Shown: positions 1 through 64,000 of the stretch, piece after piece | Layout of the letters: each line of letters begins with the position of its first letter | How positions within the stretch are numbered: position 1 is the first letter of the stretch | Source: an uncultured virus (IMG/VR IMGVR_UViG_3300002138_000037) | Taxonomy: Duplodnaviria > Heunggongvirae > Uroviricota > Caudoviricetes | Virus record (IMG/VR): IMGVR_UViG_3300002138_000037 | Span: 1-64,000 of that record | Strand: one strand, 5' to 3' | DNA: 64,000 nucleotides | Made by a program: the position numbers and the translations under genes | Notes under the pieces: generated by a model | The model's database searches: none | Told to the model about the DNA's origin: nothing | The model's input: the letters and a program-made list of their open reading frames with translations, nothing else

Positions 1-2
1 CA

Positions 3-263
3 ACCTTGGCAAGAAAACATAAGAAGAACAAGACTGTTTTTGTTATTCAAGCTATCAATTCTTCGGGTATCTCTATTCGTGGAGAGGAATGGTATTGGCC
101 CGCGCAAGTGTTTGCATTGGCAAATGAATCGTCGATTGACTTGGGAGTTGAATTCACCACGTTGAAAGCCACTCACCAAAAGCGAGGGGAACTTATTGCA
201 CAAATCGAGTCGGGTAAAGAAAATTTGGAAAGTCTCTTGGCTGAGTTGAAAAGTCTCAAGTAA
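3..263 (+). CDS. hypothetical early protein, probably 5'-truncated by window edge
   Basis: Open frame from window start, coiled-coil C-terminus, TAA just before next promoter. Confidence 0.6.
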   Translation, partial: TLARKHKKNKTVFVIQAINSSGISIRGEEWYWPAQVFALANESSIDLGVEFTTLKATHQKRGELIAQIESGKENLESLLAELKSLK

Positions 264-266
264 TGG

Positions 267-294
267 TTGACTTTCTATAAATTTAACGTAGAGT
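267..294 (+). promoter_or_regulatory. early sigma70-type promoter, leaderless
   Basis: TTGACT(267)-16 bp-TAGAGT(289), ATG follows after 6 nt at 301. Confidence 0.75.
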
Positions 295-300
295 TTTCCC

Positions 301-636
301 ATGAAAGCAAACTTTAATGATGTGGTAATGTTTCGGTTGGATGGGAGTGTGGAAGGAATTGGTATAGTGACGGAAGTCCATTCACACTCCTATCACGTTC
401 TCTTGACTGAACCATGTAAGGAGTTTGACGCAGGTGTGGTCATCATTGTTTCAGTTAACGAGATTTATGAAGTCTCTGCGGTTGTAGAAGAAACCGGTTC
501 GTCAGACGACGATACGAACAAGTGCCACTGTTGTTCCGTTCACACGGACGACGTGTGTTCGTTTGATGTGGAAATGAATCCCTACAGTAATCCACGTCCT
601 TGTTGTGGCTCTCATGGTTGTGCGGAGGACGTGTAA
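301..636 (+). CDS. small early protein with Cys/His-rich C-terminus (copy 1)
   Basis: 111 aa, CHCC..H..C...PCCGSHGC tail; paralog of 864..1199. Confidence 0.85.
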   Translation: MKANFNDVVMFRLDGSVEGIGIVTEVHSHSYHVLLTEPCKEFDAGVVIIVSVNEIYEVSAVVEETGSSDDDTNKCHCCSVHTDDVCSFDVEMNPYSNPRPCCGSHGCAEDV

Positions 637-637
637 C

Positions 638-820
638 ATGAATGGACGTCCATATTGTGTCTATCTTCTATCAACCTGTGAGGTGGTTGACGTGTCAGCC
701 TCACTCGAAAGAGCCAAAGATAGGTTGTGGGAGTTGAATGACAACAAACAACATCCAACTGCGGATATGGCTATCACCAACGAATTGACGTGGGAAGATG
801 TAAACTATTGGAATTATTAA
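638..820 (+). CDS. hypothetical early protein
   Basis: ATG 638 after GGAGG (624-628), directly after upstream stop. Confidence 0.7.
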   Translation: MNGRPYCVYLLSTCEVVDVSASLERAKDRLWELNDNKQHPTADMAITNELTWEDVNYWNY

Positions 821-828
821 ATCAATGG

Positions 829-856
829 TTGACTTTCTATAAAACTCTGATAAATT
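829..856 (+). promoter_or_regulatory. early sigma70-type promoter, leaderless
   Basis: TTGACT-16 bp-TAAATT, ATG after 7 nt. Confidence 0.75.
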
Positions 857-863
857 ATCACTA

Positions 864-1199
864 ATGAAAGCAAATTTCAATGACATCGTAATGTTTCGGT
901 TGGATGGTCGTGTAGAAGGAATCGGTATAGTTACAGAGGTTCACTCTCATTCCTATCACGTTATCTTGACCGAACCATGTAAGGAGTTTGATGCTGGAGT
1001 GGTTATCATCGTTTCAGCCAATGAGGTTTATGAGGTTGAGTCGATTGTGAAAGAAACCGTTGATTCTGATGATGGAACTGACAAATGTCATTGTTGTCAC
1101 GTTTATACCAGTAAAACCTGTGCGTTTGATGAAGAAATGAATCCCCATAGCAATCCTCGTCCTTGTTGTGGTTCACATGGTTGTGCAGAAGATGTATAA
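864..1199 (+). CDS. small early protein with Cys/His-rich C-terminus (copy 2)
   Basis: Same length as and highly similar to 301..636. Confidence 0.85.
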   Translation: MKANFNDIVMFRLDGRVEGIGIVTEVHSHSYHVILTEPCKEFDAGVVIIVSANEVYEVESIVKETVDSDDGTDKCHCCHVYTSKTCAFDEEMNPHSNPRPCCGSHGCAEDV

Positions 1200-1206
1200 A
1201 AACTGG

Positions 1207-1234
1207 TTGACTTTCTATAAATTGCTAGTATTGT
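1207..1234 (+). promoter_or_regulatory. early sigma70-type promoter
   Basis: TTGACT-16 bp-TATTGT; 29 bp identical to 2709-2737. Confidence 0.75.
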
Positions 1235-1252
1235 CTTCATATCAAAATAATT

Positions 1253-1468
1253 ATGTATAAAATTCGACACATTCCCGGTGCAGATTGTGTTAGCCAGCCA
1301 ACACCATCGGCGATTGTATCTCCCGAAAAACAACTGGAAAAATTGGAAAATTCGTTGGATAATTATTTGGAGGATTGCAGCAAAGGATATTGCAAATATG
1401 ATTCAAAATCGGTAGTGAAATTGAAAATGGAGATTTTCGAGTTCAAAAAAACTATGAAAACCACTTGA
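1253..1468 (+). CDS. hypothetical early protein
   Basis: 71-aa ORF between two promoters; its TGA overlaps the next -35. Confidence 0.7.
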   Translation: MYKIRHIPGADCVSQPTPSAIVSPEKQLEKLENSLDNYLEDCSKGYCKYDSKSVVKLKMEIFEFKKTMKTT

Positions 1469-1492
1469 CTTTTTATAAATGGTTGGTATTGT
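1465..1492 (+). promoter_or_regulatory. early sigma70-type promoter, leaderless
   Basis: TTGACT-16 bp-TATTGT, ATG 1500 after 7 nt. Confidence 0.75.
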
Positions 1493-1499
1493 TTGAGTT

Positions 1500-1678
1500 A
1501 TGAAAACAAAGACATTTACCGCCACTGTGACTGTGAGAAATGAGGATGGGAAGTGTATCCTACCTATCCCGCACCCATTCAAGCTCTTGACCGGCAAGAA
1601 GCATGGGAGATGTTTCGTCAGGGTCACTATGGAAACGTGACGGTGATGGAGGTTGATGAAGTTAACGAAACCCCTTGA
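1500..1678 (+). pseudogene. small early gene, apparent 1-nt frameshift near 1544-1552 (or sequencing error)
   Basis: Frame 0 MKTKTFTATVTVRNEDG.. stops at 1640; the -1 frame EVYPTYPAPIQALDRQEAWEMF..NETP ends at TGA 1676-1678 overlapping the next -35, as in the upstream cassette. Confidence 0.55.
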
Positions 1679-1702
1679 CTTTCTATAATACTCAGATATT
1701 CT
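1675..1702 (+). promoter_or_regulatory. early sigma70-type promoter, leaderless
   Basis: TTGACT-16 bp-TATTCT, ATG 1709 after 6 nt. Confidence 0.75.
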
Positions 1703-1708
1703 AACACT

Positions 1709-1976
1709 ATGAAAGCTACGAAATACCAAAAAGCATTCAATGCTCTAAAGTGTATAAACTCCTATCACTACAACCTTTCCACCGTGGTTGGATTCGCTGA
1801 CATGCACCGTGATAGTCGGTTCGGTGAATAGCCACAAAACAACGGAAGGCGAGGACCGCGCCTCCCTAATCGTCCGCGCCGTGAACAGCCACGAGGCGAT
1901 GAAAGAGGCGTTGGAGAAGCTTCTCCCCGGTGCTGAGGCTATGGGGTGGAACACGGACCAAGCCCGCGCCGCTTAG
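1709..1976 (+). pseudogene. chimeric remnant: truncated paralog of 2461..2700 joined out of frame to the 3' part of another gene
   Basis: MKATKYQKAFNALK..YNLSTVVGFADMHRD matches MKTENYRKAFAALK..YNLSTCAGFAAMHRD; similarity ends at 1814, TAG at 1829; GC-rich startless frame ..RASLIVRAVNSHEAMKEALEKLL..ARAA follows. Confidence 0.65.
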
Positions 1977-2148
1977 ATTTGCTTTATAAACGCAGGAGCC
2001 TGAGCAAAAAGCAACCTAGCCCAGATTACCCCATTTCACCTATCCAAAATTCTCGAATAACTAAAAAATAAAAAATATTTTAGGATTATTTAACCCAATA
2101 GAATCAATGGTTTCGTGCATATCCTAGCTATCTACTAAAAAAAGTATG

Positions 2149-2176
2149 TTGACGGATTCAAAGAATCTGATAGGTT
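2149..2176 (+). promoter_or_regulatory. early sigma70-type promoter, leaderless
   Basis: TTGACG-16 bp-TAGGTT, ATG 2184 after 7 nt. Confidence 0.7.
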
Positions 2177-2183
2177 GTTGCAC

Positions 2184-2393
2184 ATGAAAGCGAACGAAAT
2201 CAAAGTCGGTGACACAGTGAATGCTCCGGTTAATCTCAAAGGGTTCGAGCGTGAAGCCAAGTTAGGGCCGATTGAATGGATTGTGCGTCGTGAGAACAAG
2301 TCATCGTTCAGCGTCACTCACAAGGGTATCGCCGGTATCTCCGGCTGGTTGAATCTGTATCTCTGCAAGAAAACGGGAAAAATCAAACGCTAA
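2184..2393 (+). CDS. hypothetical early protein (small beta domain)
   Basis: MKANEIKVGDTV..; start fixed by promoter geometry. Confidence 0.75.
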   Translation: MKANEIKVGDTVNAPVNLKGFEREAKLGPIEWIVRRENKSSFSVTHKGIAGISGWLNLYLCKKTGKIKR

Positions 2394-2460
2394 CCCCCTC
2401 AACTCCCCTCGCTTGCGGGCGGGCGGACTTGGTGCGGTTAAACAACTAAAACGAAGGCGA

Positions 2461-2700
2461 ATGATGAAAACGGAGAACTACAGGAAAGCGTTTGCGGCTT
2501 TGAAAGGTGTAAAGTCGAGCAATTACAACCTTTCCACCTGTGCGGGATTTGCAGCAATGCACCGTGATATGTGGCTGGCAATTTGCGCGGCTGGAATCAA
2601 TGTCACGAAAGCGCAAGCTCTGCGGGCGTTTACCGGCCCTCGTGATGGTTATTGGACTACAATGGATATGGCTGAATATCTCGCAAAACGAAGCAAGTAA
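2461..2700 (+). CDS. hypothetical early protein
   Basis: Intact paralog of the 1709 fragment. Confidence 0.75.
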   Translation: MMKTENYRKAFAALKGVKSSNYNLSTCAGFAAMHRDMWLAICAAGINVTKAQALRAFTGPRDGYWTTMDMAEYLAKRSK

Positions 2701-2709
2701 AAATAACCG

Positions 2710-2737
2710 TTGACTTTCTATAAATTGCTAGTATTGT
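2710..2737 (+). promoter_or_regulatory. early sigma70-type promoter
   Basis: TTGACT-16 bp-TATTGT. Confidence 0.75.
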
Positions 2738-2750
2738 AACAACCTATATC

Positions 2751-2930
2751 ATGAACAACATACTTGTTTCCACCAAGACCAAGAATCCCATCAACCTTGG
2801 TGACATTGTAACCAATCTGCGTGGTGAAAAGAGTGCGGTAATCGCTTATACCGGACCTACTCATCGAAATGCCGAGGGCCGTATCTATACCGAAGCTGGT
2901 GAGTTTGCTCCCTATGTCTATGGATGTTAG
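2751..2930 (+). CDS. hypothetical early protein, 59 aa (not in ORF track)
   Basis: MNNILVSTKTKNPINLGDIVTNLRGE..YGC then TAG; in-frame TAA at 2943-2945. Confidence 0.7.
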   Translation: MNNILVSTKTKNPINLGDIVTNLRGEKSAVIAYTGPTHRNAEGRIYTEAGEFAPYVYGC

Positions 2931-2954
2931 GTTGTAAATAGTTAATATAATCCA

Positions 2955-2982
2955 TTGACATTCAACGGGTTTAATATACAGT
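2955..2982 (+). promoter_or_regulatory. early sigma70-type promoter, leaderless
   Basis: TTGACA-16 bp-TACAGT, ATG 2989 after 6 nt. Confidence 0.75.
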
Positions 2983-2988
2983 AACACC

Positions 2989-3168
2989 ATGACAAACATC
3001 CTTAATGTGTTGCTACGAGTTGAGTGGAGTATCCGTGGTGAGTCAATGACTCAATGCCCAATATGTGGCAATGGTATGAAGTATGGCCACGTCACCGATT
3101 GTCAACTGGCCCAAGCCATCAAGGAGGCCGGTGGCAAAGAAGTAAAGATGGAGAAGGTAGAGGGGTAA
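2989..3168 (+). CDS. small putative Zn-binding protein, 59 aa (not in ORF track)
   Basis: CPIC-x7-H-x3-C motif (CPICGNGMKYGHVTDC). Confidence 0.75.
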   Translation: MTNILNVLLRVEWSIRGESMTQCPICGNGMKYGHVTDCQLAQAIKEAGGKEVKMEKVEG

Positions 3169-3169
3169 G

Positions 3170-3550
3170 GTGAGGGATGGGGAGGGGGATGTCAACAGGG
3201 TTAACCCTCCCCACCATATGGGGGGGAGAGGGTGTCTTAAAGTGGGGAGGTACCACTTCTGGATAGGGGGGGGCCCGACCCCTCTATTGACGCCATGTCG
3301 GCGCCACACACACGGCATTTTTTTCTTTGGGGCCTTTTTGTCCCGATAACACTGTTTTTATAGGCAAACACACGGCATTTTTTTCTCTGGGGCACTTTTC
3401 TTGCAATTATAGCGTTTTCTAGCCTTCCTATATACAATTATTTTATTGTGGGGCACTTTTCTTGCAATTATAGCGTTTTCCTATCCATCTTTTTGACTAA
3501 TTGACCTTCTTTTTCAAAAAAACACGGGGGCAATTTTTTTCTTGGGGTGT
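3170..3550. repeat. GC-rich non-coding tract with hairpins and ~60-bp-period direct repeats
   Basis: G-runs; inverted repeats at 3204-3233, 3240-3258, 3263-3287; ACACACGGCATTTTTTTCTnTGGGGC at 3308 and 3368; TGGGGCACTTTTCTTGCAATTATAGCGTTTTC at 3388 and 3449. Confidence 0.8.
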
Positions 3551-3584
3551 TTTGGAGGTAAAACTCTATTTATAAACATCATAT

Positions 3585-5360
3585 ATGTCTCTTTTCACTA
3601 AAAAAAATCGACCAATCAGTTCTCATAAATTTCAAGATGGTACTTTTGTCAATGTTTATAGTCGGCAATATGGGTCTGGCTATAATGTAACGGGTAATGC
3701 CATTAGGGGATTAGAAGTCGTTCATGATATGGGTATGTTACATGATATGATTAGACAACTCTCACAGGAACATGGTGGTTTATTGAATGAACTGGAGAGA
3801 CGAGAGAAAAGTGAAAAGATGTTTATTAATGAAAGTCCCGATAGCATCAAGGTAGGGGAAAATAGTTATTATTATATCAGTAAAAACAATGTGGTTACTG
3901 GCTTTAATTTTGCAAACAAGTTATTGGGTGGTAAAATGACTATTGTTGGTTATAGTGCGGTTAATAAAAAGGTTATTGCATATTCTGGCGATCGTGAGCA
4001 GGATAACGTCTTGAGGGATATATTAAATGATTATTTGGAGGATTTTATTGGGGATGATTACTCAGCTAAAGGTCATAGTGGTCTGGAAGCGGTAATGGAG
4101 AGTCGTTATGGTGGTTTTGACAAATCATATACACGTTTTAGAGTTTTCTTGGTTGATGGTAATTATTATTTTACGGCGTGGTATATTACGTATGTTGGTT
4201 TGACACGAGAACAGGAGTTATATCAACGAGTGGTAAAACTGGCTGGTCTGGATGTTAATAAAGTATTCTTTGAGGTGCCTAATAGAGACGTTACGAAGAA
4301 AGATATGGAATTTATACCTTACCTCGAAGTTTATGGGGATAAGAAACCGGAACCAAAACCTAAAGTCGATGCCGTTGTCAAGAATGAGATTTTGGATAAA
4401 TTAACCGAACTCCGTCGTGAAAGAGCTGAAGCCGAGGCTGAGTCTCATGTCAAAGGTGCGACGTGGACCAAAGGTGAAGAAAACAGTTATAAACTCAAAA
4501 TCAAAAATTTAGACGTGGCTATTGAAGCCTTACGCTCAGCTTATCTATCCGGTGAGAGAGATATTTCAAAGGTAATTATTCAAACCATTGATAAATTGGA
4601 AGATAATGAAACCGAAGTCTATATACCAGCGGCGATTCTTTATCGTGAATTAGAAACCAAGTTAAGCAAATATGGTACGAACACTGTGGCTATTTTAAAC
4701 AAATTACGTAGTATGGGTGTCAATCCAAAATCAATGTTGAAATCCATGCATGCCAAACATGGTAATAACGTAACCGCAGAAACCTTTATATCGGAAATGA
4801 AAGAATATATGAAAAATAACTTATCGGAAAGTAAAGATTATAGTGAACCCGGCCATCGTGCGGGTATTTTGGATGTCATACATGAAATTGACGACATTGT
4901 ATTTGCAAATTTACAAAAATCAATGACTTCCGAAGAATATGCTGCATATCGTAAAGATAGGGGCATTGAAATGTTGGCTCCCGATGGTATGAATGCATTT
5001 GAGCAAAAAGGAACCATTAACCTTTATCTTCGTGGTTTACCACCAAAATATTGGAAAGCTTTGGCTCAAGATGTAGTCAAAGAAATTAAACGAGTCGGTG
5101 TTCAATTATTGAATAACAATTGGCAGAAGGTGGACACTAGTAAGTTAAATGGTTCACCCGTTTTGCGATTTTCGGTACAACTACCAGAAGATATGACGTT
5201 GCAAGATTTACCACATGCATATCCGGGCTTTCAAAAACGTAAAGATACTTCCGAACCCAATATGAGTCCAGAATATCGTGTGCGTAGTGACGAACCTGGC
5301 TTTGGTCATGGATTGGATGAAAAGATTACTTTTAAAGAAATAATGTCATCCAGACTCTAA
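3585..5360 (+). CDS. large hypothetical protein, probable internal head protein
   Basis: 591 aa, TATTTAT motif at 3567, repeated (L/I)xE motifs (LNE, INE, ISE, LSE). Confidence 0.7.
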   Translation: MSLFTKKNRPISSHKFQDGTFVNVYSRQYGSGYNVTGNAIRGLEVVHDMGMLHDMIRQLSQEHGGLLNELERREKSEKMFINESPDSIKVGENSYYYISKNNVVTGFNFANKLLGGKMTIVGYSAVNKKVIAYSGDREQDNVLRDILNDYLEDFIGDDYSAKGHSGLEAVMESRYGGFDKSYTRFRVFLVDGNYYFTAWYITYVGLTREQELYQRVVKLAGLDVNKVFFEVPNRDVTKKDMEFIPYLEVYGDKKPEPKPKVDAVVKNEILDKLTELRRERAEAEAESHVKGATWTKGEENSYKLKIKNLDVAIEALRSAYLSGERDISKVIIQTIDKLEDNETEVYIPAAILYRELETKLSKYGTNTVAILNKLRSMGVNPKSMLKSMHAKHGNNVTAETFISEMKEYMKNNLSESKDYSEPGHRAGILDVIHEIDDIVFANLQKSMTSEEYAAYRKDRGIEMLAPDGMNAFEQKGTINLYLRGLPPKYWKALAQDVVKEIKRVGVQLLNNNWQKVDTSKLNGSPVLRFSVQLPEDMTLQDLPHAYPGFQKRKDTSEPNMSPEYRVRSDEPGFGHGLDEKITFKEIMSSRL

Positions 5361-5384
5361 AAGACAACCTTATACAACATACTA

Positions 5385-5416
5385 ACCACCAAGGGATTAT
5401 AACTTTGGTGGTTTTT
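5385..5416 (+). terminator. intrinsic terminator
   Basis: AACCACCAAG..TTTGGTGGTT stem followed by T-run. Confidence 0.65.
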
Positions 5417-5420
5417 ATAT

Positions 5421-5448
5421 TTGACACAACGTTGTTTTAACCTATACT
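5421..5448 (+). promoter_or_regulatory. sigma70-type promoter of the OMP gene
   Basis: TTGACA-16 bp-TATACT. Confidence 0.8.
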
Positions 5449-5510
5449 TATCTCAAAGTTGGAACTGGATGCGTCATCCGGGGACAATTGTTATATAAGG
5501 AAAAATAAAT

Positions 5511-6218
5511 ATGATTAAACAAATGAAAACATTGGCCGCCTTGGTGCTGGTCGCATTGGTAACTATAATGTCAGCAACCGCTGCTGAGTTCAAGGTAACA
5601 CCACAAGTAGGTTTTGATGTGGGTTATACCACTCGAGCAAATCACTTGGGTTTGCAATTCCAGAAAAATAGTGCCTTCGTCGCATCCACTGTGGCGTTGT
5701 CGAATAAGATTGTTACTCCCGAAGTTGGTGTGACATATTATATCCGTGGAGAAAGTGCTCAACAAGCTGTCTTGGACGCAAATCTCTCACGTAATATTGG
5801 TGATGGTAACATCGTCTTCAATCTCAAAGGTGGTGTTGAAAAACGAGTTATTGCAGGAGCTTTCACTGATACATTCACGGCCTATGGAACGTTACGATTG
5901 GATAAGTTTCCAGTTTTAACGAAGATTGCAAGTCCCTATGTCACCGTCGCTCGGGATTTTGACACGGAATTGTTTGGTACAACGGTTGGTTTGGACCGTA
6001 CCTTTAGTTATCGTGGTGTCTCGTTGACTCCCCGTGTTGAAGGTTACTTCTACAATAAACATACAAGTTGGTTGGCTGGTGGTGAGTTGTCCTATACCGG
6101 CATTAAGTATGTAACTCCATATGTCGATGCAAGTTATGTTACCTCCGATACGACTCTCGCAGCTCGTAAGTTTGAAGGTAATTTTGCTTTGACTACGGGT
6201 GTTCGATTCAAGTTCTAA
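5511..6218 (+). CDS. outer-membrane beta-barrel protein
   Basis: Sec signal peptide ending ATAA, alternating amphipathic strands, C-terminal Phe (TTGVRFKF). Confidence 0.8.
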   Translation: MIKQMKTLAALVLVALVTIMSATAAEFKVTPQVGFDVGYTTRANHLGLQFQKNSAFVASTVALSNKIVTPEVGVTYYIRGESAQQAVLDANLSRNIGDGNIVFNLKGGVEKRVIAGAFTDTFTAYGTLRLDKFPVLTKIASPYVTVARDFDTELFGTTVGLDRTFSYRGVSLTPRVEGYFYNKHTSWLAGGELSYTGIKYVTPYVDASYVTSDTTLAARKFEGNFALTTGVRFKF

Positions 6219-6238
6219 ACAATTGGACGATAATTCTA

Positions 6239-6277
6239 AGAAACCGCCGACACTTAAAAGTCGGCGGTTTCTTTTTT
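6239..6277 (+). terminator. intrinsic terminator
   Basis: AGAAACCGCCGAC/GTCGGCGGTTTCT stem plus T-run. Confidence 0.9.
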
Positions 6278-6299
6278 GTCGTAACTATTTATACATCGT

Positions 6300-7046
6300 A
6301 TGAAGAAGAGTAAATTAAAAAGTATAATCAAAGAATATATCATAGAGGCAAATAAAGACACCATGCAATATGATTTGATGAATCGTGAATTGAAATCTGC
6401 ACTAAAGGTCAAAGATTTTGAAAAAGCTGCTTTTTACAAAGAACTTCTAATGTCCTCGAATTTACAAGCAAGTGTTGGGTGGGATAGATTTAAAGGTAGT
6501 TGGGCGTATGAATCGTGGATTAAAAAACCCAATACACAATCAATGATAAAACAGTTGAAGGATGAGTCACGACGTTTTGCTTATCTCCGAGAAGATAACT
6601 CCGATGAAATGTATGCAGAATATGTGGGAGAAAGACAAGGTGAAGAACCATTCATGATGCGTGATAAAAAATGGCAATATGTCAACGCAAAATATTCCAA
6701 TGGTAAAGTTGATATTGGCGTTTATTCTTTCAGTGAAGATATGGTTTACACATACGACACATTTAGAAAGATGTATAATATCAAGGAAGCTTCGGTGAGT
6801 GAAAATAGTAACTCGGAAACTCAAAAAAAATCCGGGTATGTCATGGTTGGAGAAGTTGAATACACATATACCGCAACGGTTAGTATTTCTAACTCGACTG
6901 CTAGAGAACCTCATGGTGAAGATTTGACAACGGAATATCTTGATGATGTAGACATTACATCAATTCAACCAGAACCAACGCCGGATATGGAGAAGTTGGT
7001 GCTTCGAGAAATCTACAAAGATATTCGACGTTCGTTTGCACAATGA
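6300..7046 (+). CDS. hypothetical protein, probable head-packaged protein
   Basis: TATTTAT at 6286; N-terminal KLKSIIKE motif; LRE and IKE sites. Confidence 0.7.
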   Translation: MKKSKLKSIIKEYIIEANKDTMQYDLMNRELKSALKVKDFEKAAFYKELLMSSNLQASVGWDRFKGSWAYESWIKKPNTQSMIKQLKDESRRFAYLREDNSDEMYAEYVGERQGEEPFMMRDKKWQYVNAKYSNGKVDIGVYSFSEDMVYTYDTFRKMYNIKEASVSENSNSETQKKSGYVMVGEVEYTYTATVSISNSTAREPHGEDLTTEYLDDVDITSIQPEPTPDMEKLVLREIYKDIRRSFAQ

Positions 7047-7047
7047 G

Positions 7048-7075
7048 TTGACAAATAGAAAAGATGTAGTATAGT
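7048..7075 (+). promoter_or_regulatory. sigma70-type promoter of tmRNA
   Basis: TTGACA-16 bp-TATAGT. Confidence 0.75.
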
Positions 7076-7102
7076 GACGGTATTGTTCTTTGAGAATTTT
7101 AT

Positions 7103-7486
7103 GGGGATGTACTGGTTTCGATTCAGTTGAGATAAAGTACGAGGCATGTAGAGGATGATAGTTGGCCTCTTAAAAATTTCTATCAAAAAGATTAAACGCA
7201 AAAAACGTAATCGCCTATGACTTCACTCCAGAAATGGACGAAGTTGCTGTCGCAGCCTAATAAAAGGTTGTGCCGTTGAATGGATGACACACGATAGTCT
7301 ATTCAACGAATTTTTCGTGAGTGTTTGGTAATTCGACTTAGGTTACCAAACGAGAAAACTTGAGTATAAGGGTTGTGTGGTTTGGTATGTTCAGAACACA
7401 ATCTCGAAAATTTAAACATCCTAAACATGTAGGCTTTGACGGTATAACGATTGAAGACATGGATTCAACTTCCATCATCTCCACCA
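7103..7486 (+). ncRNA. ssrA: tmRNA (one-piece)
   Basis: GGGGATG/CATCTCC-ACCA acceptor stem with G3.U; T-arm ATGGA-TTCAACT-TCCAT; tag 7198-7260 AKNVIAYDFTPEMDEVAVAA then TAA TAA. Confidence 0.93.
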
Positions 7487-7487
7487 T

Positions 7488-7661
7488 TTACGGTAATAAT
7501 GCTCTCTTCACACCCTTCAAGAAAAATTTCACCTTCGTTAAAAATTCCAAATATAATATCTTTCCACACATCAATTTCACTGATAATCTTCCTATACAAA
7601 CTAAATGAAAACTCAAATGTTTTATTCTGTTAATTAACGGATAGTCGGGCGAAGTTTTCAT
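7488..7661 (-). CDS. 57-aa basic/hydrophobic protein convergent on tmRNA (not in ORF track)
   Basis: MKTSPDYPLINRIKHLSFHLVCIGR..KRALLP; minus-strand TATTTAT 11 nt upstream. Confidence 0.5.
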   Translation of the reverse strand: MKTSPDYPLINRIKHLSFHLVCIGRLSVKLMCGKILYLEFLTKVKFFLKGVKRALLP

Positions 7662-7687
7662 TGGTGTAATGTATAAATATAAAAATT

Positions 7688-7981
7688 ATGACATATAATC
7701 GAGGTAAAATATTAAAATGTGAATGTAGTGGTCATGCGTTGGAAGTTGAATATGACATCTACGATAAACAATATTGGTTTAGTATGTGGCATCTTGGTAA
7801 TAATGGCGCTATTTTACGTTGGAGTGAAAGAATTCGATGGTGTTGGCGAATTCTAACAACCGGACATCCTTGGGCTGACCACGTTATTTTATCCGAAGAA
7901 AGAAAAAATGAATTGGTTGAGTATCTTCAAACCGCAAGTGAAACCGCAGATAAAAAGGAAAAGGAAATTCTACTAGGTTAA
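7688..7981 (+). CDS. hypothetical protein (CxCxxH motif)
   Basis: 97-aa ORF, KCECSGH. Confidence 0.75.
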   Translation: MTYNRGKILKCECSGHALEVEYDIYDKQYWFSMWHLGNNGAILRWSERIRWCWRILTTGHPWADHVILSEERKNELVEYLQTASETADKKEKEILLG

Positions 7982-8021
7982 TATCCATTGACAAATGAGA
8001 AGTCTAATGTAACATAAAAAT

Positions 8022-8231
8022 ATGACAAATACCATTAATAAAACTAAACCGGTTAACAAAGTCAATTCACATAAATACATTGTCACTAGAGATGGATTTC
8101 GTGTCTCGGAGTTGGAATACAATAACCCCGAAAATGCGATTGATGAATATACGTATTGGAAATCGTTGACGCAAAAGTGGGATAAATCTTCAACGGTGGA
8201 AATCGTAGAAAAAAATCTACGTAAAGATTAA
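8022..8231 (+). CDS. hypothetical protein, leaderless
   Basis: TTGACA(7988)-16 bp-TAACAT-6 nt-ATG. Confidence 0.75.
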   Translation: MTNTINKTKPVNKVNSHKYIVTRDGFRVSELEYNNPENAIDEYTYWKSLTQKWDKSSTVEIVEKNLRKD

Positions 8232-8260
8232 CAGGGTGATTAAAAATATCAATTGAATTG

Positions 8261-8290
8261 AAAACGTGACTAGAAATAGTCACGTTTTTT
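8261..8290 (+). terminator. intrinsic terminator
   Basis: AAAACGTGACTA-GAAA-TAGTCACGTTTTTT. Confidence 0.9.
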
Positions 8291-8349
8291 ATTGTGCGTA
8301 TATTTGATTTTGGTATATTATTTTGATATTTATGTTCGGTTAACTTTTT

Positions 8350-8655
8350 ATGAAAAAAAATTGCTATAAACCAATGGTTCTACCGTCGTCAGATGGTGAA
8401 CTAAAATCATATGTCCACGAAAATAAGTTAAAAATGATGGATAGTGTCGTCAATTCAATTCAACACTCTGTTGAAAATGATCTCACTGTTATCGAGGTTT
8501 TTAAGTTCAAAAATTCCGATTTTGTTATCACGCTGGATAAAAATAATTTCTTATCCAATATGGAACAGATATACAGTTATTGTATGGAAAATGAATACTA
8601 CGAATTATGTAGTAAGATTAAGAAAGTAAATGTTAGATTGCTTAAAACTATATGA
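8350..8655 (+). CDS. hypothetical protein with UVR-like C-terminal motif
   Basis: ENEYYELCSKI; ATGA overlap with phoH. Confidence 0.7.
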   Translation: MKKNCYKPMVLPSSDGELKSYVHENKLKMMDSVVNSIQHSVENDLTVIEVFKFKNSDFVITLDKNNFLSNMEQIYSYCMENEYYELCSKIKKVNVRLLKTI

Positions 8656-9377
8656 AAAAAAGTAAAAATAAACTAACTGACAAAAGCCCAGTAGTTCCGC
8701 AAAACAAGAAAATAAAAAATCAAATAACCATAACAGAAAAACAACAATTAACCGAAAAACAAAAATCCTTCTTAGAATTGGCATTTGATAAAAATGTCAA
8801 AATGATATTCGTATCAGGTCCAGCCGGAACAAGCAAAACATATCTGGCTATTTTAGCATCTCTCAAATTAATGAATGATAGACGAGTCAGTGATCTCTTA
8901 TACATTCGTAGCGCCGTTGAAAGTAGTGATAGTAAATTGGGCTTTTTGCCCGGTGAGAGTAGTGAAAAAATGGCACCATATCTCCAACCATTATTAGATA
9001 AATTGGATGAGTTTCTTAGTCATGGAGATATAGATGCTTTACAAAAAGGTGGTCATATTGATTCTATTCCTGTTGGATTTCTCCGAGGATTAAATTGGAA
9101 TGCAAAGGCCATTGTTGCGGATGAAGCACAGAATTTAACCACCAAGGAATTGATGACGTTGATTACCCGTGTTGGTGAATTCAGTAAAATCTTTGTAATT
9201 GGTGATCCTGACCAAGCCGACATTAATGGTAAAAGTGGATTCAAGAAAATGTATGATGTTTTCGATGATGCTGAGAGTCGGGAGAATGGAATTTATACAT
9301 TCCAATTCACCGAAGACGACATTGTTCGTAGCAAATTAGTACAATTTATCATTAAAAAAACCAAAAAACAATTATAA
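8652..9377 (+). CDS. phoH: PhoH-family ATPase
   Basis: GPAGTSKT Walker A, LGFLPG, LRG, DEAQN, GDPDQ motifs. Confidence 0.95.
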   Translation: MKKSKNKLTDKSPVVPQNKKIKNQITITEKQQLTEKQKSFLELAFDKNVKMIFVSGPAGTSKTYLAILASLKLMNDRRVSDLLYIRSAVESSDSKLGFLPGESSEKMAPYLQPLLDKLDEFLSHGDIDALQKGGHIDSIPVGFLRGLNWNAKAIVADEAQNLTTKELMTLITRVGEFSKIFVIGDPDQADINGKSGFKKMYDVFDDAESRENGIYTFQFTEDDIVRSKLVQFIIKKTKKQL

Positions 9378-9399
9378 ACACATATTTATGTGTTGATAT

Positions 9400-9852
9400 A
9401 TGGCAAACAAACGAATAACAGAATTGTCCCCACTTACGTCTGCTAGTTTAGACTCGCAAGATTTACTTGTGGTCGTGGATAGAGATTTTTCCGAAACAAA
9501 AAACATGTCCGTACATGAACTTACCGGATATTTTACGGATAATCTCATTCCCAAAGAGTCAGAACATTCTGTTAGTTGTGAAAATTCCGAAACTGCGGTG
9601 GTTGCAGAAACATCGAGTCTTTCGACATATGCAACCACCGCAGGTTCTTCTACTTCATCATCTTATAGCGCCAATGCGAATGTTTCAGTGGTGGGTGGTA
9701 AAGATGGTATGGGATTTGCAGTTTATCAATATACCCAAAACCAAGTCAATAATTTAACAAATGTCCAAGCTGGTACGGTTATTTACAACTTGACTTCGGG
9801 TTCATTTCAGGGTTATGTTGGAAGTCAGTGGAGAACATTCACATTGACTTAA
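9400..9852 (+). CDS. short fibre/adapter-type virion protein
   Basis: MANKRITEL..DLLVVVD..TKN N-terminal motif and GTVIYN..FQGY..W C-terminal motif typical of fibre proteins; late motif at 9383. Confidence 0.6.
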   Translation: MANKRITELSPLTSASLDSQDLLVVVDRDFSETKNMSVHELTGYFTDNLIPKESEHSVSCENSETAVVAETSSLSTYATTAGSSTSSSYSANANVSVVGGKDGMGFAVYQYTQNQVNNLTNVQAGTVIYNLTSGSFQGYVGSQWRTFTLT

Positions 9853-9853
9853 T

Positions 9854-10015
9854 ATGAAAAAAGAAACATTGGAAAAGTTAGAATCCGTCCTTGAGGAAAT
9901 TATGAAATTGTCTTATGAGAAGGCAAAGGATGGTGACATAACCGACGCTAAAATAAATCAGTTATCCCACGACGGTAAGAAATATCTACTCACTCTGAAA
10001 AATACAGAGATATAA
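9854..10015 (+). CDS. hypothetical protein, 53 aa (not in ORF track)
   Basis: MKKETLEKLESVLEEIMKLS.. fills the gap exactly. Confidence 0.65.
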   Translation: MKKETLEKLESVLEEIMKLSYEKAKDGDITDAKINQLSHDGKKYLLTLKNTEI

Positions 10016-10055
10016 TAAATTGTCTTTTATTGGTCGTGACGTATATTCATGTCAT

Positions 10056-10715
10056 ATGAAAGAATATACCGAACAAGAATTACAAGATAATTACGAGTCA
10101 TTCATCACATTTCTTAAAAAGAATTTCGATGGTGAACGATTGGAGAAACTTCTCCACCTTTATAGTGAGAATGAATACGGACTTCGATTGATAACCGCTC
10201 CTGCTTCCGCAAAAGCACATTTCCACAATGCCTATATTGGTGGATACTTAGACCATATTTTAGGAGTTTGTAAAGCTTCCATGGGTGTCAAAAAGTTATG
10301 GACAGTAATGGGTGCGGAAATTGATTTCACCGATGAAGAACTAATTTTTGCCGCACTTCATCACGATTTGGGTAAATTGGGTGACCGACAACAAGGTGAA
10401 TACTATCTACCACAAGACAGCGACTGGCATGTAAAAAATCGTGGTGAGATATTCAAGTTCAACACCAATCTTCAATATATGGACGTCACTGACCGAGCTT
10501 TGTATATTCTTCAACAGTATGGAATTGTCTGCACTTGGAAAGAAACCTTGGGTATTAAGTTGTCAGATGGTCTTTATCACGAAGCAAACACCTCATATTT
10601 GAAAAATTACAATCCTGATTACGAATTGAAGACCAATCTTCCCCGTATCCTACATCAAGGTGATTTTATCGCTTGTCGAACGGAGTATGATTTGTGGAAA
10701 CGAGAAAATCGTTAA
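10056..10715 (+). CDS. HD-domain phosphohydrolase (YhaM-like)
   Basis: APAS..FHNAYIGGYLDH, LHHDLGK, ILHQGD; promoter TTGTCT(10020)-16 bp-TATATT. Confidence 0.85.
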   Translation: MKEYTEQELQDNYESFITFLKKNFDGERLEKLLHLYSENEYGLRLITAPASAKAHFHNAYIGGYLDHILGVCKASMGVKKLWTVMGAEIDFTDEELIFAALHHDLGKLGDRQQGEYYLPQDSDWHVKNRGEIFKFNTNLQYMDVTDRALYILQQYGIVCTWKETLGIKLSDGLYHEANTSYLKNYNPDYELKTNLPRILHQGDFIACRTEYDLWKRENR

Positions 10716-10748
10716 TCACGTAATACGTTTATATACATAGGTTTATAG

Positions 10749-10777
10749 AAAACCCCCATCGAAAGATGGGGTTTTTT
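10749..10777 (+). terminator. intrinsic terminator
   Basis: CCCCATC-GAAA-GATGGGG plus T-run. Confidence 0.85.
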
Positions 10778-10801
10778 CTTTTATTTCCATATTTATGTCT
10801 T

Positions 10802-11614
10802 ATGAACGTCTTTTCTTTTAAAAATTTAGTTGGTTTCACATCCTTTTTCATCGCAACCTGTGCAGCTTATTTTTCTATTATTGGTATTGCCATGTTATTT
10901 TCAGGTTCTATGGTCGCCGCAATCATTATGGCTTCCTCCTTGGAATTGGGTAAATTAGTAGCGACTAGTTATTTGTTTAGATATTGGGAATCGACTAAAT
11001 CGTTTTTGAAAATATACTTAACCATTGGGGTTGTTGTATTAATGTTTATTACTTCATTGGGTATATTTGGATATTTGAGTTCTGCATATCAAAAATCTTC
11101 TTTAGAAAACTCAACATACGAAGAAAAAATTGCAATGTATGAGTCTCAAAAATTGGTTACTCAGTCAAAAATTGAACAATCCAAAAGTCGTATATTAACT
11201 ATCGACAGCCTTCGGGTGAATCAAGAAAAGAGATTGAATGATTCAATGACGAATACTTTCTTGGCTCGAAATCCAATTCAATTACAAGAAATCCAAACGC
11301 AAACTTTGGACCTGATAACTAATAACGAAAAGAATATTGAATTAGAGAATCAGAAAATCCAATCTTCGAACGAGGAATTATTGAATTTGCAGACAACTAT
11401 TAATAACGTAAAAGTCGAATCTCGTAGTAAGAGTGATATAATCACATTTAAATATGTGTCGGATGAATTCAATGTTCCCATGGACACTATTGTAAAATGG
11501 TTCATTGCCCTATTAATTTCCGTGTTTGATCCACTTGCAATTTGTCTCCTATTGGCATATAATAACATATTATTCACCGACGATAAAAAAAAAAATTATC
11601 ATAAATACCCTTGA
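10802..11614 (+). CDS. multi-pass membrane protein with long coiled coil
   Basis: Three N-terminal TM segments, coiled coil, C-terminal TM with FDPLA; A11 run at 11585 may truncate it. Confidence 0.8.
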   Translation: MNVFSFKNLVGFTSFFIATCAAYFSIIGIAMLFSGSMVAAIIMASSLELGKLVATSYLFRYWESTKSFLKIYLTIGVVVLMFITSLGIFGYLSSAYQKSSLENSTYEEKIAMYESQKLVTQSKIEQSKSRILTIDSLRVNQEKRLNDSMTNTFLARNPIQLQEIQTQTLDLITNNEKNIELENQKIQSSNEELLNLQTTINNVKVESRSKSDIITFKYVSDEFNVPMDTIVKWFIALLISVFDPLAICLLLAYNNILFTDDKKKNYHKYP

Positions 11615-11789
11615 CATTAGTAATTTGAATGATAGTGTCGTGACAGATGAAACAAACACGGAATTAATATCATCAAATGTAGTAAAAAATGTCGATAAAA
11701 AGAAAAAACTGGCCAAACACACGAAGTTTGCGAGACTTTTTCGAAATTAATTTGATTTTTTGAATATTGGTTACTATGTAGTTTATGTT

Positions 11790-11930
11790 ATGGACGAAAA
11801 CAATATAAACGCAGTATTAAAAATGTTAAGAAAATCAACAACTCGATCAGATTGGGATTTGGTTTATGAGGCGATAGAATATCTCGAAGAATATGTCGAG
11901 GATACAGACGATGATGAAAGTTCTTATTAA
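11790..11930 (+). CDS. small acidic protein, 46 aa (not in ORF track)
   Basis: MDENNINAVLKMLRKSTTRSDWDLVYEAIEYLEE.. Confidence 0.65.
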   Translation: MDENNINAVLKMLRKSTTRSDWDLVYEAIEYLEEYVEDTDDDESSY

Positions 11931-11932
11931 AT

Positions 11933-12235
11933 ATGATAATTATAGTTTCAATTTTATTAGTGGTGTCGGTGGCAATCAATATTTTTCTTTATAAAGCGTT
12001 AAACGTAAGTCTTACGAAAGTAAAAATATACGAAGTCTGGATTTTGGATTTCAAAGAGATGGTTCAAGATACCTACGCTAAACTGAAATTTATTGACGAC
12101 CGGGAAATGTTTGAAAAGGATGATGAAGTTGGGTTTGTTTTTTCTAACATGGTTGATATAATAAACGATTTAAAAGAAAAAACCTATGACGACGATGATT
12201 CAAAAAACAAAAACAAAGAAAACAGTCAAGAATAA
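11933..12235 (+). CDS. single-pass membrane protein
   Basis: N-terminal TM helix, FEKDDEVG motif. Confidence 0.75.
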   Translation: MIIIVSILLVVSVAINIFLYKALNVSLTKVKIYEVWILDFKEMVQDTYAKLKFIDDREMFEKDDEVGFVFSNMVDIINDLKEKTYDDDDSKNKNKENSQE

Positions 12236-13082
12236 ACCCGGCTCTAGGAATAAGGTTACTTCTAAAAAGACATTCAAATCGGCTAAAATTAAAAATGTAA
12301 ATAGGGTTCAGATAGTCGATGTTTGTGAAGAAAAACCGAAAGTAACGCCGGTGCCCACACCTACACCAGTAGTTGAGGTTCCAGTGAAGAAGGTTCGTAA
12401 ACCGTCCTTTGAAAAAATGTATTTTACCAAAGATACGGAAGACTCCATTGTATTGTATAATAAAGAAGAAGATATTGATAAACGCAATGAAATCTTCAAC
12501 ACCAAGATAAAGTTTGCATTTGAAAAGTTGGTGGAGAATATCTTTAACACATTCAAATTCAGTTACTTCGATGTAGGTCCATTGGAAGTACAAAAAGAAA
12601 CGCTTTCACATTTGGTGGCTAACATTCATAAATATGAAGAAGGTAAAGGTAAGGCATTTTCATATTTCAGTATCATTGCGAAGAACTACCTGATATTCAA
12701 TAACAATTCCAATTACAAACGATATAACCAACAAGTTGATATCAGTGAAGAGAATGAAGCGAACACCGTTAGATTACAATCTGAGGATACACATCACAAA
12801 GAAATGGAAACTAAACAATTCATCACAATGATGGTGGATTATTGGGATAGAAATCTCACCGAGATATTCACCAAGAAGAAAGATTTGAAAATTGCTGAGG
12901 CAGTCGTCGAGTTATTCCGTAATAGTGATCGAATAGACCACTTCAATAAGAAGGCATTATATCTTTATATCCGTGAAATTTCTTCGTGCAAAACGCAGCA
13001 GATTACAAAAGTGATAAATAAGATGAAAGAGTATCAGAATAAGATTACTAAGCTCTATGTCGAAAACGGTTCCCTTAGTTAA
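12186..13082 (+). CDS. phage late sigma factor (gp55-like)
   Basis: YF..E.SIVLYN, KLVENI, region-2-like KAFSYFSIIAKNYLI; basic low-complexity N-terminus. Confidence 0.7.
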   Translation: MTTMIQKTKTKKTVKNKPGSRNKVTSKKTFKSAKIKNVNRVQIVDVCEEKPKVTPVPTPTPVVEVPVKKVRKPSFEKMYFTKDTEDSIVLYNKEEDIDKRNEIFNTKIKFAFEKLVENIFNTFKFSYFDVGPLEVQKETLSHLVANIHKYEEGKGKAFSYFSIIAKNYLIFNNNSNYKRYNQQVDISEENEANTVRLQSEDTHHKEMETKQFITMMVDYWDRNLTEIFTKKKDLKIAEAVVELFRNSDRIDHFNKKALYLYIREISSCKTQQITKVINKMKEYQNKITKLYVENGSLS

Positions 13083-13803
13083 TAAATATTACACCTATCA
13101 ATTGTCACATCCCCTTACAGACGAAGTATTTTACGTCGGTAAGGGGTGTGGTAATAGAATGTATAAACATGAAAAAGATGTGAGGTTGGGAAAAGTTCCT
13201 AACAAGACAAACTATAAGTTGTTTAATAAGATTTATGACCTAGTTAAAAAAGGTTTGTCTCCAAAGTATGAAAAGTTGATTGAGAACGTCGTGGAAATAG
13301 AGGCGTTATCATTAGAATCCGCATTTATAGATTTCTACGGTATGGAAAATTTGTGCAATTATTTGAAAAGTTGGTCGGGGGTTTCCGAAAGACGTCTGGA
13401 AACACGTATAAAACAAAGTTTGGCAAATAGGGGTGAAAAATCCTATATGTATGGTAAACCGAAGACAAAAAAACAAAAAGAGAAAAATCGTATCGCTCAT
13501 ACAGGAATTAATAATGCACGTTACATTAAAACAAAATATGCCTTTTACAACGAATCAATGGGAATAGTCGAAACTCTTACACCATATGATTTTAGAAAAA
13601 AATACAAAGTTGATAGTGGTGGGTTAAATTTGTTTTTAAATGGTAAAAGACTTTCTATAAAAGGTTGGACACTTGGTAAGGTTTCCTTAGAAGAAATAGA
13701 AAATGAACGACGTGAAAAAATTCGTCAAAAAACCAAAGGTGTTGCCAAATCGGAGTCACATCGGAAGAATTTGTGGAAAAATCGTAAAAGGCGGTCAATC
13801 TGA
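13057..13803 (+). CDS. GIY-YIG (LEM-3-like) homing endonuclease with NUMOD3-like repeats
   Basis: YTYQL..FYVGKG..R..H, E.AL.LE..I..YG..NL.N; MYGKPKT and KGVAKSESHR repeats. Confidence 0.8.
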   Translation: MSKTVPLVNKYYTYQLSHPLTDEVFYVGKGCGNRMYKHEKDVRLGKVPNKTNYKLFNKIYDLVKKGLSPKYEKLIENVVEIEALSLESAFIDFYGMENLCNYLKSWSGVSERRLETRIKQSLANRGEKSYMYGKPKTKKQKEKNRIAHTGINNARYIKTKYAFYNESMGIVETLTPYDFRKKYKVDSGGLNLFLNGKRLSIKGWTLGKVSLEEIENERREKIRQKTKGVAKSESHRKNLWKNRKRRSI

Positions 13804-13814
13804 TATTTATTGTT

Positions 13815-14195
13815 ATGGAAACTATCGAATTTGAAATATATAAAGGTAAGTCGTTCTCATCACTCTGTAAAGAAATTGTAGTTAATCAGAATGAAAAGAA
13901 GGACCAAATTGATATTTTAATCAGTGAACTCCGTCCGTTGATTAAAAGTGTGAACGACGCAATGGTTATCGTGCCACTTATTCGTGATTATCTCGACACT
14001 GGAATTAAAAACGATGAACAACTTGTAAAATTAGCTGCGGTTATACAACGTATTTTATCCAAACAAAATGAGGGTGGAGATGGTGACCAATCATTTGCCA
14101 TAACTGACGAGGAACGTAAACAGTTGTTGGATGCGATGCAGGATGTTCAAAAAAATTCCACCGAGTTAGTAAAAGTTAAGGAAATCAAATCATGA
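13815..14195 (+). CDS. helical hypothetical protein
   Basis: 126 aa, late motif at 13804. Confidence 0.75.
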   Translation: METIEFEIYKGKSFSSLCKEIVVNQNEKKDQIDILISELRPLIKSVNDAMVIVPLIRDYLDTGIKNDEQLVKLAAVIQRILSKQNEGGDGDQSFAITDEERKQLLDAMQDVQKNSTELVKVKEIKS

Positions 14196-15817
14196 ATTCA
14201 TCTGGTCGAACAATATTAAATAATTCAACCGATGATGTAAACAAATTATCCACTTTTAGAGATGTCAAATATCTCCAAGTGGGTGAAAACATGCCGCAGT
14301 TCGAACCGGGGGTTGTTTTGGACATCATTCTCGACGACAAACATCCTCTGTTTGCAAATGGGGAAATGGGAAACATTACCATTCCATCGGAATATCCTAA
14401 AAATTACAATAATCTTCCAGCAAGTTCTTCGGATAAAAGTTATTATCCAATTGGAACTGTGTTAGTGAGACTATGTTATACACAACAAAAGGTTGAGAAG
14501 GAAAATTTGATTTGGGCAATTCCAATTGATAGTAGTTTTACAACATATCCAGTATTAAATGAAGTGGTTAATGTAGTTTATATCTTGGATAAATTTTACT
14601 ATACAAACAAAATCAACACCAAAAATGACAACAATACCTCCGCCGATTTTAGATACGAACAGACATATGGTAAGAAAATATCCAATCGGAGTTATTCCGG
14701 TTCCACAACGGTTGTTGAATTACGTGGGCCAGAATCTCGACTCGATTCAACGAATGATAGATTCTATTCGGGGTTCCGTGGTATTTTGGGAAATTACTTC
14801 TGGTTTAATGATAAAATTCGAAATCTCAAACATTATGAGGGAGATTCAATTTTTGAAAGTCGGTTTGGTCAAAGTATAAGAATGGGGGCCTACGACGATA
14901 ATCGTAAAAATGATAAAGGGGTTTACGACAACTATAAAAGTGACAAGGAAGAGGTTGGTGGTGGCAATCCCATGATTTTGATTCGTAATAGACAAAGACC
15001 TATTGCGAAAGATAATACACAACAATTACATCCACTCTTAAATAAGATAGATGATGTTAACTCTTCACCAAATGAGAAGAATGTTGGTGGATATTTAATT
15101 GAAGATATAAACAACGATGGTAGTTCTATTCACATAACAAGTGGATTGACGGTATCAAGATTTAAAACAACGTGTTACAAAAAATACTTTTCAACAAATT
15201 CTGGTGAGGAACAGGTCAAATTTAATCCACCAAACGCAACCACGTTTAAAATGCCCGAATTGAGTGGGGATCAAATTGTAATACATAGTGATAGATTAAT
15301 TTTTGCGTCTAGGTTTGGGGAGACGTTACATTTTTCGAAGAAACGTTATATGGTAACAACTGATAGTGAATATACTGTCGATGCCCATAATCAAATAGTT
15401 TTTACCACAAATACCAAGACGGTGTTTAACTCACCAGCTATATATTTGGGAGAACATAATAATACAAACGAACCAGCGGTATTGGGTCAGACTTTAGCTG
15501 ATTGGTTATACGACTTATGTTTATGGTTGGAGGAACATACCCACTGGCACGAACACACCCATGAAGATGTGGGTGTTCCGACTCCTAAAAATACCCAAGT
15601 TCCGGTGCAAATCAGACAATTACGTAGTTTACGTGATAAGATTCATACCATTATGAGTCGTCGAGTATTTTTGACGGGTGGGGGTTATGCTCCGGGTGGA
15701 GATGGTGGAGAAATTGTAGATGGTGTTCCATCAACTAAAATAAACACATTCTCTGGAACGGGTGTTCCCGGTGGATGGCCAGCCTCAAATAGAAGAGAAA
15801 GTCCGAGAAAATTTTAA
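14192..15817 (+). CDS. baseplate central spike/hub protein (gp5/gpV-like)
   Basis: OB-like N-terminus (YPVLNEVV), EGD..ESRFGQSIR, beta-repeat region, HTHWHEHTH tip; upstream of gp25. Confidence 0.7.
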   Translation: MNSSGRTILNNSTDDVNKLSTFRDVKYLQVGENMPQFEPGVVLDIILDDKHPLFANGEMGNITIPSEYPKNYNNLPASSSDKSYYPIGTVLVRLCYTQQKVEKENLIWAIPIDSSFTTYPVLNEVVNVVYILDKFYYTNKINTKNDNNTSADFRYEQTYGKKISNRSYSGSTTVVELRGPESRLDSTNDRFYSGFRGILGNYFWFNDKIRNLKHYEGDSIFESRFGQSIRMGAYDDNRKNDKGVYDNYKSDKEEVGGGNPMILIRNRQRPIAKDNTQQLHPLLNKIDDVNSSPNEKNVGGYLIEDINNDGSSIHITSGLTVSRFKTTCYKKYFSTNSGEEQVKFNPPNATTFKMPELSGDQIVIHSDRLIFASRFGETLHFSKKRYMVTTDSEYTVDAHNQIVFTTNTKTVFNSPAIYLGEHNNTNEPAVLGQTLADWLYDLCLWLEEHTHWHEHTHEDVGVPTPKNTQVPVQIRQLRSLRDKIHTIMSRRVFLTGGGYAPGGDGGEIVDGVPSTKINTFSGTGVPGGWPASNRRESPRKF

Positions 15818-15829
15818 TATATATACGTT

Positions 15830-16246
15830 ATGAATGCAGATCAATTTAAAAAACTAATTCGTGAAATCGTTAATACGGAGTTAAAAACCGCATTACCTGC
15901 AATTTTGGATGAATATTTCAAGAACCAAAAACAACCAGTTGTTGAAAATACCACCAAAATATTAAAAAATGTGGTTGACTCGTCTAAAAGAATCACCGAT
16001 TCCAGACCAGCACCAGTTGTGGCTCCTAAAACCTTTTCAACGAACCCTATCCTAAATCAGATTTTAAACGAAACCACCGTTAAAATCCCCAATGACGATA
16101 GTAATTCGATGATGGCGTCTCAACAGAGTGCCCCCTCGGTATTAGACTCACCAGAGGCGGTGCCTGATTCGTTGTCTGGGGTCTTTACGAAGAATTATGC
16201 TTCGGTATTACAGGCTGCCGATAAAATAGCTAAACAAAAGAGATAA
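15830..16246 (+). CDS. hypothetical virion-associated protein
   Basis: FKKLIREIV N-terminus, NPILNQILNET motif. Confidence 0.7.
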   Translation: MNADQFKKLIREIVNTELKTALPAILDEYFKNQKQPVVENTTKILKNVVDSSKRITDSRPAPVVAPKTFSTNPILNQILNETTVKIPNDDSNSMMASQQSAPSVLDSPEAVPDSLSGVFTKNYASVLQAADKIAKQKR

Positions 16247-16248
16247 TA

Positions 16249-16668
16249 ATGGCCACCCGAACATCAGCATCATATGCACCTATTGGGTTAGAAGTTCCTT
16301 TTATAAGGGGAACTGGTGGGTATTTTCAGCAAACATTTGATACAAACAATCAAGTGAAACAAAATCTCATGAATTTTTTAAAGACCAAGAAGGGTGAACG
16401 CCGAATGTCACCGGAATTTGGAACAAAGTTGTATGAGCTGGTTTTTGAACAAAAAACGGATAATTTGAACGAAATTGCTAAAAATATCCTTTTTGAAGAA
16501 ATCTCATATTGGATTCCAGAGGTAAGTATTGATGAAATTGACATTATTAATGTTGAAAACCCCGTAGGAGATGATAATTATAAACTGAGAATATCTGTGT
16601 CGTTTACTATCAAACAGACGAAAACTGAAGATTCGGTAACATTTGACTTACAAAGTGTCAATATATAA
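16249..16668 (+). CDS. gp25: baseplate wedge subunit, gp25/GPW family
   Basis: QVKQNL..L.TKKGERRMSPEFGT.L..LVFE..WIPEV. Confidence 0.9.
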   Translation: MATRTSASYAPIGLEVPFIRGTGGYFQQTFDTNNQVKQNLMNFLKTKKGERRMSPEFGTKLYELVFEQKTDNLNEIAKNILFEEISYWIPEVSIDEIDIINVENPVGDDNYKLRISVSFTIKQTKTEDSVTFDLQSVNI

Positions 16669-16670
16669 TT

Positions 16671-18635
16671 ATGGCAACCGTATTAGATAAAAATTTTAAA
16701 CCTCAATCAAGAGAGGTAAAATATCTTGGACGAGATTTTGGTCAATTGAAACAAGGATTGATTGAGTTCTCTAAACAATACTATCCAAGAAGTTACAAAG
16801 ATTTTAGTGATGCAGCACCGGGCACAATGTTTATCGACATGGCTGCGTATGTTGGTGATGTTTTATCTTTTTACATTGATTATCAATACAAAGAAGGATT
16901 GATTAATTTTGCAGAAGAACGTAAGAATGTTATTCAACTGGCTAAGTATTTAGGATACATCTCCAAACCTACTAAACCCGCGATAACAACTTTAGATGCG
17001 TATATCATAGTTCCATCAAAACGATTATCCGACGGCACATTCGAACCAGATACGAGATATGCTATGCGAGTGAGGGAGGGTATGGAAGTATTATCCTCAA
17101 ATAGAGCTGCGTTTATAACCACAGAAACTCTTGATTTTTCCATTGACAGTGTAACGTCACCCCGAACCGACGAAGTGTTCTCACGAAACGATGTAGGAGA
17201 ACCGGAGTTTTATCTTTTAAGAAAATCCACCAAAGCTTATTCCGGTAAAATTATTACACGGGAATTCAATGTTACCAGTCAAAACCCAAATCTTCGAGTG
17301 GAATTGGCTGAAACGAATGTTATTAAGGTGATTAGCATAATTGACGCGGATAACAACAATTGGTATCAGGTTGATTATCTTGCCCAAGATTTAGTGGAGT
17401 TGCCGGTTGAAAACAACCAATTAAATTTTGAAACATTTTCTCAATATCGTTCATCCGTACCTAACATATTGAAATACTTGCGAACCAATCGACGTTATAC
17501 TATTGATGTAGACGAAAATAACAAAACGTATATACAATTTGGACCATCTACGGATAGTTTGGAAGAGGAAATTTTAATACCTAATTCAGAGTTGTTGGGT
17601 GTAGGATTTGCCAATATCAGTAAATATAATTTGACGTTGGATCCAACCGCATTCGTCAATTCTAATTCTTATGGATTATCACCATTCAATACAACTCTAA
17701 CGGTCAAATATATTATTGGTGGGGGAGTAGAATCAAACGCAAACGTTGGGGATATTACCACTATCAGTAAAGTTGCTTTCGATGAGGTTGAAGAATATTT
17801 ACCATCCGAATTAAATTTGGTAAATACCATCAAAAATAGTTTACGTGTTGAAAACTCCACATCAGCTACCGGTGGTGCGGGTGAAGAAAGTATTTTGGAA
17901 ATCAAACAAAATGCAATTTCAAACTTTGCGACACAAAATAGAATGGTGACTAAAGAAGATTATATTGCGAGAACATTGAGTATGCCAGCGGAATTTGGTA
18001 AGGTATCTAAAGTCCATGTGATAACGGAAAATGATTTATATACCAACAATACGACGTATATTCAAGGATTAATTGATGAAAACAACAACATCGTTGTTGA
18101 TGAAAAAAATAAAGACTATCGTAAAGTAAATTTGGAAGGCGTAAATCCATTGGGTATAAATCTCTATGTTCTTGCATACGACGATAATGGCAATTTAACT
18201 CCGGTTAACGAAGCACTTGCACACAATTTACGGAATTATCTATCGAAATACCGAATGATGTCAGATAGAATAAATATCATTGATGGATTCGTCGTTAACA
18301 TCGGTGTCGATTTTACAATTTTGACGTATTCCACTTACAACAAAAAAGAAGTATTGACGGAGTGTATAGACTCCATTAAAAACTTTTTCAATTCCGAATC
18401 ATGGCAATTTTCACAACCAATTAACATCGGTCAATTGGAATTAGAAATTGCTAAAATTGAAGGAGTTCAATCAGTTGCTCATCTGGAAATCGAGAATTTG
18501 GCTGGGGATAATTATTCAATTTATGAATATGATTTACCATCCGCAACAAAGAATAAAATTATATACCCACCAATCGACCCAACTATTTTTGAAGTAAAAT
18601 ATCCAGACGTCGATATTAGAGGTAAAGTATTGTAA
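16671..18635 (+). CDS. gp6: baseplate wedge subunit, gp6/baseplate-J family
   Basis: RDF..LK..L, DF....PG.MFIDMAAYVGDVLSFY.D, ATGGAGEES, QNRMVTKEDY. Confidence 0.9.
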   Translation: MATVLDKNFKPQSREVKYLGRDFGQLKQGLIEFSKQYYPRSYKDFSDAAPGTMFIDMAAYVGDVLSFYIDYQYKEGLINFAEERKNVIQLAKYLGYISKPTKPAITTLDAYIIVPSKRLSDGTFEPDTRYAMRVREGMEVLSSNRAAFITTETLDFSIDSVTSPRTDEVFSRNDVGEPEFYLLRKSTKAYSGKIITREFNVTSQNPNLRVELAETNVIKVISIIDADNNNWYQVDYLAQDLVELPVENNQLNFETFSQYRSSVPNILKYLRTNRRYTIDVDENNKTYIQFGPSTDSLEEEILIPNSELLGVGFANISKYNLTLDPTAFVNSNSYGLSPFNTTLTVKYIIGGGVESNANVGDITTISKVAFDEVEEYLPSELNLVNTIKNSLRVENSTSATGGAGEESILEIKQNAISNFATQNRMVTKEDYIARTLSMPAEFGKVSKVHVITENDLYTNNTTYIQGLIDENNNIVVDEKNKDYRKVNLEGVNPLGINLYVLAYDDNGNLTPVNEALAHNLRNYLSKYRMMSDRINIIDGFVVNIGVDFTILTYSTYNKKEVLTECIDSIKNFFNSESWQFSQPINIGQLELEIAKIEGVQSVAHLEIENLAGDNYSIYEYDLPSATKNKIIYPPIDPTIFEVKYPDVDIRGKVL

Positions 18636-18636
18636 T

Positions 18637-18930
18637 ATGCATAAATTCATATTTCCATCATCCGACACATTCATTTGTAATGACCCGGATTATTATTTGA
18701 AAAATTTCGGACGAGATGAAATTTTGGAAATAAATGCGTTTACTCGTAATGTTGTTACGTTTGTTGTAACTGGTTCAAGTGAAATTTCGAGAGATAGGTT
18801 GAATTTACAAGTTTTATCTTTCAGTGGGTATTTTTCGGGTTCCCTGACTGGTTCGGGAGATATAACAAGTGGGTCGGCATTTATTTCAGGTAGTGGTATG
18901 TGGATAGAACCAGATACGGGAAGTTGTTAA
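18637..18930 (+). CDS. structural protein N-terminal module A
   Basis: MHKFIFPSSDTFI..KNFGRDEILEI then FSGS-type repeats; paralog of next ORF. Confidence 0.75.
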   Translation: MHKFIFPSSDTFICNDPDYYLKNFGRDEILEINAFTRNVVTFVVTGSSEISRDRLNLQVLSFSGYFSGSLTGSGDITSGSAFISGSGMWIEPDTGSC

Positions 18931-18934
18931 TCAT

Positions 18935-19285
18935 ATGCATCATTTTATATATTGTCAAAAAGATACTTACGTAATGAACTATCCCGATTACGTTGAGAAA
19001 AATTTTGCGTTGGATCCATATATTGAAGTCGGTGCTATAAACAAATTAATTATAGGTTATATTACCGCGTCGGTGGCAAGAACATCGGGTTCAAACCAAT
19101 TGGTATCTTCTCGTATGGATAATTTCACCGGAACCTTCACCGGTAGTATTGATTGTGCAACGGGTAGTGTCAATGGATTTATATTATGTGACCAAATTGT
19201 TGCGGTTGAGTTTGACTTAGTTGACGACTCTGAGAATCAAATGATTGATGATTCTGAAAATACTCTGATAGTTTCGTCTACTTGA
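18935..19285 (+). CDS. structural protein N-terminal module B
   Basis: MHHFIYCQKDTYV..KNFALDPYIEV, FTGS repeats, C-terminal LVDDSENQMIDDSENTLI duplication. Confidence 0.75.
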   Translation: MHHFIYCQKDTYVMNYPDYVEKNFALDPYIEVGAINKLIIGYITASVARTSGSNQLVSSRMDNFTGTFTGSIDCATGSVNGFILCDQIVAVEFDLVDDSENQMIDDSENTLIVSST

Positions 19286-19300
19286 TATTATTTATTACAT

Positions 19301-20545
19301 ATGTCATTATCATTCACAGTTGATTATTTTTCCGGTATTTCGAGTAGCAATTACGTATCCGGTAGTGCATCGGGGTCATTTAGTGGTTCAATATGCGGGT
19401 TCACTGGTAGTTTGGAGAATTTCACGGGTATTTTATCGGGGTATATATCGGGGTCTTATGATTATCTTTTAAACCGTTACGTTACGGAGTATAAAACCTT
19501 CATAAAACGTTCTATATTGAAGTTCGATTTGACCACCATTAGTGAATCTATTGCTAATGGAAGTGTGGTAAATCCAAAATTCATTCTCAATCTCCGAACG
19601 GTGGAGTCGAAGGAAATTGGGGTAGATTATAAAATCTATGCATACCCAATAAGTCAAAGTTGGGATATGGGAACGGGTATTTTTGCTGCGGGTGGTGGCA
19701 ATACAGGAGTAAATTGGTCTTATCGAGAATATCCAGATACTTCAAGTGTTTGGTATCCAAATATTGATTTAGATACAAATTTATCCGGGGCAAATTACTT
19801 GGATACTGCGTCGGTTGCGGTGTTTGCTCGGGGAGGGGGAACTTGGTATTACTCGGCACCAGTCAGCTGTTCCAATGATCCAAGTCAAAGTTTTTGTTCC
19901 GCCGTTTCCGGGGCTAGTTACATATGCAGTCAATCTTTCAGTTACCAATCCTCAGATATAGAACTTGATGTTACTCGTATTTGCCAAGCGTGGATTTGTG
20001 GTTGTATTCCAAACGAAGGAATTATACTACTCACTTCCGATGAATTGAATGAAGATGCGACAAGTAATCTCAAGTTTTTCGGTCGTGAGACGAATACCAT
20101 TTATTCTCCATATTTAGACGTTAAATGGGATGACTCATCCTTTGTAACGGCCAGTTTATCACCAGTAACCGCAAGTCTCGGTGTGAATGTTTCCATAAAA
20201 GGTATAAAAAAGGAATATAAGAGTGGGGCTAAGGTGAAATTTACGGTATCTGCACGTGAACAAAACCCACTAAAACGATTTGTGTCTGCACAGACTGCTT
20301 ATTTAACTCCAAAATACCTACCAACATCAAGTTTCTACGCTATTAAAGACAATGAAAGTTCCGAAACCATTATTGACTTTGATGATTATACTAAATTGAG
20401 TTGTGATGAATATGGAAATTATTTCTATTTAGATACGACGGGATTGGCTCAGGAGAGATATTATCGAATACTCATTAAAACTGAGTTAGACGACGGTTCT
20501 ATTCAATTATTTGATAATGGTAGTGTTTTTAAAATCATAAGATAA
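19301..20545 (+). CDS. baseplate-region structural protein (DNRLRE-like core lacking its usual N-terminus)
   Basis: Begins with FSGS repeats, then RSILKFDL, PISQSWDMGTG, FFGRETNTIYSPYLDVKWDD; own TATTTAT at 19289. Confidence 0.75.
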   Translation: MSLSFTVDYFSGISSSNYVSGSASGSFSGSICGFTGSLENFTGILSGYISGSYDYLLNRYVTEYKTFIKRSILKFDLTTISESIANGSVVNPKFILNLRTVESKEIGVDYKIYAYPISQSWDMGTGIFAAGGGNTGVNWSYREYPDTSSVWYPNIDLDTNLSGANYLDTASVAVFARGGGTWYYSAPVSCSNDPSQSFCSAVSGASYICSQSFSYQSSDIELDVTRICQAWICGCIPNEGIILLTSDELNEDATSNLKFFGRETNTIYSPYLDVKWDDSSFVTASLSPVTASLGVNVSIKGIKKEYKSGAKVKFTVSAREQNPLKRFVSAQTAYLTPKYLPTSSFYAIKDNESSETIIDFDDYTKLSCDEYGNYFYLDTTGLAQERYYRILIKTELDDGSIQLFDNGSVFKIIR

Positions 20546-20546
20546 T

Positions 20547-21017
20547 ATGGCAGATTTGAATAAATTTGGTGACGAAATCAATTCGTTTAGAAACGGAACA
20601 TTATTGTACACATACAGTTACAATTCCGTTGGTAATCTCTTTTTTAAACAAGAATCTGACGTATTTAATCAACAATTTTTAAAGTTGTCGTTGAATAATC
20701 TTGAGTATAAAGATGATAAATTGGCCATTCTATATCCACTTGCATTTGAAGAATTCGTAGATGTGACTCCGACGAACAATACACCCGATACTCAAAATGA
20801 TGATTCTCAACTAACTATACAGATGTTGGAGAACACTATTACAAACCTCCAATATAAGGTAACCGAAACCAATAACGCGGTAGATGAGATAAATCGGTTG
20901 GAATCTCAATTGAACGCTACTAGAGAATTGATTATTCAACTTCGTATTGATAGGGGAGAGGGTCAATCTAAGTCTGATTTTAATGTTGAGTTTCCTTATA
21001 CCCCAAAAACATTCTAA
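20547..21017 (+). CDS. hypothetical coiled-coil structural protein
   Basis: 156-aa ORF in baseplate operon. Confidence 0.7.
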   Translation: MADLNKFGDEINSFRNGTLLYTYSYNSVGNLFFKQESDVFNQQFLKLSLNNLEYKDDKLAILYPLAFEEFVDVTPTNNTPDTQNDDSQLTIQMLENTITNLQYKVTETNNAVDEINRLESQLNATRELIIQLRIDRGEGQSKSDFNVEFPYTPKTF

Positions 21018-21064
21018 CACATTGATTGTAAATTAGTAAGTCGTTTTAATAGTTATAGTAAGGT

Positions 21065-24000
21065 ATGTTCAATATATTAAAAGAATCACCCAATGAGATA
21101 AATGACGTAGGCTATATAAATTCGAGAGAGAATGTATTGTTTACGAGTTCATCTACACAAGAATATTTCTTTGGTAATTCGACAAAAGATGTAATTGAGA
21201 TTGGTGTCTATAATAGTCAAAAACAACCAATCACCTCATCCACTTTGGTTGGCTTTACAACCACTACAAAGTTTTTTTACCGATATGAGGATATTGATAA
21301 CAATGTATTCCGAGATTACTACTTTCCACCAAATTCCAATTTGATTCAAAATGGAAATCGGGATGTCTTAATTTCTGTTAAAGATATTGTTGAACAGAAT
21401 TCTATCACCGATGCCAATTTCTATCTATCGTTGACTCCTATATCGAATTTTTTCTCACAGACGAATCCTTTAATAATCAAAGAGATAAGCAATTCTCGTA
21501 GAGAAATAAAATTAGTAAAATCGTTCAATAGTGAAAATGTAGTCAATAACATTTCCGTTACTTTTGATGGTAATCAAATTTTATTTGATGGAAATAAATC
21601 CTTGAGTTTGAAATCGGGAACAGTCTACAATCTAAACTTTGTCAGTGGGGATATAACACTTGTCAAATTTAGTAAAATAAAGGATGGTTCTTTTAATGGT
21701 GGAGTTGAATATGTCAATAATGTAATTTACAAACCATCCACACGACAAATCATACTGGACACTACGGAAGATTTTCCAGTTACATTATTTGCGTATAATA
21801 AAAATCACCGAAATAGTGGTGTGGAAATTAATTTTCCAAGCCGCGTATCCGATTCTGATTTTAAGTTAAATAGTGAATTTCTATCATTGGGTTATAACAC
21901 ATTTATCAACAATCGAATTTACGATGATTTTGAATATTATGTAAACACATTCAACATCACCGATGTTTATAATCTAACAAAGGATAATTTCAAATCCGAA
22001 ATCAATTCTCTAAAACAATTATTTGGTTTGGCGGAAAATGATTCTGATGGTGTGTTTGAAATTTTACGTAGTGTGTTTTACGGTGAAACTATTTACGACG
22101 GTGAGATTCAAAAAAGCATTTCTTACCTCGGTATAAAAGATTATCTACTAAATTATCTCAAATTCAACTATGAATTTGTAAATACCTTTAACAATTTTAA
22201 TACATCGGTCAACGAAATAAATTTTGCCGCATGTGATAAAAAATTGTTACGTCGGTTGGCATCCTATAAATCCCCATCCAATTTTCCAGCGGATGTTAGA
22301 TTGCAATATGCGGATTCATTAAAGTATCTATATGGTGTATTTAATGTATTTCTAAAAAACACTCTCACAACGATTGAATCGGATTTCAAAAATAAGTTCA
22401 AGAGTCCACTTAAAAATGCGTTGAAAATTAATGGTCAAATTTTTCCAATACTGACTCTTAAAATAAATGGAAATGAACTTTGGTTGAAATTGAAAGATGG
22501 TATTCCATCCGAATATGTCATTGGAGATTTCTCAGATATAGTCAACATTTCCATTGAACCTTTCTTCCAAACTATTAACTTTGAGAGTAGTGTTAAAAAG
22601 AATACAATCAAATTAAATAAACCCAATTTCAGCATTGATATAAACGAACTATCTGCACGAACTTTGGGAACGAAGTATTACACGTCTGATGAATTGGAAG
22701 TGAATCGTAACATCAAAAATAAAATTGATGTCAACAAGAAGATTGCAAATATCAACGTAGATTATACTGATTTTAGCAAATTTGTCATCTTCTCATCGGC
22801 TAACTTACGAGTCAAAATATTTAAAAATAAAATATCAAGAATAACGGTTTTAGAAGAAGAAAATGATGAATTGGAATCCTTTGATCCAACTAATTCAGCA
22901 ACCAATGATAAAATTGGGGTGTATAACAAAATTGAGTTAAACAATAAAGAAATTGATTCGATATTTGCAAGTTTTGATGGTTATGAATCATATCTCTACA
23001 AGACTGGATATTTCATTTACGATACTTCATCTGAGACATTTGTTGAATCGACAACGGATTCTAGTGCGTCTAGTTATGTTGCCACATTGGATACCGATAG
23101 TGCTGAGTATGACATCAACAATCGTGATAGTCTTATAAACAACACCCCGGAGTATGTATATAATGACACTGATAACGATGAGTATCTCAAGTTCTTGAGT
23201 ATGGTTGGTCATCACTTTGATAACATCTATCTTTACATTTCCAATATCGGTATTTACAAAAATATCGGCGATGATACTTCAACGGGATTGACTGGAAAGT
23301 TAATCACGAATATTTTGAATGGATTTGGCTTTAAAGTTCCACCGGGACTAAGTGGAACATTGGAATATTCCGAAGTGGATGAATTATACCTCAATAGTTC
23401 AGAATCCAATAAGTATAACAACTCAATTTCCGTTGATGATAAAACGAAAACTATATGGAAGAGATTATTAACTAATTTACCATCAATATATAAAAGTAAA
23501 GGAACCGAAGAGTGTCTGAGACAGATATTTGCGATATATGGTATCCCAAACAATCTTATTCTGGTGAAAGAATTTGGTGGGGGATATACGCAAAATGAAA
23601 TTAGTTCATCATATACCATTGAAGAAAAGGAATATTTATTGGAATTCATTGGTTCCGAGGAAGAACGGGTGGAGTTTGTAAATTTAGAACCATTTAAATC
23701 GGTTGACTTCAAATTGTATATTGATACCACAAAATATCCAACCTCTCAGGTCATTGTTCCTATCCATAGTTCATTCTCCGGTGGTGACCAAATTTATTCG
23801 TTTGGATTCATAAAAATAAGCGATACGTTGGGTAGTTTATACTTCGTTATAAAAAGTGGTGATGAATCATTTGCGGCGGTGACGGAACCTTTCTACATGT
23901 TCAATGGTGAAGTGATGAGTCTTTTACTTAGAAAGAATCCAATTGATTCAAATTTTGAAACTGCATCTGATGACAATTTGGTTCCAACTCGATACGACAT

Positions 24001-25720
24001 ATGTGTTCATAGAAACGAATATTGTCTGGAACCAATTGATAAAAAGTTTAGTTTCTATCTTAGTGGATCCTTGAATACCGCATTTGACAATGTTGGTGGA
24101 TTAACTTATTTCGGAAATGTAGACACTAATTTAAACTTGATTTCGGAATTGGGTAACATTCCTACGGCAAATCAAAGTGTTTTATTGGAAGATGAAGTTG
24201 ATGACTTGGATTTGATTGCTGAAAATGACCAAGAGAATTTCTTCTTGACTGAAATCGGTGGTTATGAAGTGGTCAAGTTCTACGGATGTTTGGATAAGTT
24301 TGTATTCCAATCAGTTGCGTTATCGGATGAGAATTTCTACATCAAGTGTAAGAATTTTAACTCTTACTACCAAGGACAACCATCATCAAGTTATGAAGAA
24401 ATTTTATTCCGGTTCCACTTTGGAATTCCATTTGATGTAAGTTATAGTTCTTCACAACTTACTGGATTTAGAGTTGATAATGCCAATAGATATTACAGTT
24501 CGGCTTACGCATTGATGTATAATTTTACGGGAAGCAACATCTCCGATTCTTTCGATACATCGAGTTGTGTAAGTCAGTCCTATTCACTATTCCCACACCA
24601 AAGCCGTGAATTTGACATCAGTAATGAATATTTCACAGGAGAGGTTGGACCAAGTCGGTTTGAAAATGATAAAGTAGAATATACATCATTGACCACGTTG
24701 GATAATACATTATCCCCAACAAATACACGGACCTCGAAATCTAAATACAATTACTACAGTGATGCTAATAAATTGGGTATATTCCTATCACCAATACACG
24801 AACGAAATAAAGACATATTGAATTTCTTCGGGGATTATGAAATCGTATCAAGTATTTCCGACCCAAGAGAAAAATTCGGACGTAAATATTTGGGACTAGA
24901 AACCTTACGGAAAAACTATTATGGGGAAAACTACATCAATCGTATTTTATTCAATGAGTTATTTACGATATACAAAATTTTCGTAGATAAAAGCATTTTT
25001 GATACATTGAAAAATGTCTTGCCTGCTAGAAATAGAGTTTATAAAGGAATATTGGTTGAACCAACTATTTTGGAGAGAAGTCGTATTGAAGAAAAAGCAG
25101 TGTTTATAGGTGAAATTCAAACTTTGGATGCAATTATAGACCTGAAAGAAATTATCGCGGATATTGATCAGGGTGAATTAATATCTCTTAACGCATCGGA
25201 AATACCCGTGGCTGCAACTTCCAATGTAAACTCGACGTTTGTGACCAATACATTCTCAGCGTTCGAAAATATCCAAGATACCCCCGATAAGTATATGGTC
25301 AGTATATTTCCAAATACTTTTGGATATGTGGAATTCGACGGACAGACATACAAAGCTTATACTTTGAACGAAAAACGAACATTGAGTTATTCCGATGATG
25401 GGGTTGATTCAAATAACGTGGTAAAAGACTTTAAAAAGGTCACGTTAGTTATCAGTGGTAGTTCGTTTGTAACGTCTTCTGCATATACAACTTTAACAGA
25501 TGTGGAGAATTTCCGTCATATCAGCCGTAAGAATATTCCATTTCGTAAAGAATTGTATTTTGATACCGGTAGTTTGGATACTGGACTGGTTTATACCGGT
25601 AAATCGAGACAAACCAAGTTTACCACGATAAACGAACCAAATGAATCAGATAGAGAACCTATAATAACAATACCAGTCGGTGCATCCATCAAAAACATGG
25701 AAGGTGGTATTACAGTTTAA
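21065..25720 (+). CDS. very large baseplate structural protein (gp7-like core)
   Basis: 1551 aa; FLSMVGHHFDNI, IWKRLLTNLPSIYKSKGT..L..I..YGIP..KEFGG motif. Confidence 0.75.
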   Translation: MFNILKESPNEINDVGYINSRENVLFTSSSTQEYFFGNSTKDVIEIGVYNSQKQPITSSTLVGFTTTTKFFYRYEDIDNNVFRDYYFPPNSNLIQNGNRDVLISVKDIVEQNSITDANFYLSLTPISNFFSQTNPLIIKEISNSRREIKLVKSFNSENVVNNISVTFDGNQILFDGNKSLSLKSGTVYNLNFVSGDITLVKFSKIKDGSFNGGVEYVNNVIYKPSTRQIILDTTEDFPVTLFAYNKNHRNSGVEINFPSRVSDSDFKLNSEFLSLGYNTFINNRIYDDFEYYVNTFNITDVYNLTKDNFKSEINSLKQLFGLAENDSDGVFEILRSVFYGETIYDGEIQKSISYLGIKDYLLNYLKFNYEFVNTFNNFNTSVNEINFAACDKKLLRRLASYKSPSNFPADVRLQYADSLKYLYGVFNVFLKNTLTTIESDFKNKFKSPLKNALKINGQIFPILTLKINGNELWLKLKDGIPSEYVIGDFSDIVNISIEPFFQTINFESSVKKNTIKLNKPNFSIDINELSARTLGTKYYTSDELEVNRNIKNKIDVNKKIANINVDYTDFSKFVIFSSANLRVKIFKNKISRITVLEEENDELESFDPTNSATNDKIGVYNKIELNNKEIDSIFASFDGYESYLYKTGYFIYDTSSETFVESTTDSSASSYVATLDTDSAEYDINNRDSLINNTPEYVYNDTDNDEYLKFLSMVGHHFDNIYLYISNIGIYKNIGDDTSTGLTGKLITNILNGFGFKVPPGLSGTLEYSEVDELYLNSSESNKYNNSISVDDKTKTIWKRLLTNLPSIYKSKGTEECLRQIFAIYGIPNNLILVKEFGGGYTQNEISSSYTIEEKEYLLEFIGSEEERVEFVNLEPFKSVDFKLYIDTTKYPTSQVIVPIHSSFSGGDQIYSFGFIKISDTLGSLYFVIKSGDESFAAVTEPFYMFNGEVMSLLLRKNPIDSNFETASDDNLVPTRYDICVHRNEYCLEPIDKKFSFYLSGSLNTAFDNVGGLTYFGNVDTNLNLISELGNIPTANQSVLLEDEVDDLDLIAENDQENFFLTEIGGYEVVKFYGCLDKFVFQSVALSDENFYIKCKNFNSYYQGQPSSSYEEILFRFHFGIPFDVSYSSSQLTGFRVDNANRYYSSAYALMYNFTGSNISDSFDTSSCVSQSYSLFPHQSREFDISNEYFTGEVGPSRFENDKVEYTSLTTLDNTLSPTNTRTSKSKYNYYSDANKLGIFLSPIHERNKDILNFFGDYEIVSSISDPREKFGRKYLGLETLRKNYYGENYINRILFNELFTIYKIFVDKSIFDTLKNVLPARNRVYKGILVEPTILERSRIEEKAVFIGEIQTLDAIIDLKEIIADIDQGELISLNASEIPVAATSNVNSTFVTNTFSAFENIQDTPDKYMVSIFPNTFGYVEFDGQTYKAYTLNEKRTLSYSDDGVDSNNVVKDFKKVTLVISGSSFVTSSAYTTLTDVENFRHISRKNIPFRKELYFDTGSLDTGLVYTGKSRQTKFTTINEPNESDREPIITIPVGASIKNMEGGITV

Positions 25721-25768
25721 AAATAAAAACAAAAAACCCAAATTTGAAACTATTTATTAATTGATTAT

Positions 25769-26401
25769 ATGGCATACTTAGATAACAAATCCATCGTTGT
25801 TGACGCAGTTTTAACAAAAAAAGGAAGAGAACTTCTTGCGACTAACGGAAGTTTAAAAATTTCATCGTTTGCATTAGCTGACGACGAAATTGATTACAGC
25901 CTCTTCAACGAAAACGCCGATTCAGAAGAGTTGAAGGAAATTGCGTTGATTAATACTCCGGTTTTTGAACCAAATACCGACGAAACGCAAGTAATGAAGT
26001 TCAAATTGGTGACCTTGGAAGAAGGAACGACATTCATTCCTACAGTATCTATCGCACAAAGTTCTATCAGTATCGCATCTACATATACCGCTCAAATTGT
26101 CATTTCTCCATCTACTACACCAAATAATTACAACGTCAATGGTGGATATACCGCAATTTTAGGTAATACAAAAGTTGGTTCGTTGATAGTTAAAGTTCAA
26201 GCACCAACGAGCACGACAGTTGGAACCGTCACATCATTTGCGGGTGATACATCGGCAGAAAGTTCTCAAGCAGTTGTTGGATTGGAATTCGCATTTATCC
26301 CATCCTCGAAACTTACTCGTACAACGACTACCACATTGACCATCGTTGGTAATGAAAGCGGTGGTGGTGTAAGTATTCCAGTGACCGTAACCGTCGAATA
26401 A
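25769..26401 (+). CDS. baseplate/tail structural protein
   Basis: MAYLDN..VDAVLTKKGRELLA..FALADDEIDY motif. Confidence 0.8.
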   Translation: MAYLDNKSIVVDAVLTKKGRELLATNGSLKISSFALADDEIDYSLFNENADSEELKEIALINTPVFEPNTDETQVMKFKLVTLEEGTTFIPTVSIAQSSISIASTYTAQIVISPSTTPNNYNVNGGYTAILGNTKVGSLIVKVQAPTSTTVGTVTSFAGDTSAESSQAVVGLEFAFIPSSKLTRTTTTTLTIVGNESGGGVSIPVTVTVE

Positions 26402-26409
26402 TCTACTTT

Positions 26410-27498
26410 ATGTCAAATTTTAAGATATATCAACCATTTGAAGTCACCGATGTCATTTCGGGTAAAACAACCACAGTTTCCAGTGGTTACTTTCCCGGCG
26501 GCGATGTCAAAATATCTCAATCAGCATTTTATACATCCAGCGCACAAACGCAATTAACCGGTGCCAATGGTATATATGACGTATTGAATGGAATGTACTA
26601 TACCAACGTCTACGATGATAATGTAAGTAACCGACAATTGTTATTTTCAATAAGTTATGGTGATTCAAACAACGGTGGAGCAACTTCCGGTTCATCGGTA
26701 TTTTCCAGTTCCGCAGCTGTTTACACCCAATATAAAAATTTATTGTTGGGTATTGCGGATGTTGATGGGAAGTTTAGTTTCAAAACGGGTAGTTCCGCAG
26801 CCGCAACTTACATAACCAGTTCAGAAATTTTCGTAATTGCTTTCTCATCCGATTTAATGAAAGACCAAGTTGATAGAGGTCAATGGACATTTAAAATTAC
26901 CGGATCAAATACTAGTGCAAGTCTTCAATTGATTGACGAGTTACCAATATTGACAGCGGCGGAACAAAAAGAACAACGACTAGTTTATCAGGTTGTTTCG
27001 GGTAGTTTTGATGAGTCTTTGGGTCGTTCAACGGCTGCCGCATCGGAATATCAAGGATTGGGTCTATTTTATCCTAAGAATGGTATTTTAATCTTAAATG
27101 CGGATAAATTAAGACATTACGCGGGTCACGTATATAACAACTCCGCTACATCGTCTATCGTCAATCACCAGTCTTTATTTGGTAAATTGACCCCAAGTGC
27201 AAATGGTATGATGCGAGTAAGAAAATCGGAAATTGTTCCGTCTGCTCACTATTTCATACGAGTTAAGAATCAAGATTTCAATTTCTCCAACAATCCATCG
27301 TTTGTTTATCAAACCACGGATGAAAATTATACAAAGGGTGAAATTATCACGCAATTACAGGCCGAACCAAAAACCTATATTACCACAGTTGGTCTATATA
27401 ACGAACTAAATGAGTTGGTTGCTATTGCGAAGATGAGTCGTCCAACCAAAAAAGACTTCACAAACGAACTTCTAATTCGTGTCCGACTTGACTTTTAA
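26410..27498 (+). CDS. baseplate/tail-fibre attachment structural protein
   Basis: FNFSNNPSF..YITTVGLYN..LVAIAKMSRP..RVRLDF C-terminal domain. Confidence 0.8.
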   Translation: MSNFKIYQPFEVTDVISGKTTTVSSGYFPGGDVKISQSAFYTSSAQTQLTGANGIYDVLNGMYYTNVYDDNVSNRQLLFSISYGDSNNGGATSGSSVFSSSAAVYTQYKNLLLGIADVDGKFSFKTGSSAAATYITSSEIFVIAFSSDLMKDQVDRGQWTFKITGSNTSASLQLIDELPILTAAEQKEQRLVYQVVSGSFDESLGRSTAAASEYQGLGLFYPKNGILILNADKLRHYAGHVYNNSATSSIVNHQSLFGKLTPSANGMMRVRKSEIVPSAHYFIRVKNQDFNFSNNPSFVYQTTDENYTKGEIITQLQAEPKTYITTVGLYNELNELVAIAKMSRPTKKDFTNELLIRVRLDF

Positions 27499-27543
27499 TT
27501 GATTATTGAATGAAAATCATAATGTGACTCATATTTATGATTA

Positions 27544-30243
27544 ATGATTAAGAGTCTCAAGAAAGATGATGTTAGTGCCGTTCCATTTGTCGTTTCAAAA
27601 AGATGGAGAGCCACAAGCAAGGAAAACACCAGTTTACTTCTAGGTGATGTAGATTTTGAATATGTGATATATTCATCATCTTTTTCTTCGGAAAGTGGGG
27701 ATACATTCACATCGGAAGAATCAAGTTCCACAAGTTCATCGTTTATCGCGGAATCATTCACCACCGGAGTAGCGGGCTTCTTATCTACTCCACTAGCTTT
27801 AGAATTTATAGATTATGGGGATGGTTGGCAATTTGGATGTACATCTTCGTTACGAAACATAAGTAATTATGAAATTTTGGTAGAAGATACATCTTCCTAC
27901 ATCAGTATCGAAGCCGCCTCCGAATTTTTCTTGTTGGAAAGTTACAACGAATTAAGTACGAGTCGTGATCCTTATAATGGTCCAACGTATAGATTTGATT
28001 TGACTATGGATGTTCCATTTACAAACTCATCATGTGATTTATGTCTCGAACAATCCGAGGATAATTTTTTGACTTTTGAAGATGGTATTCAAGTTGATAG
28101 TTATGTCAAATTTAATCCTGATATAGAGCCTCAAAATTTGAATAATACCTACAAACGTATTACTTACAATCAAATCAAGAACTTGTTCTACAACAATTCA
28201 AATGACCCAACGAAATTATTGGGGTTGGAAAATTTTGATGTGTTTTTGGATGCAAAAAATCGAGTTGTATATGATAATATAAAAGTTGTAACCATTCCTC
28301 AAGCATATTTTGGTGATAAAATTGTTGAAAATAGTGTGGAAATAATCGAAGATTCGGGTGACCAAGTTTATACCATTGTTGATGATGGTCGTGGAAATCT
28401 TCACGCACGAGAAAACATTTTCAGTGTAATAGTATCCGATGCAAATAAGGATATTAACTACTTCAATTCCGCATCGTATGTTAATTTTTCCAATTTCAAC
28501 TTCTCCGTAAACGATATTGGAGTAAGTTCATCTATTAATTGGCAGTATTACAAGAATAACATTCTGTATGTCAATCGTGATGTCATTGAAGATTTCGTCG
28601 TTCATGGATATACAATTAATGATGTGGTAACTCCAATCAGTTACAACTCTAATCTTATTTATGTGGGTGAAGCCGGTACAAATTTGGATGTAGTTTCATT
28701 ACCACATGAAGATTTGTTGGGATATTTCCGAAAAATTGAATGTGGTACGAATTTCGTAGTTGCATTGAAATCTTCGGGTGATGTGGTTACGTGGGGTGAC
28801 TCAACAATAACAACGACTATTCCTACGTTTGATACCAAAGTGAGGGACATATCAGTTGGTGACCAACACGCAATTGCAATTGACGATAATGGCAAAATTT
28901 ATGTGTGGGGAACATCAACTTACACCGGTTCACTACCAACTGTAACGAACAATTATAGATACATCAAAGCCGGACCTAGTGGTAGTGTAGCGATACATAC
29001 CAACGGACGAATTTATGGATTTGGCCACAGTTCATGTAATTTATTTACCAATATTCCACAAGTGGGAAATATAGATAAAGTAGAAATTGGTAGTCAACAT
29101 GGTATCATATTAGATAATAATGGTGATTTATACTCATGGTCATCAAACTCTGATTACAGTCAATCATTAATACCAACTAGTGCAGAAACGGGTATTCAAG
29201 ATGTAGTATGTGGTGATGACCACACCATTGCGTTAAAAACTGACGGTAGAATTATTGCATGGGGAAAGAATAATTTTTCACAATCGTTCATACCATTCGG
29301 GGAATCATTGACGGATTGGGCAGTAGTGGCTGGGGGAATCGCAACTGTTGGATTAGCGGATGTAAGTGCCGTTCTAGCTAAAGGAAATCGTAGTGTTGCA
29401 TCACAACGACGAATTACGGATGCGGTTGATAAACCATATAGGTTTACATTTGCATGGGGTCAACATCCATTCACAACCGAATATTCTTTGACGGATATAC
29501 ATTTGGGTAGAAATTACACAATATTGGATCCAAATGTAAATTATCAACAGTTGGTATATACAAATGATTATACATCTCCAACAATTTTGAAGGGTGCATT
29601 GAAATCAACAACAACATTGAATTTTGACATCAATCTTAACGGTACGAAAGAGTATAATTTAACGGATTACAAGGTTAAAATTTCCAAATTACATGACCCA
29701 CATGGAACTCCAATGTTTTCTGGTTTGGGATTTTTAACAACGAAGGTAAACAACAAAGAATTATATTCATACATTTCCAGTGGTGAAGATAATGAAATGA
29801 CAATGAGTGTGGGATTGAAAACTTTTTATCTTGACACTGGATCCATTGACTTATCCGATCCTCATTATGGTGGATATCGTAATGTACCAACATATATTAC
29901 TCGGTTAACATCGAGTATATCAATGGGTCAAACCGGTTCGAGGGATTATAATAACACAATGACTGGTCGGTTTGTAAGTTATGACCACTCAACAACTGAA
30001 TTGGTTGTTTTTGTGGATTCTGTTCAAGGAAGTGGAATTTATGATAATTGGTCGATTGATTTTGGTAAAATCATTGTGAATGAACTTTTGGATGAATTGA
30101 ATATCGCCGATACTACTTATAACCGATTGTATCTATCAGGTTCATCCTATACCACTTCGTCTAATTTAAATTCGATGTTAAAAGATGAATCGTTTATTGA
30201 ACACTATTTAGAAAATCAAGGTTCTTACGACCCTTACACATAA
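27544..30243 (+). CDS. virion appendage protein with RCC1-type beta-propeller repeats
   Basis: CGTNFVVALKSSGDVVTWG, VGDQHAIAIDDNGKIYVWG, CGDDHTIALKTDGRIIAWG. Confidence 0.85.
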   Translation: MIKSLKKDDVSAVPFVVSKRWRATSKENTSLLLGDVDFEYVIYSSSFSSESGDTFTSEESSSTSSSFIAESFTTGVAGFLSTPLALEFIDYGDGWQFGCTSSLRNISNYEILVEDTSSYISIEAASEFFLLESYNELSTSRDPYNGPTYRFDLTMDVPFTNSSCDLCLEQSEDNFLTFEDGIQVDSYVKFNPDIEPQNLNNTYKRITYNQIKNLFYNNSNDPTKLLGLENFDVFLDAKNRVVYDNIKVVTIPQAYFGDKIVENSVEIIEDSGDQVYTIVDDGRGNLHARENIFSVIVSDANKDINYFNSASYVNFSNFNFSVNDIGVSSSINWQYYKNNILYVNRDVIEDFVVHGYTINDVVTPISYNSNLIYVGEAGTNLDVVSLPHEDLLGYFRKIECGTNFVVALKSSGDVVTWGDSTITTTIPTFDTKVRDISVGDQHAIAIDDNGKIYVWGTSTYTGSLPTVTNNYRYIKAGPSGSVAIHTNGRIYGFGHSSCNLFTNIPQVGNIDKVEIGSQHGIILDNNGDLYSWSSNSDYSQSLIPTSAETGIQDVVCGDDHTIALKTDGRIIAWGKNNFSQSFIPFGESLTDWAVVAGGIATVGLADVSAVLAKGNRSVASQRRITDAVDKPYRFTFAWGQHPFTTEYSLTDIHLGRNYTILDPNVNYQQLVYTNDYTSPTILKGALKSTTTLNFDINLNGTKEYNLTDYKVKISKLHDPHGTPMFSGLGFLTTKVNNKELYSYISSGEDNEMTMSVGLKTFYLDTGSIDLSDPHYGGYRNVPTYITRLTSSISMGQTGSRDYNNTMTGRFVSYDHSTTELVVFVDSVQGSGIYDNWSIDFGKIIVNELLDELNIADTTYNRLYLSGSSYTTSSNLNSMLKDESFIEHYLENQGSYDPYT

Positions 30244-30244
30244 A

Positions 30245-32686
30245 ATGCATAAAAACATATACATAGATAAGAAAGATTTTGGATATGCGGTTGCGATAAA
30301 TGAAATTTACAGCGCTATTGGAAATCCATCGTTTGAAAACTTCTCTTCTTCCTCAAATGCGATATTGGAAGAAGGTAGTGTGGATTTTTATAAATACGAT
30401 GCTTTGACGACGGATAGATTTGCGTATAATTTTACTGTAAGACGAACTTCTTTAAACGGAGATTTTACCCTTTTTACAGAAAATTACACAACCTCATCAG
30501 ATTCATTAATTTCAGGTAGTAACGAGGTCATTACCGAGTTGGGAACTAGTTCTAGTATTGATACCTCGGTGTATGATAGTTCATCTATATTGATTGCGGA
30601 TTTTGATAACATAAAAATACTTCAATCAGATTTCGGTCGGTCTTTAGATGTTTATGATAATTTATGCGTCGTAGGTTCAACCAAAATGGTTTACACCTTA
30701 CTACACATTGATAATGTCGTTCGAGACGATGATGGTGTAGTCGAATTACACGATATGTCAAATTCGACATCCTCATTACTCGTTTCTCTCTATGCTTCGG
30801 ACACGGGATTGACCGATACAGGGTCTAATTCATTTGGTTGGTCCGTTTCTATGAATCAGGAGTTTATAGCGGTAGGCAGTCCATTTACGAACGTCAGTGG
30901 GTCAGTATTCGTATTCAAGAGTGGGTCAAGTGGATATACTTATCACAGCGTATTGACATCTAGTGCTGAAAGTTTTTTTGGTGGATGCCTTAAATTAGAC
31001 AAAAATTACAATAAGTTGGTTGTGGGTAACGGAAGTATTATGAATTCCGATTCTAAAGTGTATTTGTATGAGTATATTTCGTCATCGGATGCGTGGTCAG
31101 TAGTAACGACGTTTGAATCTAATCGAGAAGTAGAAAATCTTAACTTTATACCAGTACCACAATATTCACCTATCATTACATTACCAGATGGTTTTGGTAA
31201 CGCGGTTTCACTATATTGTTCATCCTCAAGTTCCGTCACGGTTGCGATAGGTGCTCCATACGACAGAAGTTATCAAGAATTTAGTGGTTCTAACTGTTAC
31301 CGTAATGGATGTGTTTATGTATTCGATTTAATTGAGTGTGAACTAAACACATCAAGTAGTTCATACTGGCGTGAAACGAAATTATTTGGAGATAGTGACT
31401 CGTTTAAATTTAACAGATTTGGACACGCGGTTGATTTGTATGACAGCAATCTTCTAATTTCATCTCCGAAGTTTTTATCCGAGTTCAGTTCTTCCTATAT
31501 CCAGAATACCCTTTTCAAAGCAGAAGATTGTGATGATTTGGAGGAAAATGATTACTTGGGTATGTTCTACATATACCAAAATACCGATGATAGTTGGGAT
31601 AATGTCTATGCGAAGTTCAAACCAAAAAAGAAATACGGTTATCCTTACAATTTCTTTGCACACGATGTTTGTATTTTCGATGAAAATGTCATTGTTGGTT
31701 CACCAATTGCATTGACGGATTCTAATAGATTGATTGAAATCATACAGGATAGGGATGATTTGGCGTTGAATCTTAATGGAGATTTTAACATATTTAACTT
31801 GTCTGATTTTGAGGCACATCATCACGTTGGTAATGTCTTTTATAAAACTGGAAAAATGGTCATATCCACATCCGGTTCAATTTTCGACTATATGTTTGAG
31901 AGTGATGTGAATGATGAGCCAATTTACGACATATCTTATAATAGCAAGACGTCTTTATATGAAAAGGAAATCATATGTACGGTTGAACCGGGGGAATTTA
32001 ACTATTCTACAAATCCGACATCTTATACCTATCCAACAGCATCATTGGACTTAAATAAAAGTGGTAAATTTGATTTTGAAGACTGTGATAAAATTTTAAG
32101 AGCCATTTACAAAAAAATAACAGGTGTGGAAACTTGGTGGAACCTGTTTCCGTTCGATTATCCATCTGGATTTGAAGAAACTGTTGAAGGAAGTTTGTTT
32201 TACTATTATCTAAGTGGTTCATTTGAGGATAAATCACAAATTGCCCTCAATTCTACCACCTTGACAACGGTTGATTATAACTACATAATTAACAATTTAG
32301 ATGACGTATTGGATGTAAATGCTGATGGTATCACCGATGATGACGACATTAGAATCATATGGAAATATTTCATTGATAAATTGACTCCTAACAACTATCA
32401 AAACTTCATCACCTCAAAAAGTGTAGGTATTAGAAGTCAATATGTTGATGCGAAAGATTATTTGGATTCCTTGACTAATCGTGGAATAACACCAACTATT
32501 AAAGACGCATTTCAAGATAGGTGGGTATCTAGTTCGATAAACCCAACTGGTTCATATCTATCACCATACATTACAACCATAGGTCTATATAATGGATTAG
32601 ATTTGATAGCTGTGGCTAAGTTAGGAACACCTATAAAAAATGAAGGTAATTTTCCTTTGAATTTTATTATACGATTCGACATTTAA
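30245..32686 (+). CDS. virion appendage protein with FG-GAP propeller, dockerin-like Ca-binding pair and C-terminal anchoring domain
   Basis: FGWSVS..AVGSP, FGNAVS..AIGAPY; DLNKSGKFDFED and DVNADGITDDDD; YITTIGLYN..AVAKL..RFDI. Confidence 0.85.
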   Translation: MHKNIYIDKKDFGYAVAINEIYSAIGNPSFENFSSSSNAILEEGSVDFYKYDALTTDRFAYNFTVRRTSLNGDFTLFTENYTTSSDSLISGSNEVITELGTSSSIDTSVYDSSSILIADFDNIKILQSDFGRSLDVYDNLCVVGSTKMVYTLLHIDNVVRDDDGVVELHDMSNSTSSLLVSLYASDTGLTDTGSNSFGWSVSMNQEFIAVGSPFTNVSGSVFVFKSGSSGYTYHSVLTSSAESFFGGCLKLDKNYNKLVVGNGSIMNSDSKVYLYEYISSSDAWSVVTTFESNREVENLNFIPVPQYSPIITLPDGFGNAVSLYCSSSSSVTVAIGAPYDRSYQEFSGSNCYRNGCVYVFDLIECELNTSSSSYWRETKLFGDSDSFKFNRFGHAVDLYDSNLLISSPKFLSEFSSSYIQNTLFKAEDCDDLEENDYLGMFYIYQNTDDSWDNVYAKFKPKKKYGYPYNFFAHDVCIFDENVIVGSPIALTDSNRLIEIIQDRDDLALNLNGDFNIFNLSDFEAHHHVGNVFYKTGKMVISTSGSIFDYMFESDVNDEPIYDISYNSKTSLYEKEIICTVEPGEFNYSTNPTSYTYPTASLDLNKSGKFDFEDCDKILRAIYKKITGVETWWNLFPFDYPSGFEETVEGSLFYYYLSGSFEDKSQIALNSTTLTTVDYNYIINNLDDVLDVNADGITDDDDIRIIWKYFIDKLTPNNYQNFITSKSVGIRSQYVDAKDYLDSLTNRGITPTIKDAFQDRWVSSSINPTGSYLSPYITTIGLYNGLDLIAVAKLGTPIKNEGNFPLNFIIRFDI

Positions 32687-32702
32687 CTGATATTTATTGT
32701 AT

Positions 32703-32930
32703 ATGGCAAATCAAATTAACAGAGAATCTTTGAAGACGAGTTTGGAAGACAGATATGGTAAATCCAAAGTTGGTGGGGCGTTTGATGCGAAATCAGCGGG
32801 AGTTAAATTTACCGATGGTATTGCCAATGATTTCGCAGATGGCTTTACCCGTGGTGGAAAAAATTCCAAACTTCCTAAGAAAGATTCTTCCTATCTCAAG
32901 GGTCATTCGACTCAGAAATACAAAGGTTAA
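32703..32930 (+). CDS. small hypothetical late protein
   Basis: ATG 32703 after TATTTAT at 32691. Confidence 0.7.
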   Translation: MANQINRESLKTSLEDRYGKSKVGGAFDAKSAGVKFTDGIANDFADGFTRGGKNSKLPKKDSSYLKGHSTQKYKG

Positions 32931-32962
32931 TTTTATATCGTGACACATACTATATATGTGAT

Positions 32963-33460
32963 ATGATATTAGGATTTGATGCGTCTACTACAACCGTGGG
33001 GTGGTCTTTCTGTGAAAACAACGTTATACTCGACGCGGGATTCATAGATATAAAAAAGTTGGAAACTTCCAAAGAAAAAACCTTCCACGTTCTGACTACA
33101 TTGAAGTCTCATAAACTTCTTCCCCAAGTTAAAACAATTCATCTCGAATCCGCACTCAGTGGTTTTGCTGGGGGATTCACCTCACAACAGGTGATAATTA
33201 AATTGGCACGATTCAACGCGGTATTTGAGTATATCGTGGCTGAAGAATGGAATCATCCAGTCGTTCTTCTCAATGTTAATACTACTCGTAAAAAAGTTCT
33301 CGGAAAGTGTCGTGAAAAAGGTATAAAATCCAAAGAATTCGTCAAGATGTATTTGGAGAAGATTCACCCAATCCACCAATTTGACGTTCTCAATAAAAAA
33401 GGAAATTGGGACGAACGTAATTCCGATATGTATGATGCAATGATACTTTCGTTATATTAA
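32963..33460 (+). CDS. ruvC: RuvC-like Holliday junction resolvase
   Basis: ILGFDASTTTVG, HLE, DMYDA acidic catalytic residues. Confidence 0.85.
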   Translation: MILGFDASTTTVGWSFCENNVILDAGFIDIKKLETSKEKTFHVLTTLKSHKLLPQVKTIHLESALSGFAGGFTSQQVIIKLARFNAVFEYIVAEEWNHPVVLLNVNTTRKKVLGKCREKGIKSKEFVKMYLEKIHPIHQFDVLNKKGNWDERNSDMYDAMILSLY

Positions 33461-33496
33461 ATTGACCTTTTCTATAATTTAGAGTAGTTTACGGAC

Positions 33497-34450
33497 ATGT
33501 TACATCAGGAAGAGATTGTATCAGTTTTAAACAAAGCGTTAAATCAGAAGGCTAAAATTAGAAAAGGCACTGATGCGGTTTATTTCTGCCCTAAATGTAA
33601 ACATTACAAACGAAAGTTGGAAGTCAACTTAATTACAGGTAAGTATAATTGTTGGTCATGTGATTTTTCCGGGTTAACTCTTCGATCTCTTTTCAAAAAA
33701 CTCAACGTTTCCCGTGAATTATACCGACTAGTTGATATAAAATCGACGCATAATATCGACGTGGATATTGATGTCGTCAATTTACGAAATCTATTCTCAC
33801 CAAAAGAAAATGTGGCTGAGATTGTCAATCTTCCAAAAGATTATAGACCACTATCCGAATATCACAACTCTCCAGAATATAGAAATGCGTTGAAATATTT
33901 GAAAGCAAGGAACGTATCTGATTACGATATTCATCGTTACCAAATTGGATATTGTGAAGATGGTGATTATCGTCAACGAATCATCGTTCCTTCATACGAT
34001 GGTGATAACAATTTGAATTTTTTCGTGGGTCGTAGTTATTATGACCAATGTTCTCTAAAGTATAAGAACTATGAGGGAAGTAAAAACGTGATTGGGTTTG
34101 AATCTTTGGTGGACTTCACACAGGAAATAACATTGGTTGAAGGTTCTTTTGATGCAATGGCGATTAGATATAATTGTGTTCCGTTATTTGGGAAAACATT
34201 GTCCAGAAAACTACGAGAATCGTTGATATTAAATGGAGTAACGTCGGTAAACGTGGTATTAGATAACGATGCGTTGTCAGAATGTCTCAATATTGTGACA
34301 TTCTTAATGAAAAACAACATTAAAACAAAGTGTGTTGTCATGACGGAGAAAGACCCGTCAAAACTTGGATTTGAAAAAACTTGGGAGATTATCAACAATA
34401 CAAAATTTATCGACTTCGATGAAATGTGTAAGTTAAAAATGAATTTATGA
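33497..34450 (+). CDS. DNA primase (Zn ribbon plus TOPRIM)
   Basis: CPKC..CWSC, RIIVP, VEGSFDA, LDND; leaderless promoter TTGACC(33462)-17 bp-TAGTTT. Confidence 0.88.
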   Translation: MLHQEEIVSVLNKALNQKAKIRKGTDAVYFCPKCKHYKRKLEVNLITGKYNCWSCDFSGLTLRSLFKKLNVSRELYRLVDIKSTHNIDVDIDVVNLRNLFSPKENVAEIVNLPKDYRPLSEYHNSPEYRNALKYLKARNVSDYDIHRYQIGYCEDGDYRQRIIVPSYDGDNNLNFFVGRSYYDQCSLKYKNYEGSKNVIGFESLVDFTQEITLVEGSFDAMAIRYNCVPLFGKTLSRKLRESLILNGVTSVNVVLDNDALSECLNIVTFLMKNNIKTKCVVMTEKDPSKLGFEKTWEIINNTKFIDFDEMCKLKMNL

Positions 34451-37400
34451 ACGTGCAAAAATTGAACTGTGATGTGACGGAGTTTATTGGAATATTTCAC
34501 ATTGCGGATATTCACATCCGATTAACAAAAAGACACGATGAATATCTCGACGTGTTTGAAAGGTTATATGAGGTCGTTGCGAAGACCCCGGAAAATACAT
34601 GTGTCGCAATATTGGGTGATTTATTTCACTCTAAATCAAATCTCAGTCCCGAATGTGTGGGTATAGCTTCTGATTTCTTACGAAGACTTGCTGATTTGCG
34701 TCCGACTATATTGATTGCGGGAAATCACGACGCAACTTTGACCAACAAGAGTCGAATGGATAGTTTGAGTCCGATTGTCAATGCTATCAATCACAAAAAT
34801 CTATTCTACTTGAAGGATACTGGTATTTATATCTTAGGAGACATTGTATTCAACCACATGTCCGTGTTCGATCCCGTAGAGAGTTATATCAGAGCCACCG
34901 ACATTCCTAAAATATACACCAATCAAGCAAGACACGTCATTGCGTTGTATCATGGAGCTGTTCATGATGCAGTCTCCGACGTCGGGTATCGAATTAACAA
35001 TCAATCGGTGACCGCAAATCTATTTGATGGACATGATATTGTCTTATTGGGGGATATTCACAAATATCAGACACTTGAAATTCCAGATTCCGATACGAAA
35101 ATTGTATATGTTGGTAGTTTAATCCAACAAAATCACGGAGAATCTCTTGACAGCCATGGGTATGTATTGTGGAATTTAAAACAACGAATACACAAACAAT
35201 TTGATATTGGTAATGAAAGGGGTTTCTATACTATCGACATTGATAAGGGACACCTTAAAACGGATTTATCAAATCTTCCTAAGAAAGTCAAATTACGAGT
35301 GAGATGTAATGACTCAGATTATTTAGAAATCAAAGCTGTCATTGATGAAATTCGTAAACGTTGTGAGGTAGAACATTTGGTGTATTTAAAATCCGCTAGT
35401 GGAACCACACCAAACTCAGCTGCGGTCAGTGTGGAAGAACTTTCATTGGCTGATTTGAATTCTGTGGAACATCAGAACAAGTTAATTAAAGAATATCTTA
35501 TGGCTCATACATCGGATAAAGAGGTTACCGATGATATGTATGAGACGATTTTTCAAATCAATACACAACAGAATCAGTTGATTGACAAAGATAAATTGGT
35601 CCGAAACATTCGATGGAAACCTAAAAAATTCGAGTTTAGTAACATGTTTAGTTACGGTGAGGATAACGTCATTGATTTTACAAAGATGAAAGATGTAATT
35701 GGATTGTTTGCATCCAATGCTTCGGGAAAATCCTCGTTAATGTCTGCATTGAGTTTTTGTATATTTGATAAATGTGATAGAGCATTTAAAGCAACGCACA
35801 TTTTAAATTCACAAAAGGCTACATTCCACTGTAAATTCAACTTTGAAATAGATAACACCGATTACTTCATTGAACGAAATGGTAAGTCGGATAAAAAGGG
35901 AAATGTAAAAGTGGATGTCAAATTCTGGAAAGAGGAAAATGGTTCCATAATCGAATTAAACGGAGAGGCTCGTCGTAGCACCAATGATTTAATCCGTGAT
36001 TTTGTGGGTAGTTATGAGGATTTCATCTTAACGGTGTTATCCATCCAAAATAACAAATCGGGTAATTTTGTTGATATGGGACAGTCCGAACGTAAAGATT
36101 TGTTATCACAATTTATGGGATTGAATATCTTCGATATACTACACAGTAGTGCGTCGGAGACACTTAAAGAATTGAATAATGATGTCAAGTTATACCACCG
36201 TTATGATAACGGTGTGTCGATTGACGATTTGAGTGAATCCATTGATGGATTCAAATTAGATTTGGTGACTTTAAATGAAGAGTCGGATAGACTGGTTGGT
36301 GAAAAGGAAAAATTGAATTCTTCGTTATTTGAAGAAACCACCAAGTTGATTAAAATTGAGAACAATATTCCGAAGAATATTACATCCCTCGAATCGACAC
36401 GTATTTCAGTATCTACAACCATTGCAAAATCGGAGAGTCAGATTGTAACATTGCAGGAATCTTTGAAGTTGGAATCAATTGAGTTGGAAAATACCAAAGA
36501 AGAATTGAAATCTATTGACACCGACGACGTTTCACAAAAATTCAATCAACTAAAAACGTTGCGAGAACAATTACAATCTATTAAACACATCATTGAGACG
36601 AAGAAGATTTTCATCACTGCTAAATTAGATAAAATCAATAGATTACATAACCACCAATATGATCCAAACTGCAAATATTGTGTCAACAATTCATTTGTTA
36701 AAGATGCGTTGGATGCGGAAAGCTCCCTCGACAATGATAAGGTAGAGGCTAATGATTTAGTCATCAATTATGAGGATAAGAAAAAACACATTGAGTCATT
36801 GGTGTATGTCGAAGAATTGCAACGAAAGTGTGATTTATTAAAAGTCAAGTTGAATAACTGCGACAGACGTATCATCTCTATAAACCGAGAAATTACATCT
36901 TTGGAGTCAACCGTCCAGTCGAACAGTGTTCACCTAACTAAGTTGGATAACGACATCAAACTCTATTACGACAATGAATCGAATATCAAATATAACCTCG
37001 AAGTGGAGTTGAAAGTAGGTAAAATACAACAGGAGATTAGAAACACCGATATATTAATCAAACAGAATAATACCAAGATAATCAACTTGTCTGCAAATTT
37101 GAGTGGATATGAAAAGAACATGCAGGAGAAAATTGTCAACCGAGATAAGATGAAAAAAACCGAATCTGATTTGAAGTTATACGATTTATACGTCAAATCG
37201 GTTTCCCGTGACGGTATTCCATTTGATTTAATATCCAAGGCTGTCCCGGTTATTGAAAGTGACGTCAATGAAATTTTATCTCAGATTGTGGATTTCTCGG
37301 TAAATATAGAAACCGATGGAAAAAATGTCGTCACCAATCTGGTGTATAGTGATAAGAAGTGGCCGTTAGAAATGGCGAGTGGGTTGGAGAAGTTCTTAAC

Positions 37401-37647
37401 CTCTTTGGTCATCCGAGTTGCATTAATCAATCTCTCAAACCTACCTAGACCCAATTTCATCGCTATTGACGAGGGATTTGGGTGTGCGGATTCGGATAAT
37501 TTGTCATCTATGCAATCCCTATTTGCAATATTGAAGTCGAATTTCGATTTTATGTTGATAATAAGTCATTTGGATATGATGAAAGATATGGTGGATGGTC
37601 AAATTGAGATAAAGAAAGAAGATGGACACTCGAAAATAGTATATTGA
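34447..37647 (+). CDS. fused Mre11/SbcD nuclease and Rad50/SbcC ATPase (gp47-gp46 fusion)
   Basis: DIH, GDLFH, GNHD, GDIH; ASNASGKSS Walker A; CKYC zinc hook; ASGLE signature; IAIDEGFG; IISH. Confidence 0.92.
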   Translation: MNVQKLNCDVTEFIGIFHIADIHIRLTKRHDEYLDVFERLYEVVAKTPENTCVAILGDLFHSKSNLSPECVGIASDFLRRLADLRPTILIAGNHDATLTNKSRMDSLSPIVNAINHKNLFYLKDTGIYILGDIVFNHMSVFDPVESYIRATDIPKIYTNQARHVIALYHGAVHDAVSDVGYRINNQSVTANLFDGHDIVLLGDIHKYQTLEIPDSDTKIVYVGSLIQQNHGESLDSHGYVLWNLKQRIHKQFDIGNERGFYTIDIDKGHLKTDLSNLPKKVKLRVRCNDSDYLEIKAVIDEIRKRCEVEHLVYLKSASGTTPNSAAVSVEELSLADLNSVEHQNKLIKEYLMAHTSDKEVTDDMYETIFQINTQQNQLIDKDKLVRNIRWKPKKFEFSNMFSYGEDNVIDFTKMKDVIGLFASNASGKSSLMSALSFCIFDKCDRAFKATHILNSQKATFHCKFNFEIDNTDYFIERNGKSDKKGNVKVDVKFWKEENGSIIELNGEARRSTNDLIRDFVGSYEDFILTVLSIQNNKSGNFVDMGQSERKDLLSQFMGLNIFDILHSSASETLKELNNDVKLYHRYDNGVSIDDLSESIDGFKLDLVTLNEESDRLVGEKEKLNSSLFEETTKLIKIENNIPKNITSLESTRISVSTTIAKSESQIVTLQESLKLESIELENTKEELKSIDTDDVSQKFNQLKTLREQLQSIKHIIETKKIFITAKLDKINRLHNHQYDPNCKYCVNNSFVKDALDAESSLDNDKVEANDLVINYEDKKKHIESLVYVEELQRKCDLLKVKLNNCDRRIISINREITSLESTVQSNSVHLTKLDNDIKLYYDNESNIKYNLEVELKVGKIQQEIRNTDILIKQNNTKIINLSANLSGYEKNMQEKIVNRDKMKKTESDLKLYDLYVKSVSRDGIPFDLISKAVPVIESDVNEILSQIVDFSVNIETDGKNVVTNLVYSDKKWPLEMASGLEKFLTSLVIRVALINLSNLPRPNFIAIDEGFGCADSDNLSSMQSLFAILKSNFDFMLIISHLDMMKDMVDGQIEIKKEDGHSKIVY

Positions 37648-37668
37648 TACCTATTTATAGGCATCATT

Positions 37669-40065
37669 ATGCATGGTAGCACCAAAAAGGGAACAAAATA
37701 CAGTCTATTAAATCGACCAGTCGATATTGAAGATACGTCATATCGTTCAGAATATTTCGTCATATCGGATTTAAATCCCACGTTGACGGCTGGTAAAAAT
37801 ATGTTCACCATAAACGGGTCGAATAAGTTAAAGCCTCGATCCGGCATTTTGTTGGAAATATTGGATTCTAAAGGTGGAGTATTGTATTACGAAACCGCTA
37901 AATCGGGTTATTTTTCTTATGCCGATACAACCGATTTGGTAGTTTCTATCCATATTTATGAATCCACACCGTCCGGCTTTGGTAAAGTTGTATTGATGGG
38001 AACGACGGTTGATGGTAAAGTTGTTCGTTGGAACACAAATATAAAGATTAACCCAACTTTGGATAACTCATCTAAAGTTACATTTTTCAATACACCCTCG
38101 GTTGAAACTGAGGAATTTTTATCTCTTATATTAAATGAGTCAATATCCAGTGGTTCACAAACCATTGAAACTATTAACGGCAGCGTTAAGGGATATTCAC
38201 TATTTCCAAAAATATACACTGATATACATTCCATAGATATTCGGAAAACTGATTTAGATTATCGACTCTCATACACCGACACCTCATCTGCAATTGATTT
38301 AAATTCATTCAATTTACAAAATAAAGATAGAGAAATCGAACTTTACATAAGTGAAATATCATACCTAGATAATAACGTATTGAAAAACAAAGTTGTTAAT
38401 ATCACGGAATCTTTCTTTGTTGATGGAGTAACAAATACGACCGAACTTCAATTGGATAGACCATTCACATATTACATTAATAATACGACTCAAATAGTGC
38501 CTATTGTATCAGCATCATTCACACAAACATTAAATTCGAGCACATACTTAACATCTTCGGGATTGATTACATCATCCCTTAACCCCGATGGTGTTCCTGA
38601 TCCTACAATATATCTTTCACAGAGAGTTGATGGGGAAGATTTATTTTTGAAAGAGGCATTTCTTGATATAACCTATAAAAATCTAAAAACGTTGACGGGA
38701 AAAGTTCATAGACATAAAGTTTACAGACGTAGTTTAAATAAGGCATCGGAATTTGAATGTATCGCCGATGAACCACTTATCGAAAAAGAATTCATATTTG
38801 ATTCTTCGACAATTAACAGGTTTTATGCGAATATTGGTGAGTTTTACGAACAGAATCACATAGCCAAATATTACTACACCAGTTCGACGGATTTAACGTT
38901 GACTCAGAGTTCGATTACTCATTTGAATTCGATGATTTGTAATTCGACAGATGTTAATTTGAATCAAAGTCGATATATCATAATAAAGAATGATACTTCA
39001 TTGGTCACAAGTCTGACTTCTTCAGCTTCATATGTCGATTTTAATGCAAATTCGTTTGCGAATAAAACAGGTTCTTCATATGATTCCAATTTTATTAAAT
39101 TGTATAAAAATACAGACTATCTATTTTCATCGAACGTTGACATTGTAAAAAACAATCCGGTAAGTGAGAGTAGATTATTATTCTATTTGACTGGTTCCTA
39201 CAATACATCAACCGCAACCGTAGAACAAAACTATATCAATGGTAAAGGATTGTTATTAAAAGAGTATAACCTTCCGATTGGGACAAATTTAAAATCGTTC
39301 ACGAAAGATGATTTCAATTTATTGAATTTTATCAACGACTATATCGGAACAATTGTTATCATACCAGTCAATATCAGTCAATTTAGAATTGATAATCTAT
39401 CTTTGACATCCCATGCGGAATTTGGTTTTTCACCAGATACCTTCTTCACCCGAATATCCTTCCCGGTCAGTATTAAAAACGAACAGTTTGAAATAAAGGT
39501 GGAATTTTTAGATATTAATAACAATTCAATTTACTCAGGTATTCGTAAAATTGTTAATATGGATAGGAATGGCGAAACGTTGGCGAAGAATATTCCCAAT
39601 TTTGTTACTGCGGACACCGGCACTATCATAAATGCATTGGCATCTGGTAGTGGTAAATTGACATTATCATCATCCCGTGATTCATCACAATCTTTTACAG
39701 TTGATAGAGCTACTCTATCCGTCATTGAAAGTTTCGTCGTACAAAAGGATAATTCCAGTGGTAATGCATTTTTCGTGGTGGAGAGCACGGATACCGAGGA
39801 TTACTGTCGAGTTGATGGTAAATTATACATGACTGGTTCGATATACATGTCTCCATCCGAACGGCTATATGGAACTAGTAGTTATTCAATTTCCGCGAGT
39901 CAATCAAATAGTAGTAGTTATTTGAATTATGGTGTATCCAATAACCACGTGACCCAATTCACCGCGTCATCGTTTGATGGTGCAGCGAGAACTGCATCGG
40001 GTTATATTCCCATAAACCTCAATGGATCAACCGTTTATATTCCTTACTTTACTGCTATTTCTTAA
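37669..40065 (+). CDS. large structural protein
   Basis: 798 aa, beta-rich, S/T-G-S rich, late motif at 37652. Confidence 0.7.
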   Translation: MHGSTKKGTKYSLLNRPVDIEDTSYRSEYFVISDLNPTLTAGKNMFTINGSNKLKPRSGILLEILDSKGGVLYYETAKSGYFSYADTTDLVVSIHIYESTPSGFGKVVLMGTTVDGKVVRWNTNIKINPTLDNSSKVTFFNTPSVETEEFLSLILNESISSGSQTIETINGSVKGYSLFPKIYTDIHSIDIRKTDLDYRLSYTDTSSAIDLNSFNLQNKDREIELYISEISYLDNNVLKNKVVNITESFFVDGVTNTTELQLDRPFTYYINNTTQIVPIVSASFTQTLNSSTYLTSSGLITSSLNPDGVPDPTIYLSQRVDGEDLFLKEAFLDITYKNLKTLTGKVHRHKVYRRSLNKASEFECIADEPLIEKEFIFDSSTINRFYANIGEFYEQNHIAKYYYTSSTDLTLTQSSITHLNSMICNSTDVNLNQSRYIIIKNDTSLVTSLTSSASYVDFNANSFANKTGSSYDSNFIKLYKNTDYLFSSNVDIVKNNPVSESRLLFYLTGSYNTSTATVEQNYINGKGLLLKEYNLPIGTNLKSFTKDDFNLLNFINDYIGTIVIIPVNISQFRIDNLSLTSHAEFGFSPDTFFTRISFPVSIKNEQFEIKVEFLDINNNSIYSGIRKIVNMDRNGETLAKNIPNFVTADTGTIINALASGSGKLTLSSSRDSSQSFTVDRATLSVIESFVVQKDNSSGNAFFVVESTDTEDYCRVDGKLYMTGSIYMSPSERLYGTSSYSISASQSNSSSYLNYGVSNNHVTQFTASSFDGAARTASGYIPINLNGSTVYIPYFTAIS

Positions 40066-40173
40066 TTTTGAGACTATTTATGTATAAAATAGAGACTTTC
40101 GATAAATTTACGAATTAAAATTAAACTTCAAATAAACCGAAATGTATATATCTTTGTTAAATGGTTATATAAT

Positions 40174-40779
40174 ATGAAAAGAGCAAAAAACAAAAGCAAC
40201 ATCGAAATCGTAAAAGGATATTTGGCAGGCGAACGACCATTCACACAAGTTGGTTGGGTGCCGGATTTTAAAAAACGAAAAGAAGGTGAAACTTGGACCG
40301 ATGCACAAAATAAGTCTTGGATTTTCAAAGGTGGTCGTAAAAAACGTGTCAATAAGAGTGTAAAAATAAATCCAGATGACGTTAGATTGAGATGTAAAGA
40401 TTGTCAAATGGATGTTAAATGGGGTAATTATCTCGATGATCGAGTTTTTTACAAAAGCGGTAGATGTTACGATTGTTTAATCAAATTTGAAACCAAATTG
40501 AAACGTGATGGTGAATTTCGTCACTACGAACAAGTCAAAATTTTCAAAAATCAAAAAGGATTTTGTTTGGATTTGAAGGGTAAACTCGAAGATACCATAA
40601 AATATCTCGAAAACTCCAACGAGGACATCGTTTATATAAACGAAGATGGTAGTAAAGATGTTTGGAAAGATACAACTAAAGGTCAAGTGTTGGAAGATGC
40701 AAAACGTGATTATCAGGAATGTTTGGATGCATTGGTTCGGATTGATGAACAGTTGGAAAAGTTAAAGAAATATGAGTGA
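40174..40779 (+). CDS. hypothetical Zn-finger protein upstream of terminase
   Basis: CKDC..CYDC; overlaps terminase start. Confidence 0.75.
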   Translation: MKRAKNKSNIEIVKGYLAGERPFTQVGWVPDFKKRKEGETWTDAQNKSWIFKGGRKKRVNKSVKINPDDVRLRCKDCQMDVKWGNYLDDRVFYKSGRCYDCLIKFETKLKRDGEFRHYEQVKIFKNQKGFCLDLKGKLEDTIKYLENSNEDIVYINEDGSKDVWKDTTKGQVLEDAKRDYQECLDALVRIDEQLEKLKKYE

Positions 40780-41614
40780 CCCAAAAGTTAATTTACGAGA
40801 TGTAATTAAGAGTGAGTATTCTAGGTGTTTGGTGGATCCAATATACTTCATGAAGAAGTATGTTAAAATTCAACATCCGCTTCGGGGGACAATTCCATTT
40901 GAACTTTATCCATTTCAGGAAAAAGCGTTGAGAGAATTATGCGATAATAATTACAACATTATTCTCAAATCACGTCAGATGGGTATTACCACTCTGACGT
41001 CCGCATACTCATTATGGATGATGATTTTCCATCCTGATAAAAACATTCTCTGTATCAGTATCAAACAAGAAACGTCGAAAGAAATTGTTACACGGGTAAG
41101 ATTTGCAAACAATAATCTACCTTCTTGGTTGAAATTACAATGTGTTGAAGATAATCGGCTTTCCCTCCGATTAAAAAATGGTTCTCAAATCAAAGCAGTT
41201 TCATCATCCGGTGATGCAGGTCGTTCTTCCGCACTTTCATTGTTGATTATTGACGAAGCAGCCTTCATTGACAATATCGAAGAAATTTGGTTGTCCGCAC
41301 AATACACTCTATCTACTGGTGGTAAAGCAATTATTCTCAGTACTCCAAACGGTGTTGGTAATTTCTTTCATAAGACGTGGATGAAAGCAGCGGCAGATGA
41401 AAATGAATTCAATACCATTAACCTCCCTTGGTATTTACATCCAGAAAGAGATCAACACTGGCGAGATAAACAAACGGAATTGTCCGGTGTAAAAGGTTCG
41501 GCTCAAGAATGTGATTGTCTGTGGGGAGAATCCAAAGTTTGTGTTCGAGATATAAACACCAAAGTCGTAAGTTATATGACATTGGAAGAATTATTCATCT
41601 CTTTATCAAATTAA
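40772..41614 (+). CDS. terL: terminase large subunit ATPase half fused to split-intein N-fragment
   Basis: LYPFQ, KSRQMGIT, LIIDEAAF, STPNG; ends AQECD|CLWGESKV..(32 aa). Confidence 0.93.
   Translation: MSDPKVNLRDVIKSEYSRCLVDPIYFMKKYVKIQHPLRGTIPFELYPFQEKALRELCDNNYNIILKSRQMGITTLTSAYSLWMMIFHPDKNILCISIKQETSKEIVTRVRFANNNLPSWLKLQCVEDNRLSLRLKNGSQIKAVSSSGDAGRSSALSLLIIDEAAFIDNIEEIWLSAQYTLSTGGKAIILSTPNGVGNFFHKTWMKAAADENEFNTINLPWYLHPERDQHWRDKQTELSGVKGSAQECDCLWGESKVCVRDINTKVVSYMTLEELFISLSN
41516..41611 (+). mobile_element. split intein N-fragment (32 aa)
   Basis: Block A CLWGESKV followed by MTLEELF and stop. Confidence 0.88.
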
Positions 41615-41642
41615 CACTATTTATACGCAAGAATGTGACTGT

Positions 41643-42365
41643 ATGAATTATGTTAAATTAGGTTGGGATAATATAAAATTAGAATTGAACTCTATTAATG
41701 AATTTTATTCTTTATCCGAGACAGTTAGTAGATTAAAGCATGAAAATTTTTATAAATCTTTGTTTGGTAAAGCAAAAAACAGAACTCTAATAAAATCTGA
41801 TCCAATTTTGTATAAATCAATATATACATGGACTTCTATTTTAGAATTAACGTTTAAAAGTCAAAAATCATACAAAGGAAATTTTAATTTCAAATATCGT
41901 ATTTTGTTTTTAGTAGAAAAAAATGCAGATGTCCAGAAATTACTATGTAAATGTGGTAAACGATATACATGGAACACATATTGTAGATATTGTCCAGAAT
42001 ATCATGTTACTTGTAAATCACATTCTACGGAAACGAAGAAAAAACAAAGAATTGCAGCCATAAATTATATATCAAATTGTTCCGGTAAATGTGTTCCTAG
42101 ATATAATCGCAGTGCAATTAAATTGATTGAATCATATGGACGTGATAATGGATATAATTTTCGGCACGCAGAAAACGGTGGTGAAGTGTTTCTATCAAGT
42201 TTAGGATATTGGTTAGATGCTTATGATGAGGAAAAAAATGTTGTTTTGGAGATTGATGAACCGAGACATTTTAAAAATGGAAAACTAAAAAACAAAGATT
42301 TACAGAGACAAGTTGAGATAGAAAATTTTCTAGGATGTAAATTTGTACGGATTAAATATGATTAA
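41643..42365 (+). CDS. free-standing Vsr-like/PD-(D/E)xK homing endonuclease between intein halves
   Basis: NGGE..YWLDAYD..VLEIDEPRH..KD..RQ.EI...LGCKFVRI; own TATTTAT at 41618. Confidence 0.85.
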   Translation: MNYVKLGWDNIKLELNSINEFYSLSETVSRLKHENFYKSLFGKAKNRTLIKSDPILYKSIYTWTSILELTFKSQKSYKGNFNFKYRILFLVEKNADVQKLLCKCGKRYTWNTYCRYCPEYHVTCKSHSTETKKKQRIAAINYISNCSGKCVPRYNRSAIKLIESYGRDNGYNFRHAENGGEVFLSSLGYWLDAYDEEKNVVLEIDEPRHFKNGKLKNKDLQRQVEIENFLGCKFVRIKYD

Positions 42366-42687
42366 AAATAATAAATATGAAATACAAACGCCGTCTGGAT
42401 TTCAACATTTTGAAGGAATTAGAAAGTTGGAGAAATCCGAACATGTAAAATTGACATTATCGGATGGAACAGTTCTCAAATGTTCACTCACACACCCATT
42501 TATATCTAATGGAAAAGAAATAAAATGTTCGGAATTATCAATTGGCACTATTTTAGATTCACGTCAACTTAATAAATATACTACAGTTAAATGTATTGAA
42601 AAAATTAATGATTCAATACTATTATATGATATAGTAGAAGTTACTGGTGGGAATATTTTTTACGTCGATGGGATTGTCTCACATAAT
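42358..42687 (+). mobile_element. split intein C-fragment (110 aa)
   Basis: TPSGF, block B CSLTHPF, block F LYDI, block G SHN plus Cys+1. Confidence 0.9.
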
Positions 42688-43560
42688 TGTGATTTTACAA
42701 CAACTGGCCATACCTTATTGGAAACCGATACGTTGAAATGGATTAAAGAAAATAGAATTAAAGACCCAATAGAAAAACGATTTGCAAACCAAAGTCTATG
42801 GATTTGGGAATATCCAGATTATACGAAGAATTATTTGATTTGCGCCGACGTTGCTCGTGGTGATGGTGATGATTATTCCGCATTTCACGTTCTTGAAATG
42901 GAATCATTGACACAGGTTGCGGAATTTAAAGGTGCGGTAGATACCAAGACTTATGGAAATCTACTCGTCAGTATGGCAGTCGAGTATAATAAAGCAATAT
43001 TGGTCGTGGAAAATAACAACATCGGATGGGCAACTCTACAACAGGTTATTGATTCACAGTATCCAAATACATTTTATAGTAGTGCCGATTTACACTACGT
43101 CGATTTGGAAAAACAATTAACTAACAAACATCATCGAATTGAGAGAAACATGGTTCCGGGTTTCACCACAACCACCAAAACCAGACCACTTATAATTTCG
43201 AAATTGGAAGATTATTTCAGAGAACGTAGTGTTATTACAAACTCGATTCGATTATATGAAGAATTATCCGTCTTCATCTGGAATAATGGAAAAGCACAAG
43301 CAATGACTGGATATAATGACGATTTAGTTACTTCATTGGGTATGGGATTATGGGTAAGAGATACAGCACTTAGACTCAAATCTGAATCCGGGGAGTATGT
43401 TAAATCATTAATCGGAGGTATTAGTAAAACAGGTGATACCGAGGTTATTTATACATCCCAAACAAAGAAATCTCATGATTATTGGAGCATGCCTTCATCA
43501 GCCGGTAGTTCATTAACAAATCCAAATAGAGAAAGAGAAGATCTAAAGTGGTTGTTATAA
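42358..43560 (+). CDS. terL: split-intein C-fragment fused to terminase nuclease half
   Basis: VSHN|CDFTTTG junction; ADVARGDGDDYSA, VENN, NDDLV RNase H-like motifs. Confidence 0.93.
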   Translation: MIKNNKYEIQTPSGFQHFEGIRKLEKSEHVKLTLSDGTVLKCSLTHPFISNGKEIKCSELSIGTILDSRQLNKYTTVKCIEKINDSILLYDIVEVTGGNIFYVDGIVSHNCDFTTTGHTLLETDTLKWIKENRIKDPIEKRFANQSLWIWEYPDYTKNYLICADVARGDGDDYSAFHVLEMESLTQVAEFKGAVDTKTYGNLLVSMAVEYNKAILVVENNNIGWATLQQVIDSQYPNTFYSSADLHYVDLEKQLTNKHHRIERNMVPGFTTTTKTRPLIISKLEDYFRERSVITNSIRLYEELSVFIWNNGKAQAMTGYNDDLVTSLGMGLWVRDTALRLKSESGEYVKSLIGGISKTGDTEVIYTSQTKKSHDYWSMPSSAGSSLTNPNREREDLKWLL

Positions 43561-43590
43561 TACACAATCACTATATATATCATATATTTT

Positions 43591-45585
43591 ATGGCGAATA
43601 ACAACAACGATAAACCAATAGATTTAAAATCAAAAAGTCTTTATGCGAGATTGAAAAGACTTTTTTCCACAGATGTCATAGTCCGTAATGTCGGTGGTAA
43701 AATGTTGAAGATAAAAGATACCGACCACGTTCAGTATGCGACGGATAGAAATACATTGCGTGATAGATTTAATCGAGTAAGAACATCTGGTTACGGTCAG
43801 TATAGTAGAGATTTCACTCTTGCATATCAAGCTTCTCGAATCGAATTATTCCGAGATTATGATACAATGGATATGGATCCAATCATTGCATCTGCGTTGG
43901 ATATTTACGCGGATGAATGTCTCACACAAAATGAAATGGGATTTATTCTGAATATAAAGGCCGACGATAATAATATTAAGAAGATTCTCGAAAATCTTTA
44001 CTATGACATTTTGAATATCGAATTCAATCTATGGAGTTGGACACGTAATATGTGTAAATACGGCGACTTCTACTTGAAAATGTATATCTCCCCGGAATAT
44101 GGTGTTTATTTGGTCGAACCACTATCGGCTTATAATGTTAGTCGAGTTGAAAATAGTGATCCAATGAATAAAAACTACGTGAAGTATCAAGTTAGTTTTG
44201 AATCGGGTGTCATGGAAGAATTGGAAAATTATCAAGTTGCACATTTTAGATTGATAAGTGATAGTAATTTCCTTCCTTATGGTAAATCAATGATTGAAGG
44301 TGGCCGTCGTGTTTGGAAACAGTTGAGTCTGATGGAAGATGCTATGTTAATTCATCGTATCATGCGTGCACCGGATAAACGGGTATTTAAAATTGATATC
44401 GGAAATATACCTCCATCCGAAATTGATAATTTTATGGAACGAACCATTAGTAAGTTGAAGAAAGTTCCATATATTGATGAACAGACGGGTGATTATAACC
44501 TTCGATTTAATATGCAGAACATGGTGGAGGATTTCTATCTACCGGTTCGTGGTAGTGATAGTGGAACAGATATTCAACCGTTATCCGGTATGGAATTTAC
44601 GGGTATTGATGACATCGAATATTTGAGAAACAAAATGATGGCTGCGTTGAAAATTCCGAAAGCCTTCTTGGGATATGAAGAAGATTTGAGTGGTAAAGCA
44701 ACATTGGCTGCGGAAGACATTCGTTTTGCAAGAACTATCGCACGTATTCAAAAAATTCTTGTCAGTGAATTAACAAAAATTGGTATCGTTCATTTATATT
44801 CACAGGGATATACCGATGAGAATTTGGTAGATTTTAGACTAGAATTGACCAATCCATCAACTATCTTCGAGAAAGAAAAAGTGGATATTTGGGGTGCTAA
44901 AGTTGGTGTTGCTAAGGATATGATGGAAAATAAACTCTTCTCTAAGAAGTGGATATATGCACATGTATTTAATATGTCCGATGAAGATGTATTGGATACC
45001 AAGAGTGAAGTGGTTGAAGATGCTAAACAAAATTGGAGATTTGCACAAATTGAAGAGGAAGGTAATGATCCAGCAGTTTCGATGCAAAAAGTTGATGGAG
45101 GTGGTAACTTGGAACCTCTTGGAGGCGGCGGTGGTGGGGCTGGATACACTCCTACCGATAAAGATGGGGAGGAAGACACTGGTGAACCGGGACCAGAGGG
45201 TGAAGGTGAACCGGGGGGGGAACCTGGCGATGAGGCAGGAGCTAATACCGGTAAAGTCAAACCAGAACCAGGCGCTAAGGATTTAGGGGGAACGCCGTTG
45301 GCTGAAAAAACTTATGTTAGACCGTCGCAAAAGGGTAAGAAAAATGCTCGTGATTATCCTTTCGGAGAAGATCCACTTGGTCGGTTGGAAAATAGAGCCG
45401 ATTATCGAAAAAATCCAATTCGTCATAAATTCAAAAATAACTCACCATTGGGATTTGAGTCGATTAATTTGAGTAGTTTATCATCTCATTTAAACCGGAA
45501 CGTTAAGACGGAATTGATAACGGAAAGTGGAAACACCAAGTCAATGTTAGATGAAACTAACATCATTTCCGACGATAAGAATTAA
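43591..45585 (+). CDS. gp20: portal protein
   Basis: ALDIYADE, KYGDF, LMEDAMLIHRIMRAPDKRVFKIDIGN, EDFYLP, ALKIPK. Confidence 0.95.
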   Translation: MANNNNDKPIDLKSKSLYARLKRLFSTDVIVRNVGGKMLKIKDTDHVQYATDRNTLRDRFNRVRTSGYGQYSRDFTLAYQASRIELFRDYDTMDMDPIIASALDIYADECLTQNEMGFILNIKADDNNIKKILENLYYDILNIEFNLWSWTRNMCKYGDFYLKMYISPEYGVYLVEPLSAYNVSRVENSDPMNKNYVKYQVSFESGVMEELENYQVAHFRLISDSNFLPYGKSMIEGGRRVWKQLSLMEDAMLIHRIMRAPDKRVFKIDIGNIPPSEIDNFMERTISKLKKVPYIDEQTGDYNLRFNMQNMVEDFYLPVRGSDSGTDIQPLSGMEFTGIDDIEYLRNKMMAALKIPKAFLGYEEDLSGKATLAAEDIRFARTIARIQKILVSELTKIGIVHLYSQGYTDENLVDFRLELTNPSTIFEKEKVDIWGAKVGVAKDMMENKLFSKKWIYAHVFNMSDEDVLDTKSEVVEDAKQNWRFAQIEEEGNDPAVSMQKVDGGGNLEPLGGGGGGAGYTPTDKDGEEDTGEPGPEGEGEPGGEPGDEAGANTGKVKPEPGAKDLGGTPLAEKTYVRPSQKGKKNARDYPFGEDPLGRLENRADYRKNPIRHKFKNNSPLGFESINLSSLSSHLNRNVKTELITESGNTKSMLDETNIISDDKN

Positions 45586-45652
45586 ATATATTACAAAATA
45601 TAGAATTTTAACAAAAAAACACAATATTTATAAATTAAGGTAAATTAGATAT

Positions 45653-46519
45653 ATGCATAAGTCTAAACATTCGAAATTCAAAAATACGGGAATATTATTT
45701 GAATTATTAGCGAGACAAGTGACCGCCGACATTTTGGCGGGTAAAAACGAGTCGAAAGCTAAAGATATTCTATTCAAGTATTTTAAAGAAAGCAAACAGC
45801 TTGGGAAGGAGTGGCAGTTATACAACTTCCTCGTCAATGAACAGTTTCTTACTGAGTCTAAAGCGGAACAATCACTTTCGGTGGTGTTAAAAACGAGGGA
45901 ATCCCTTAATACCAAACAACTCAATCAGGAAAAATACGATTTAATCAAGGAAATTAAGGAAACATATCCCATCGACGCATTTCTAAAATCGAGTATTAAA
46001 AATTATAAAGTTCACGCATCTATCTACAAAGTATTTGAAAATCACATCGAATCAAACAGTTTTAGAATTGAAGATGTAGTTAAAGCCAAATCCTTCTTAT
46101 TGGAAAATTTAGTTGTCAATAAGAAGGATAATCAGGTTAAAGACGATGAATTGTTGGAGTATTACAGAAAGGAAAGTGAAGAAGTTCGTTTATTGGCATA
46201 TAAATTCTTGGTTGAAAAACTCAACAGTAAATACAACTCCTTAGATTCAAGTCAGAAGAGAATGTTGAAGGAATATATCAACGGAGTGTCTAACACAACA
46301 CATATTTCTACATTTATTGCGGAAGAAAAGAGTAAAATTCAAAAAGAATTGGAAGATTTATCTCCAAATATTGATTCACAAATTATCCGCATCAAAATTA
46401 ACGAAGTAAATAATCAGTTAAATAAGATAAATTTGAGTAAGGGTGTTAAAGATAATCACGTCATGTTGTTGTTACTCTCATATGAATTGATTAAAGAAAT
46501 CAAAGCCGGATTGAAATAA
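45653..46519 (+). CDS. head-region helical protein (prohead core candidate)
   Basis: KHSKFKNTGILFELL; position after portal. Confidence 0.7.
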   Translation: MHKSKHSKFKNTGILFELLARQVTADILAGKNESKAKDILFKYFKESKQLGKEWQLYNFLVNEQFLTESKAEQSLSVVLKTRESLNTKQLNQEKYDLIKEIKETYPIDAFLKSSIKNYKVHASIYKVFENHIESNSFRIEDVVKAKSFLLENLVVNKKDNQVKDDELLEYYRKESEEVRLLAYKFLVEKLNSKYNSLDSSQKRMLKEYINGVSNTTHISTFIAEEKSKIQKELEDLSPNIDSQIIRIKINEVNNQLNKINLSKGVKDNHVMLLLLSYELIKEIKAGLK

Positions 46520-46520
46520 T

Positions 46521-47153
46521 ATGAAGGACATTAAATCAGCAATAAAAAAGATTGTTAGTGAAATCTTGAAAGAAATGACCTCCACTGGTTCAGTGGCTGG
46601 TTATCAGACACCATTTGCGTTTAGTCGTAAAGGTGCAGGTAAAAACGCGGCAACTAAAGGTAGTGAAAAGTTGGGTTATAAACCCGTAAAAGACATTGAT
46701 GAAACGGTCGAAGAGGAATATGAGAAATTAAATGAAGAAGCTTCATACGATGCGTCCAAAGATGTACAATCTTTAAAACAAGCAATGGCGTCAACCGAAT
46801 ATTCATTGGAACAAAAATTTCGTCAAAATTTAACACAGAAATTAGCGGGTAAAAATGTTCAGGCACAGGCTAGTAAAGGATATGGTCAAGCTGAAAAAAT
46901 GTATAATGTAAGAGTGGATGCAGTCACTTTGGAAGATTATTATGGTAAAGACGATTATAAGTTGATTTTACATGGGGCTGAATCTGGTCGTCAAGAAAAG
47001 GATAAACAATTTTTTGTAAATACAGCCATTCCATTAAAAATTATGTCGAATGCTACACAAGCTGGTGTATCGCAACCTGCTGTTCCAACAGCCGTAGCTC
47101 CAGTAGCGCCAGTAGCTCCTACAACCCCTCTTGAAAAACAAATTGCTAACTAA
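46521..47153 (+). CDS. head-region protein
   Basis: IKKIVSEILKE, GYQTPFAF, LNE site. Confidence 0.7.
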   Translation: MKDIKSAIKKIVSEILKEMTSTGSVAGYQTPFAFSRKGAGKNAATKGSEKLGYKPVKDIDETVEEEYEKLNEEASYDASKDVQSLKQAMASTEYSLEQKFRQNLTQKLAGKNVQAQASKGYGQAEKMYNVRVDAVTLEDYYGKDDYKLILHGAESGRQEKDKQFFVNTAIPLKIMSNATQAGVSQPAVPTAVAPVAPVAPTTPLEKQIAN

Positions 47154-47154
47154 T

Positions 47155-47763
47155 ATGAAAGAATTATTGATAGAATGTATTCCATTCGAGTTTAAACAAA
47201 CATTAAACGAGTCAGCGGCTGATGGTAAAATGTGTGTTAGTGGTATTTTACAACGTGCGGAGTCAAAAAATCAAAATGGTCGAGTGTATCCTTTTGAAAT
47301 ATTACAACGTGAAGTTGAAAAGTATAATCAAAATTTTGTTCAACAAAAACGTGCAATGGGTGAATTAGACCATCCAGACAGTGAAGTTGTGAATTTAAAA
47401 AACGTTAGTCATAACATACTCAGAACATGGTGGAATGGTAAAGAATTGATGGGTGAAGTGGAAATTTTGACTACTCCAAGCGGTAATATTTTGAAAGAAT
47501 TGTTGAAATGTGGAATCACCTTGGGAATTTCTAGTCGTGGTGCTGGAACGGTGAAGAAGGTTAATGAAAGCACCGTAGAAGTGAACGACGATTTTAGTTT
47601 AATTGCGTTTGATTTTGTTAGCAATCCTAGCACCATTGGGGCATTTATGTTTCAAAAGGCTCCAATGAATGAGTCGGTAACGAGGAATGTAATTAATCCA
47701 ATTGATAATAAGTGGACCAAAGTGGATGATATTATTCGAGACATTTTATCGGAAATTAAATAA
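47155..47763 (+). CDS. gp21: prohead core protease
   Basis: NQNGRVY, GELDHP, GISSRGAG, FDFVSNPS. Confidence 0.95.
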   Translation: MKELLIECIPFEFKQTLNESAADGKMCVSGILQRAESKNQNGRVYPFEILQREVEKYNQNFVQQKRAMGELDHPDSEVVNLKNVSHNILRTWWNGKELMGEVEILTTPSGNILKELLKCGITLGISSRGAGTVKKVNESTVEVNDDFSLIAFDFVSNPSTIGAFMFQKAPMNESVTRNVINPIDNKWTKVDDIIRDILSEIK

Positions 47764-47768
47764 CAATC

Positions 47769-48287
47769 ATGATAAATGACAATAGTGGTAAACAAATATT
47801 GAAGGGGTTGATACGGGAATTTCTTTCCGAGGAAGCCGAAAATCCCGTTGTTAAGAATGTTAAGGCGCAGGATAACTTTGATGATTTTGTAAACAAACCA
47901 GAAAATGTTGGTCAACCTTTCACGCGAGATGAAATAGACATTTTACAAACATTGGATATTAAACCCGATGAATCTTCCGCAACTCAAATCAAGTATAGTG
48001 CGACGGAACAGACAAATGGTAATAATAAGCAAATGGTGGTAATAAAAAAATTACAACCTAAACCCGTTTTTGTAGCGTTATGTTGTCCAGATCGTAGACC
48101 GGTGAATTTGAGTGCTGACGATGTTGATGTGGCGTCGGCCGTAAGTCCTACACCCGCACCACAACCAGAGAAAGTTGAGAAGGATACTATAATAATCAAA
48201 ATAAGTAGACCTATCAATCCTAGAGGTGATGAACATGCGTTATTTAATTTTGTGAATTACATTGTAAAGGAATTGAATATCAAATGA
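47769..48287 (+). CDS. head-region hypothetical protein
   Basis: LKGLIREFLSE N-terminus. Confidence 0.7.
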   Translation: MINDNSGKQILKGLIREFLSEEAENPVVKNVKAQDNFDDFVNKPENVGQPFTRDEIDILQTLDIKPDESSATQIKYSATEQTNGNNKQMVVIKKLQPKPVFVALCCPDRRPVNLSADDVDVASAVSPTPAPQPEKVEKDTIIIKISRPINPRGDEHALFNFVNYIVKELNIK

Positions 48288-48586
48288 ATAAGTTAACATT
48301 AAAAAGTGCTATTCAAACCGATTACATTCCACCCGATGATTGGTTAATCCATGAATGGGAGATGTTAAATGACCTTGGTTTTGAGGTTGATGATGCATAT
48401 TCCATGTCATTTGAACAGTTGGAGGACTTTCTCGGTAAAGAAAAAAAGGTTAAATTCAAAGTTTACCGTAAAAAAGATGGTTGGTATTTAGAACCAACCA
48501 TAAACAATCAAAAAACAAAAACGGAGATATTCCGATATCACACAAAGTTGATGCATCGGATTCACGACCTATTTGGAAAATTTTAA
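48284..48586 (+). CDS. hypothetical protein
   Basis: ATGA-coupled 100-aa ORF. Confidence 0.7.
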   Translation: MNKLTLKSAIQTDYIPPDDWLIHEWEMLNDLGFEVDDAYSMSFEQLEDFLGKEKKVKFKVYRKKDGWYLEPTINNQKTKTEIFRYHTKLMHRIHDLFGKF

Positions 48587-48600
48587 CTATTTATAATCGT

Positions 48601-49083
48601 ATGATACAATTGAAAAAACTTTTGGAAGGCATGAATATTGACGGAAATCCGGTCAAACCAACAGCACCAGTGGCTCCACAATCGTCACAAGGTAAAGAGG
48701 ATAAAACTCCTAAAATGTCAGTGGATGAAAAAAAGAAACTGGTAACAATGGTTGCTCGTTACAATGAATATGGTAAATCTGTATATCGTGAAACGAAAAT
48801 TACCGAAGTTGCTAAAAATTTACAAGAAATTGCCGATTTGTCTGAAGCATATGCTATCAACGAATGTGGTGATTGGTTTGAAGAAAACACTGTAAAGAGA
48901 CATTATCAAGAAATAAAAAAATACTCAGAACAATTTGGTAAATTAGCTAAAGAAGTTCAAATTCGAGAACAACAATTAGAGGCTTTATATGAGGATATTG
49001 GTAAAAAACTCGAAATGTATTTTGATATTGATGATCCACAAAATAATCAACAATCTGGCCAACCTCAATCGCCAACTAAATAA
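48601..49083 (+). CDS. head-region helical protein
   Basis: MIQLKKLLE start after TATTTAT at 48588. Confidence 0.75.
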   Translation: MIQLKKLLEGMNIDGNPVKPTAPVAPQSSQGKEDKTPKMSVDEKKKLVTMVARYNEYGKSVYRETKITEVAKNLQEIADLSEAYAINECGDWFEENTVKRHYQEIKKYSEQFGKLAKEVQIREQQLEALYEDIGKKLEMYFDIDDPQNNQQSGQPQSPTK

Positions 49084-49214
49084 AATTTAACGTTTTTGTA
49101 TTTTTAATTATATTTATACAACGAATACAATATTATTCATATATTGTTCCGAATTTTACACACTTCATTGAAGTTCTATAATAACTTCACAAAAATAACC
49201 AAAAGTTAAAACAT

Positions 49215-50264
49215 ATGAGTTCAGAATTATTTAAAGAAGCTATCGCTGATGCAAAAGCAGTTCGTGCAAGCGCACTCGCAAATGCTAAAGCGTCCCTCGA
49301 AGAAGCTTTCGCTCCAAGAATGGCCCGTTTGATGGCTGAAAAATTAAAAGAAGAGTTGGGTGAAGAAGAAGGAACTGATGAAGAAGAAGGAACTGAGATT
49401 CCTCTCGCGCCTGATCCTGTCGCTGCCGAAGGTGAAGAAATCACCTCAGAAGACATTGATGCAATTTTGGCAGAGTTGAATAAAGATATTAACGAAGAAG
49501 ACGTTCCACCAGCATCTGATGCTCCGGTTGATGCTTCCGTTCCAGCTCCTGCTGCTCCAGTTCCACCAGTCCCAGGCGCACCAATTGACCCAGCTACCGT
49601 TCAAACAGTTGCTGCTCCAGTTATGGTTGTCGCACCGGATCAATTACCAGGCGCACAAGGTGCTCCAGTTCCTCCACCATCTGCTCCTCCAACGGATGTC
49701 CCACCACCAGTTGATGCAGACCTCAACTTGGAAGCAATGATTGCTAGTTTGAATGAAGAAGAGGAAGAAAAGAAAGACGATGACGATGAAGAAATCGACT
49801 TAAACGAATTACTCTCAAGTTTGTCTGAAAATTCCGATGAGAAGGAAGAAAAAGACGAAGAAAAAGAAAAAGAACTTGAAGAAACCAAAAAACAATTTGC
49901 CGAGGCTTGCGAGACTATTGAATTCTTACGCAGCCAACTCAACGAAGTGAACCTATTGAATGCAAAACTGCTTTATACGAACAAATTGTTCAAAGCACAC
50001 GCATTTGATAACTCACAAAAAATGAAGATTATTGAAGCGTTCGACTTAACTAAGTCCGTTCGTGAAGTTAAATTGACCTACAATAATTTGTCAGAAGCAT
50101 TTAATCTTAGCAAAGTGAAGAAGGCCCCAAGCCAAAAGACCACGATTGCTGAAGGCTTCGCATCACAATCAACTGGAACAACCAAGCCTGCCGAGAAAAT
50201 CGTCAGTGCTCCGATTAACGAAACGGTTTCAAGATTCCAAAAACTCGCTGGTATCAAGAAGTAA
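49215..50264 (+). CDS. capsid scaffold protein
   Basis: Acidic/Pro-rich coiled coil, LNEVNLLNAKLLY, C-terminal RFQKLAGIK, directly before major capsid. Confidence 0.85.
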   Translation: MSSELFKEAIADAKAVRASALANAKASLEEAFAPRMARLMAEKLKEELGEEEGTDEEEGTEIPLAPDPVAAEGEEITSEDIDAILAELNKDINEEDVPPASDAPVDASVPAPAAPVPPVPGAPIDPATVQTVAAPVMVVAPDQLPGAQGAPVPPPSAPPTDVPPPVDADLNLEAMIASLNEEEEEKKDDDDEEIDLNELLSSLSENSDEKEEKDEEKEKELEETKKQFAEACETIEFLRSQLNEVNLLNAKLLYTNKLFKAHAFDNSQKMKIIEAFDLTKSVREVKLTYNNLSEAFNLSKVKKAPSQKTTIAEGFASQSTGTTKPAEKIVSAPINETVSRFQKLAGIKK

Positions 50265-50305
50265 ATTTAAAAAGCGTAAATGTTAGTTTAACAAATACAA
50301 ATACT

Positions 50306-51985
50306 ATGAATGAAATTAAAGAATTGTTGACAAGCAACGTTAGTCCAATGAATCGTTTATTGGAAGAAACACGTGGTTTGCAAGGCAAATGGGAAAAAAC
50401 CGGTTTGCTCGAAGGTTTGAAAGGTGTCGAGAAGGCACAAATGTCTGTTTTGCTTGAAAACCAAGCACAACAATTGATCAAGGAAGCTACCTCAACGGGT
50501 ACTTCTACCAACAGTGAACAATGGGCAGGGGTTGCTCTTCCATTGGTTCGCCGTGTGTTCGCAGAAATCGCAGCAAAGGAATTCGTCTCGGTTCAACCAA
50601 TGAATCTCCCAAGCGGTTTGATTTTCTATCTCGACTTCAAATACGGTAATACCCGTGGGGGGCACACCGCAGGTGATTCGTTGTTCGGTGGTACGTTGAA
50701 GAAGCTCGGTTCTACCGATAGCGCTACCAACGGTCTATACGGTGCTGGTCGTTTCGGTTATACCATTAACCCAACGTCTTCCGTCGTTACCGCAGCATCC
50801 TCATCCTTGGCTGTCGATTTAACCGCATGGTCCGCAGTGAACTATGATGCCGACTATTCTGCAAGTGCAGTTGCCGGTGATTACCAAAAGATTACGTGGA
50901 ACCTCGGTTCTAACGCAGCTCGTTGGGATACAACCGCAGTAAGAAGTTTCACCTTCTTCTCCGCATCCGTTGACTTGAACGTGTTGGGTCAATTCACGAA
51001 GGTATATAACACTGGTTCCGCAGCTTCTCCATACTATGTAGTTGAAGCAGTTGTAACGTCATCCTTGGACTTGGCTGGTTCGGTAGTCGGTGTCTCTGGT
51101 AGCTTACAACCAAGTGATGCAACCCGTGGTGACTTCGAAGACAAATATCCGTTTAGCGGAAGTGGTGCTAACTCTGGTATTAACGCAGGTGTTGACATTG
51201 GTATTCCAGAAGTCAACTTGGAACTCAAGAGCGAACCAATCGTGGCTAAGACCCGTAAGTTGAAAGCAGTCTGGACTCCAGAACTCGCACAAGACTTGAA
51301 CGCTTACCACAGCATTGACGCAGAAGCAGAATTGACTGCTCTCTTGAGTGAATATGTCTCGATGGAAATCGACCTCGAAATCCTCGACATGTTATTGACC
51401 TCCGCTCCCGGTGCCACCACCGAAGCATGGTCTGCTAAGATTGGTACGGAATTCACCAGAACGCTTGACGCAAGTGGTAACGCTTCGTTCACCCGTATCG
51501 AAGATTCCGCAGCAAACAGAACCGCGTATGTCAAATCCACATGGTTCCAAACGCTCGGTAACAAGATCCAAAAGGTATCTAACAAGATTCACCAATTGAC
51601 TCTCCGTGGTGGTGCTAACTTCGTGGTCGTAAGTCCCGATGTTGCTACTGTCTTGGAATGTATCCCTGGCTTCATGGTCAACACTGACGGTGATAGTGCT
51701 AAATTCGCGATGGGTGTAAGTAAGGTCGGTAGCTTCGCTAACCGTTTCCAAGTTTACAAGAACCCATACATGGTTGAAAACCAAATCTTGGTTGGTTTCC
51801 GTGGAAATAACTTCCTCGAAACCGGTGCTGTTTACAGCCCATACATCCCATTGGTTCAAACTCCATTGGTTTACGATCCAGTGAACTTCACGCCTCGTCG
51901 TGGTGTCATGACTCGTTATGCTAAGAAGGTAGTTCGCCCAGAATTTTATGGCCGAATCTTGATTGCCGACTTGAACTACGTGTAA
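50306..51985 (+). CDS. gp23: major capsid protein
   Basis: LLENQ, VQPMNLPSGLIF, AKTRKLKAVWTPELAQDL, YSPYIPL, GVMTRY. Confidence 0.97.
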   Translation: MNEIKELLTSNVSPMNRLLEETRGLQGKWEKTGLLEGLKGVEKAQMSVLLENQAQQLIKEATSTGTSTNSEQWAGVALPLVRRVFAEIAAKEFVSVQPMNLPSGLIFYLDFKYGNTRGGHTAGDSLFGGTLKKLGSTDSATNGLYGAGRFGYTINPTSSVVTAASSSLAVDLTAWSAVNYDADYSASAVAGDYQKITWNLGSNAARWDTTAVRSFTFFSASVDLNVLGQFTKVYNTGSAASPYYVVEAVVTSSLDLAGSVVGVSGSLQPSDATRGDFEDKYPFSGSGANSGINAGVDIGIPEVNLELKSEPIVAKTRKLKAVWTPELAQDLNAYHSIDAEAELTALLSEYVSMEIDLEILDMLLTSAPGATTEAWSAKIGTEFTRTLDASGNASFTRIEDSAANRTAYVKSTWFQTLGNKIQKVSNKIHQLTLRGGANFVVVSPDVATVLECIPGFMVNTDGDSAKFAMGVSKVGSFANRFQVYKNPYMVENQILVGFRGNNFLETGAVYSPYIPLVQTPLVYDPVNFTPRRGVMTRYAKKVVRPEFYGRILIADLNYV

Positions 51986-52009
51986 TCAATAACGAATAAT
52001 TAAATACAG

Positions 52010-52037
52010 AGAGCCTCCTTTTTGGAGGCTCTTTTTT
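52010..52037 (+). terminator. intrinsic terminator
   Basis: AGAGCCTCC-TTTTT-GGAGGCTCT plus T-run. Confidence 0.9.
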
Positions 52038-52082
52038 GTTTAAATTTTAACCTTTCCATAGAACTCTTGATATTTATGGTCA

Positions 52083-52835
52083 ATGATTAGTGGTATTTAT
52101 AAAATAACAAATGTTGAAACCCACCGTTTTTATATAGGGTCATCTAAAAACATTGATGGTCGGTGGGTGGAACACCGTCGAAATCTTAATGATGGTTGTC
52201 ATGTAAATCAAAAATTACAAAATGCGTGGAATTTATATGGGGAGGGTAAATTCCGGTTTGATGTAATAGAACTGGTGGATTTGGGTCAGTTGATTATTAG
52301 AGAACAATTTTACTTGGATACATTTAAACCATATTTAAGAGACGTGGGATATAACATTTGTTCCACCGCAAGTGGTGGAGACAACATCACTAACAATCCA
52401 AATAAAGAACAGTTTATTGAGAAAATGAAAACCATTTGTTCAGGTGAAAATAATCCGATGTTTGGAAAACGTCACTCAAATGATTCTATTTCTATCCAAA
52501 AAAGAAAAGCCAAGGGACGATTTACACGTAATTGGTTTATTGAAAAATATGGAAGTGAAGGTCCGCAAAAGTATCAAGAAAGAATTGAGAAGTTGAGAAA
52601 TCGAAAAATAAATTACGTATATTCCAATAATCTATCCGGTAGAGTGGTTGGTAAAATGACCGACGAATGTAAATTACGTATAAAAGAAAGTAAATCTAGG
52701 ATGAAAACAATTAAACCACTTTTATATCAGGATATAAAAGATGGGTTACTGACCGTTGTTGAATTGTCTACTAAATATAATCTTGGAATGACGACGGTAA
52801 AATACCACAAACGAAAAATAAAAAATATCCAATGA
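52083..52835 (+). CDS. GIY-YIG homing endonuclease (Seg-like) with NUMOD3
   Basis: SGIYKI..FYIGSS..R..H, REQFYLD, GYN, NPMFGKRHS. Confidence 0.92.
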   Translation: MISGIYKITNVETHRFYIGSSKNIDGRWVEHRRNLNDGCHVNQKLQNAWNLYGEGKFRFDVIELVDLGQLIIREQFYLDTFKPYLRDVGYNICSTASGGDNITNNPNKEQFIEKMKTICSGENNPMFGKRHSNDSISIQKRKAKGRFTRNWFIEKYGSEGPQKYQERIEKLRNRKINYVYSNNLSGRVVGKMTDECKLRIKESKSRMKTIKPLLYQDIKDGLLTVVELSTKYNLGMTTVKYHKRKIKNIQ

Positions 52836-52861
52836 TAGGTTCGACATATATATGATAAGTT

Positions 52862-53443
52862 ATGAACATTTTTAACGATACCAAATACAAAGAATATCTC
52901 GCAAATAAAACGAAAGAGGCTCAGCGGGATAGAACAAACCTCGGTTATTCGGCACAAGAGTATAATAAGAAATACGACACTGAGATTGAGACGGGAACGG
53001 AAAAGAAGAGATTGTTGTTGGAAGAGGGTAAACGTAAAGGGTTGAAACCGGAAGAAATTTGTACAGCTGTCTTTATTCCTACCAGAGAGACGCCTATTCT
53101 TAACTTCCTCTACTTTATGTTACGTGATGACCCACAAGGTAGTCAGTCGTTATTAGAGGTGTTACGAGAAGATAAAGATTTAGGTAAAGACGTTCGTATC
53201 TTGGAAGAACAATATAATAAAGAGACGGGTCATTTACAACACAATGAATATGAATCGAAACAACCTAATATGGGTATGTATCTCTATGGTGATGTAACTC
53301 TCGAAATGTTCGATAAAATCAAAAAATTGAAAGCGTTGAGTAAGAGTCCAAATACACAAGAAGCATTCTCAGCATATACTAAATGTAATGAATTGTGTAA
53401 GAAACATGGTTTGGAATTTGATAAAATTCGATGTGATGTTTAA
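52862..53443 (+). CDS. hypothetical protein with C-terminal DUF2786-like helical motif
   Basis: KIKKLKALSKSPNTQEAFSAYTKCNELCKKHG. Confidence 0.65.
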   Translation: MNIFNDTKYKEYLANKTKEAQRDRTNLGYSAQEYNKKYDTEIETGTEKKRLLLEEGKRKGLKPEEICTAVFIPTRETPILNFLYFMLRDDPQGSQSLLEVLREDKDLGKDVRILEEQYNKETGHLQHNEYESKQPNMGMYLYGDVTLEMFDKIKKLKALSKSPNTQEAFSAYTKCNELCKKHGLEFDKIRCDV

Positions 53444-53446
53444 ATA

Positions 53447-53788
53447 TTACAAACTCAATGATTTTGTATTATCATAAATCATTCTAACTAATTTTATAAA
53501 ATCGTCTATGTGATATTTATTTTTTATAAAATTACACTCGATACAACAAGAGACACAATTTTCTATCGTATATCCTTTAAAATTATCTTTTCTATCTATA
53601 CCATTACAAATATAATGACCGTAACAATTTTTTTTCTGTATGGTTCTATACGGCATTCTTCCACAATAAAAACACTTTGATGAAAACATGTTTTCCATTT
53701 CTTCATTTGTCAAATTAAATGGAATATCTTTCTTAGTAGCGTTATTTCTATAGTTTCCGAACAAACCATTTTTTGTTGATTCTCCAAA
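53447..53788 (-). pseudogene. HNH-type endonuclease domain lacking a clear start
   Basis: GESTKNGLFGNY, CFYCG, NGIDRKDN..GY...NCVSCC..CN..K; in-frame TGA immediately upstream. Confidence 0.65.
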
Positions 53789-53937
53789 TCATTCAAATCT
53801 TGTAAAAAATTATGACATGGTAAAAAGTAAAAGCCATTTTCTTCTATCTCTTCCGGTGTCCATAACGTAGTTGGTTTAAAATAACCACCTGCGTTATAAT
53901 GATGACTTAATTTCGAAGCCATATGAGATGTTTTCAT
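53710..53937 (-). CDS. small hypothetical protein coupled to guaC stop
   Basis: ATGA overlap; its 3' end overlaps the HNH frame. Confidence 0.45.
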   Translation of the reverse strand: MKTSHMASKLSHHYNAGGYFKPTTLWTPEEIEENGFYFLPCHNFLQDLNDLENQQKMVCSETIEITLLRKIFHLI

Positions 53938-54926
53938 CTTCTATCTCCCGGTGGTAGACTGTTTTCCTTGATTTCAAATACACCATTTCCAATGAAATCA
54001 CTCAATGTCAAATGACCGGAATAGCTAACAATACTTGATAATCCACCCCAAAGTCCTGTTTCTCCGAACATCAAATCCTTTAATGGAATCTTGGTGCCAT
54101 CGACAGTGTAAACCTTACCTTCACTATGTCTAATTCGACCAGTGTTGTATCTTTCCTGTTGTTTGTGACTCGCACCACCCCAAAAAGTTCCATCTTTACT
54201 GACGTTAGTTTGTGCCTCTAATGCCTTTCCGAAAAATCCACCCAACATAACAAAATCTGCTCCTGCACCGAATGCTTTTGCCGCATAATTACCATTTTTA
54301 ATACCACCATCAGCGACAATGTAGAAGTTTTCATACAAATCAGCTTCTTCTGCACACTCCATAATTTCAGTGATATTTCCTCTATTTACACCAGTTGCAT
54401 CACTCGTTGAACATGCACTTCCACCCGCGATACCGACACGAAAAAGGATGTTAAAACCACAATTATCGAACTCTTTATACATTCGGATTCCATCTGCAGA
54501 ATGAATATTTCCCAACATCAAGTTGGAAACATTGGCTCTGGTACGAAGTTCATATATGACGTTTTTGATTTTGTGTAAATACCCATTTGCACAATCAATT
54601 AACCAATTAGTTGTTGTATCCTTGAACTTTTCAACTCTATCCCAATCATCCAATCCAATACTGACATAGACATTGGAACCATTGGTTTTACGGAATGTTT
54701 CAAGTTGAATTTCGGGAGTGCAGAATCTATGAATACACACCGTCAGACCCAAATCCGACGCAGCTTTTGCGAAATCTGGACCAACTACCGCATCCATTGG
54801 AGATACGATAATTCTATGTAGTTCTTTTGGAACCAAATCACGACTTGTGAAATTTGGATTAGCCGGTTGTGCAATCAAATTTATGTCGTTATAATAAATT
54901 GATTTTGTTTTGAGTATTTTGGCCAT
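53934..54926 (-). CDS. guaC: GMP reductase / IMPDH-family enzyme
   Basis: SPMDAV, HRF, IDCANG, GIAGGSACST, ADGGI, MLGG, SEG; no CBS domain. Confidence 0.82.
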   Translation of the reverse strand: MAKILKTKSIYYNDINLIAQPANPNFTSRDLVPKELHRIIVSPMDAVVGPDFAKAASDLGLTVCIHRFCTPEIQLETFRKTNGSNVYVSIGLDDWDRVEKFKDTTTNWLIDCANGYLHKIKNVIYELRTRANVSNLMLGNIHSADGIRMYKEFDNCGFNILFRVGIAGGSACSTSDATGVNRGNITEIMECAEEADLYENFYIVADGGIKNGNYAAKAFGAGADFVMLGGFFGKALEAQTNVSKDGTFWGGASHKQQERYNTGRIRHSEGKVYTVDGTKIPLKDLMFGETGLWGGLSSIVSYSGHLTLSDFIGNGVFEIKENSLPPGDRR

Positions 54927-54927
54927 A

Positions 54928-55401
54928 TTATTTAGTGTATTCACAAATGTAAACCTCAAACGGCGCATCATCGAAGATGGAATGAATCATTGCGTTGACT
55001 ACATTCCAATCACCACCAGCTAATGCACAACCCATGTTCTTAGGTAGCCCGATAGATTTTATTGGTTTACCCACACAGTCTTTTCTCATTCCCTCCATAG
55101 CCGTGTAAATCGACTCATAGTTCAATTTTCGACTATCCTTACCGTAGTAGTATTGACCATACAAATTGTAGACAAACTTGATTTTGGTTTCAATGTTTGG
55201 TTTGGTGATTGTGGCCACGGAGAACTTACCAAACTTGGTTTTGTCACCAGATTGGGTCTTTAAATCCTCCTGATAAGCCTCTGGCAACTGCAGTTTTATT
55301 TGTTTCGCAATGCCACTTCCCATGGTGCAGAAACAATTGGTACAATGTCCAATTGCATCTACCTCATACGTTAATAAGTCAATCTTAACTTCTGTTATCA
55401 T
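54928..55401 (-). CDS. macrodomain protein (ADP-ribose processing)
   Basis: HCTNC..TMGSGIAKQI, NLYGQ, PKNMGCALAGGDW; leaderless promoter TTGATG(55435)-16 bp-TATGAT-6 nt-ATG. Confidence 0.9.
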   Translation of the reverse strand: MITEVKIDLLTYEVDAIGHCTNCFCTMGSGIAKQIKLQLPEAYQEDLKTQSGDKTKFGKFSVATITKPNIETKIKFVYNLYGQYYYGKDSRKLNYESIYTAMEGMRKDCVGKPIKSIGLPKNMGCALAGGDWNVVNAMIHSIFDDAPFEVYICEYTK

Positions 55402-55466
55402 GTCAATATCATAGACTATTCTTAAAAAACATCAACATTTTATATTGCTGACTGATATTTATGGGG

Positions 55467-56657
55467 ATGATAAAGTTACGTGATATTTTGACCGACCCGT
55501 TATTTGAGAATCTACATTCTGTGGATGGGGTTTCTAATGATTTGAAATATTCAGATAATCATAAAATCAATTTGAGTGAAATAGATTGGAAATCATCTGA
55601 CTTGGAAGATGTAAAAGTTCAAAGTTGTATGTCCAATGACCAAGTAGTAACTTGGTTGAATAACGAATTGAAACGATACACCGATGGTGGTAAAGCAGCT
55701 GCAAATATGCCTAGAGTTTCGAGGGGTAATATATTGATAAAAGATACGGCTATAGATATTGATGGATTTATCAAATTATTGACTACCCCACCAAAAACAA
55801 TCTTCGACGAGGGTATGAAATCATTGCATACAACAAACGCAGATGTGTTGGTTATTAATACTGGTATTCCCGCTATGAGAGGGTTTGTTTACGATAAAGA
55901 AGACATTAATACCCCATTTAAAGTTGTCAATACCTGTCCCGCAGCTGGAGTTTGTTCTGTCGATTGTTACGCATTACAGGGATTTTACATCATGAACGAT
56001 GGGAAAAATATAAAATTAGCCCAAAGATTACAGTTGATAATGGAAAATCCAGAAATGTATCTAAAAATTGGCTATTCGGAGGCAGAACTATATGCATTCA
56101 AAGCTAATCGTGATGGAAAGACTTTAGAAATTCGGTGGAATGATGCGGGAGATTTCTTTTCACAAAGATATTTTAATTTAGCAACCGTCATTACAAAAAA
56201 GTTACTAGAGAATAATTACAAAATAAAGTCCTATTTTTATACAAAAGTGTCTGGTCGTGTTGATATAGGAGAAAAATTGGGATTCACAGTAACTTTCTCC
56301 CAAGGTGGAGTGGAATCAAATCCAACGGCTTCAAAACAATCAATCATCATTCCAACTTCCATGTTTTCGGATATTTTGAAAAAAACAAAAGGTCGAGGAT
56401 ATGAAAAAGATTTAAAAACTGGAAAAACTTCATTTATAGACGCAGAGGTTGGTAAAGTGGAATTGAAACGAAGGATTTTTGAGAAATATAAAGACCAATT
56501 ACCGGGATTGACTTTGGAATCTATTATGTACACCGACGAGTTGCCTCCTAACGAAGAATCTCCGGGTAAATTTTCCGCTATTATATTACCAAGTGGTGAT
56601 AGTGATAGACCAGCTCAACGAAAAGATGTAAGATACATATTCTTACTAAAACATTAA
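55467..56657 (+). CDS. Gp88-like Fe-S/radical-SAM-like protein
   Basis: TCPAAGVCSVDCYA (Cx5Cx3C), IRWNDAGDF, YFYTK. Confidence 0.75.
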   Translation: MIKLRDILTDPLFENLHSVDGVSNDLKYSDNHKINLSEIDWKSSDLEDVKVQSCMSNDQVVTWLNNELKRYTDGGKAAANMPRVSRGNILIKDTAIDIDGFIKLLTTPPKTIFDEGMKSLHTTNADVLVINTGIPAMRGFVYDKEDINTPFKVVNTCPAAGVCSVDCYALQGFYIMNDGKNIKLAQRLQLIMENPEMYLKIGYSEAELYAFKANRDGKTLEIRWNDAGDFFSQRYFNLATVITKKLLENNYKIKSYFYTKVSGRVDIGEKLGFTVTFSQGGVESNPTASKQSIIIPTSMFSDILKKTKGRGYEKDLKTGKTSFIDAEVGKVELKRRIFEKYKDQLPGLTLESIMYTDELPPNEESPGKFSAIILPSGDSDRPAQRKDVRYIFLLKH

Positions 56658-56659
56658 TT

Positions 56660-56872
56660 ATGAAAAAAGAAGAGTTAAAAAAATTGATAAAAGAACAATT
56701 GCTGGAATCCGATGGTGTTTCAACGGTAACACTATCGTCAAATACAAGCAAAGCAGTTATAATTAAAGGTGATGCTTCAAACGAAGGATATATGGTTACT
56801 AATTTATCACCGAATGACATCACCGTTGAAATCAAACGTGTAAGTGTTGGTACGTTTATAACAATCAAGTAA
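56660..56872 (+). CDS. small hypothetical protein
   Basis: MKKEELKKLIKEQLLE N-terminus. Confidence 0.7.
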   Translation: MKKEELKKLIKEQLLESDGVSTVTLSSNTSKAVIIKGDASNEGYMVTNLSPNDITVEIKRVSVGTFITIK

Positions 56873-56928
56873 ATTAAAATTCCAAGTATAGAACGTTTAT
56901 TTAGTATTTTTTACTATTTATAGGTTAT

Positions 56929-58134
56929 ATGTCTATTGGAATTGATCAAGATAGAGTTCGTTGGCCCGGAAGTGGTTCCGCCGTATCAGGTTCCACGCCT
57001 TATGGGTTTTTTGATACCGACGCTTACTTCGTATCCGACTGTGCTAATTCCGCAAAGTGGGCCGCAATTCGATTAGGTTACCCAATCGTTGATATAGAAT
57101 TGATTGATATCAATTTTTATGCAGCATTTGAAGAAGCGGTTGCAGAATATGGAGCCCAAGTCAATCAATTTAACATCAAAAACAACTACCTTAATTTAAT
57201 AGGTCAGTCACGAAGTAGTGAAGTTGGTGGTAAAGTTGTGATTCCAGATGGTTTAAATTATGTTGTCGGATTAGCCGGTGCATATGGTAGCGAAGCTTTG
57301 GTTGGTGGTAAAACTGATTTGAAAAAAGGTTATATCGCTACCACAGTAGGAGAACAAAATTATGATTTACAAAGTTTGTGGGGAGATGTATCAGAAAGTT
57401 TTGGTCGTATCGAAATACGTAAAATTTATCACGCACCACCTCCAGCTTTTGCCCGTATTTATGACCCATTTAGTATGACGGGTATGAGTTACAGCAATGT
57501 TCTCAATGAAATGGGATTTGCTGGTTATTCACCCGCTACGCAATTTTTGATGACTCCAATATTCGAAGATTTGCTTCGAGGACAGGCAATTGAATTCAAT
57601 GATATGGTTCGTAAAAGTGGTTATAGTTTTGAATTGGTAAACAATAAACTACGTGTATTTCCAATTCCAACTAGTGAATTCAATCTTTACTTTGAATACT
57701 ACGTTGAATCGGAAAAATTAGCCGCATCATTTGGTTCTGGTTCGGCATACGAGAAGTCATCGGATTATTCGAATATTCCGTATCAAAATATTCCATATTA
57801 CACAATCAATTCAGTTGGTAAACAGTGGATTAAAAAATATTTCTTAACCTTGTGTAAGGAATTGTTAGGAGCAGTTCGTCAGAAGTATGCAACGGTTGTT
57901 ATTCCGGGTGGGGAAACGACTTTGGATGGAGCAGAATTAAAAAGCGAAGCCGCAACAGAACGAGAACTTTTGATAGAACAACTACGTGAAATGTTAGAAT
58001 CTATGACGTCGGATAAACAATTGGAAGCTAGTGCAAACAAGTCGGAAAAAACAATGACAGTATTGAAAACTGTTCCGTCTTTAATCTATATAGGTGTTTG
58101 GATGTTTGGATTACTATTTATAGGATGTGGATAA
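56929..58134 (+). CDS. neck/head-completion protein (gp13-like)
   Basis: RLGYPIVDIEL, WIKKY..LCKE.LG.VR.KY, IPGG..TLDG..L..EA, IYIG. Confidence 0.8.
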   Translation: MSIGIDQDRVRWPGSGSAVSGSTPYGFFDTDAYFVSDCANSAKWAAIRLGYPIVDIELIDINFYAAFEEAVAEYGAQVNQFNIKNNYLNLIGQSRSSEVGGKVVIPDGLNYVVGLAGAYGSEALVGGKTDLKKGYIATTVGEQNYDLQSLWGDVSESFGRIEIRKIYHAPPPAFARIYDPFSMTGMSYSNVLNEMGFAGYSPATQFLMTPIFEDLLRGQAIEFNDMVRKSGYSFELVNNKLRVFPIPTSEFNLYFEYYVESEKLAASFGSGSAYEKSSDYSNIPYQNIPYYTINSVGKQWIKKYFLTLCKELLGAVRQKYATVVIPGGETTLDGAELKSEAATERELLIEQLREMLESMTSDKQLEASANKSEKTMTVLKTVPSLIYIGVWMFGLLFIGCG

Positions 58135-59020
58135 AAATTTATCATGTCAATTATGTCACACGCCGTATAAAAATTTTAGATTATTGGGCATTCACATAGT
58201 TCGATTTCATAAAATGAAAACGTGGGAATACTATAATAAATTTATTGGAAATATTGGTCAGTGTCAAAGATGTTCGAGTAAGACTAATTTTATAAATTTA
58301 TCCAAAGGATACTCTAACTGTTGTGGACAGAGATGCTCTAAATTATTAGATTGTCAGAATCCAGATTATATAAAAAAAATATCTGATGGGACAAAAAAAG
58401 CTATGAATCGGGATGATGTTAAGAAAAAAATGGCGGATTATAGAAGTAAACCATTGTCGAAAAATACTATTTCAAAGATGTCACAATCTGCGAAAGAAAA
58501 ATTCATAAAAAATCCAGAACTTAAATCTAAAATTTATACCGATGAAAGAAATAGAAAAATTTCACAATCTAAAATTAGATATTGGGAGAATAATGAAATC
58601 GAAAAAAAAAGAGTAGGTAAAATATGGACTATTTGGAAAGAAAGAGATGAAGTTGGATGGAGAAAACATCTCATGTCTGCGTCCAAAATAGGATTTAATA
58701 AAATCTACGCACGAAATGGTGGAGATACTTCACTGGAAGTGAAAATATATAAAATGTTAGAAGTCGAAAAAATAAATTATATTAAAAAATATGAATTGGG
58801 TGGGAAAGTTTACGATGCTTTTTTACCAGACTATAATATTTTATTGGAAGTGGATGGGGATTTCTGGCATAAAAATTCCATTGAGGAATGTGTTTATGAT
58901 TTTCAGAAAGAATCGTATTATAATGATATTTTAAAAAATTCCATAGCGGATGATAATCATATAAAGATTGTGAGAATAAAAGAAAAACAAATACCCCTAA
59001 CTATCAAGGAAATATTGTAA
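58127..59020 (+). CDS. Zn-finger plus DUF559/Vsr-like homing endonuclease
   Basis: CQLC..H...H; TSLE, YDAF, LEVDGDFWH, ND..KN; GTG start after TATTTAT at 58115. Confidence 0.82.
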   Translation: MDKNLSCQLCHTPYKNFRLLGIHIVRFHKMKTWEYYNKFIGNIGQCQRCSSKTNFINLSKGYSNCCGQRCSKLLDCQNPDYIKKISDGTKKAMNRDDVKKKMADYRSKPLSKNTISKMSQSAKEKFIKNPELKSKIYTDERNRKISQSKIRYWENNEIEKKRVGKIWTIWKERDEVGWRKHLMSASKIGFNKIYARNGGDTSLEVKIYKMLEVEKINYIKKYELGGKVYDAFLPDYNILLEVDGDFWHKNSIEECVYDFQKESYYNDILKNSIADDNHIKIVRIKEKQIPLTIKEIL

Positions 59021-59021
59021 T

Positions 59022-59498
59022 ATGGCAGATTATCTAGGACGTTATCATTCACCGAGAGATAGACGATTTTTCGATTCTATCAATGCGGAATTGATGGGAG
59101 ATATTATCCAAACATTAGTAGTGTTGTATAAAATCGCCCCAAACGAAACTATTACAAACATGTATGGTGAAACGAGTCAAGCAACTGGTAAATTTTATTT
59201 TCCGGGCATTGAAATGACATCCATTGTTGATAGAGGGGATATAACCACGGAAGATGAAAATTTTGGTCCAGATAGAGTTCAATTATCGGTATTTAAATTC
59301 CGAGAAAAAATGCTGCAACAGGTTGGGTTTTTTCCACAGGTGGGGGATTTGATATTTTTCAACGAAATGTATTTTGAAATTGATAACGTAGTGCAGCAGC
59401 AGTTTGATGGTGGACAACCAGATAAAAGTAGATCTATTATCTGCAATACACATTATAGCCGACTTAGTAAAATCAACTTGGCGGCTCGGCAGAGTTAA
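59022..59498 (+). CDS. head-tail connector (gp14-like)
   Basis: NMYGE, PQVGDLI, YFEIDNV; position between neck and tail terminator. Confidence 0.7.
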   Translation: MADYLGRYHSPRDRRFFDSINAELMGDIIQTLVVLYKIAPNETITNMYGETSQATGKFYFPGIEMTSIVDRGDITTEDENFGPDRVQLSVFKFREKMLQQVGFFPQVGDLIFFNEMYFEIDNVVQQQFDGGQPDKSRSIICNTHYSRLSKINLAARQS

Positions 59499-60423
59499 AT
59501 TTTTTTATAGGAAAAGTTGTTTTGGGATTTTTTTTCCAAAAATTCCAATCAGATTCCCATATAAAATAAACTTTATATCCTAATTTTGAGAGTTTTTCAA
59601 ATCTCGTAAACGTTTCTTTATGTAAATCTAAAAATGTTTTATTTGTTATTGGGTTGATTGATGATGGATTGTATTTTTTTAAATTTCCATGCCAAAAATC
59701 ACCCAAAAATTCAAATATTCGGTTACCATTAATTCCATCAACGTGAATTTTTCCAATATTCAAATACACCTGCCTATTTTCAATTTTTATATTTAGGTAA
59801 TTTAAAAAATCACTTTCGGGTTTGGATATAGTTTTACCGCACTTCGGACATCCATGACCTTTTAAATGGTGACTTGCAGACTGATTAAACGCACCGTGTT
59901 TTGAACATATTATTGTGATTTTATTTGAACGTCCGGTATATACCAACTTGTTATAATCATATTTATGATTATGAACCACATTTGACTCATTAACAAATTG
60001 TTCTTTGGATTTTAGAAATTTAGTCGATTTTTTTATTAAACTACATTGTGGGCAATGATTTGGTTTTAGGTGATTATTGGGAGTTTGTTCAAAAATACCA
60101 TGCGTCGAACATATTATTTTAACCCGTTTGTTCCAATTTTCATAACATACCATTGAATAATCATATGAGTTCCCATGAATTATTTGTGCTTTTTTTAAGA
60201 AAAATGTGGTGTCTAACTGACTTCCCCGACTCATACACATTTTACATCCACATATACCTAATAGATGGTTTCTTGGTGTTTGTAGGAATTCACCATGTAT
60301 TTTACATATAATAATGACGTTTGACAGTCTATTTTCATATATAGTTTTACTATAATCGTATTTTTTTCCAAACTTAACATATGACTTTGTTAAAAAATCT
60401 TCCCCGGTCATCTTTTTTGGCAT
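59473..60423 (-). CDS. repeat Zn-domain PD-(D/E)xK homing endonuclease
   Basis: Three YDYS..Y....V.IIC..HG.F.Q....HL...C..C repeats; SKPE, VDG, EFLGDFWHG, IWESDW. Confidence 0.85.
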   Translation of the reverse strand: MPKKMTGEDFLTKSYVKFGKKYDYSKTIYENRLSNVIIICKIHGEFLQTPRNHLLGICGCKMCMSRGSQLDTTFFLKKAQIIHGNSYDYSMVCYENWNKRVKIICSTHGIFEQTPNNHLKPNHCPQCSLIKKSTKFLKSKEQFVNESNVVHNHKYDYNKLVYTGRSNKITIICSKHGAFNQSASHHLKGHGCPKCGKTISKPESDFLNYLNIKIENRQVYLNIGKIHVDGINGNRIFEFLGDFWHGNLKKYNPSSINPITNKTFLDLHKETFTRFEKLSKLGYKVYFIWESDWNFWKKNPKTTFPIKKFNSAEPPS

Positions 60424-60488
60424 AATATCGGAGATAACTATCAAAATAAGTAGTAATACCACAAACTCCACTATTTATATTAGATATT

Positions 60489-61436
60489 ATGGCGTGGAAA
60501 GGTGATACCAATAATCCGACACCAAATGGTTTACAATTTGGTGCAAATGTGAGTGATGTTAAAGTTACTGAAAACAGAGCTTTAAATACACGTCGTGATC
60601 AGGATTCTAACAAGGACTTCACCGTAAATCTTCTTGATATTGATTTAACGATTCTCGAATATATTGATAAGACAATTGATATTAAAGTCTTGGATAATGG
60701 TGAGAGTGTCAAGGTTCCAATACATTATGCGTCACCGGAAAAATGGAAAGCGATGCAACAAGATGGTGTGTTACGTGACCAACAAGGTAAATTACAATTA
60801 CCCGTTGTGGTTTTTACACGTAGTTCTTTTGCCAAAGATGCATCGTTAATGACTCCAAATCGTCACTTGACATATCCAGTGATGAAGAAATTTGATGCAA
60901 AGAATAAATACGACAAGTTTTCTATTTTGAATAATTATGTTGCACCGACTCATCAAGTTTTTGCGGTGACATTACCCGACCATATTGACATTACTTACGA
61001 ATTTACCTGTTGGTGTGAATTCATCGAACAGATGAACACTGTGATTCAGAAGATAAACTTCGCATGTGAAGAATATTGGGGTGACCCGAAACGATTCAAG
61101 TTCCGAGTTTATGCGGATTCTTATGCGTTCACCACGGAAAATTCTGGTGACAAGGATAGAATGGTTCGGTCAACTTTTACGTTGAAAGTAAAAGCATATT
61201 TACTCGAAGAATCCTTTGAAAGTAGAGAAAATACCGTAAAACGTAGTTTAACGCCACGGGTAGTCAAGATTGGAACGGAAATTGTTTCATCAAAACAAAT
61301 GGGTGAGATAAACACCAATTTGAATAAGACGGTGTATAAAAAACCATTTGGTTATACGCAGAAAGATGGAATTATGGTTCCAGATGGTGAGACTTTCGAG
61401 AAACCAAAAATCAACGTCGATGGGGATGGCATTTGA
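60489..61436 (+). CDS. tail terminator / sheath stabiliser (gp15-like)
   Basis: VPIHYASPEKW, LP, PDHIDITY, QMN; upstream of sheath. Confidence 0.75.
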   Translation: MAWKGDTNNPTPNGLQFGANVSDVKVTENRALNTRRDQDSNKDFTVNLLDIDLTILEYIDKTIDIKVLDNGESVKVPIHYASPEKWKAMQQDGVLRDQQGKLQLPVVVFTRSSFAKDASLMTPNRHLTYPVMKKFDAKNKYDKFSILNNYVAPTHQVFAVTLPDHIDITYEFTCWCEFIEQMNTVIQKINFACEEYWGDPKRFKFRVYADSYAFTTENSGDKDRMVRSTFTLKVKAYLLEESFESRENTVKRSLTPRVVKIGTEIVSSKQMGEINTNLNKTVYKKPFGYTQKDGIMVPDGETFEKPKINVDGDGI

Positions 61437-61550
61437 TGGTAATTTCCATTATATCTACGTCAATGGTCGATGGAAAAGACATTCAATTGCACAATGGGAA
61501 TCATTATAAAATATTCCAATAACAAAGAGTAAGTGTATCATTCAATTAAT

Positions 61551-62690
61551 ATGAATAAATTGACATTTGATATATGTCAAAATGTTTTCTTACTGATTAA
61601 AACAGGTAAGTCGTTTGATAAATCGTTACACATTGTCAACCAATTACAATATCAAATAAATCAACTTGGTTTGACGTTTGATATTGTATTCTACGACATT
61701 GAAAATAAGTTGTATAAATCATATAAATTCACGGATTTGATTTATAGTGAGGAAAGCAATTGGGTGACGAATGTAGAGGATTTGACATATATTAAAAATG
61801 CAATGGGATTGTATTTTGATAAATTACGAATAGAAAAAATGTCCGATGAGTTTGTTACTTTGTCCAAAAAATTTTTGAAAACCACTGAGATGTTGGATAA
61901 ACCGATAACCGGTGGGAAAAATTTGGTTTACTTCTCCATTGGTTATGATTTGAAATATGTGAATTTATGTAAGATTGCAATTCAATCTATTCTCCAAAAT
62001 ACCACATCGAAAAACTTCGATATTCTGATACTCCATTCAGATTCATTGGATGTGAAATCACAATTTGACGAATTCCACGAATACAACCTTAGATTCTTTC
62101 CTATGAGTGGGTTTGAGAATGGGGTGAAATCATCTATGAAAAAATTGGAAATATTCAAATATCCAGACATATTGACATATGACAATATTCTGTTTTTGGA
62201 CGCTGATATTGTAGTTAATATGGATATTTCAAAACTACTCAATCATTCGTTATGTGATGGAGTTTTATATTCCACGATACATGATTCTACGGATAACAAC
62301 TTACATCAAACTAAATTTCACACAATCAGAAAATACAATTCGGTTGAAATGAAAAACTTTGAAGATAAAAACATCCGAGTTTTCAACGCAGGTCAGTTTC
62401 TTTTCAAATCATCACGTAAAATGATGACGCATTTTGATAATATCTTAGAGTTCATATGTGGTTGGAAAAAATCATATTTTTACGAACAGTCGTTCATGAA
62501 TTACTATTTCAATTACCATGAAAAATCCGACACTAAACTCTTATCCGAGTATGTTTCGATTGTGTATATAGATAAGTGTCCAAATTTCAATCTACAAAAG
62601 ATGAAACCAATTATCCACTATGCAGGTGAAGCATGTAATGGTGATTTTAAATTAAAATTTGTCGAAAAACACTTTCCCGAATACTTATAA
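61551..62690 (+). CDS. glycosyltransferase, GT8-like
   Basis: KLEIF, ILFLDADIV (DxD), FNAG, EQSFMN, IIHYAG. Confidence 0.85.
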   Translation: MNKLTFDICQNVFLLIKTGKSFDKSLHIVNQLQYQINQLGLTFDIVFYDIENKLYKSYKFTDLIYSEESNWVTNVEDLTYIKNAMGLYFDKLRIEKMSDEFVTLSKKFLKTTEMLDKPITGGKNLVYFSIGYDLKYVNLCKIAIQSILQNTTSKNFDILILHSDSLDVKSQFDEFHEYNLRFFPMSGFENGVKSSMKKLEIFKYPDILTYDNILFLDADIVVNMDISKLLNHSLCDGVLYSTIHDSTDNNLHQTKFHTIRKYNSVEMKNFEDKNIRVFNAGQFLFKSSRKMMTHFDNILEFICGWKKSYFYEQSFMNYYFNYHEKSDTKLLSEYVSIVYIDKCPNFNLQKMKPIIHYAGEACNGDFKLKFVEKHFPEYL

Positions 62691-62696
62691 CTGGTT

Positions 62697-62972
62697 ATGA
62701 ATACAATTAAATTTACGGACGAAGAAATCAATTCTATAAAAACTGTTCAAAAGTCATATGAAGAAAAATTGATACTATTTGGTCAATTGAGTCTCGAACG
62801 AATTGCTATCGAAGATGCTATAAAACAGTTAAATGTGGCCGAAAACTCTGCTAGAGAAGAGTATATGAATCTCCAAAAAGAAGAACAAAAACTTATAGAA
62901 ACCCTCAGTTCTAAGTATGGTGATGGTAGTTTGAACCTCAAAGATGGTACTTTTGTCCCATCTTCCAAATAA
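62697..62972 (+). CDS. small coiled-coil protein (tail assembly chaperone-like)
   Basis: Coiled coil ending KYGDGSLNLKDGTF. Confidence 0.65.
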   Translation: MNTIKFTDEEINSIKTVQKSYEEKLILFGQLSLERIAIEDAIKQLNVAENSAREEYMNLQKEEQKLIETLSSKYGDGSLNLKDGTFVPSSK

Positions 62973-63155
62973 AGTTATAAATAGATGTTGTTTCGAAAAT
63001 TTAGATATATTTATATTTAGATTTTCGTATGTCCATTTATAAAAATACATTTAAAACCGCCATAATGTTAGATATGACTCATATACTAATGAAAATAAAT
63101 GTGTATATCGAGAAATTAATAAACAATTATCAGAAAAATAAAAGGAGTATAAGCC

Positions 63156-64000
63156 ATGCCAATAACTGAAGGTGGAAGATTTAGTCCCGTGGACCGCATT
63201 GTGAGTCCGGGAGTTTTTACAAGAGAAAATGATTTAAGCGGACTCGCACAGGGTGTCGCTGATATAGGTGGTGTTATCGTCGCACCGTTTCCAAAAGGTC
63301 CGGGGTTTGCACCAACGTTAGTTACATCCGTCAGTGAACTCGAAGAGAAATTCGGTACCGCTGATGGTGTTTATTATGGACCATACACTGCAAAAGAGTA
63401 TTTATCCGAACAAGGACGTGTAACCGTATGTCGTGTTGGTGCATTGACTGGTTACAAACAGGAAAACCCATTGATGGTTTACGCTATTCCGGGTGTTTGG
63501 GATAGAATTGAAGTAAGCGCATCCGTTGAAACGGGTTCTGCTGATGACTATTCTTTCGTCAAAGATTCCGAAGGTTCCACCACTGTAAGTGACGTTCTAA
63601 CCTACGATTCAGCATCTGCATCCGTCACAATGAGTGCGGTTACTGTCGTAGTTACATTTGAAGACGACACTGCAACTTTCTACCCAGCTGGTTCTGGTAG
63701 TGGTGATTACGCAGGTGAGACAGTCACTTTGGGTACGTTTAACTTGACTACGGGTTCTGGTGTTTACATCACATCCAGTTATGAAGGTGACCCAACAAAG
63801 ACTTCCGCACAAAAATTAACTCAAGCATTGTTAGAATCTACCGCAACGGTTTCAAGCTTCTCAATGAGTTTTGACCAATTATTCATTACTGCTTCATCGA
63901 CATTCGATATTGAAAGTGGTTCAACGTTGAAAATTGTTAACCCTGTATTTAAAGCATTACGTTCATCCAGTGGTTGTGGAACGGTGTTGTATTTGACCGC
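63156..64000 (+). CDS. gp18: tail sheath protein, 3'-truncated by window edge (not in ORF track)
   Basis: AGGAG SD; MPITEGGRFSPVDRIVSPGVFTRENDLS..PFPKGP..P.LVTS..E..EKFG. Confidence 0.92.
   Translation, partial: MPITEGGRFSPVDRIVSPGVFTRENDLSGLAQGVADIGGVIVAPFPKGPGFAPTLVTSVSELEEKFGTADGVYYGPYTAKEYLSEQGRVTVCRVGALTGYKQENPLMVYAIPGVWDRIEVSASVETGSADDYSFVKDSEGSTTVSDVLTYDSASASVTMSAVTVVVTFEDDTATFYPAGSGSGDYAGETVTLGTFNLTTGSGVYITSSYEGDPTKTSAQKLTQALLESTATVSSFSMSFDQLFITASSTFDIESGSTLKIVNPVFKALRSSSGCGTVLYLT

Follow-up and report, generated by a model that had tools for sequence, protein, structure and literature searches.

The window analysed here is a stretch of 64,000 nucleotides from the record of an uncultured Caudoviricetes virus (IMG/VR IMGVR_UViG_3300002138_000037; 74 kb, estimated completeness 27%). 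On its plus strand, a series of closely spaced genes follows two recognizable baseplate wedge genes:

16249..16668, + strand: gp25/W-like baseplate wedge gene, 139 aa (Pfam PF04965 GPW_gp25, E 7.5e-13, 48.5 bits, cutoff 27.2)
16671..18635, + strand: gp6/J-like baseplate wedge subunit, 654 aa (PHROG 10646, E 6.6e-17, and PHROG 219, E 1.4e-16, both "baseplate wedge subunit")
18637..18930, + strand: gene A, 97 aa, N-terminal piece, paralog of B
18935..19285, + strand: gene B, 116 aa, N-terminal piece, paralog of A
19301..20545, + strand: gene C, 414 aa, body with a DNRLRE/CBM96 domain minus its first strands
20547..21017, + strand: conserved downstream gene, 156 aa, predicted coiled coil, only weak family matches
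21065..25720, + strand: large neighbour gene, 1551 aa, no family match

The open reading frames of A, B and C (18637–18930, 18935–19285 and 19301–20545) are present on the plus strand as an earlier, sequence-only reading had described them. The stop codon of the gp6-like gene lies 1 nt upstream of the ATG of A. The order gp25-like gene, gp6-like gene, then a gene of the A/B/C family is also found in Microcystis phage Mel-JY01, Flavobacterium phage immuto, LR756508 and related viral loci, and in those related loci that were inspected, synteny places relatives of the 156-aa gene behind whichever form, split or fused, is present. It is this gene order by which A, B and C are assigned to the baseplate, where the protomers discussed below would have their seat. 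Searches with A, B and C against Pfam and PHROG gave no family, an alignment of C gave no match among PDB sequences at E up to 1, and structure searches, in which a likeness to T4 gp7 or P2 gpI was at issue, returned no baseplate protein among the matches listed. The 1551-aa gene found no match in Pfam, PHROG and NCBIfam; judged by its position, it is probably structural. Between 16000 and 21500 we counted 25 promoter and 5 terminator sites, as compared to 23.6 and 3.5 expected from shuffled sequence. Since these counts are close to expectation, no internal signals can be claimed for this region. The public runs listed for the locus include no RNA run.

The body and its two N-terminal pieces

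Gene C encodes a Gly/Ser-rich arm (residues 1–66, 19301–19498; the descending arm of the hairpin described below), a DNRLRE/CBM96 domain minus its first strands (residues 55–274, 19463–20122), and a C-terminal Ig-like domain (residues ~290 to 414). C matches the NCBIfam model DNRLRE_dom (NF033679) with an E value of 1.3e-11 and 44.8 bits (cutoff 34), covering only positions 19–163 of the 164 in the profile; roughly the first 18 are absent. C therefore does not hold a complete DNRLRE domain in one polypeptide, and the missing strands are encoded in A and B. A Pfam-A scan of C returned nothing at E up to 0.1; for some fused homologs, PF24517 is precomputed.

Inspection of the alignments by eye assigns residues 1–35 of A to the missing first strands of the sandwich, residues ~36–82 to the ascending arm of a Gly/Ser-rich hairpin, and residues 83–97 to a short tail. 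This tail ends in a conserved Cys in the A rows from six loci, the window included; at L028, a more distant locus, the A-type piece has a different last residue. B shares the N-terminal strands and the ascending arm with A; its tail is about 30 residues long and contains an acidic D-D-S-E-N motif in tandem, from about 19205 on. The alignment of the tails confirmed the earlier claim that this acidic tip is restricted to B. The proposed paralogy of A and B also holds: BLASTP gives 35% identity across an aligned stretch of 81 residues (E 1e-14), well above chance, and the N-terminal motif quoted for them is common to both. Gly/Ser-rich repeats are present in A, B and C alike, and C runs on into the strand R-S-I-L-K-F-D-L, again as described. 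The repeats place a glycine at every fourth position, with a lag-4 autocorrelation of 0.36–0.52 in residues 1–60 of C and in four of the five fused-homolog inserts tested (the fifth, P0080, gives 0.20).

B retains every residue that is invariant in the alignment of N-terminal pieces. On the other hand, neither the G-G-I-C segment nor the P-E-D-F tail, both of which are retained in five relatives, is present in B of the window, so that B may be a degenerate member of its type here. The B tail is longer in relatives, and Ig-like domains stand in its place in other clades. At locus L008, a Lys codon occupies the usual ATG position of B. Neither A nor B alone matches NF033679 at E up to 1, and a word-based search with B as query recovered only B itself. 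We rejected a likeness between the B tail and a strand of the Ig-like domain of C (BLASTP E 0.81, not significant).

The sequence-only reading had taken the N-terminal segment and the body to be one chain normally, and the homologs bear this out. With an E limit of 0.001, the search found 1725 homologs of C. The 120 homologs listed comprise 82 fused chains (472–631 aa), 2 compact chains (391 aa), 32 C-type proteins and 4 fragments; all 84 single chains begin with an A/B-type N-terminus, and in the fused chains a Gly/Ser-rich insert connects this N-terminus to the C body. One fused form of 541 aa is abundant in marine samples. The two compact homologs (P0059 and P0002) match NF033679 from profile position 1–2 onward, beginning at their own residue 10. 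To the fused homolog P0035, A aligns over residues 1–76 with 43% identity (BLASTP, E 1e-14) and B over residues 1–71 with 28% identity (E 8e-6). C is 50% identical to P0035 in a local alignment that extends from residue 64 to 472 with a 15-residue gap before ~85; residues 64 onward belong to the repetitive Gly/Ser region, and the clean match starts at ~85. A and C thus map to adjacent, non-overlapping parts of P0035 (1–76 and, cleanly, ~85–472). At the profile level, hhalign relates A/B to the fused form with a probability of 99.4% (E 4.7e-21). In a tree of 122 rows, all 32 split, 2 fused and 2 compact forms fall into one clade with an SH-aLRT support of 100. In a comparison of the N-terminal pieces, those of the fused chains P0035 and L020 cluster with an A-type piece (support 98/86), and the A-type and B-type pieces are separate old lineages. 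Among the homologs and related records seen, there is no functional annotation for this protein.

The AlphaFold2 model of P0035 contains one long hairpin with strands 28–84 and 89–133 and a turn at 85–88 (pLDDT block means 56–73 in the insert), and that of the homolog P0077 contains strands 30–101 and 105–178 with a turn at 102–104 (block means 74–88 over residues 61–140); both are models of monomers of a probably oligomeric protein, and the P0035 insert is of moderate confidence. Since A covers P0035 residues 1–76, the clean match to C begins at ~85, and the turn lies at 85–88, the break between A and C is predicted to fall within a few residues of the turn. This result agrees with the proposal that a beta-ribbon stalk was cut at its tip. 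Residues 1..329 of the P0035 model superimpose on 8wab_B (VIA-align: Z 14.7, rmsd 2.8, 169 aligned of 176) and 7vbo_A (Z 12.3, rmsd 3.5, 166 aligned of 182), a CBM96-type sandwich fold seen on the model of a natural fused homolog and not on the proteins of the window. The C-terminal domain of the same model matches Ig/MG-like domains with Z 8–9. These domains were resolved by the wide VIA-align search; a whole-chain Foldseek search against the PDB was uninformative (TM ~0.15 over the full length), and a BFVD search returned uncharacterized viral proteins only.

Recurrence and conservation of the split

A gene divided into two paralogous N-terminal pieces and a body is a confirmed observation. 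Without a single difference, A, B and the B–C junction are covered by two contigs, one of 55.8 kb from run X1, which is possibly the source sample, and one of 860 nt from run X2. Two further studies (X3 and X4) contribute short contigs that are identical across the A–B junction. Because independent contigs agree base for base, we can eliminate assembly or sequencing error as the cause of the split. The same layout recurs in 23 contigs from many samples.

In the window, B is in frame with C, and only one TGA codon and 15 nt intervene, an arrangement that could suggest a B–C fusion by readthrough. However, this arrangement is not conserved: in relatives, the gap between B and C is 18–30 nt long with several stops, or the two genes are in different frames. 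This variation between loci rules out readthrough. A pseudogene or a decaying tandem duplicate is ruled out by conservation and purifying selection. Synonymous sites are saturated in many pairs, yet the frames of A, B and C are all open, and in unsaturated pairs dN/dS is well below 1 (0.046–0.097 for A, 0.15–0.20 for B and 0.04–0.07 for C). A comparison of A, B and C for DNA repeats gave short, weak matches only. A triple tandem unit, as might be read from a 19-nt match between B and C (84%) that lies at nearly the spacing of the A-to-B starts (297 vs 298 nt), was discarded because the protein sequences lend no support to its register.

A, B and C are all present in 12 of 12 loci found by way of C. 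A profile of the N-terminal piece produced 113 matches, each representing a cluster at 50% identity; 53 of the 110 newly listed representatives are at most 150 aa long and without a body. Among 79 loci found with this profile, 23 contain two free N-terminal pieces and none contains one. Exactly two free pieces in 23 of 23 loci that have any establishes that the N-terminal half was duplicated, as the sequence-only reading had it, and that this duplication is old. In these 23 loci the B-type gene always adjoins A, upstream of C, and the spacing of the three genes is a tight 1–30 nt. One further contig (G001) carries a 693-aa C-type gene without N-terminal pieces; the contig is 9% complete and the gene lies 2.7 kb from its end, so the missing pieces are uninformative.

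The B-type piece of more distant relatives bears Ig-like He_PIG domains, which lengthen it by as much as about 600 residues. One such protein of 604 aa, from locus L028, contains three He_PIG stretches and another of 178 aa contains one He_PIG domain; a test of 7 larger N-piece proteins detected He_PIG in 4. Overall, the B-type cargo of relatives consists of one to five He_PIG stretches or of unknown domains. In some relatives, islands of extra genes are inserted between B and C.

Proposed completion of C by A or B

The claim that C pairs with B passed a controlled complex prediction. Three runs with B and residues 1–290 of C gave ipSAE values of 0.88, 0.86 and 0.87, as compared to 0.02 for the best of three controls, clearing a mark that 116 of 157 solved complexes attain, as do 2 of 215 mismatched pairs; as the halves of a split domain with a solved fold tend to pass by likeness, the known CBM96 structures (7vbo and 8wab) may carry this result, which speaks for fold completion and not for binding in the cell. 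The runs have at least 88% of contacts in common with a partner pLDDT of at least 62. The first strands of B are placed in the sandwich of C, and the predicted pairings (B 3–6 with C 271–274, B 11–15 with C 68–71, and B 62–72 with C 43–53) follow the register expected from the P0035 hairpin according to our own mapping through BLAST alignments. The distal parts, residues 1–42 of C and 73–116 of B, make no confident contacts in the model. A, the closest relative of the fused N-terminus, would dock on C as B is predicted to do.

These observations support the earlier interpretation overall and suggest the following explanation. The gene behind the gp6-like wedge gene would encode a two-domain protein in which a DNRLRE/CBM96-type beta-sandwich precedes an Ig-like domain. 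Strands two and three of the sandwich would, in this lineage, be separated by an inserted long beta-hairpin rich in Gly and Ser. In the clade of the window the gene is split, and the cut would lie at or near the tip of this hairpin. C has kept the descending arm and everything after it and lacks its own first strands, while A and B would each supply these strands plus an ascending arm. Either small protein could then complete C by fragment complementation, with the strands entering the sandwich and the arm zipping up antiparallel to that of C. We infer that three genes give rise to two subunit types, A·C and B·C, which would be alike except at the distal end of the stalk: a short Cys-terminated stub in one, an acidic tandem tail in the other, replaced by He_PIG Ig-like domains on the B-type piece of distant relatives. 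We give this explanation, a domain split at a hairpin tip with A or B completing C to form two protomer types, a probability of about 0.7.

The best-surviving alternative is that A and B are both obligate in a single hetero-oligomer of fixed composition, such as a C dimer capped once by each, so that there would be only one type of assembly. The gp6 protein occurs as two non-equivalent copies per wedge, which capping by A and B might mirror. This arrangement would explain why free N-terminal pieces come in twos and never singly, and why A-type and B-type pieces form distinct old lineages; the tight gene spacing and the lack of promoter or terminator excess over shuffles would fit equimolar co-expression. 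Yet the models offer a single slot for first strands per C, so that A and B should still compete at the level of the protomer, and the tail or cargo of B varies strongly between clades while A remains a constant stub, a pattern that fits variable decoration better. We consider a fixed hetero-oligomer unlikely.

Somewhat less likely still is that only A truly complements C and that B serves as an assembly factor, as a competitor that regulates maturation of C, or as a cap for another strand-deficient protein. The N-terminus of P0035 is closer to A than to B in identity, the fused N-termini cluster with the A-type piece, B evolves faster than A, and at L008 the start codon of B is lost. In addition, with the record about 27% complete, a further partner for A or B could sit outside the known sequence. 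However, B has kept all invariant residues of the N-terminal pieces, it docks on C in the models with high confidence and in the expected register, no second C-like gene is present in the 74-kb record, and B-type genes always occur beside A and upstream of C. A non-functional split, be it by sequencing or assembly error, decay of a tandem duplicate, or TGA readthrough, draws on the frame shared by B and C in the window, is already largely refuted by the evidence of the preceding section, and is very improbable.

The He_PIG domains on B-type pieces of more distant relatives suggest that the cut tip may be a display point for variable cargo. More tentatively, it could be an evolved plug-in socket, where opening the stalk at its distal end gave the ascending arm a free C-terminus to which any cargo can be attached, and where A competes for the slot to set a mixture of bare and decorated stalks on each baseplate. 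Host-facing tips could then be swapped by way of one small gene while the baseplate-embedded body remains untouched, and the extra-gene islands between B and C might supply accessory cargo parts. We regard this extension as possible, though doubtful.

Completion of C by either paralog would show how a virion part can diversify without duplication of the whole gene, and would provide a natural split-sandwich pair usable in protein engineering. It would also direct attention to the outer end of a stalk that had no annotation before, as the site of variation in what is presented by a large group of uncultured aquatic myoviruses, possibly for host recognition.

Comparison with known systems

Among the papers listed in literature searches, judged by title and abstract opening, none is relevant to DNRLRE domains in phages or to split baseplate genes with strand complementation. 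We found no paper joining CBM96 and the baseplate and none naming Mel-JY01; among the papers listed for immuto, none concerns structure as far as the listing shows. The window's case is of a kind already known, gene fission with fragment complementation, with two paralogous fragments for one slot. To our knowledge, small natural domains encoded by two genes with two paralogous, competing fragments are rare.

Single-chain homologs in cultured phages are the Mel-JY01 protein WWT39509.1 and the immuto protein QQO92077.1. Both are encoded directly after a gp6-like gene, are annotated as "hypothetical protein", and share 34–35% identity with residues 70–414 of C. Unlike C, each is one chain (386 and 369 aa, respectively) with the N-terminal strands attached and without a Gly/Ser hairpin.

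With the DNRLRE/CBM96 family (NF033679, PF24517), C shares a match above the NF033679 cutoff, and the P0035 model resembles 8wab_B and 7vbo_A, solved structures of a chondroitin-sulfate-binding and an alginate-binding CBM, respectively. In contrast to that family, the proteins of this lineage are predicted to carry a hairpin insert after the first strands, about 100 residues long in P0035 (28–133), about 150 in P0077 (30–178), and longer in the fused forms of 620–631 aa, judged by total length; moreover, the domain in the window is encoded by two genes. Known CBM96 modules occur as attachments of polysaccharide lyases rather than of phage baseplates.

In modular phage receptor-binding proteins, such as the branched tailspikes of Klebsiella phages, a conserved N-terminal anchor holds exchangeable distal domains. 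By analogy, the small conserved N-terminal piece described here may hold a variable distal part, and the cargo of the B-type pieces would fit this scheme. In our case, however, the anchor would be no separate docking domain but part of the fold of its partner, and A, a paralog without cargo, is invariably encoded next to it. Finally, completion of a strand-deficient sandwich or barrel by another polypeptide is familiar from chaperone-usher pili, where the next subunit donates the strand and a polymer is built, and from split GFP, an engineered example of split-protein complementation. The analogy implies no homology: in the system proposed here, a dedicated small gene product would complete one subunit, and two paralogs would compete for or share that role.

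Gene order and form of A, B and C

The viral record to which the window belongs (74,280 bp; CheckV completeness 27%) has the gene content of a large myovirus, with portal, major head, terminase, primase and baseplate genes. The region of interest reads as follows:

16249-16668 (+), gp25-like gene (PF04965, E 7.5e-13)
16671-18635 (+), gp6-like wedge gene (PHROG 219 and PHROG 10646)
18637-18930 (+), gene A, 97 aa
18935-19285 (+), gene B, 116 aa
19301-20545 (+), gene C, 414 aa

Packing is tight: 1 nt separates the gp6-like stop from the start of A, 4 nt separate A from B and 15 nt separate B from C. This gene order points to a baseplate assignment for all three. The ORFs are present as the sequence-only reading described them, and A and B are indeed paralogs (35% identity over 81 residues, E 1e-14). 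C scores above the cutoff of the DNRLRE domain model NF033679 from profile position 19 only, whereas the match of compact single-chain relatives begins at position 1-2. Thus, the initial strands of C's first domain are absent from C itself, and by sequence A and B look like these strands. The nearest fused homolog, P0035 (472 aa), aligns with A over residues 1-76 (43% identity), with B over residues 1-71 (28%) and with C over residues 64 to 472 (50%; local alignment with a 15-residue gap in the repetitive region); the clean match to C begins near residue 85. An A+B sequence profile matched the fused profile over its first 75 columns, at a probability of 99.4% (hhalign).

Forms among the 120 homologs listed of the 1725 found with C
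Split, C-type: 32; C-like start; 399-417 aa, apart from two longer ones (693 and 720 aa)
Fused: 82; 472-631 aa; a Gly/Ser-rich insert separates the A/B-type N-terminus from the body
Compact: 2; 391 aa; insert absent
Fragments: 4; incomplete

The fused and compact forms support the earlier claim that the A/B and C segments are normally one chain. The cultured Microcystis phage Mel-JY01 and Flavobacterium phage immuto also encode one chain (386 and 369 aa) directly after the gp6-like gene, as does an uncultured 484-kb phage at the same position (420 aa).

Several neighboring genes and variants were recorded alongside. A 541-aa protein of no known family (14192-15817, +) is encoded immediately upstream of the gp25-like gene and carries a His-rich H-x-H run close to its C-terminus; as a guess based on its position and on visual inspection of the sequence, it may be a hub or spike with a metal site. 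About 0.4 kb further upstream lies a GIY-YIG type homing-endonuclease-like gene (13057-13803, +; PF22945, E 1.5e-12). In a single 1066-aa ORF (34447-37647, +), an SbcD-like nuclease part is fused to an SbcC-like ATPase part (PHROG 100, residues 14-364; PHROG 77, residues 270-1066; Pfam Metallophos, SMC_N); in T4-like phages these are separate genes (gp47 and gp46). Among the relatives, P0034, P0037, L017, L023 and various of L060-L100 contain a second large Ser-rich insert within the sandwich domain (many 693-891 aa, one open frame >1500 aa), and the family accepts insertions in more than one loop. In L017, a 181-aa ADP-ribosyltransferase gene (2954-3499; PF18760 ART-PolyVal, E 4.2e-20) separates the gp6-like gene from the fused one (889 aa). 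Two fused-type genes are broken, in L053 (4501-6909) by one in-frame TAA in a conserved sandwich stretch and in L107 (3037-4924) by a frameshift some 58 codons into the gene; these interruptions may be sequencing errors, decay or recoding.

Predicted hairpin and docking

AlphaFold2 models of P0035 and a second fused homolog, P0077, were computed from alignments of natural homologs. In both, the insert is a single long two-stranded hairpin (P0035: mean pLDDT 73.8, strands 28-84 and 89-133; P0077: mean pLDDT 74.0, strands 30-101 and 105-178, block means 74-88 over residues 61-140). In the inserts, glycine recurs with a period of four residues. The A/C break falls at about residues 81-85 of P0035, beside the predicted turn at 85-88, in agreement with the proposal that a beta-ribbon was cut at its tip. 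Residues 1..329 of the P0035 model resemble solved carbohydrate-binding modules (8wab_B, Z 14.7; 7vbo_A, Z 12.3). Since the structure alignments begin at model residue 1-4, the N-terminal strands belong to that sandwich. The C-terminal domain is Ig-like (Z about 8-9).

Complex formation with C(1-290) was predicted for B, the less obvious partner than A, using alignments for both chains. Three runs gave ipSAE values of 0.88, 0.86 and 0.87 versus 0.02 for the best of three controls; among solved complexes, 116 of 157 attain the benchmark mark for this score, as do 2 of 215 mismatched pairs, and split-domain halves of a solved fold tend to pass it by likeness. The runs have at least 88% of contacts in common, with a partner pLDDT of at least 62. 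Predicted contacts place B 3-6 against C 271-274, B 11-15 and 30-32 against C 68-71, and B 62-72 against C 43-53, the last in the register expected from the P0035 hairpin (mapped through BLAST alignments). The distal ends (C 1-42, B 73-116) are without confident placement. Because A is close to the fused N-terminus, it would be expected to dock on C as well. That A and B each complete C, giving two protomer types as the sequence-only reading proposed, is our preferred interpretation, with a probability of roughly 0.7.

Conservation and origin of the split

N-piece profile scan of 79 loci
Two free N-pieces: 23 (20 then a C-type body, 3 ended by the contig edge)
One fused gene: 49
N-piece ORFs truncated at the end of the locus: 5
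Broken genes (L053, L107): 2

Exactly one free N-piece was found in none of these 79 loci. A fixed assembly of A, B and C is an unlikely alternative reading, and a separate role for B seems less probable still. A profile search with the N-piece across 1.84 billion cluster representatives gave 113 hits, 110 newly listed: 53 of at most 150 aa without a body, 43 with a body and 14 longer without one, the latter two classes including fragments or spurious entries. For pairs with unsaturated synonymous sites (L006, L007, L009), dN/dS was 0.046-0.097 (A), 0.15-0.20 (B) and 0.04-0.07 (C). Many other pairs are saturated at synonymous sites; all frames are nonetheless open. A, B and C occur in that order in each of the 12 viral loci recovered with C (70-100% identity in C). 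An artefactual split is very improbable. The reading frames and the B-C gap (15-30 nt) differ among loci, which rules out readthrough as a conserved mechanism. In L008, the usual ATG of B (around 3096) reads Lys and the open frame extends upstream to another ATG overlapping A; this B may start elsewhere or be silent.

A body tree (body columns only, 122 rows, quick IQ-TREE, rooted on three compact forms) unites all 32 split forms with two fused (P0035, L020) and two compact ones (P0058, P0059) in one clade (SH-aLRT 100), placed among several unresolved lineages, the rest of which are fused; the split label requires at least four changes. A second tree, computed from the first 85 residues, unites the B pieces of the window clade (support 100/99), on a long branch; in it, the N-termini of fused P0035 and L020 cluster with the A-type piece of L028 (98/86). 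One old split-plus-duplication, followed by A-C re-fusion in a few lineages, is the simplest reading of these trees; independent splits are a conceivable alternative, and A/B/C DNA similarity is too low for reconstructing the event.

The stalk tip and known systems

In L028, the gp6-like gene is followed by an A-type piece of 87 aa and then by a B-type piece of 604 aa that contains three Ig-like He_PIG stretches; another two genes separate the latter from C (body P0033). L069 has a 178-aa B-type piece with one He_PIG domain, then further genes. He_PIG was found in 4 of the 7 larger N-piece proteins tested. In the window clade, the tail of B closes with a tandem acidic motif, to which five relatives add a conserved aromatic end; the window's B is the shorter form. 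These differences in tail and cargo among B-type pieces indicate that the variable element lies where the ascending arm ends distally, at the stalk tip. A terminates in Cys in six loci, the window included; L028 has an A-type piece without this terminal Cys.

Some relatives (L028 3772-4894, L069 5371-6287, L027 523-2676) have additional genes in the interval from the B-type piece to C: Cys-rich ORFs of 264 and 119 aa, an ORF of 139 aa and signal-peptide-like proteins (161+ and 717 aa); the split site in these relatives looks like a variable island. Most C-type proteins have Cys at about residue 18, where the window's C has Tyr (comparison over 19301-19360). At the column of A's terminal Cys, a G-G-I-C segment is present in most B relatives and absent from the window's B, so that a possible disulfide or metal site at the stalk tip is not universal.

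Fission of a gene with complementation by the fragments has precedents, and so have modular virion tips. What is new is a sandwich domain split at the predicted tip of its hairpin insert and always accompanied by two N-fragments that would compete; the literature surveyed by title and abstract contained no earlier description of this arrangement.
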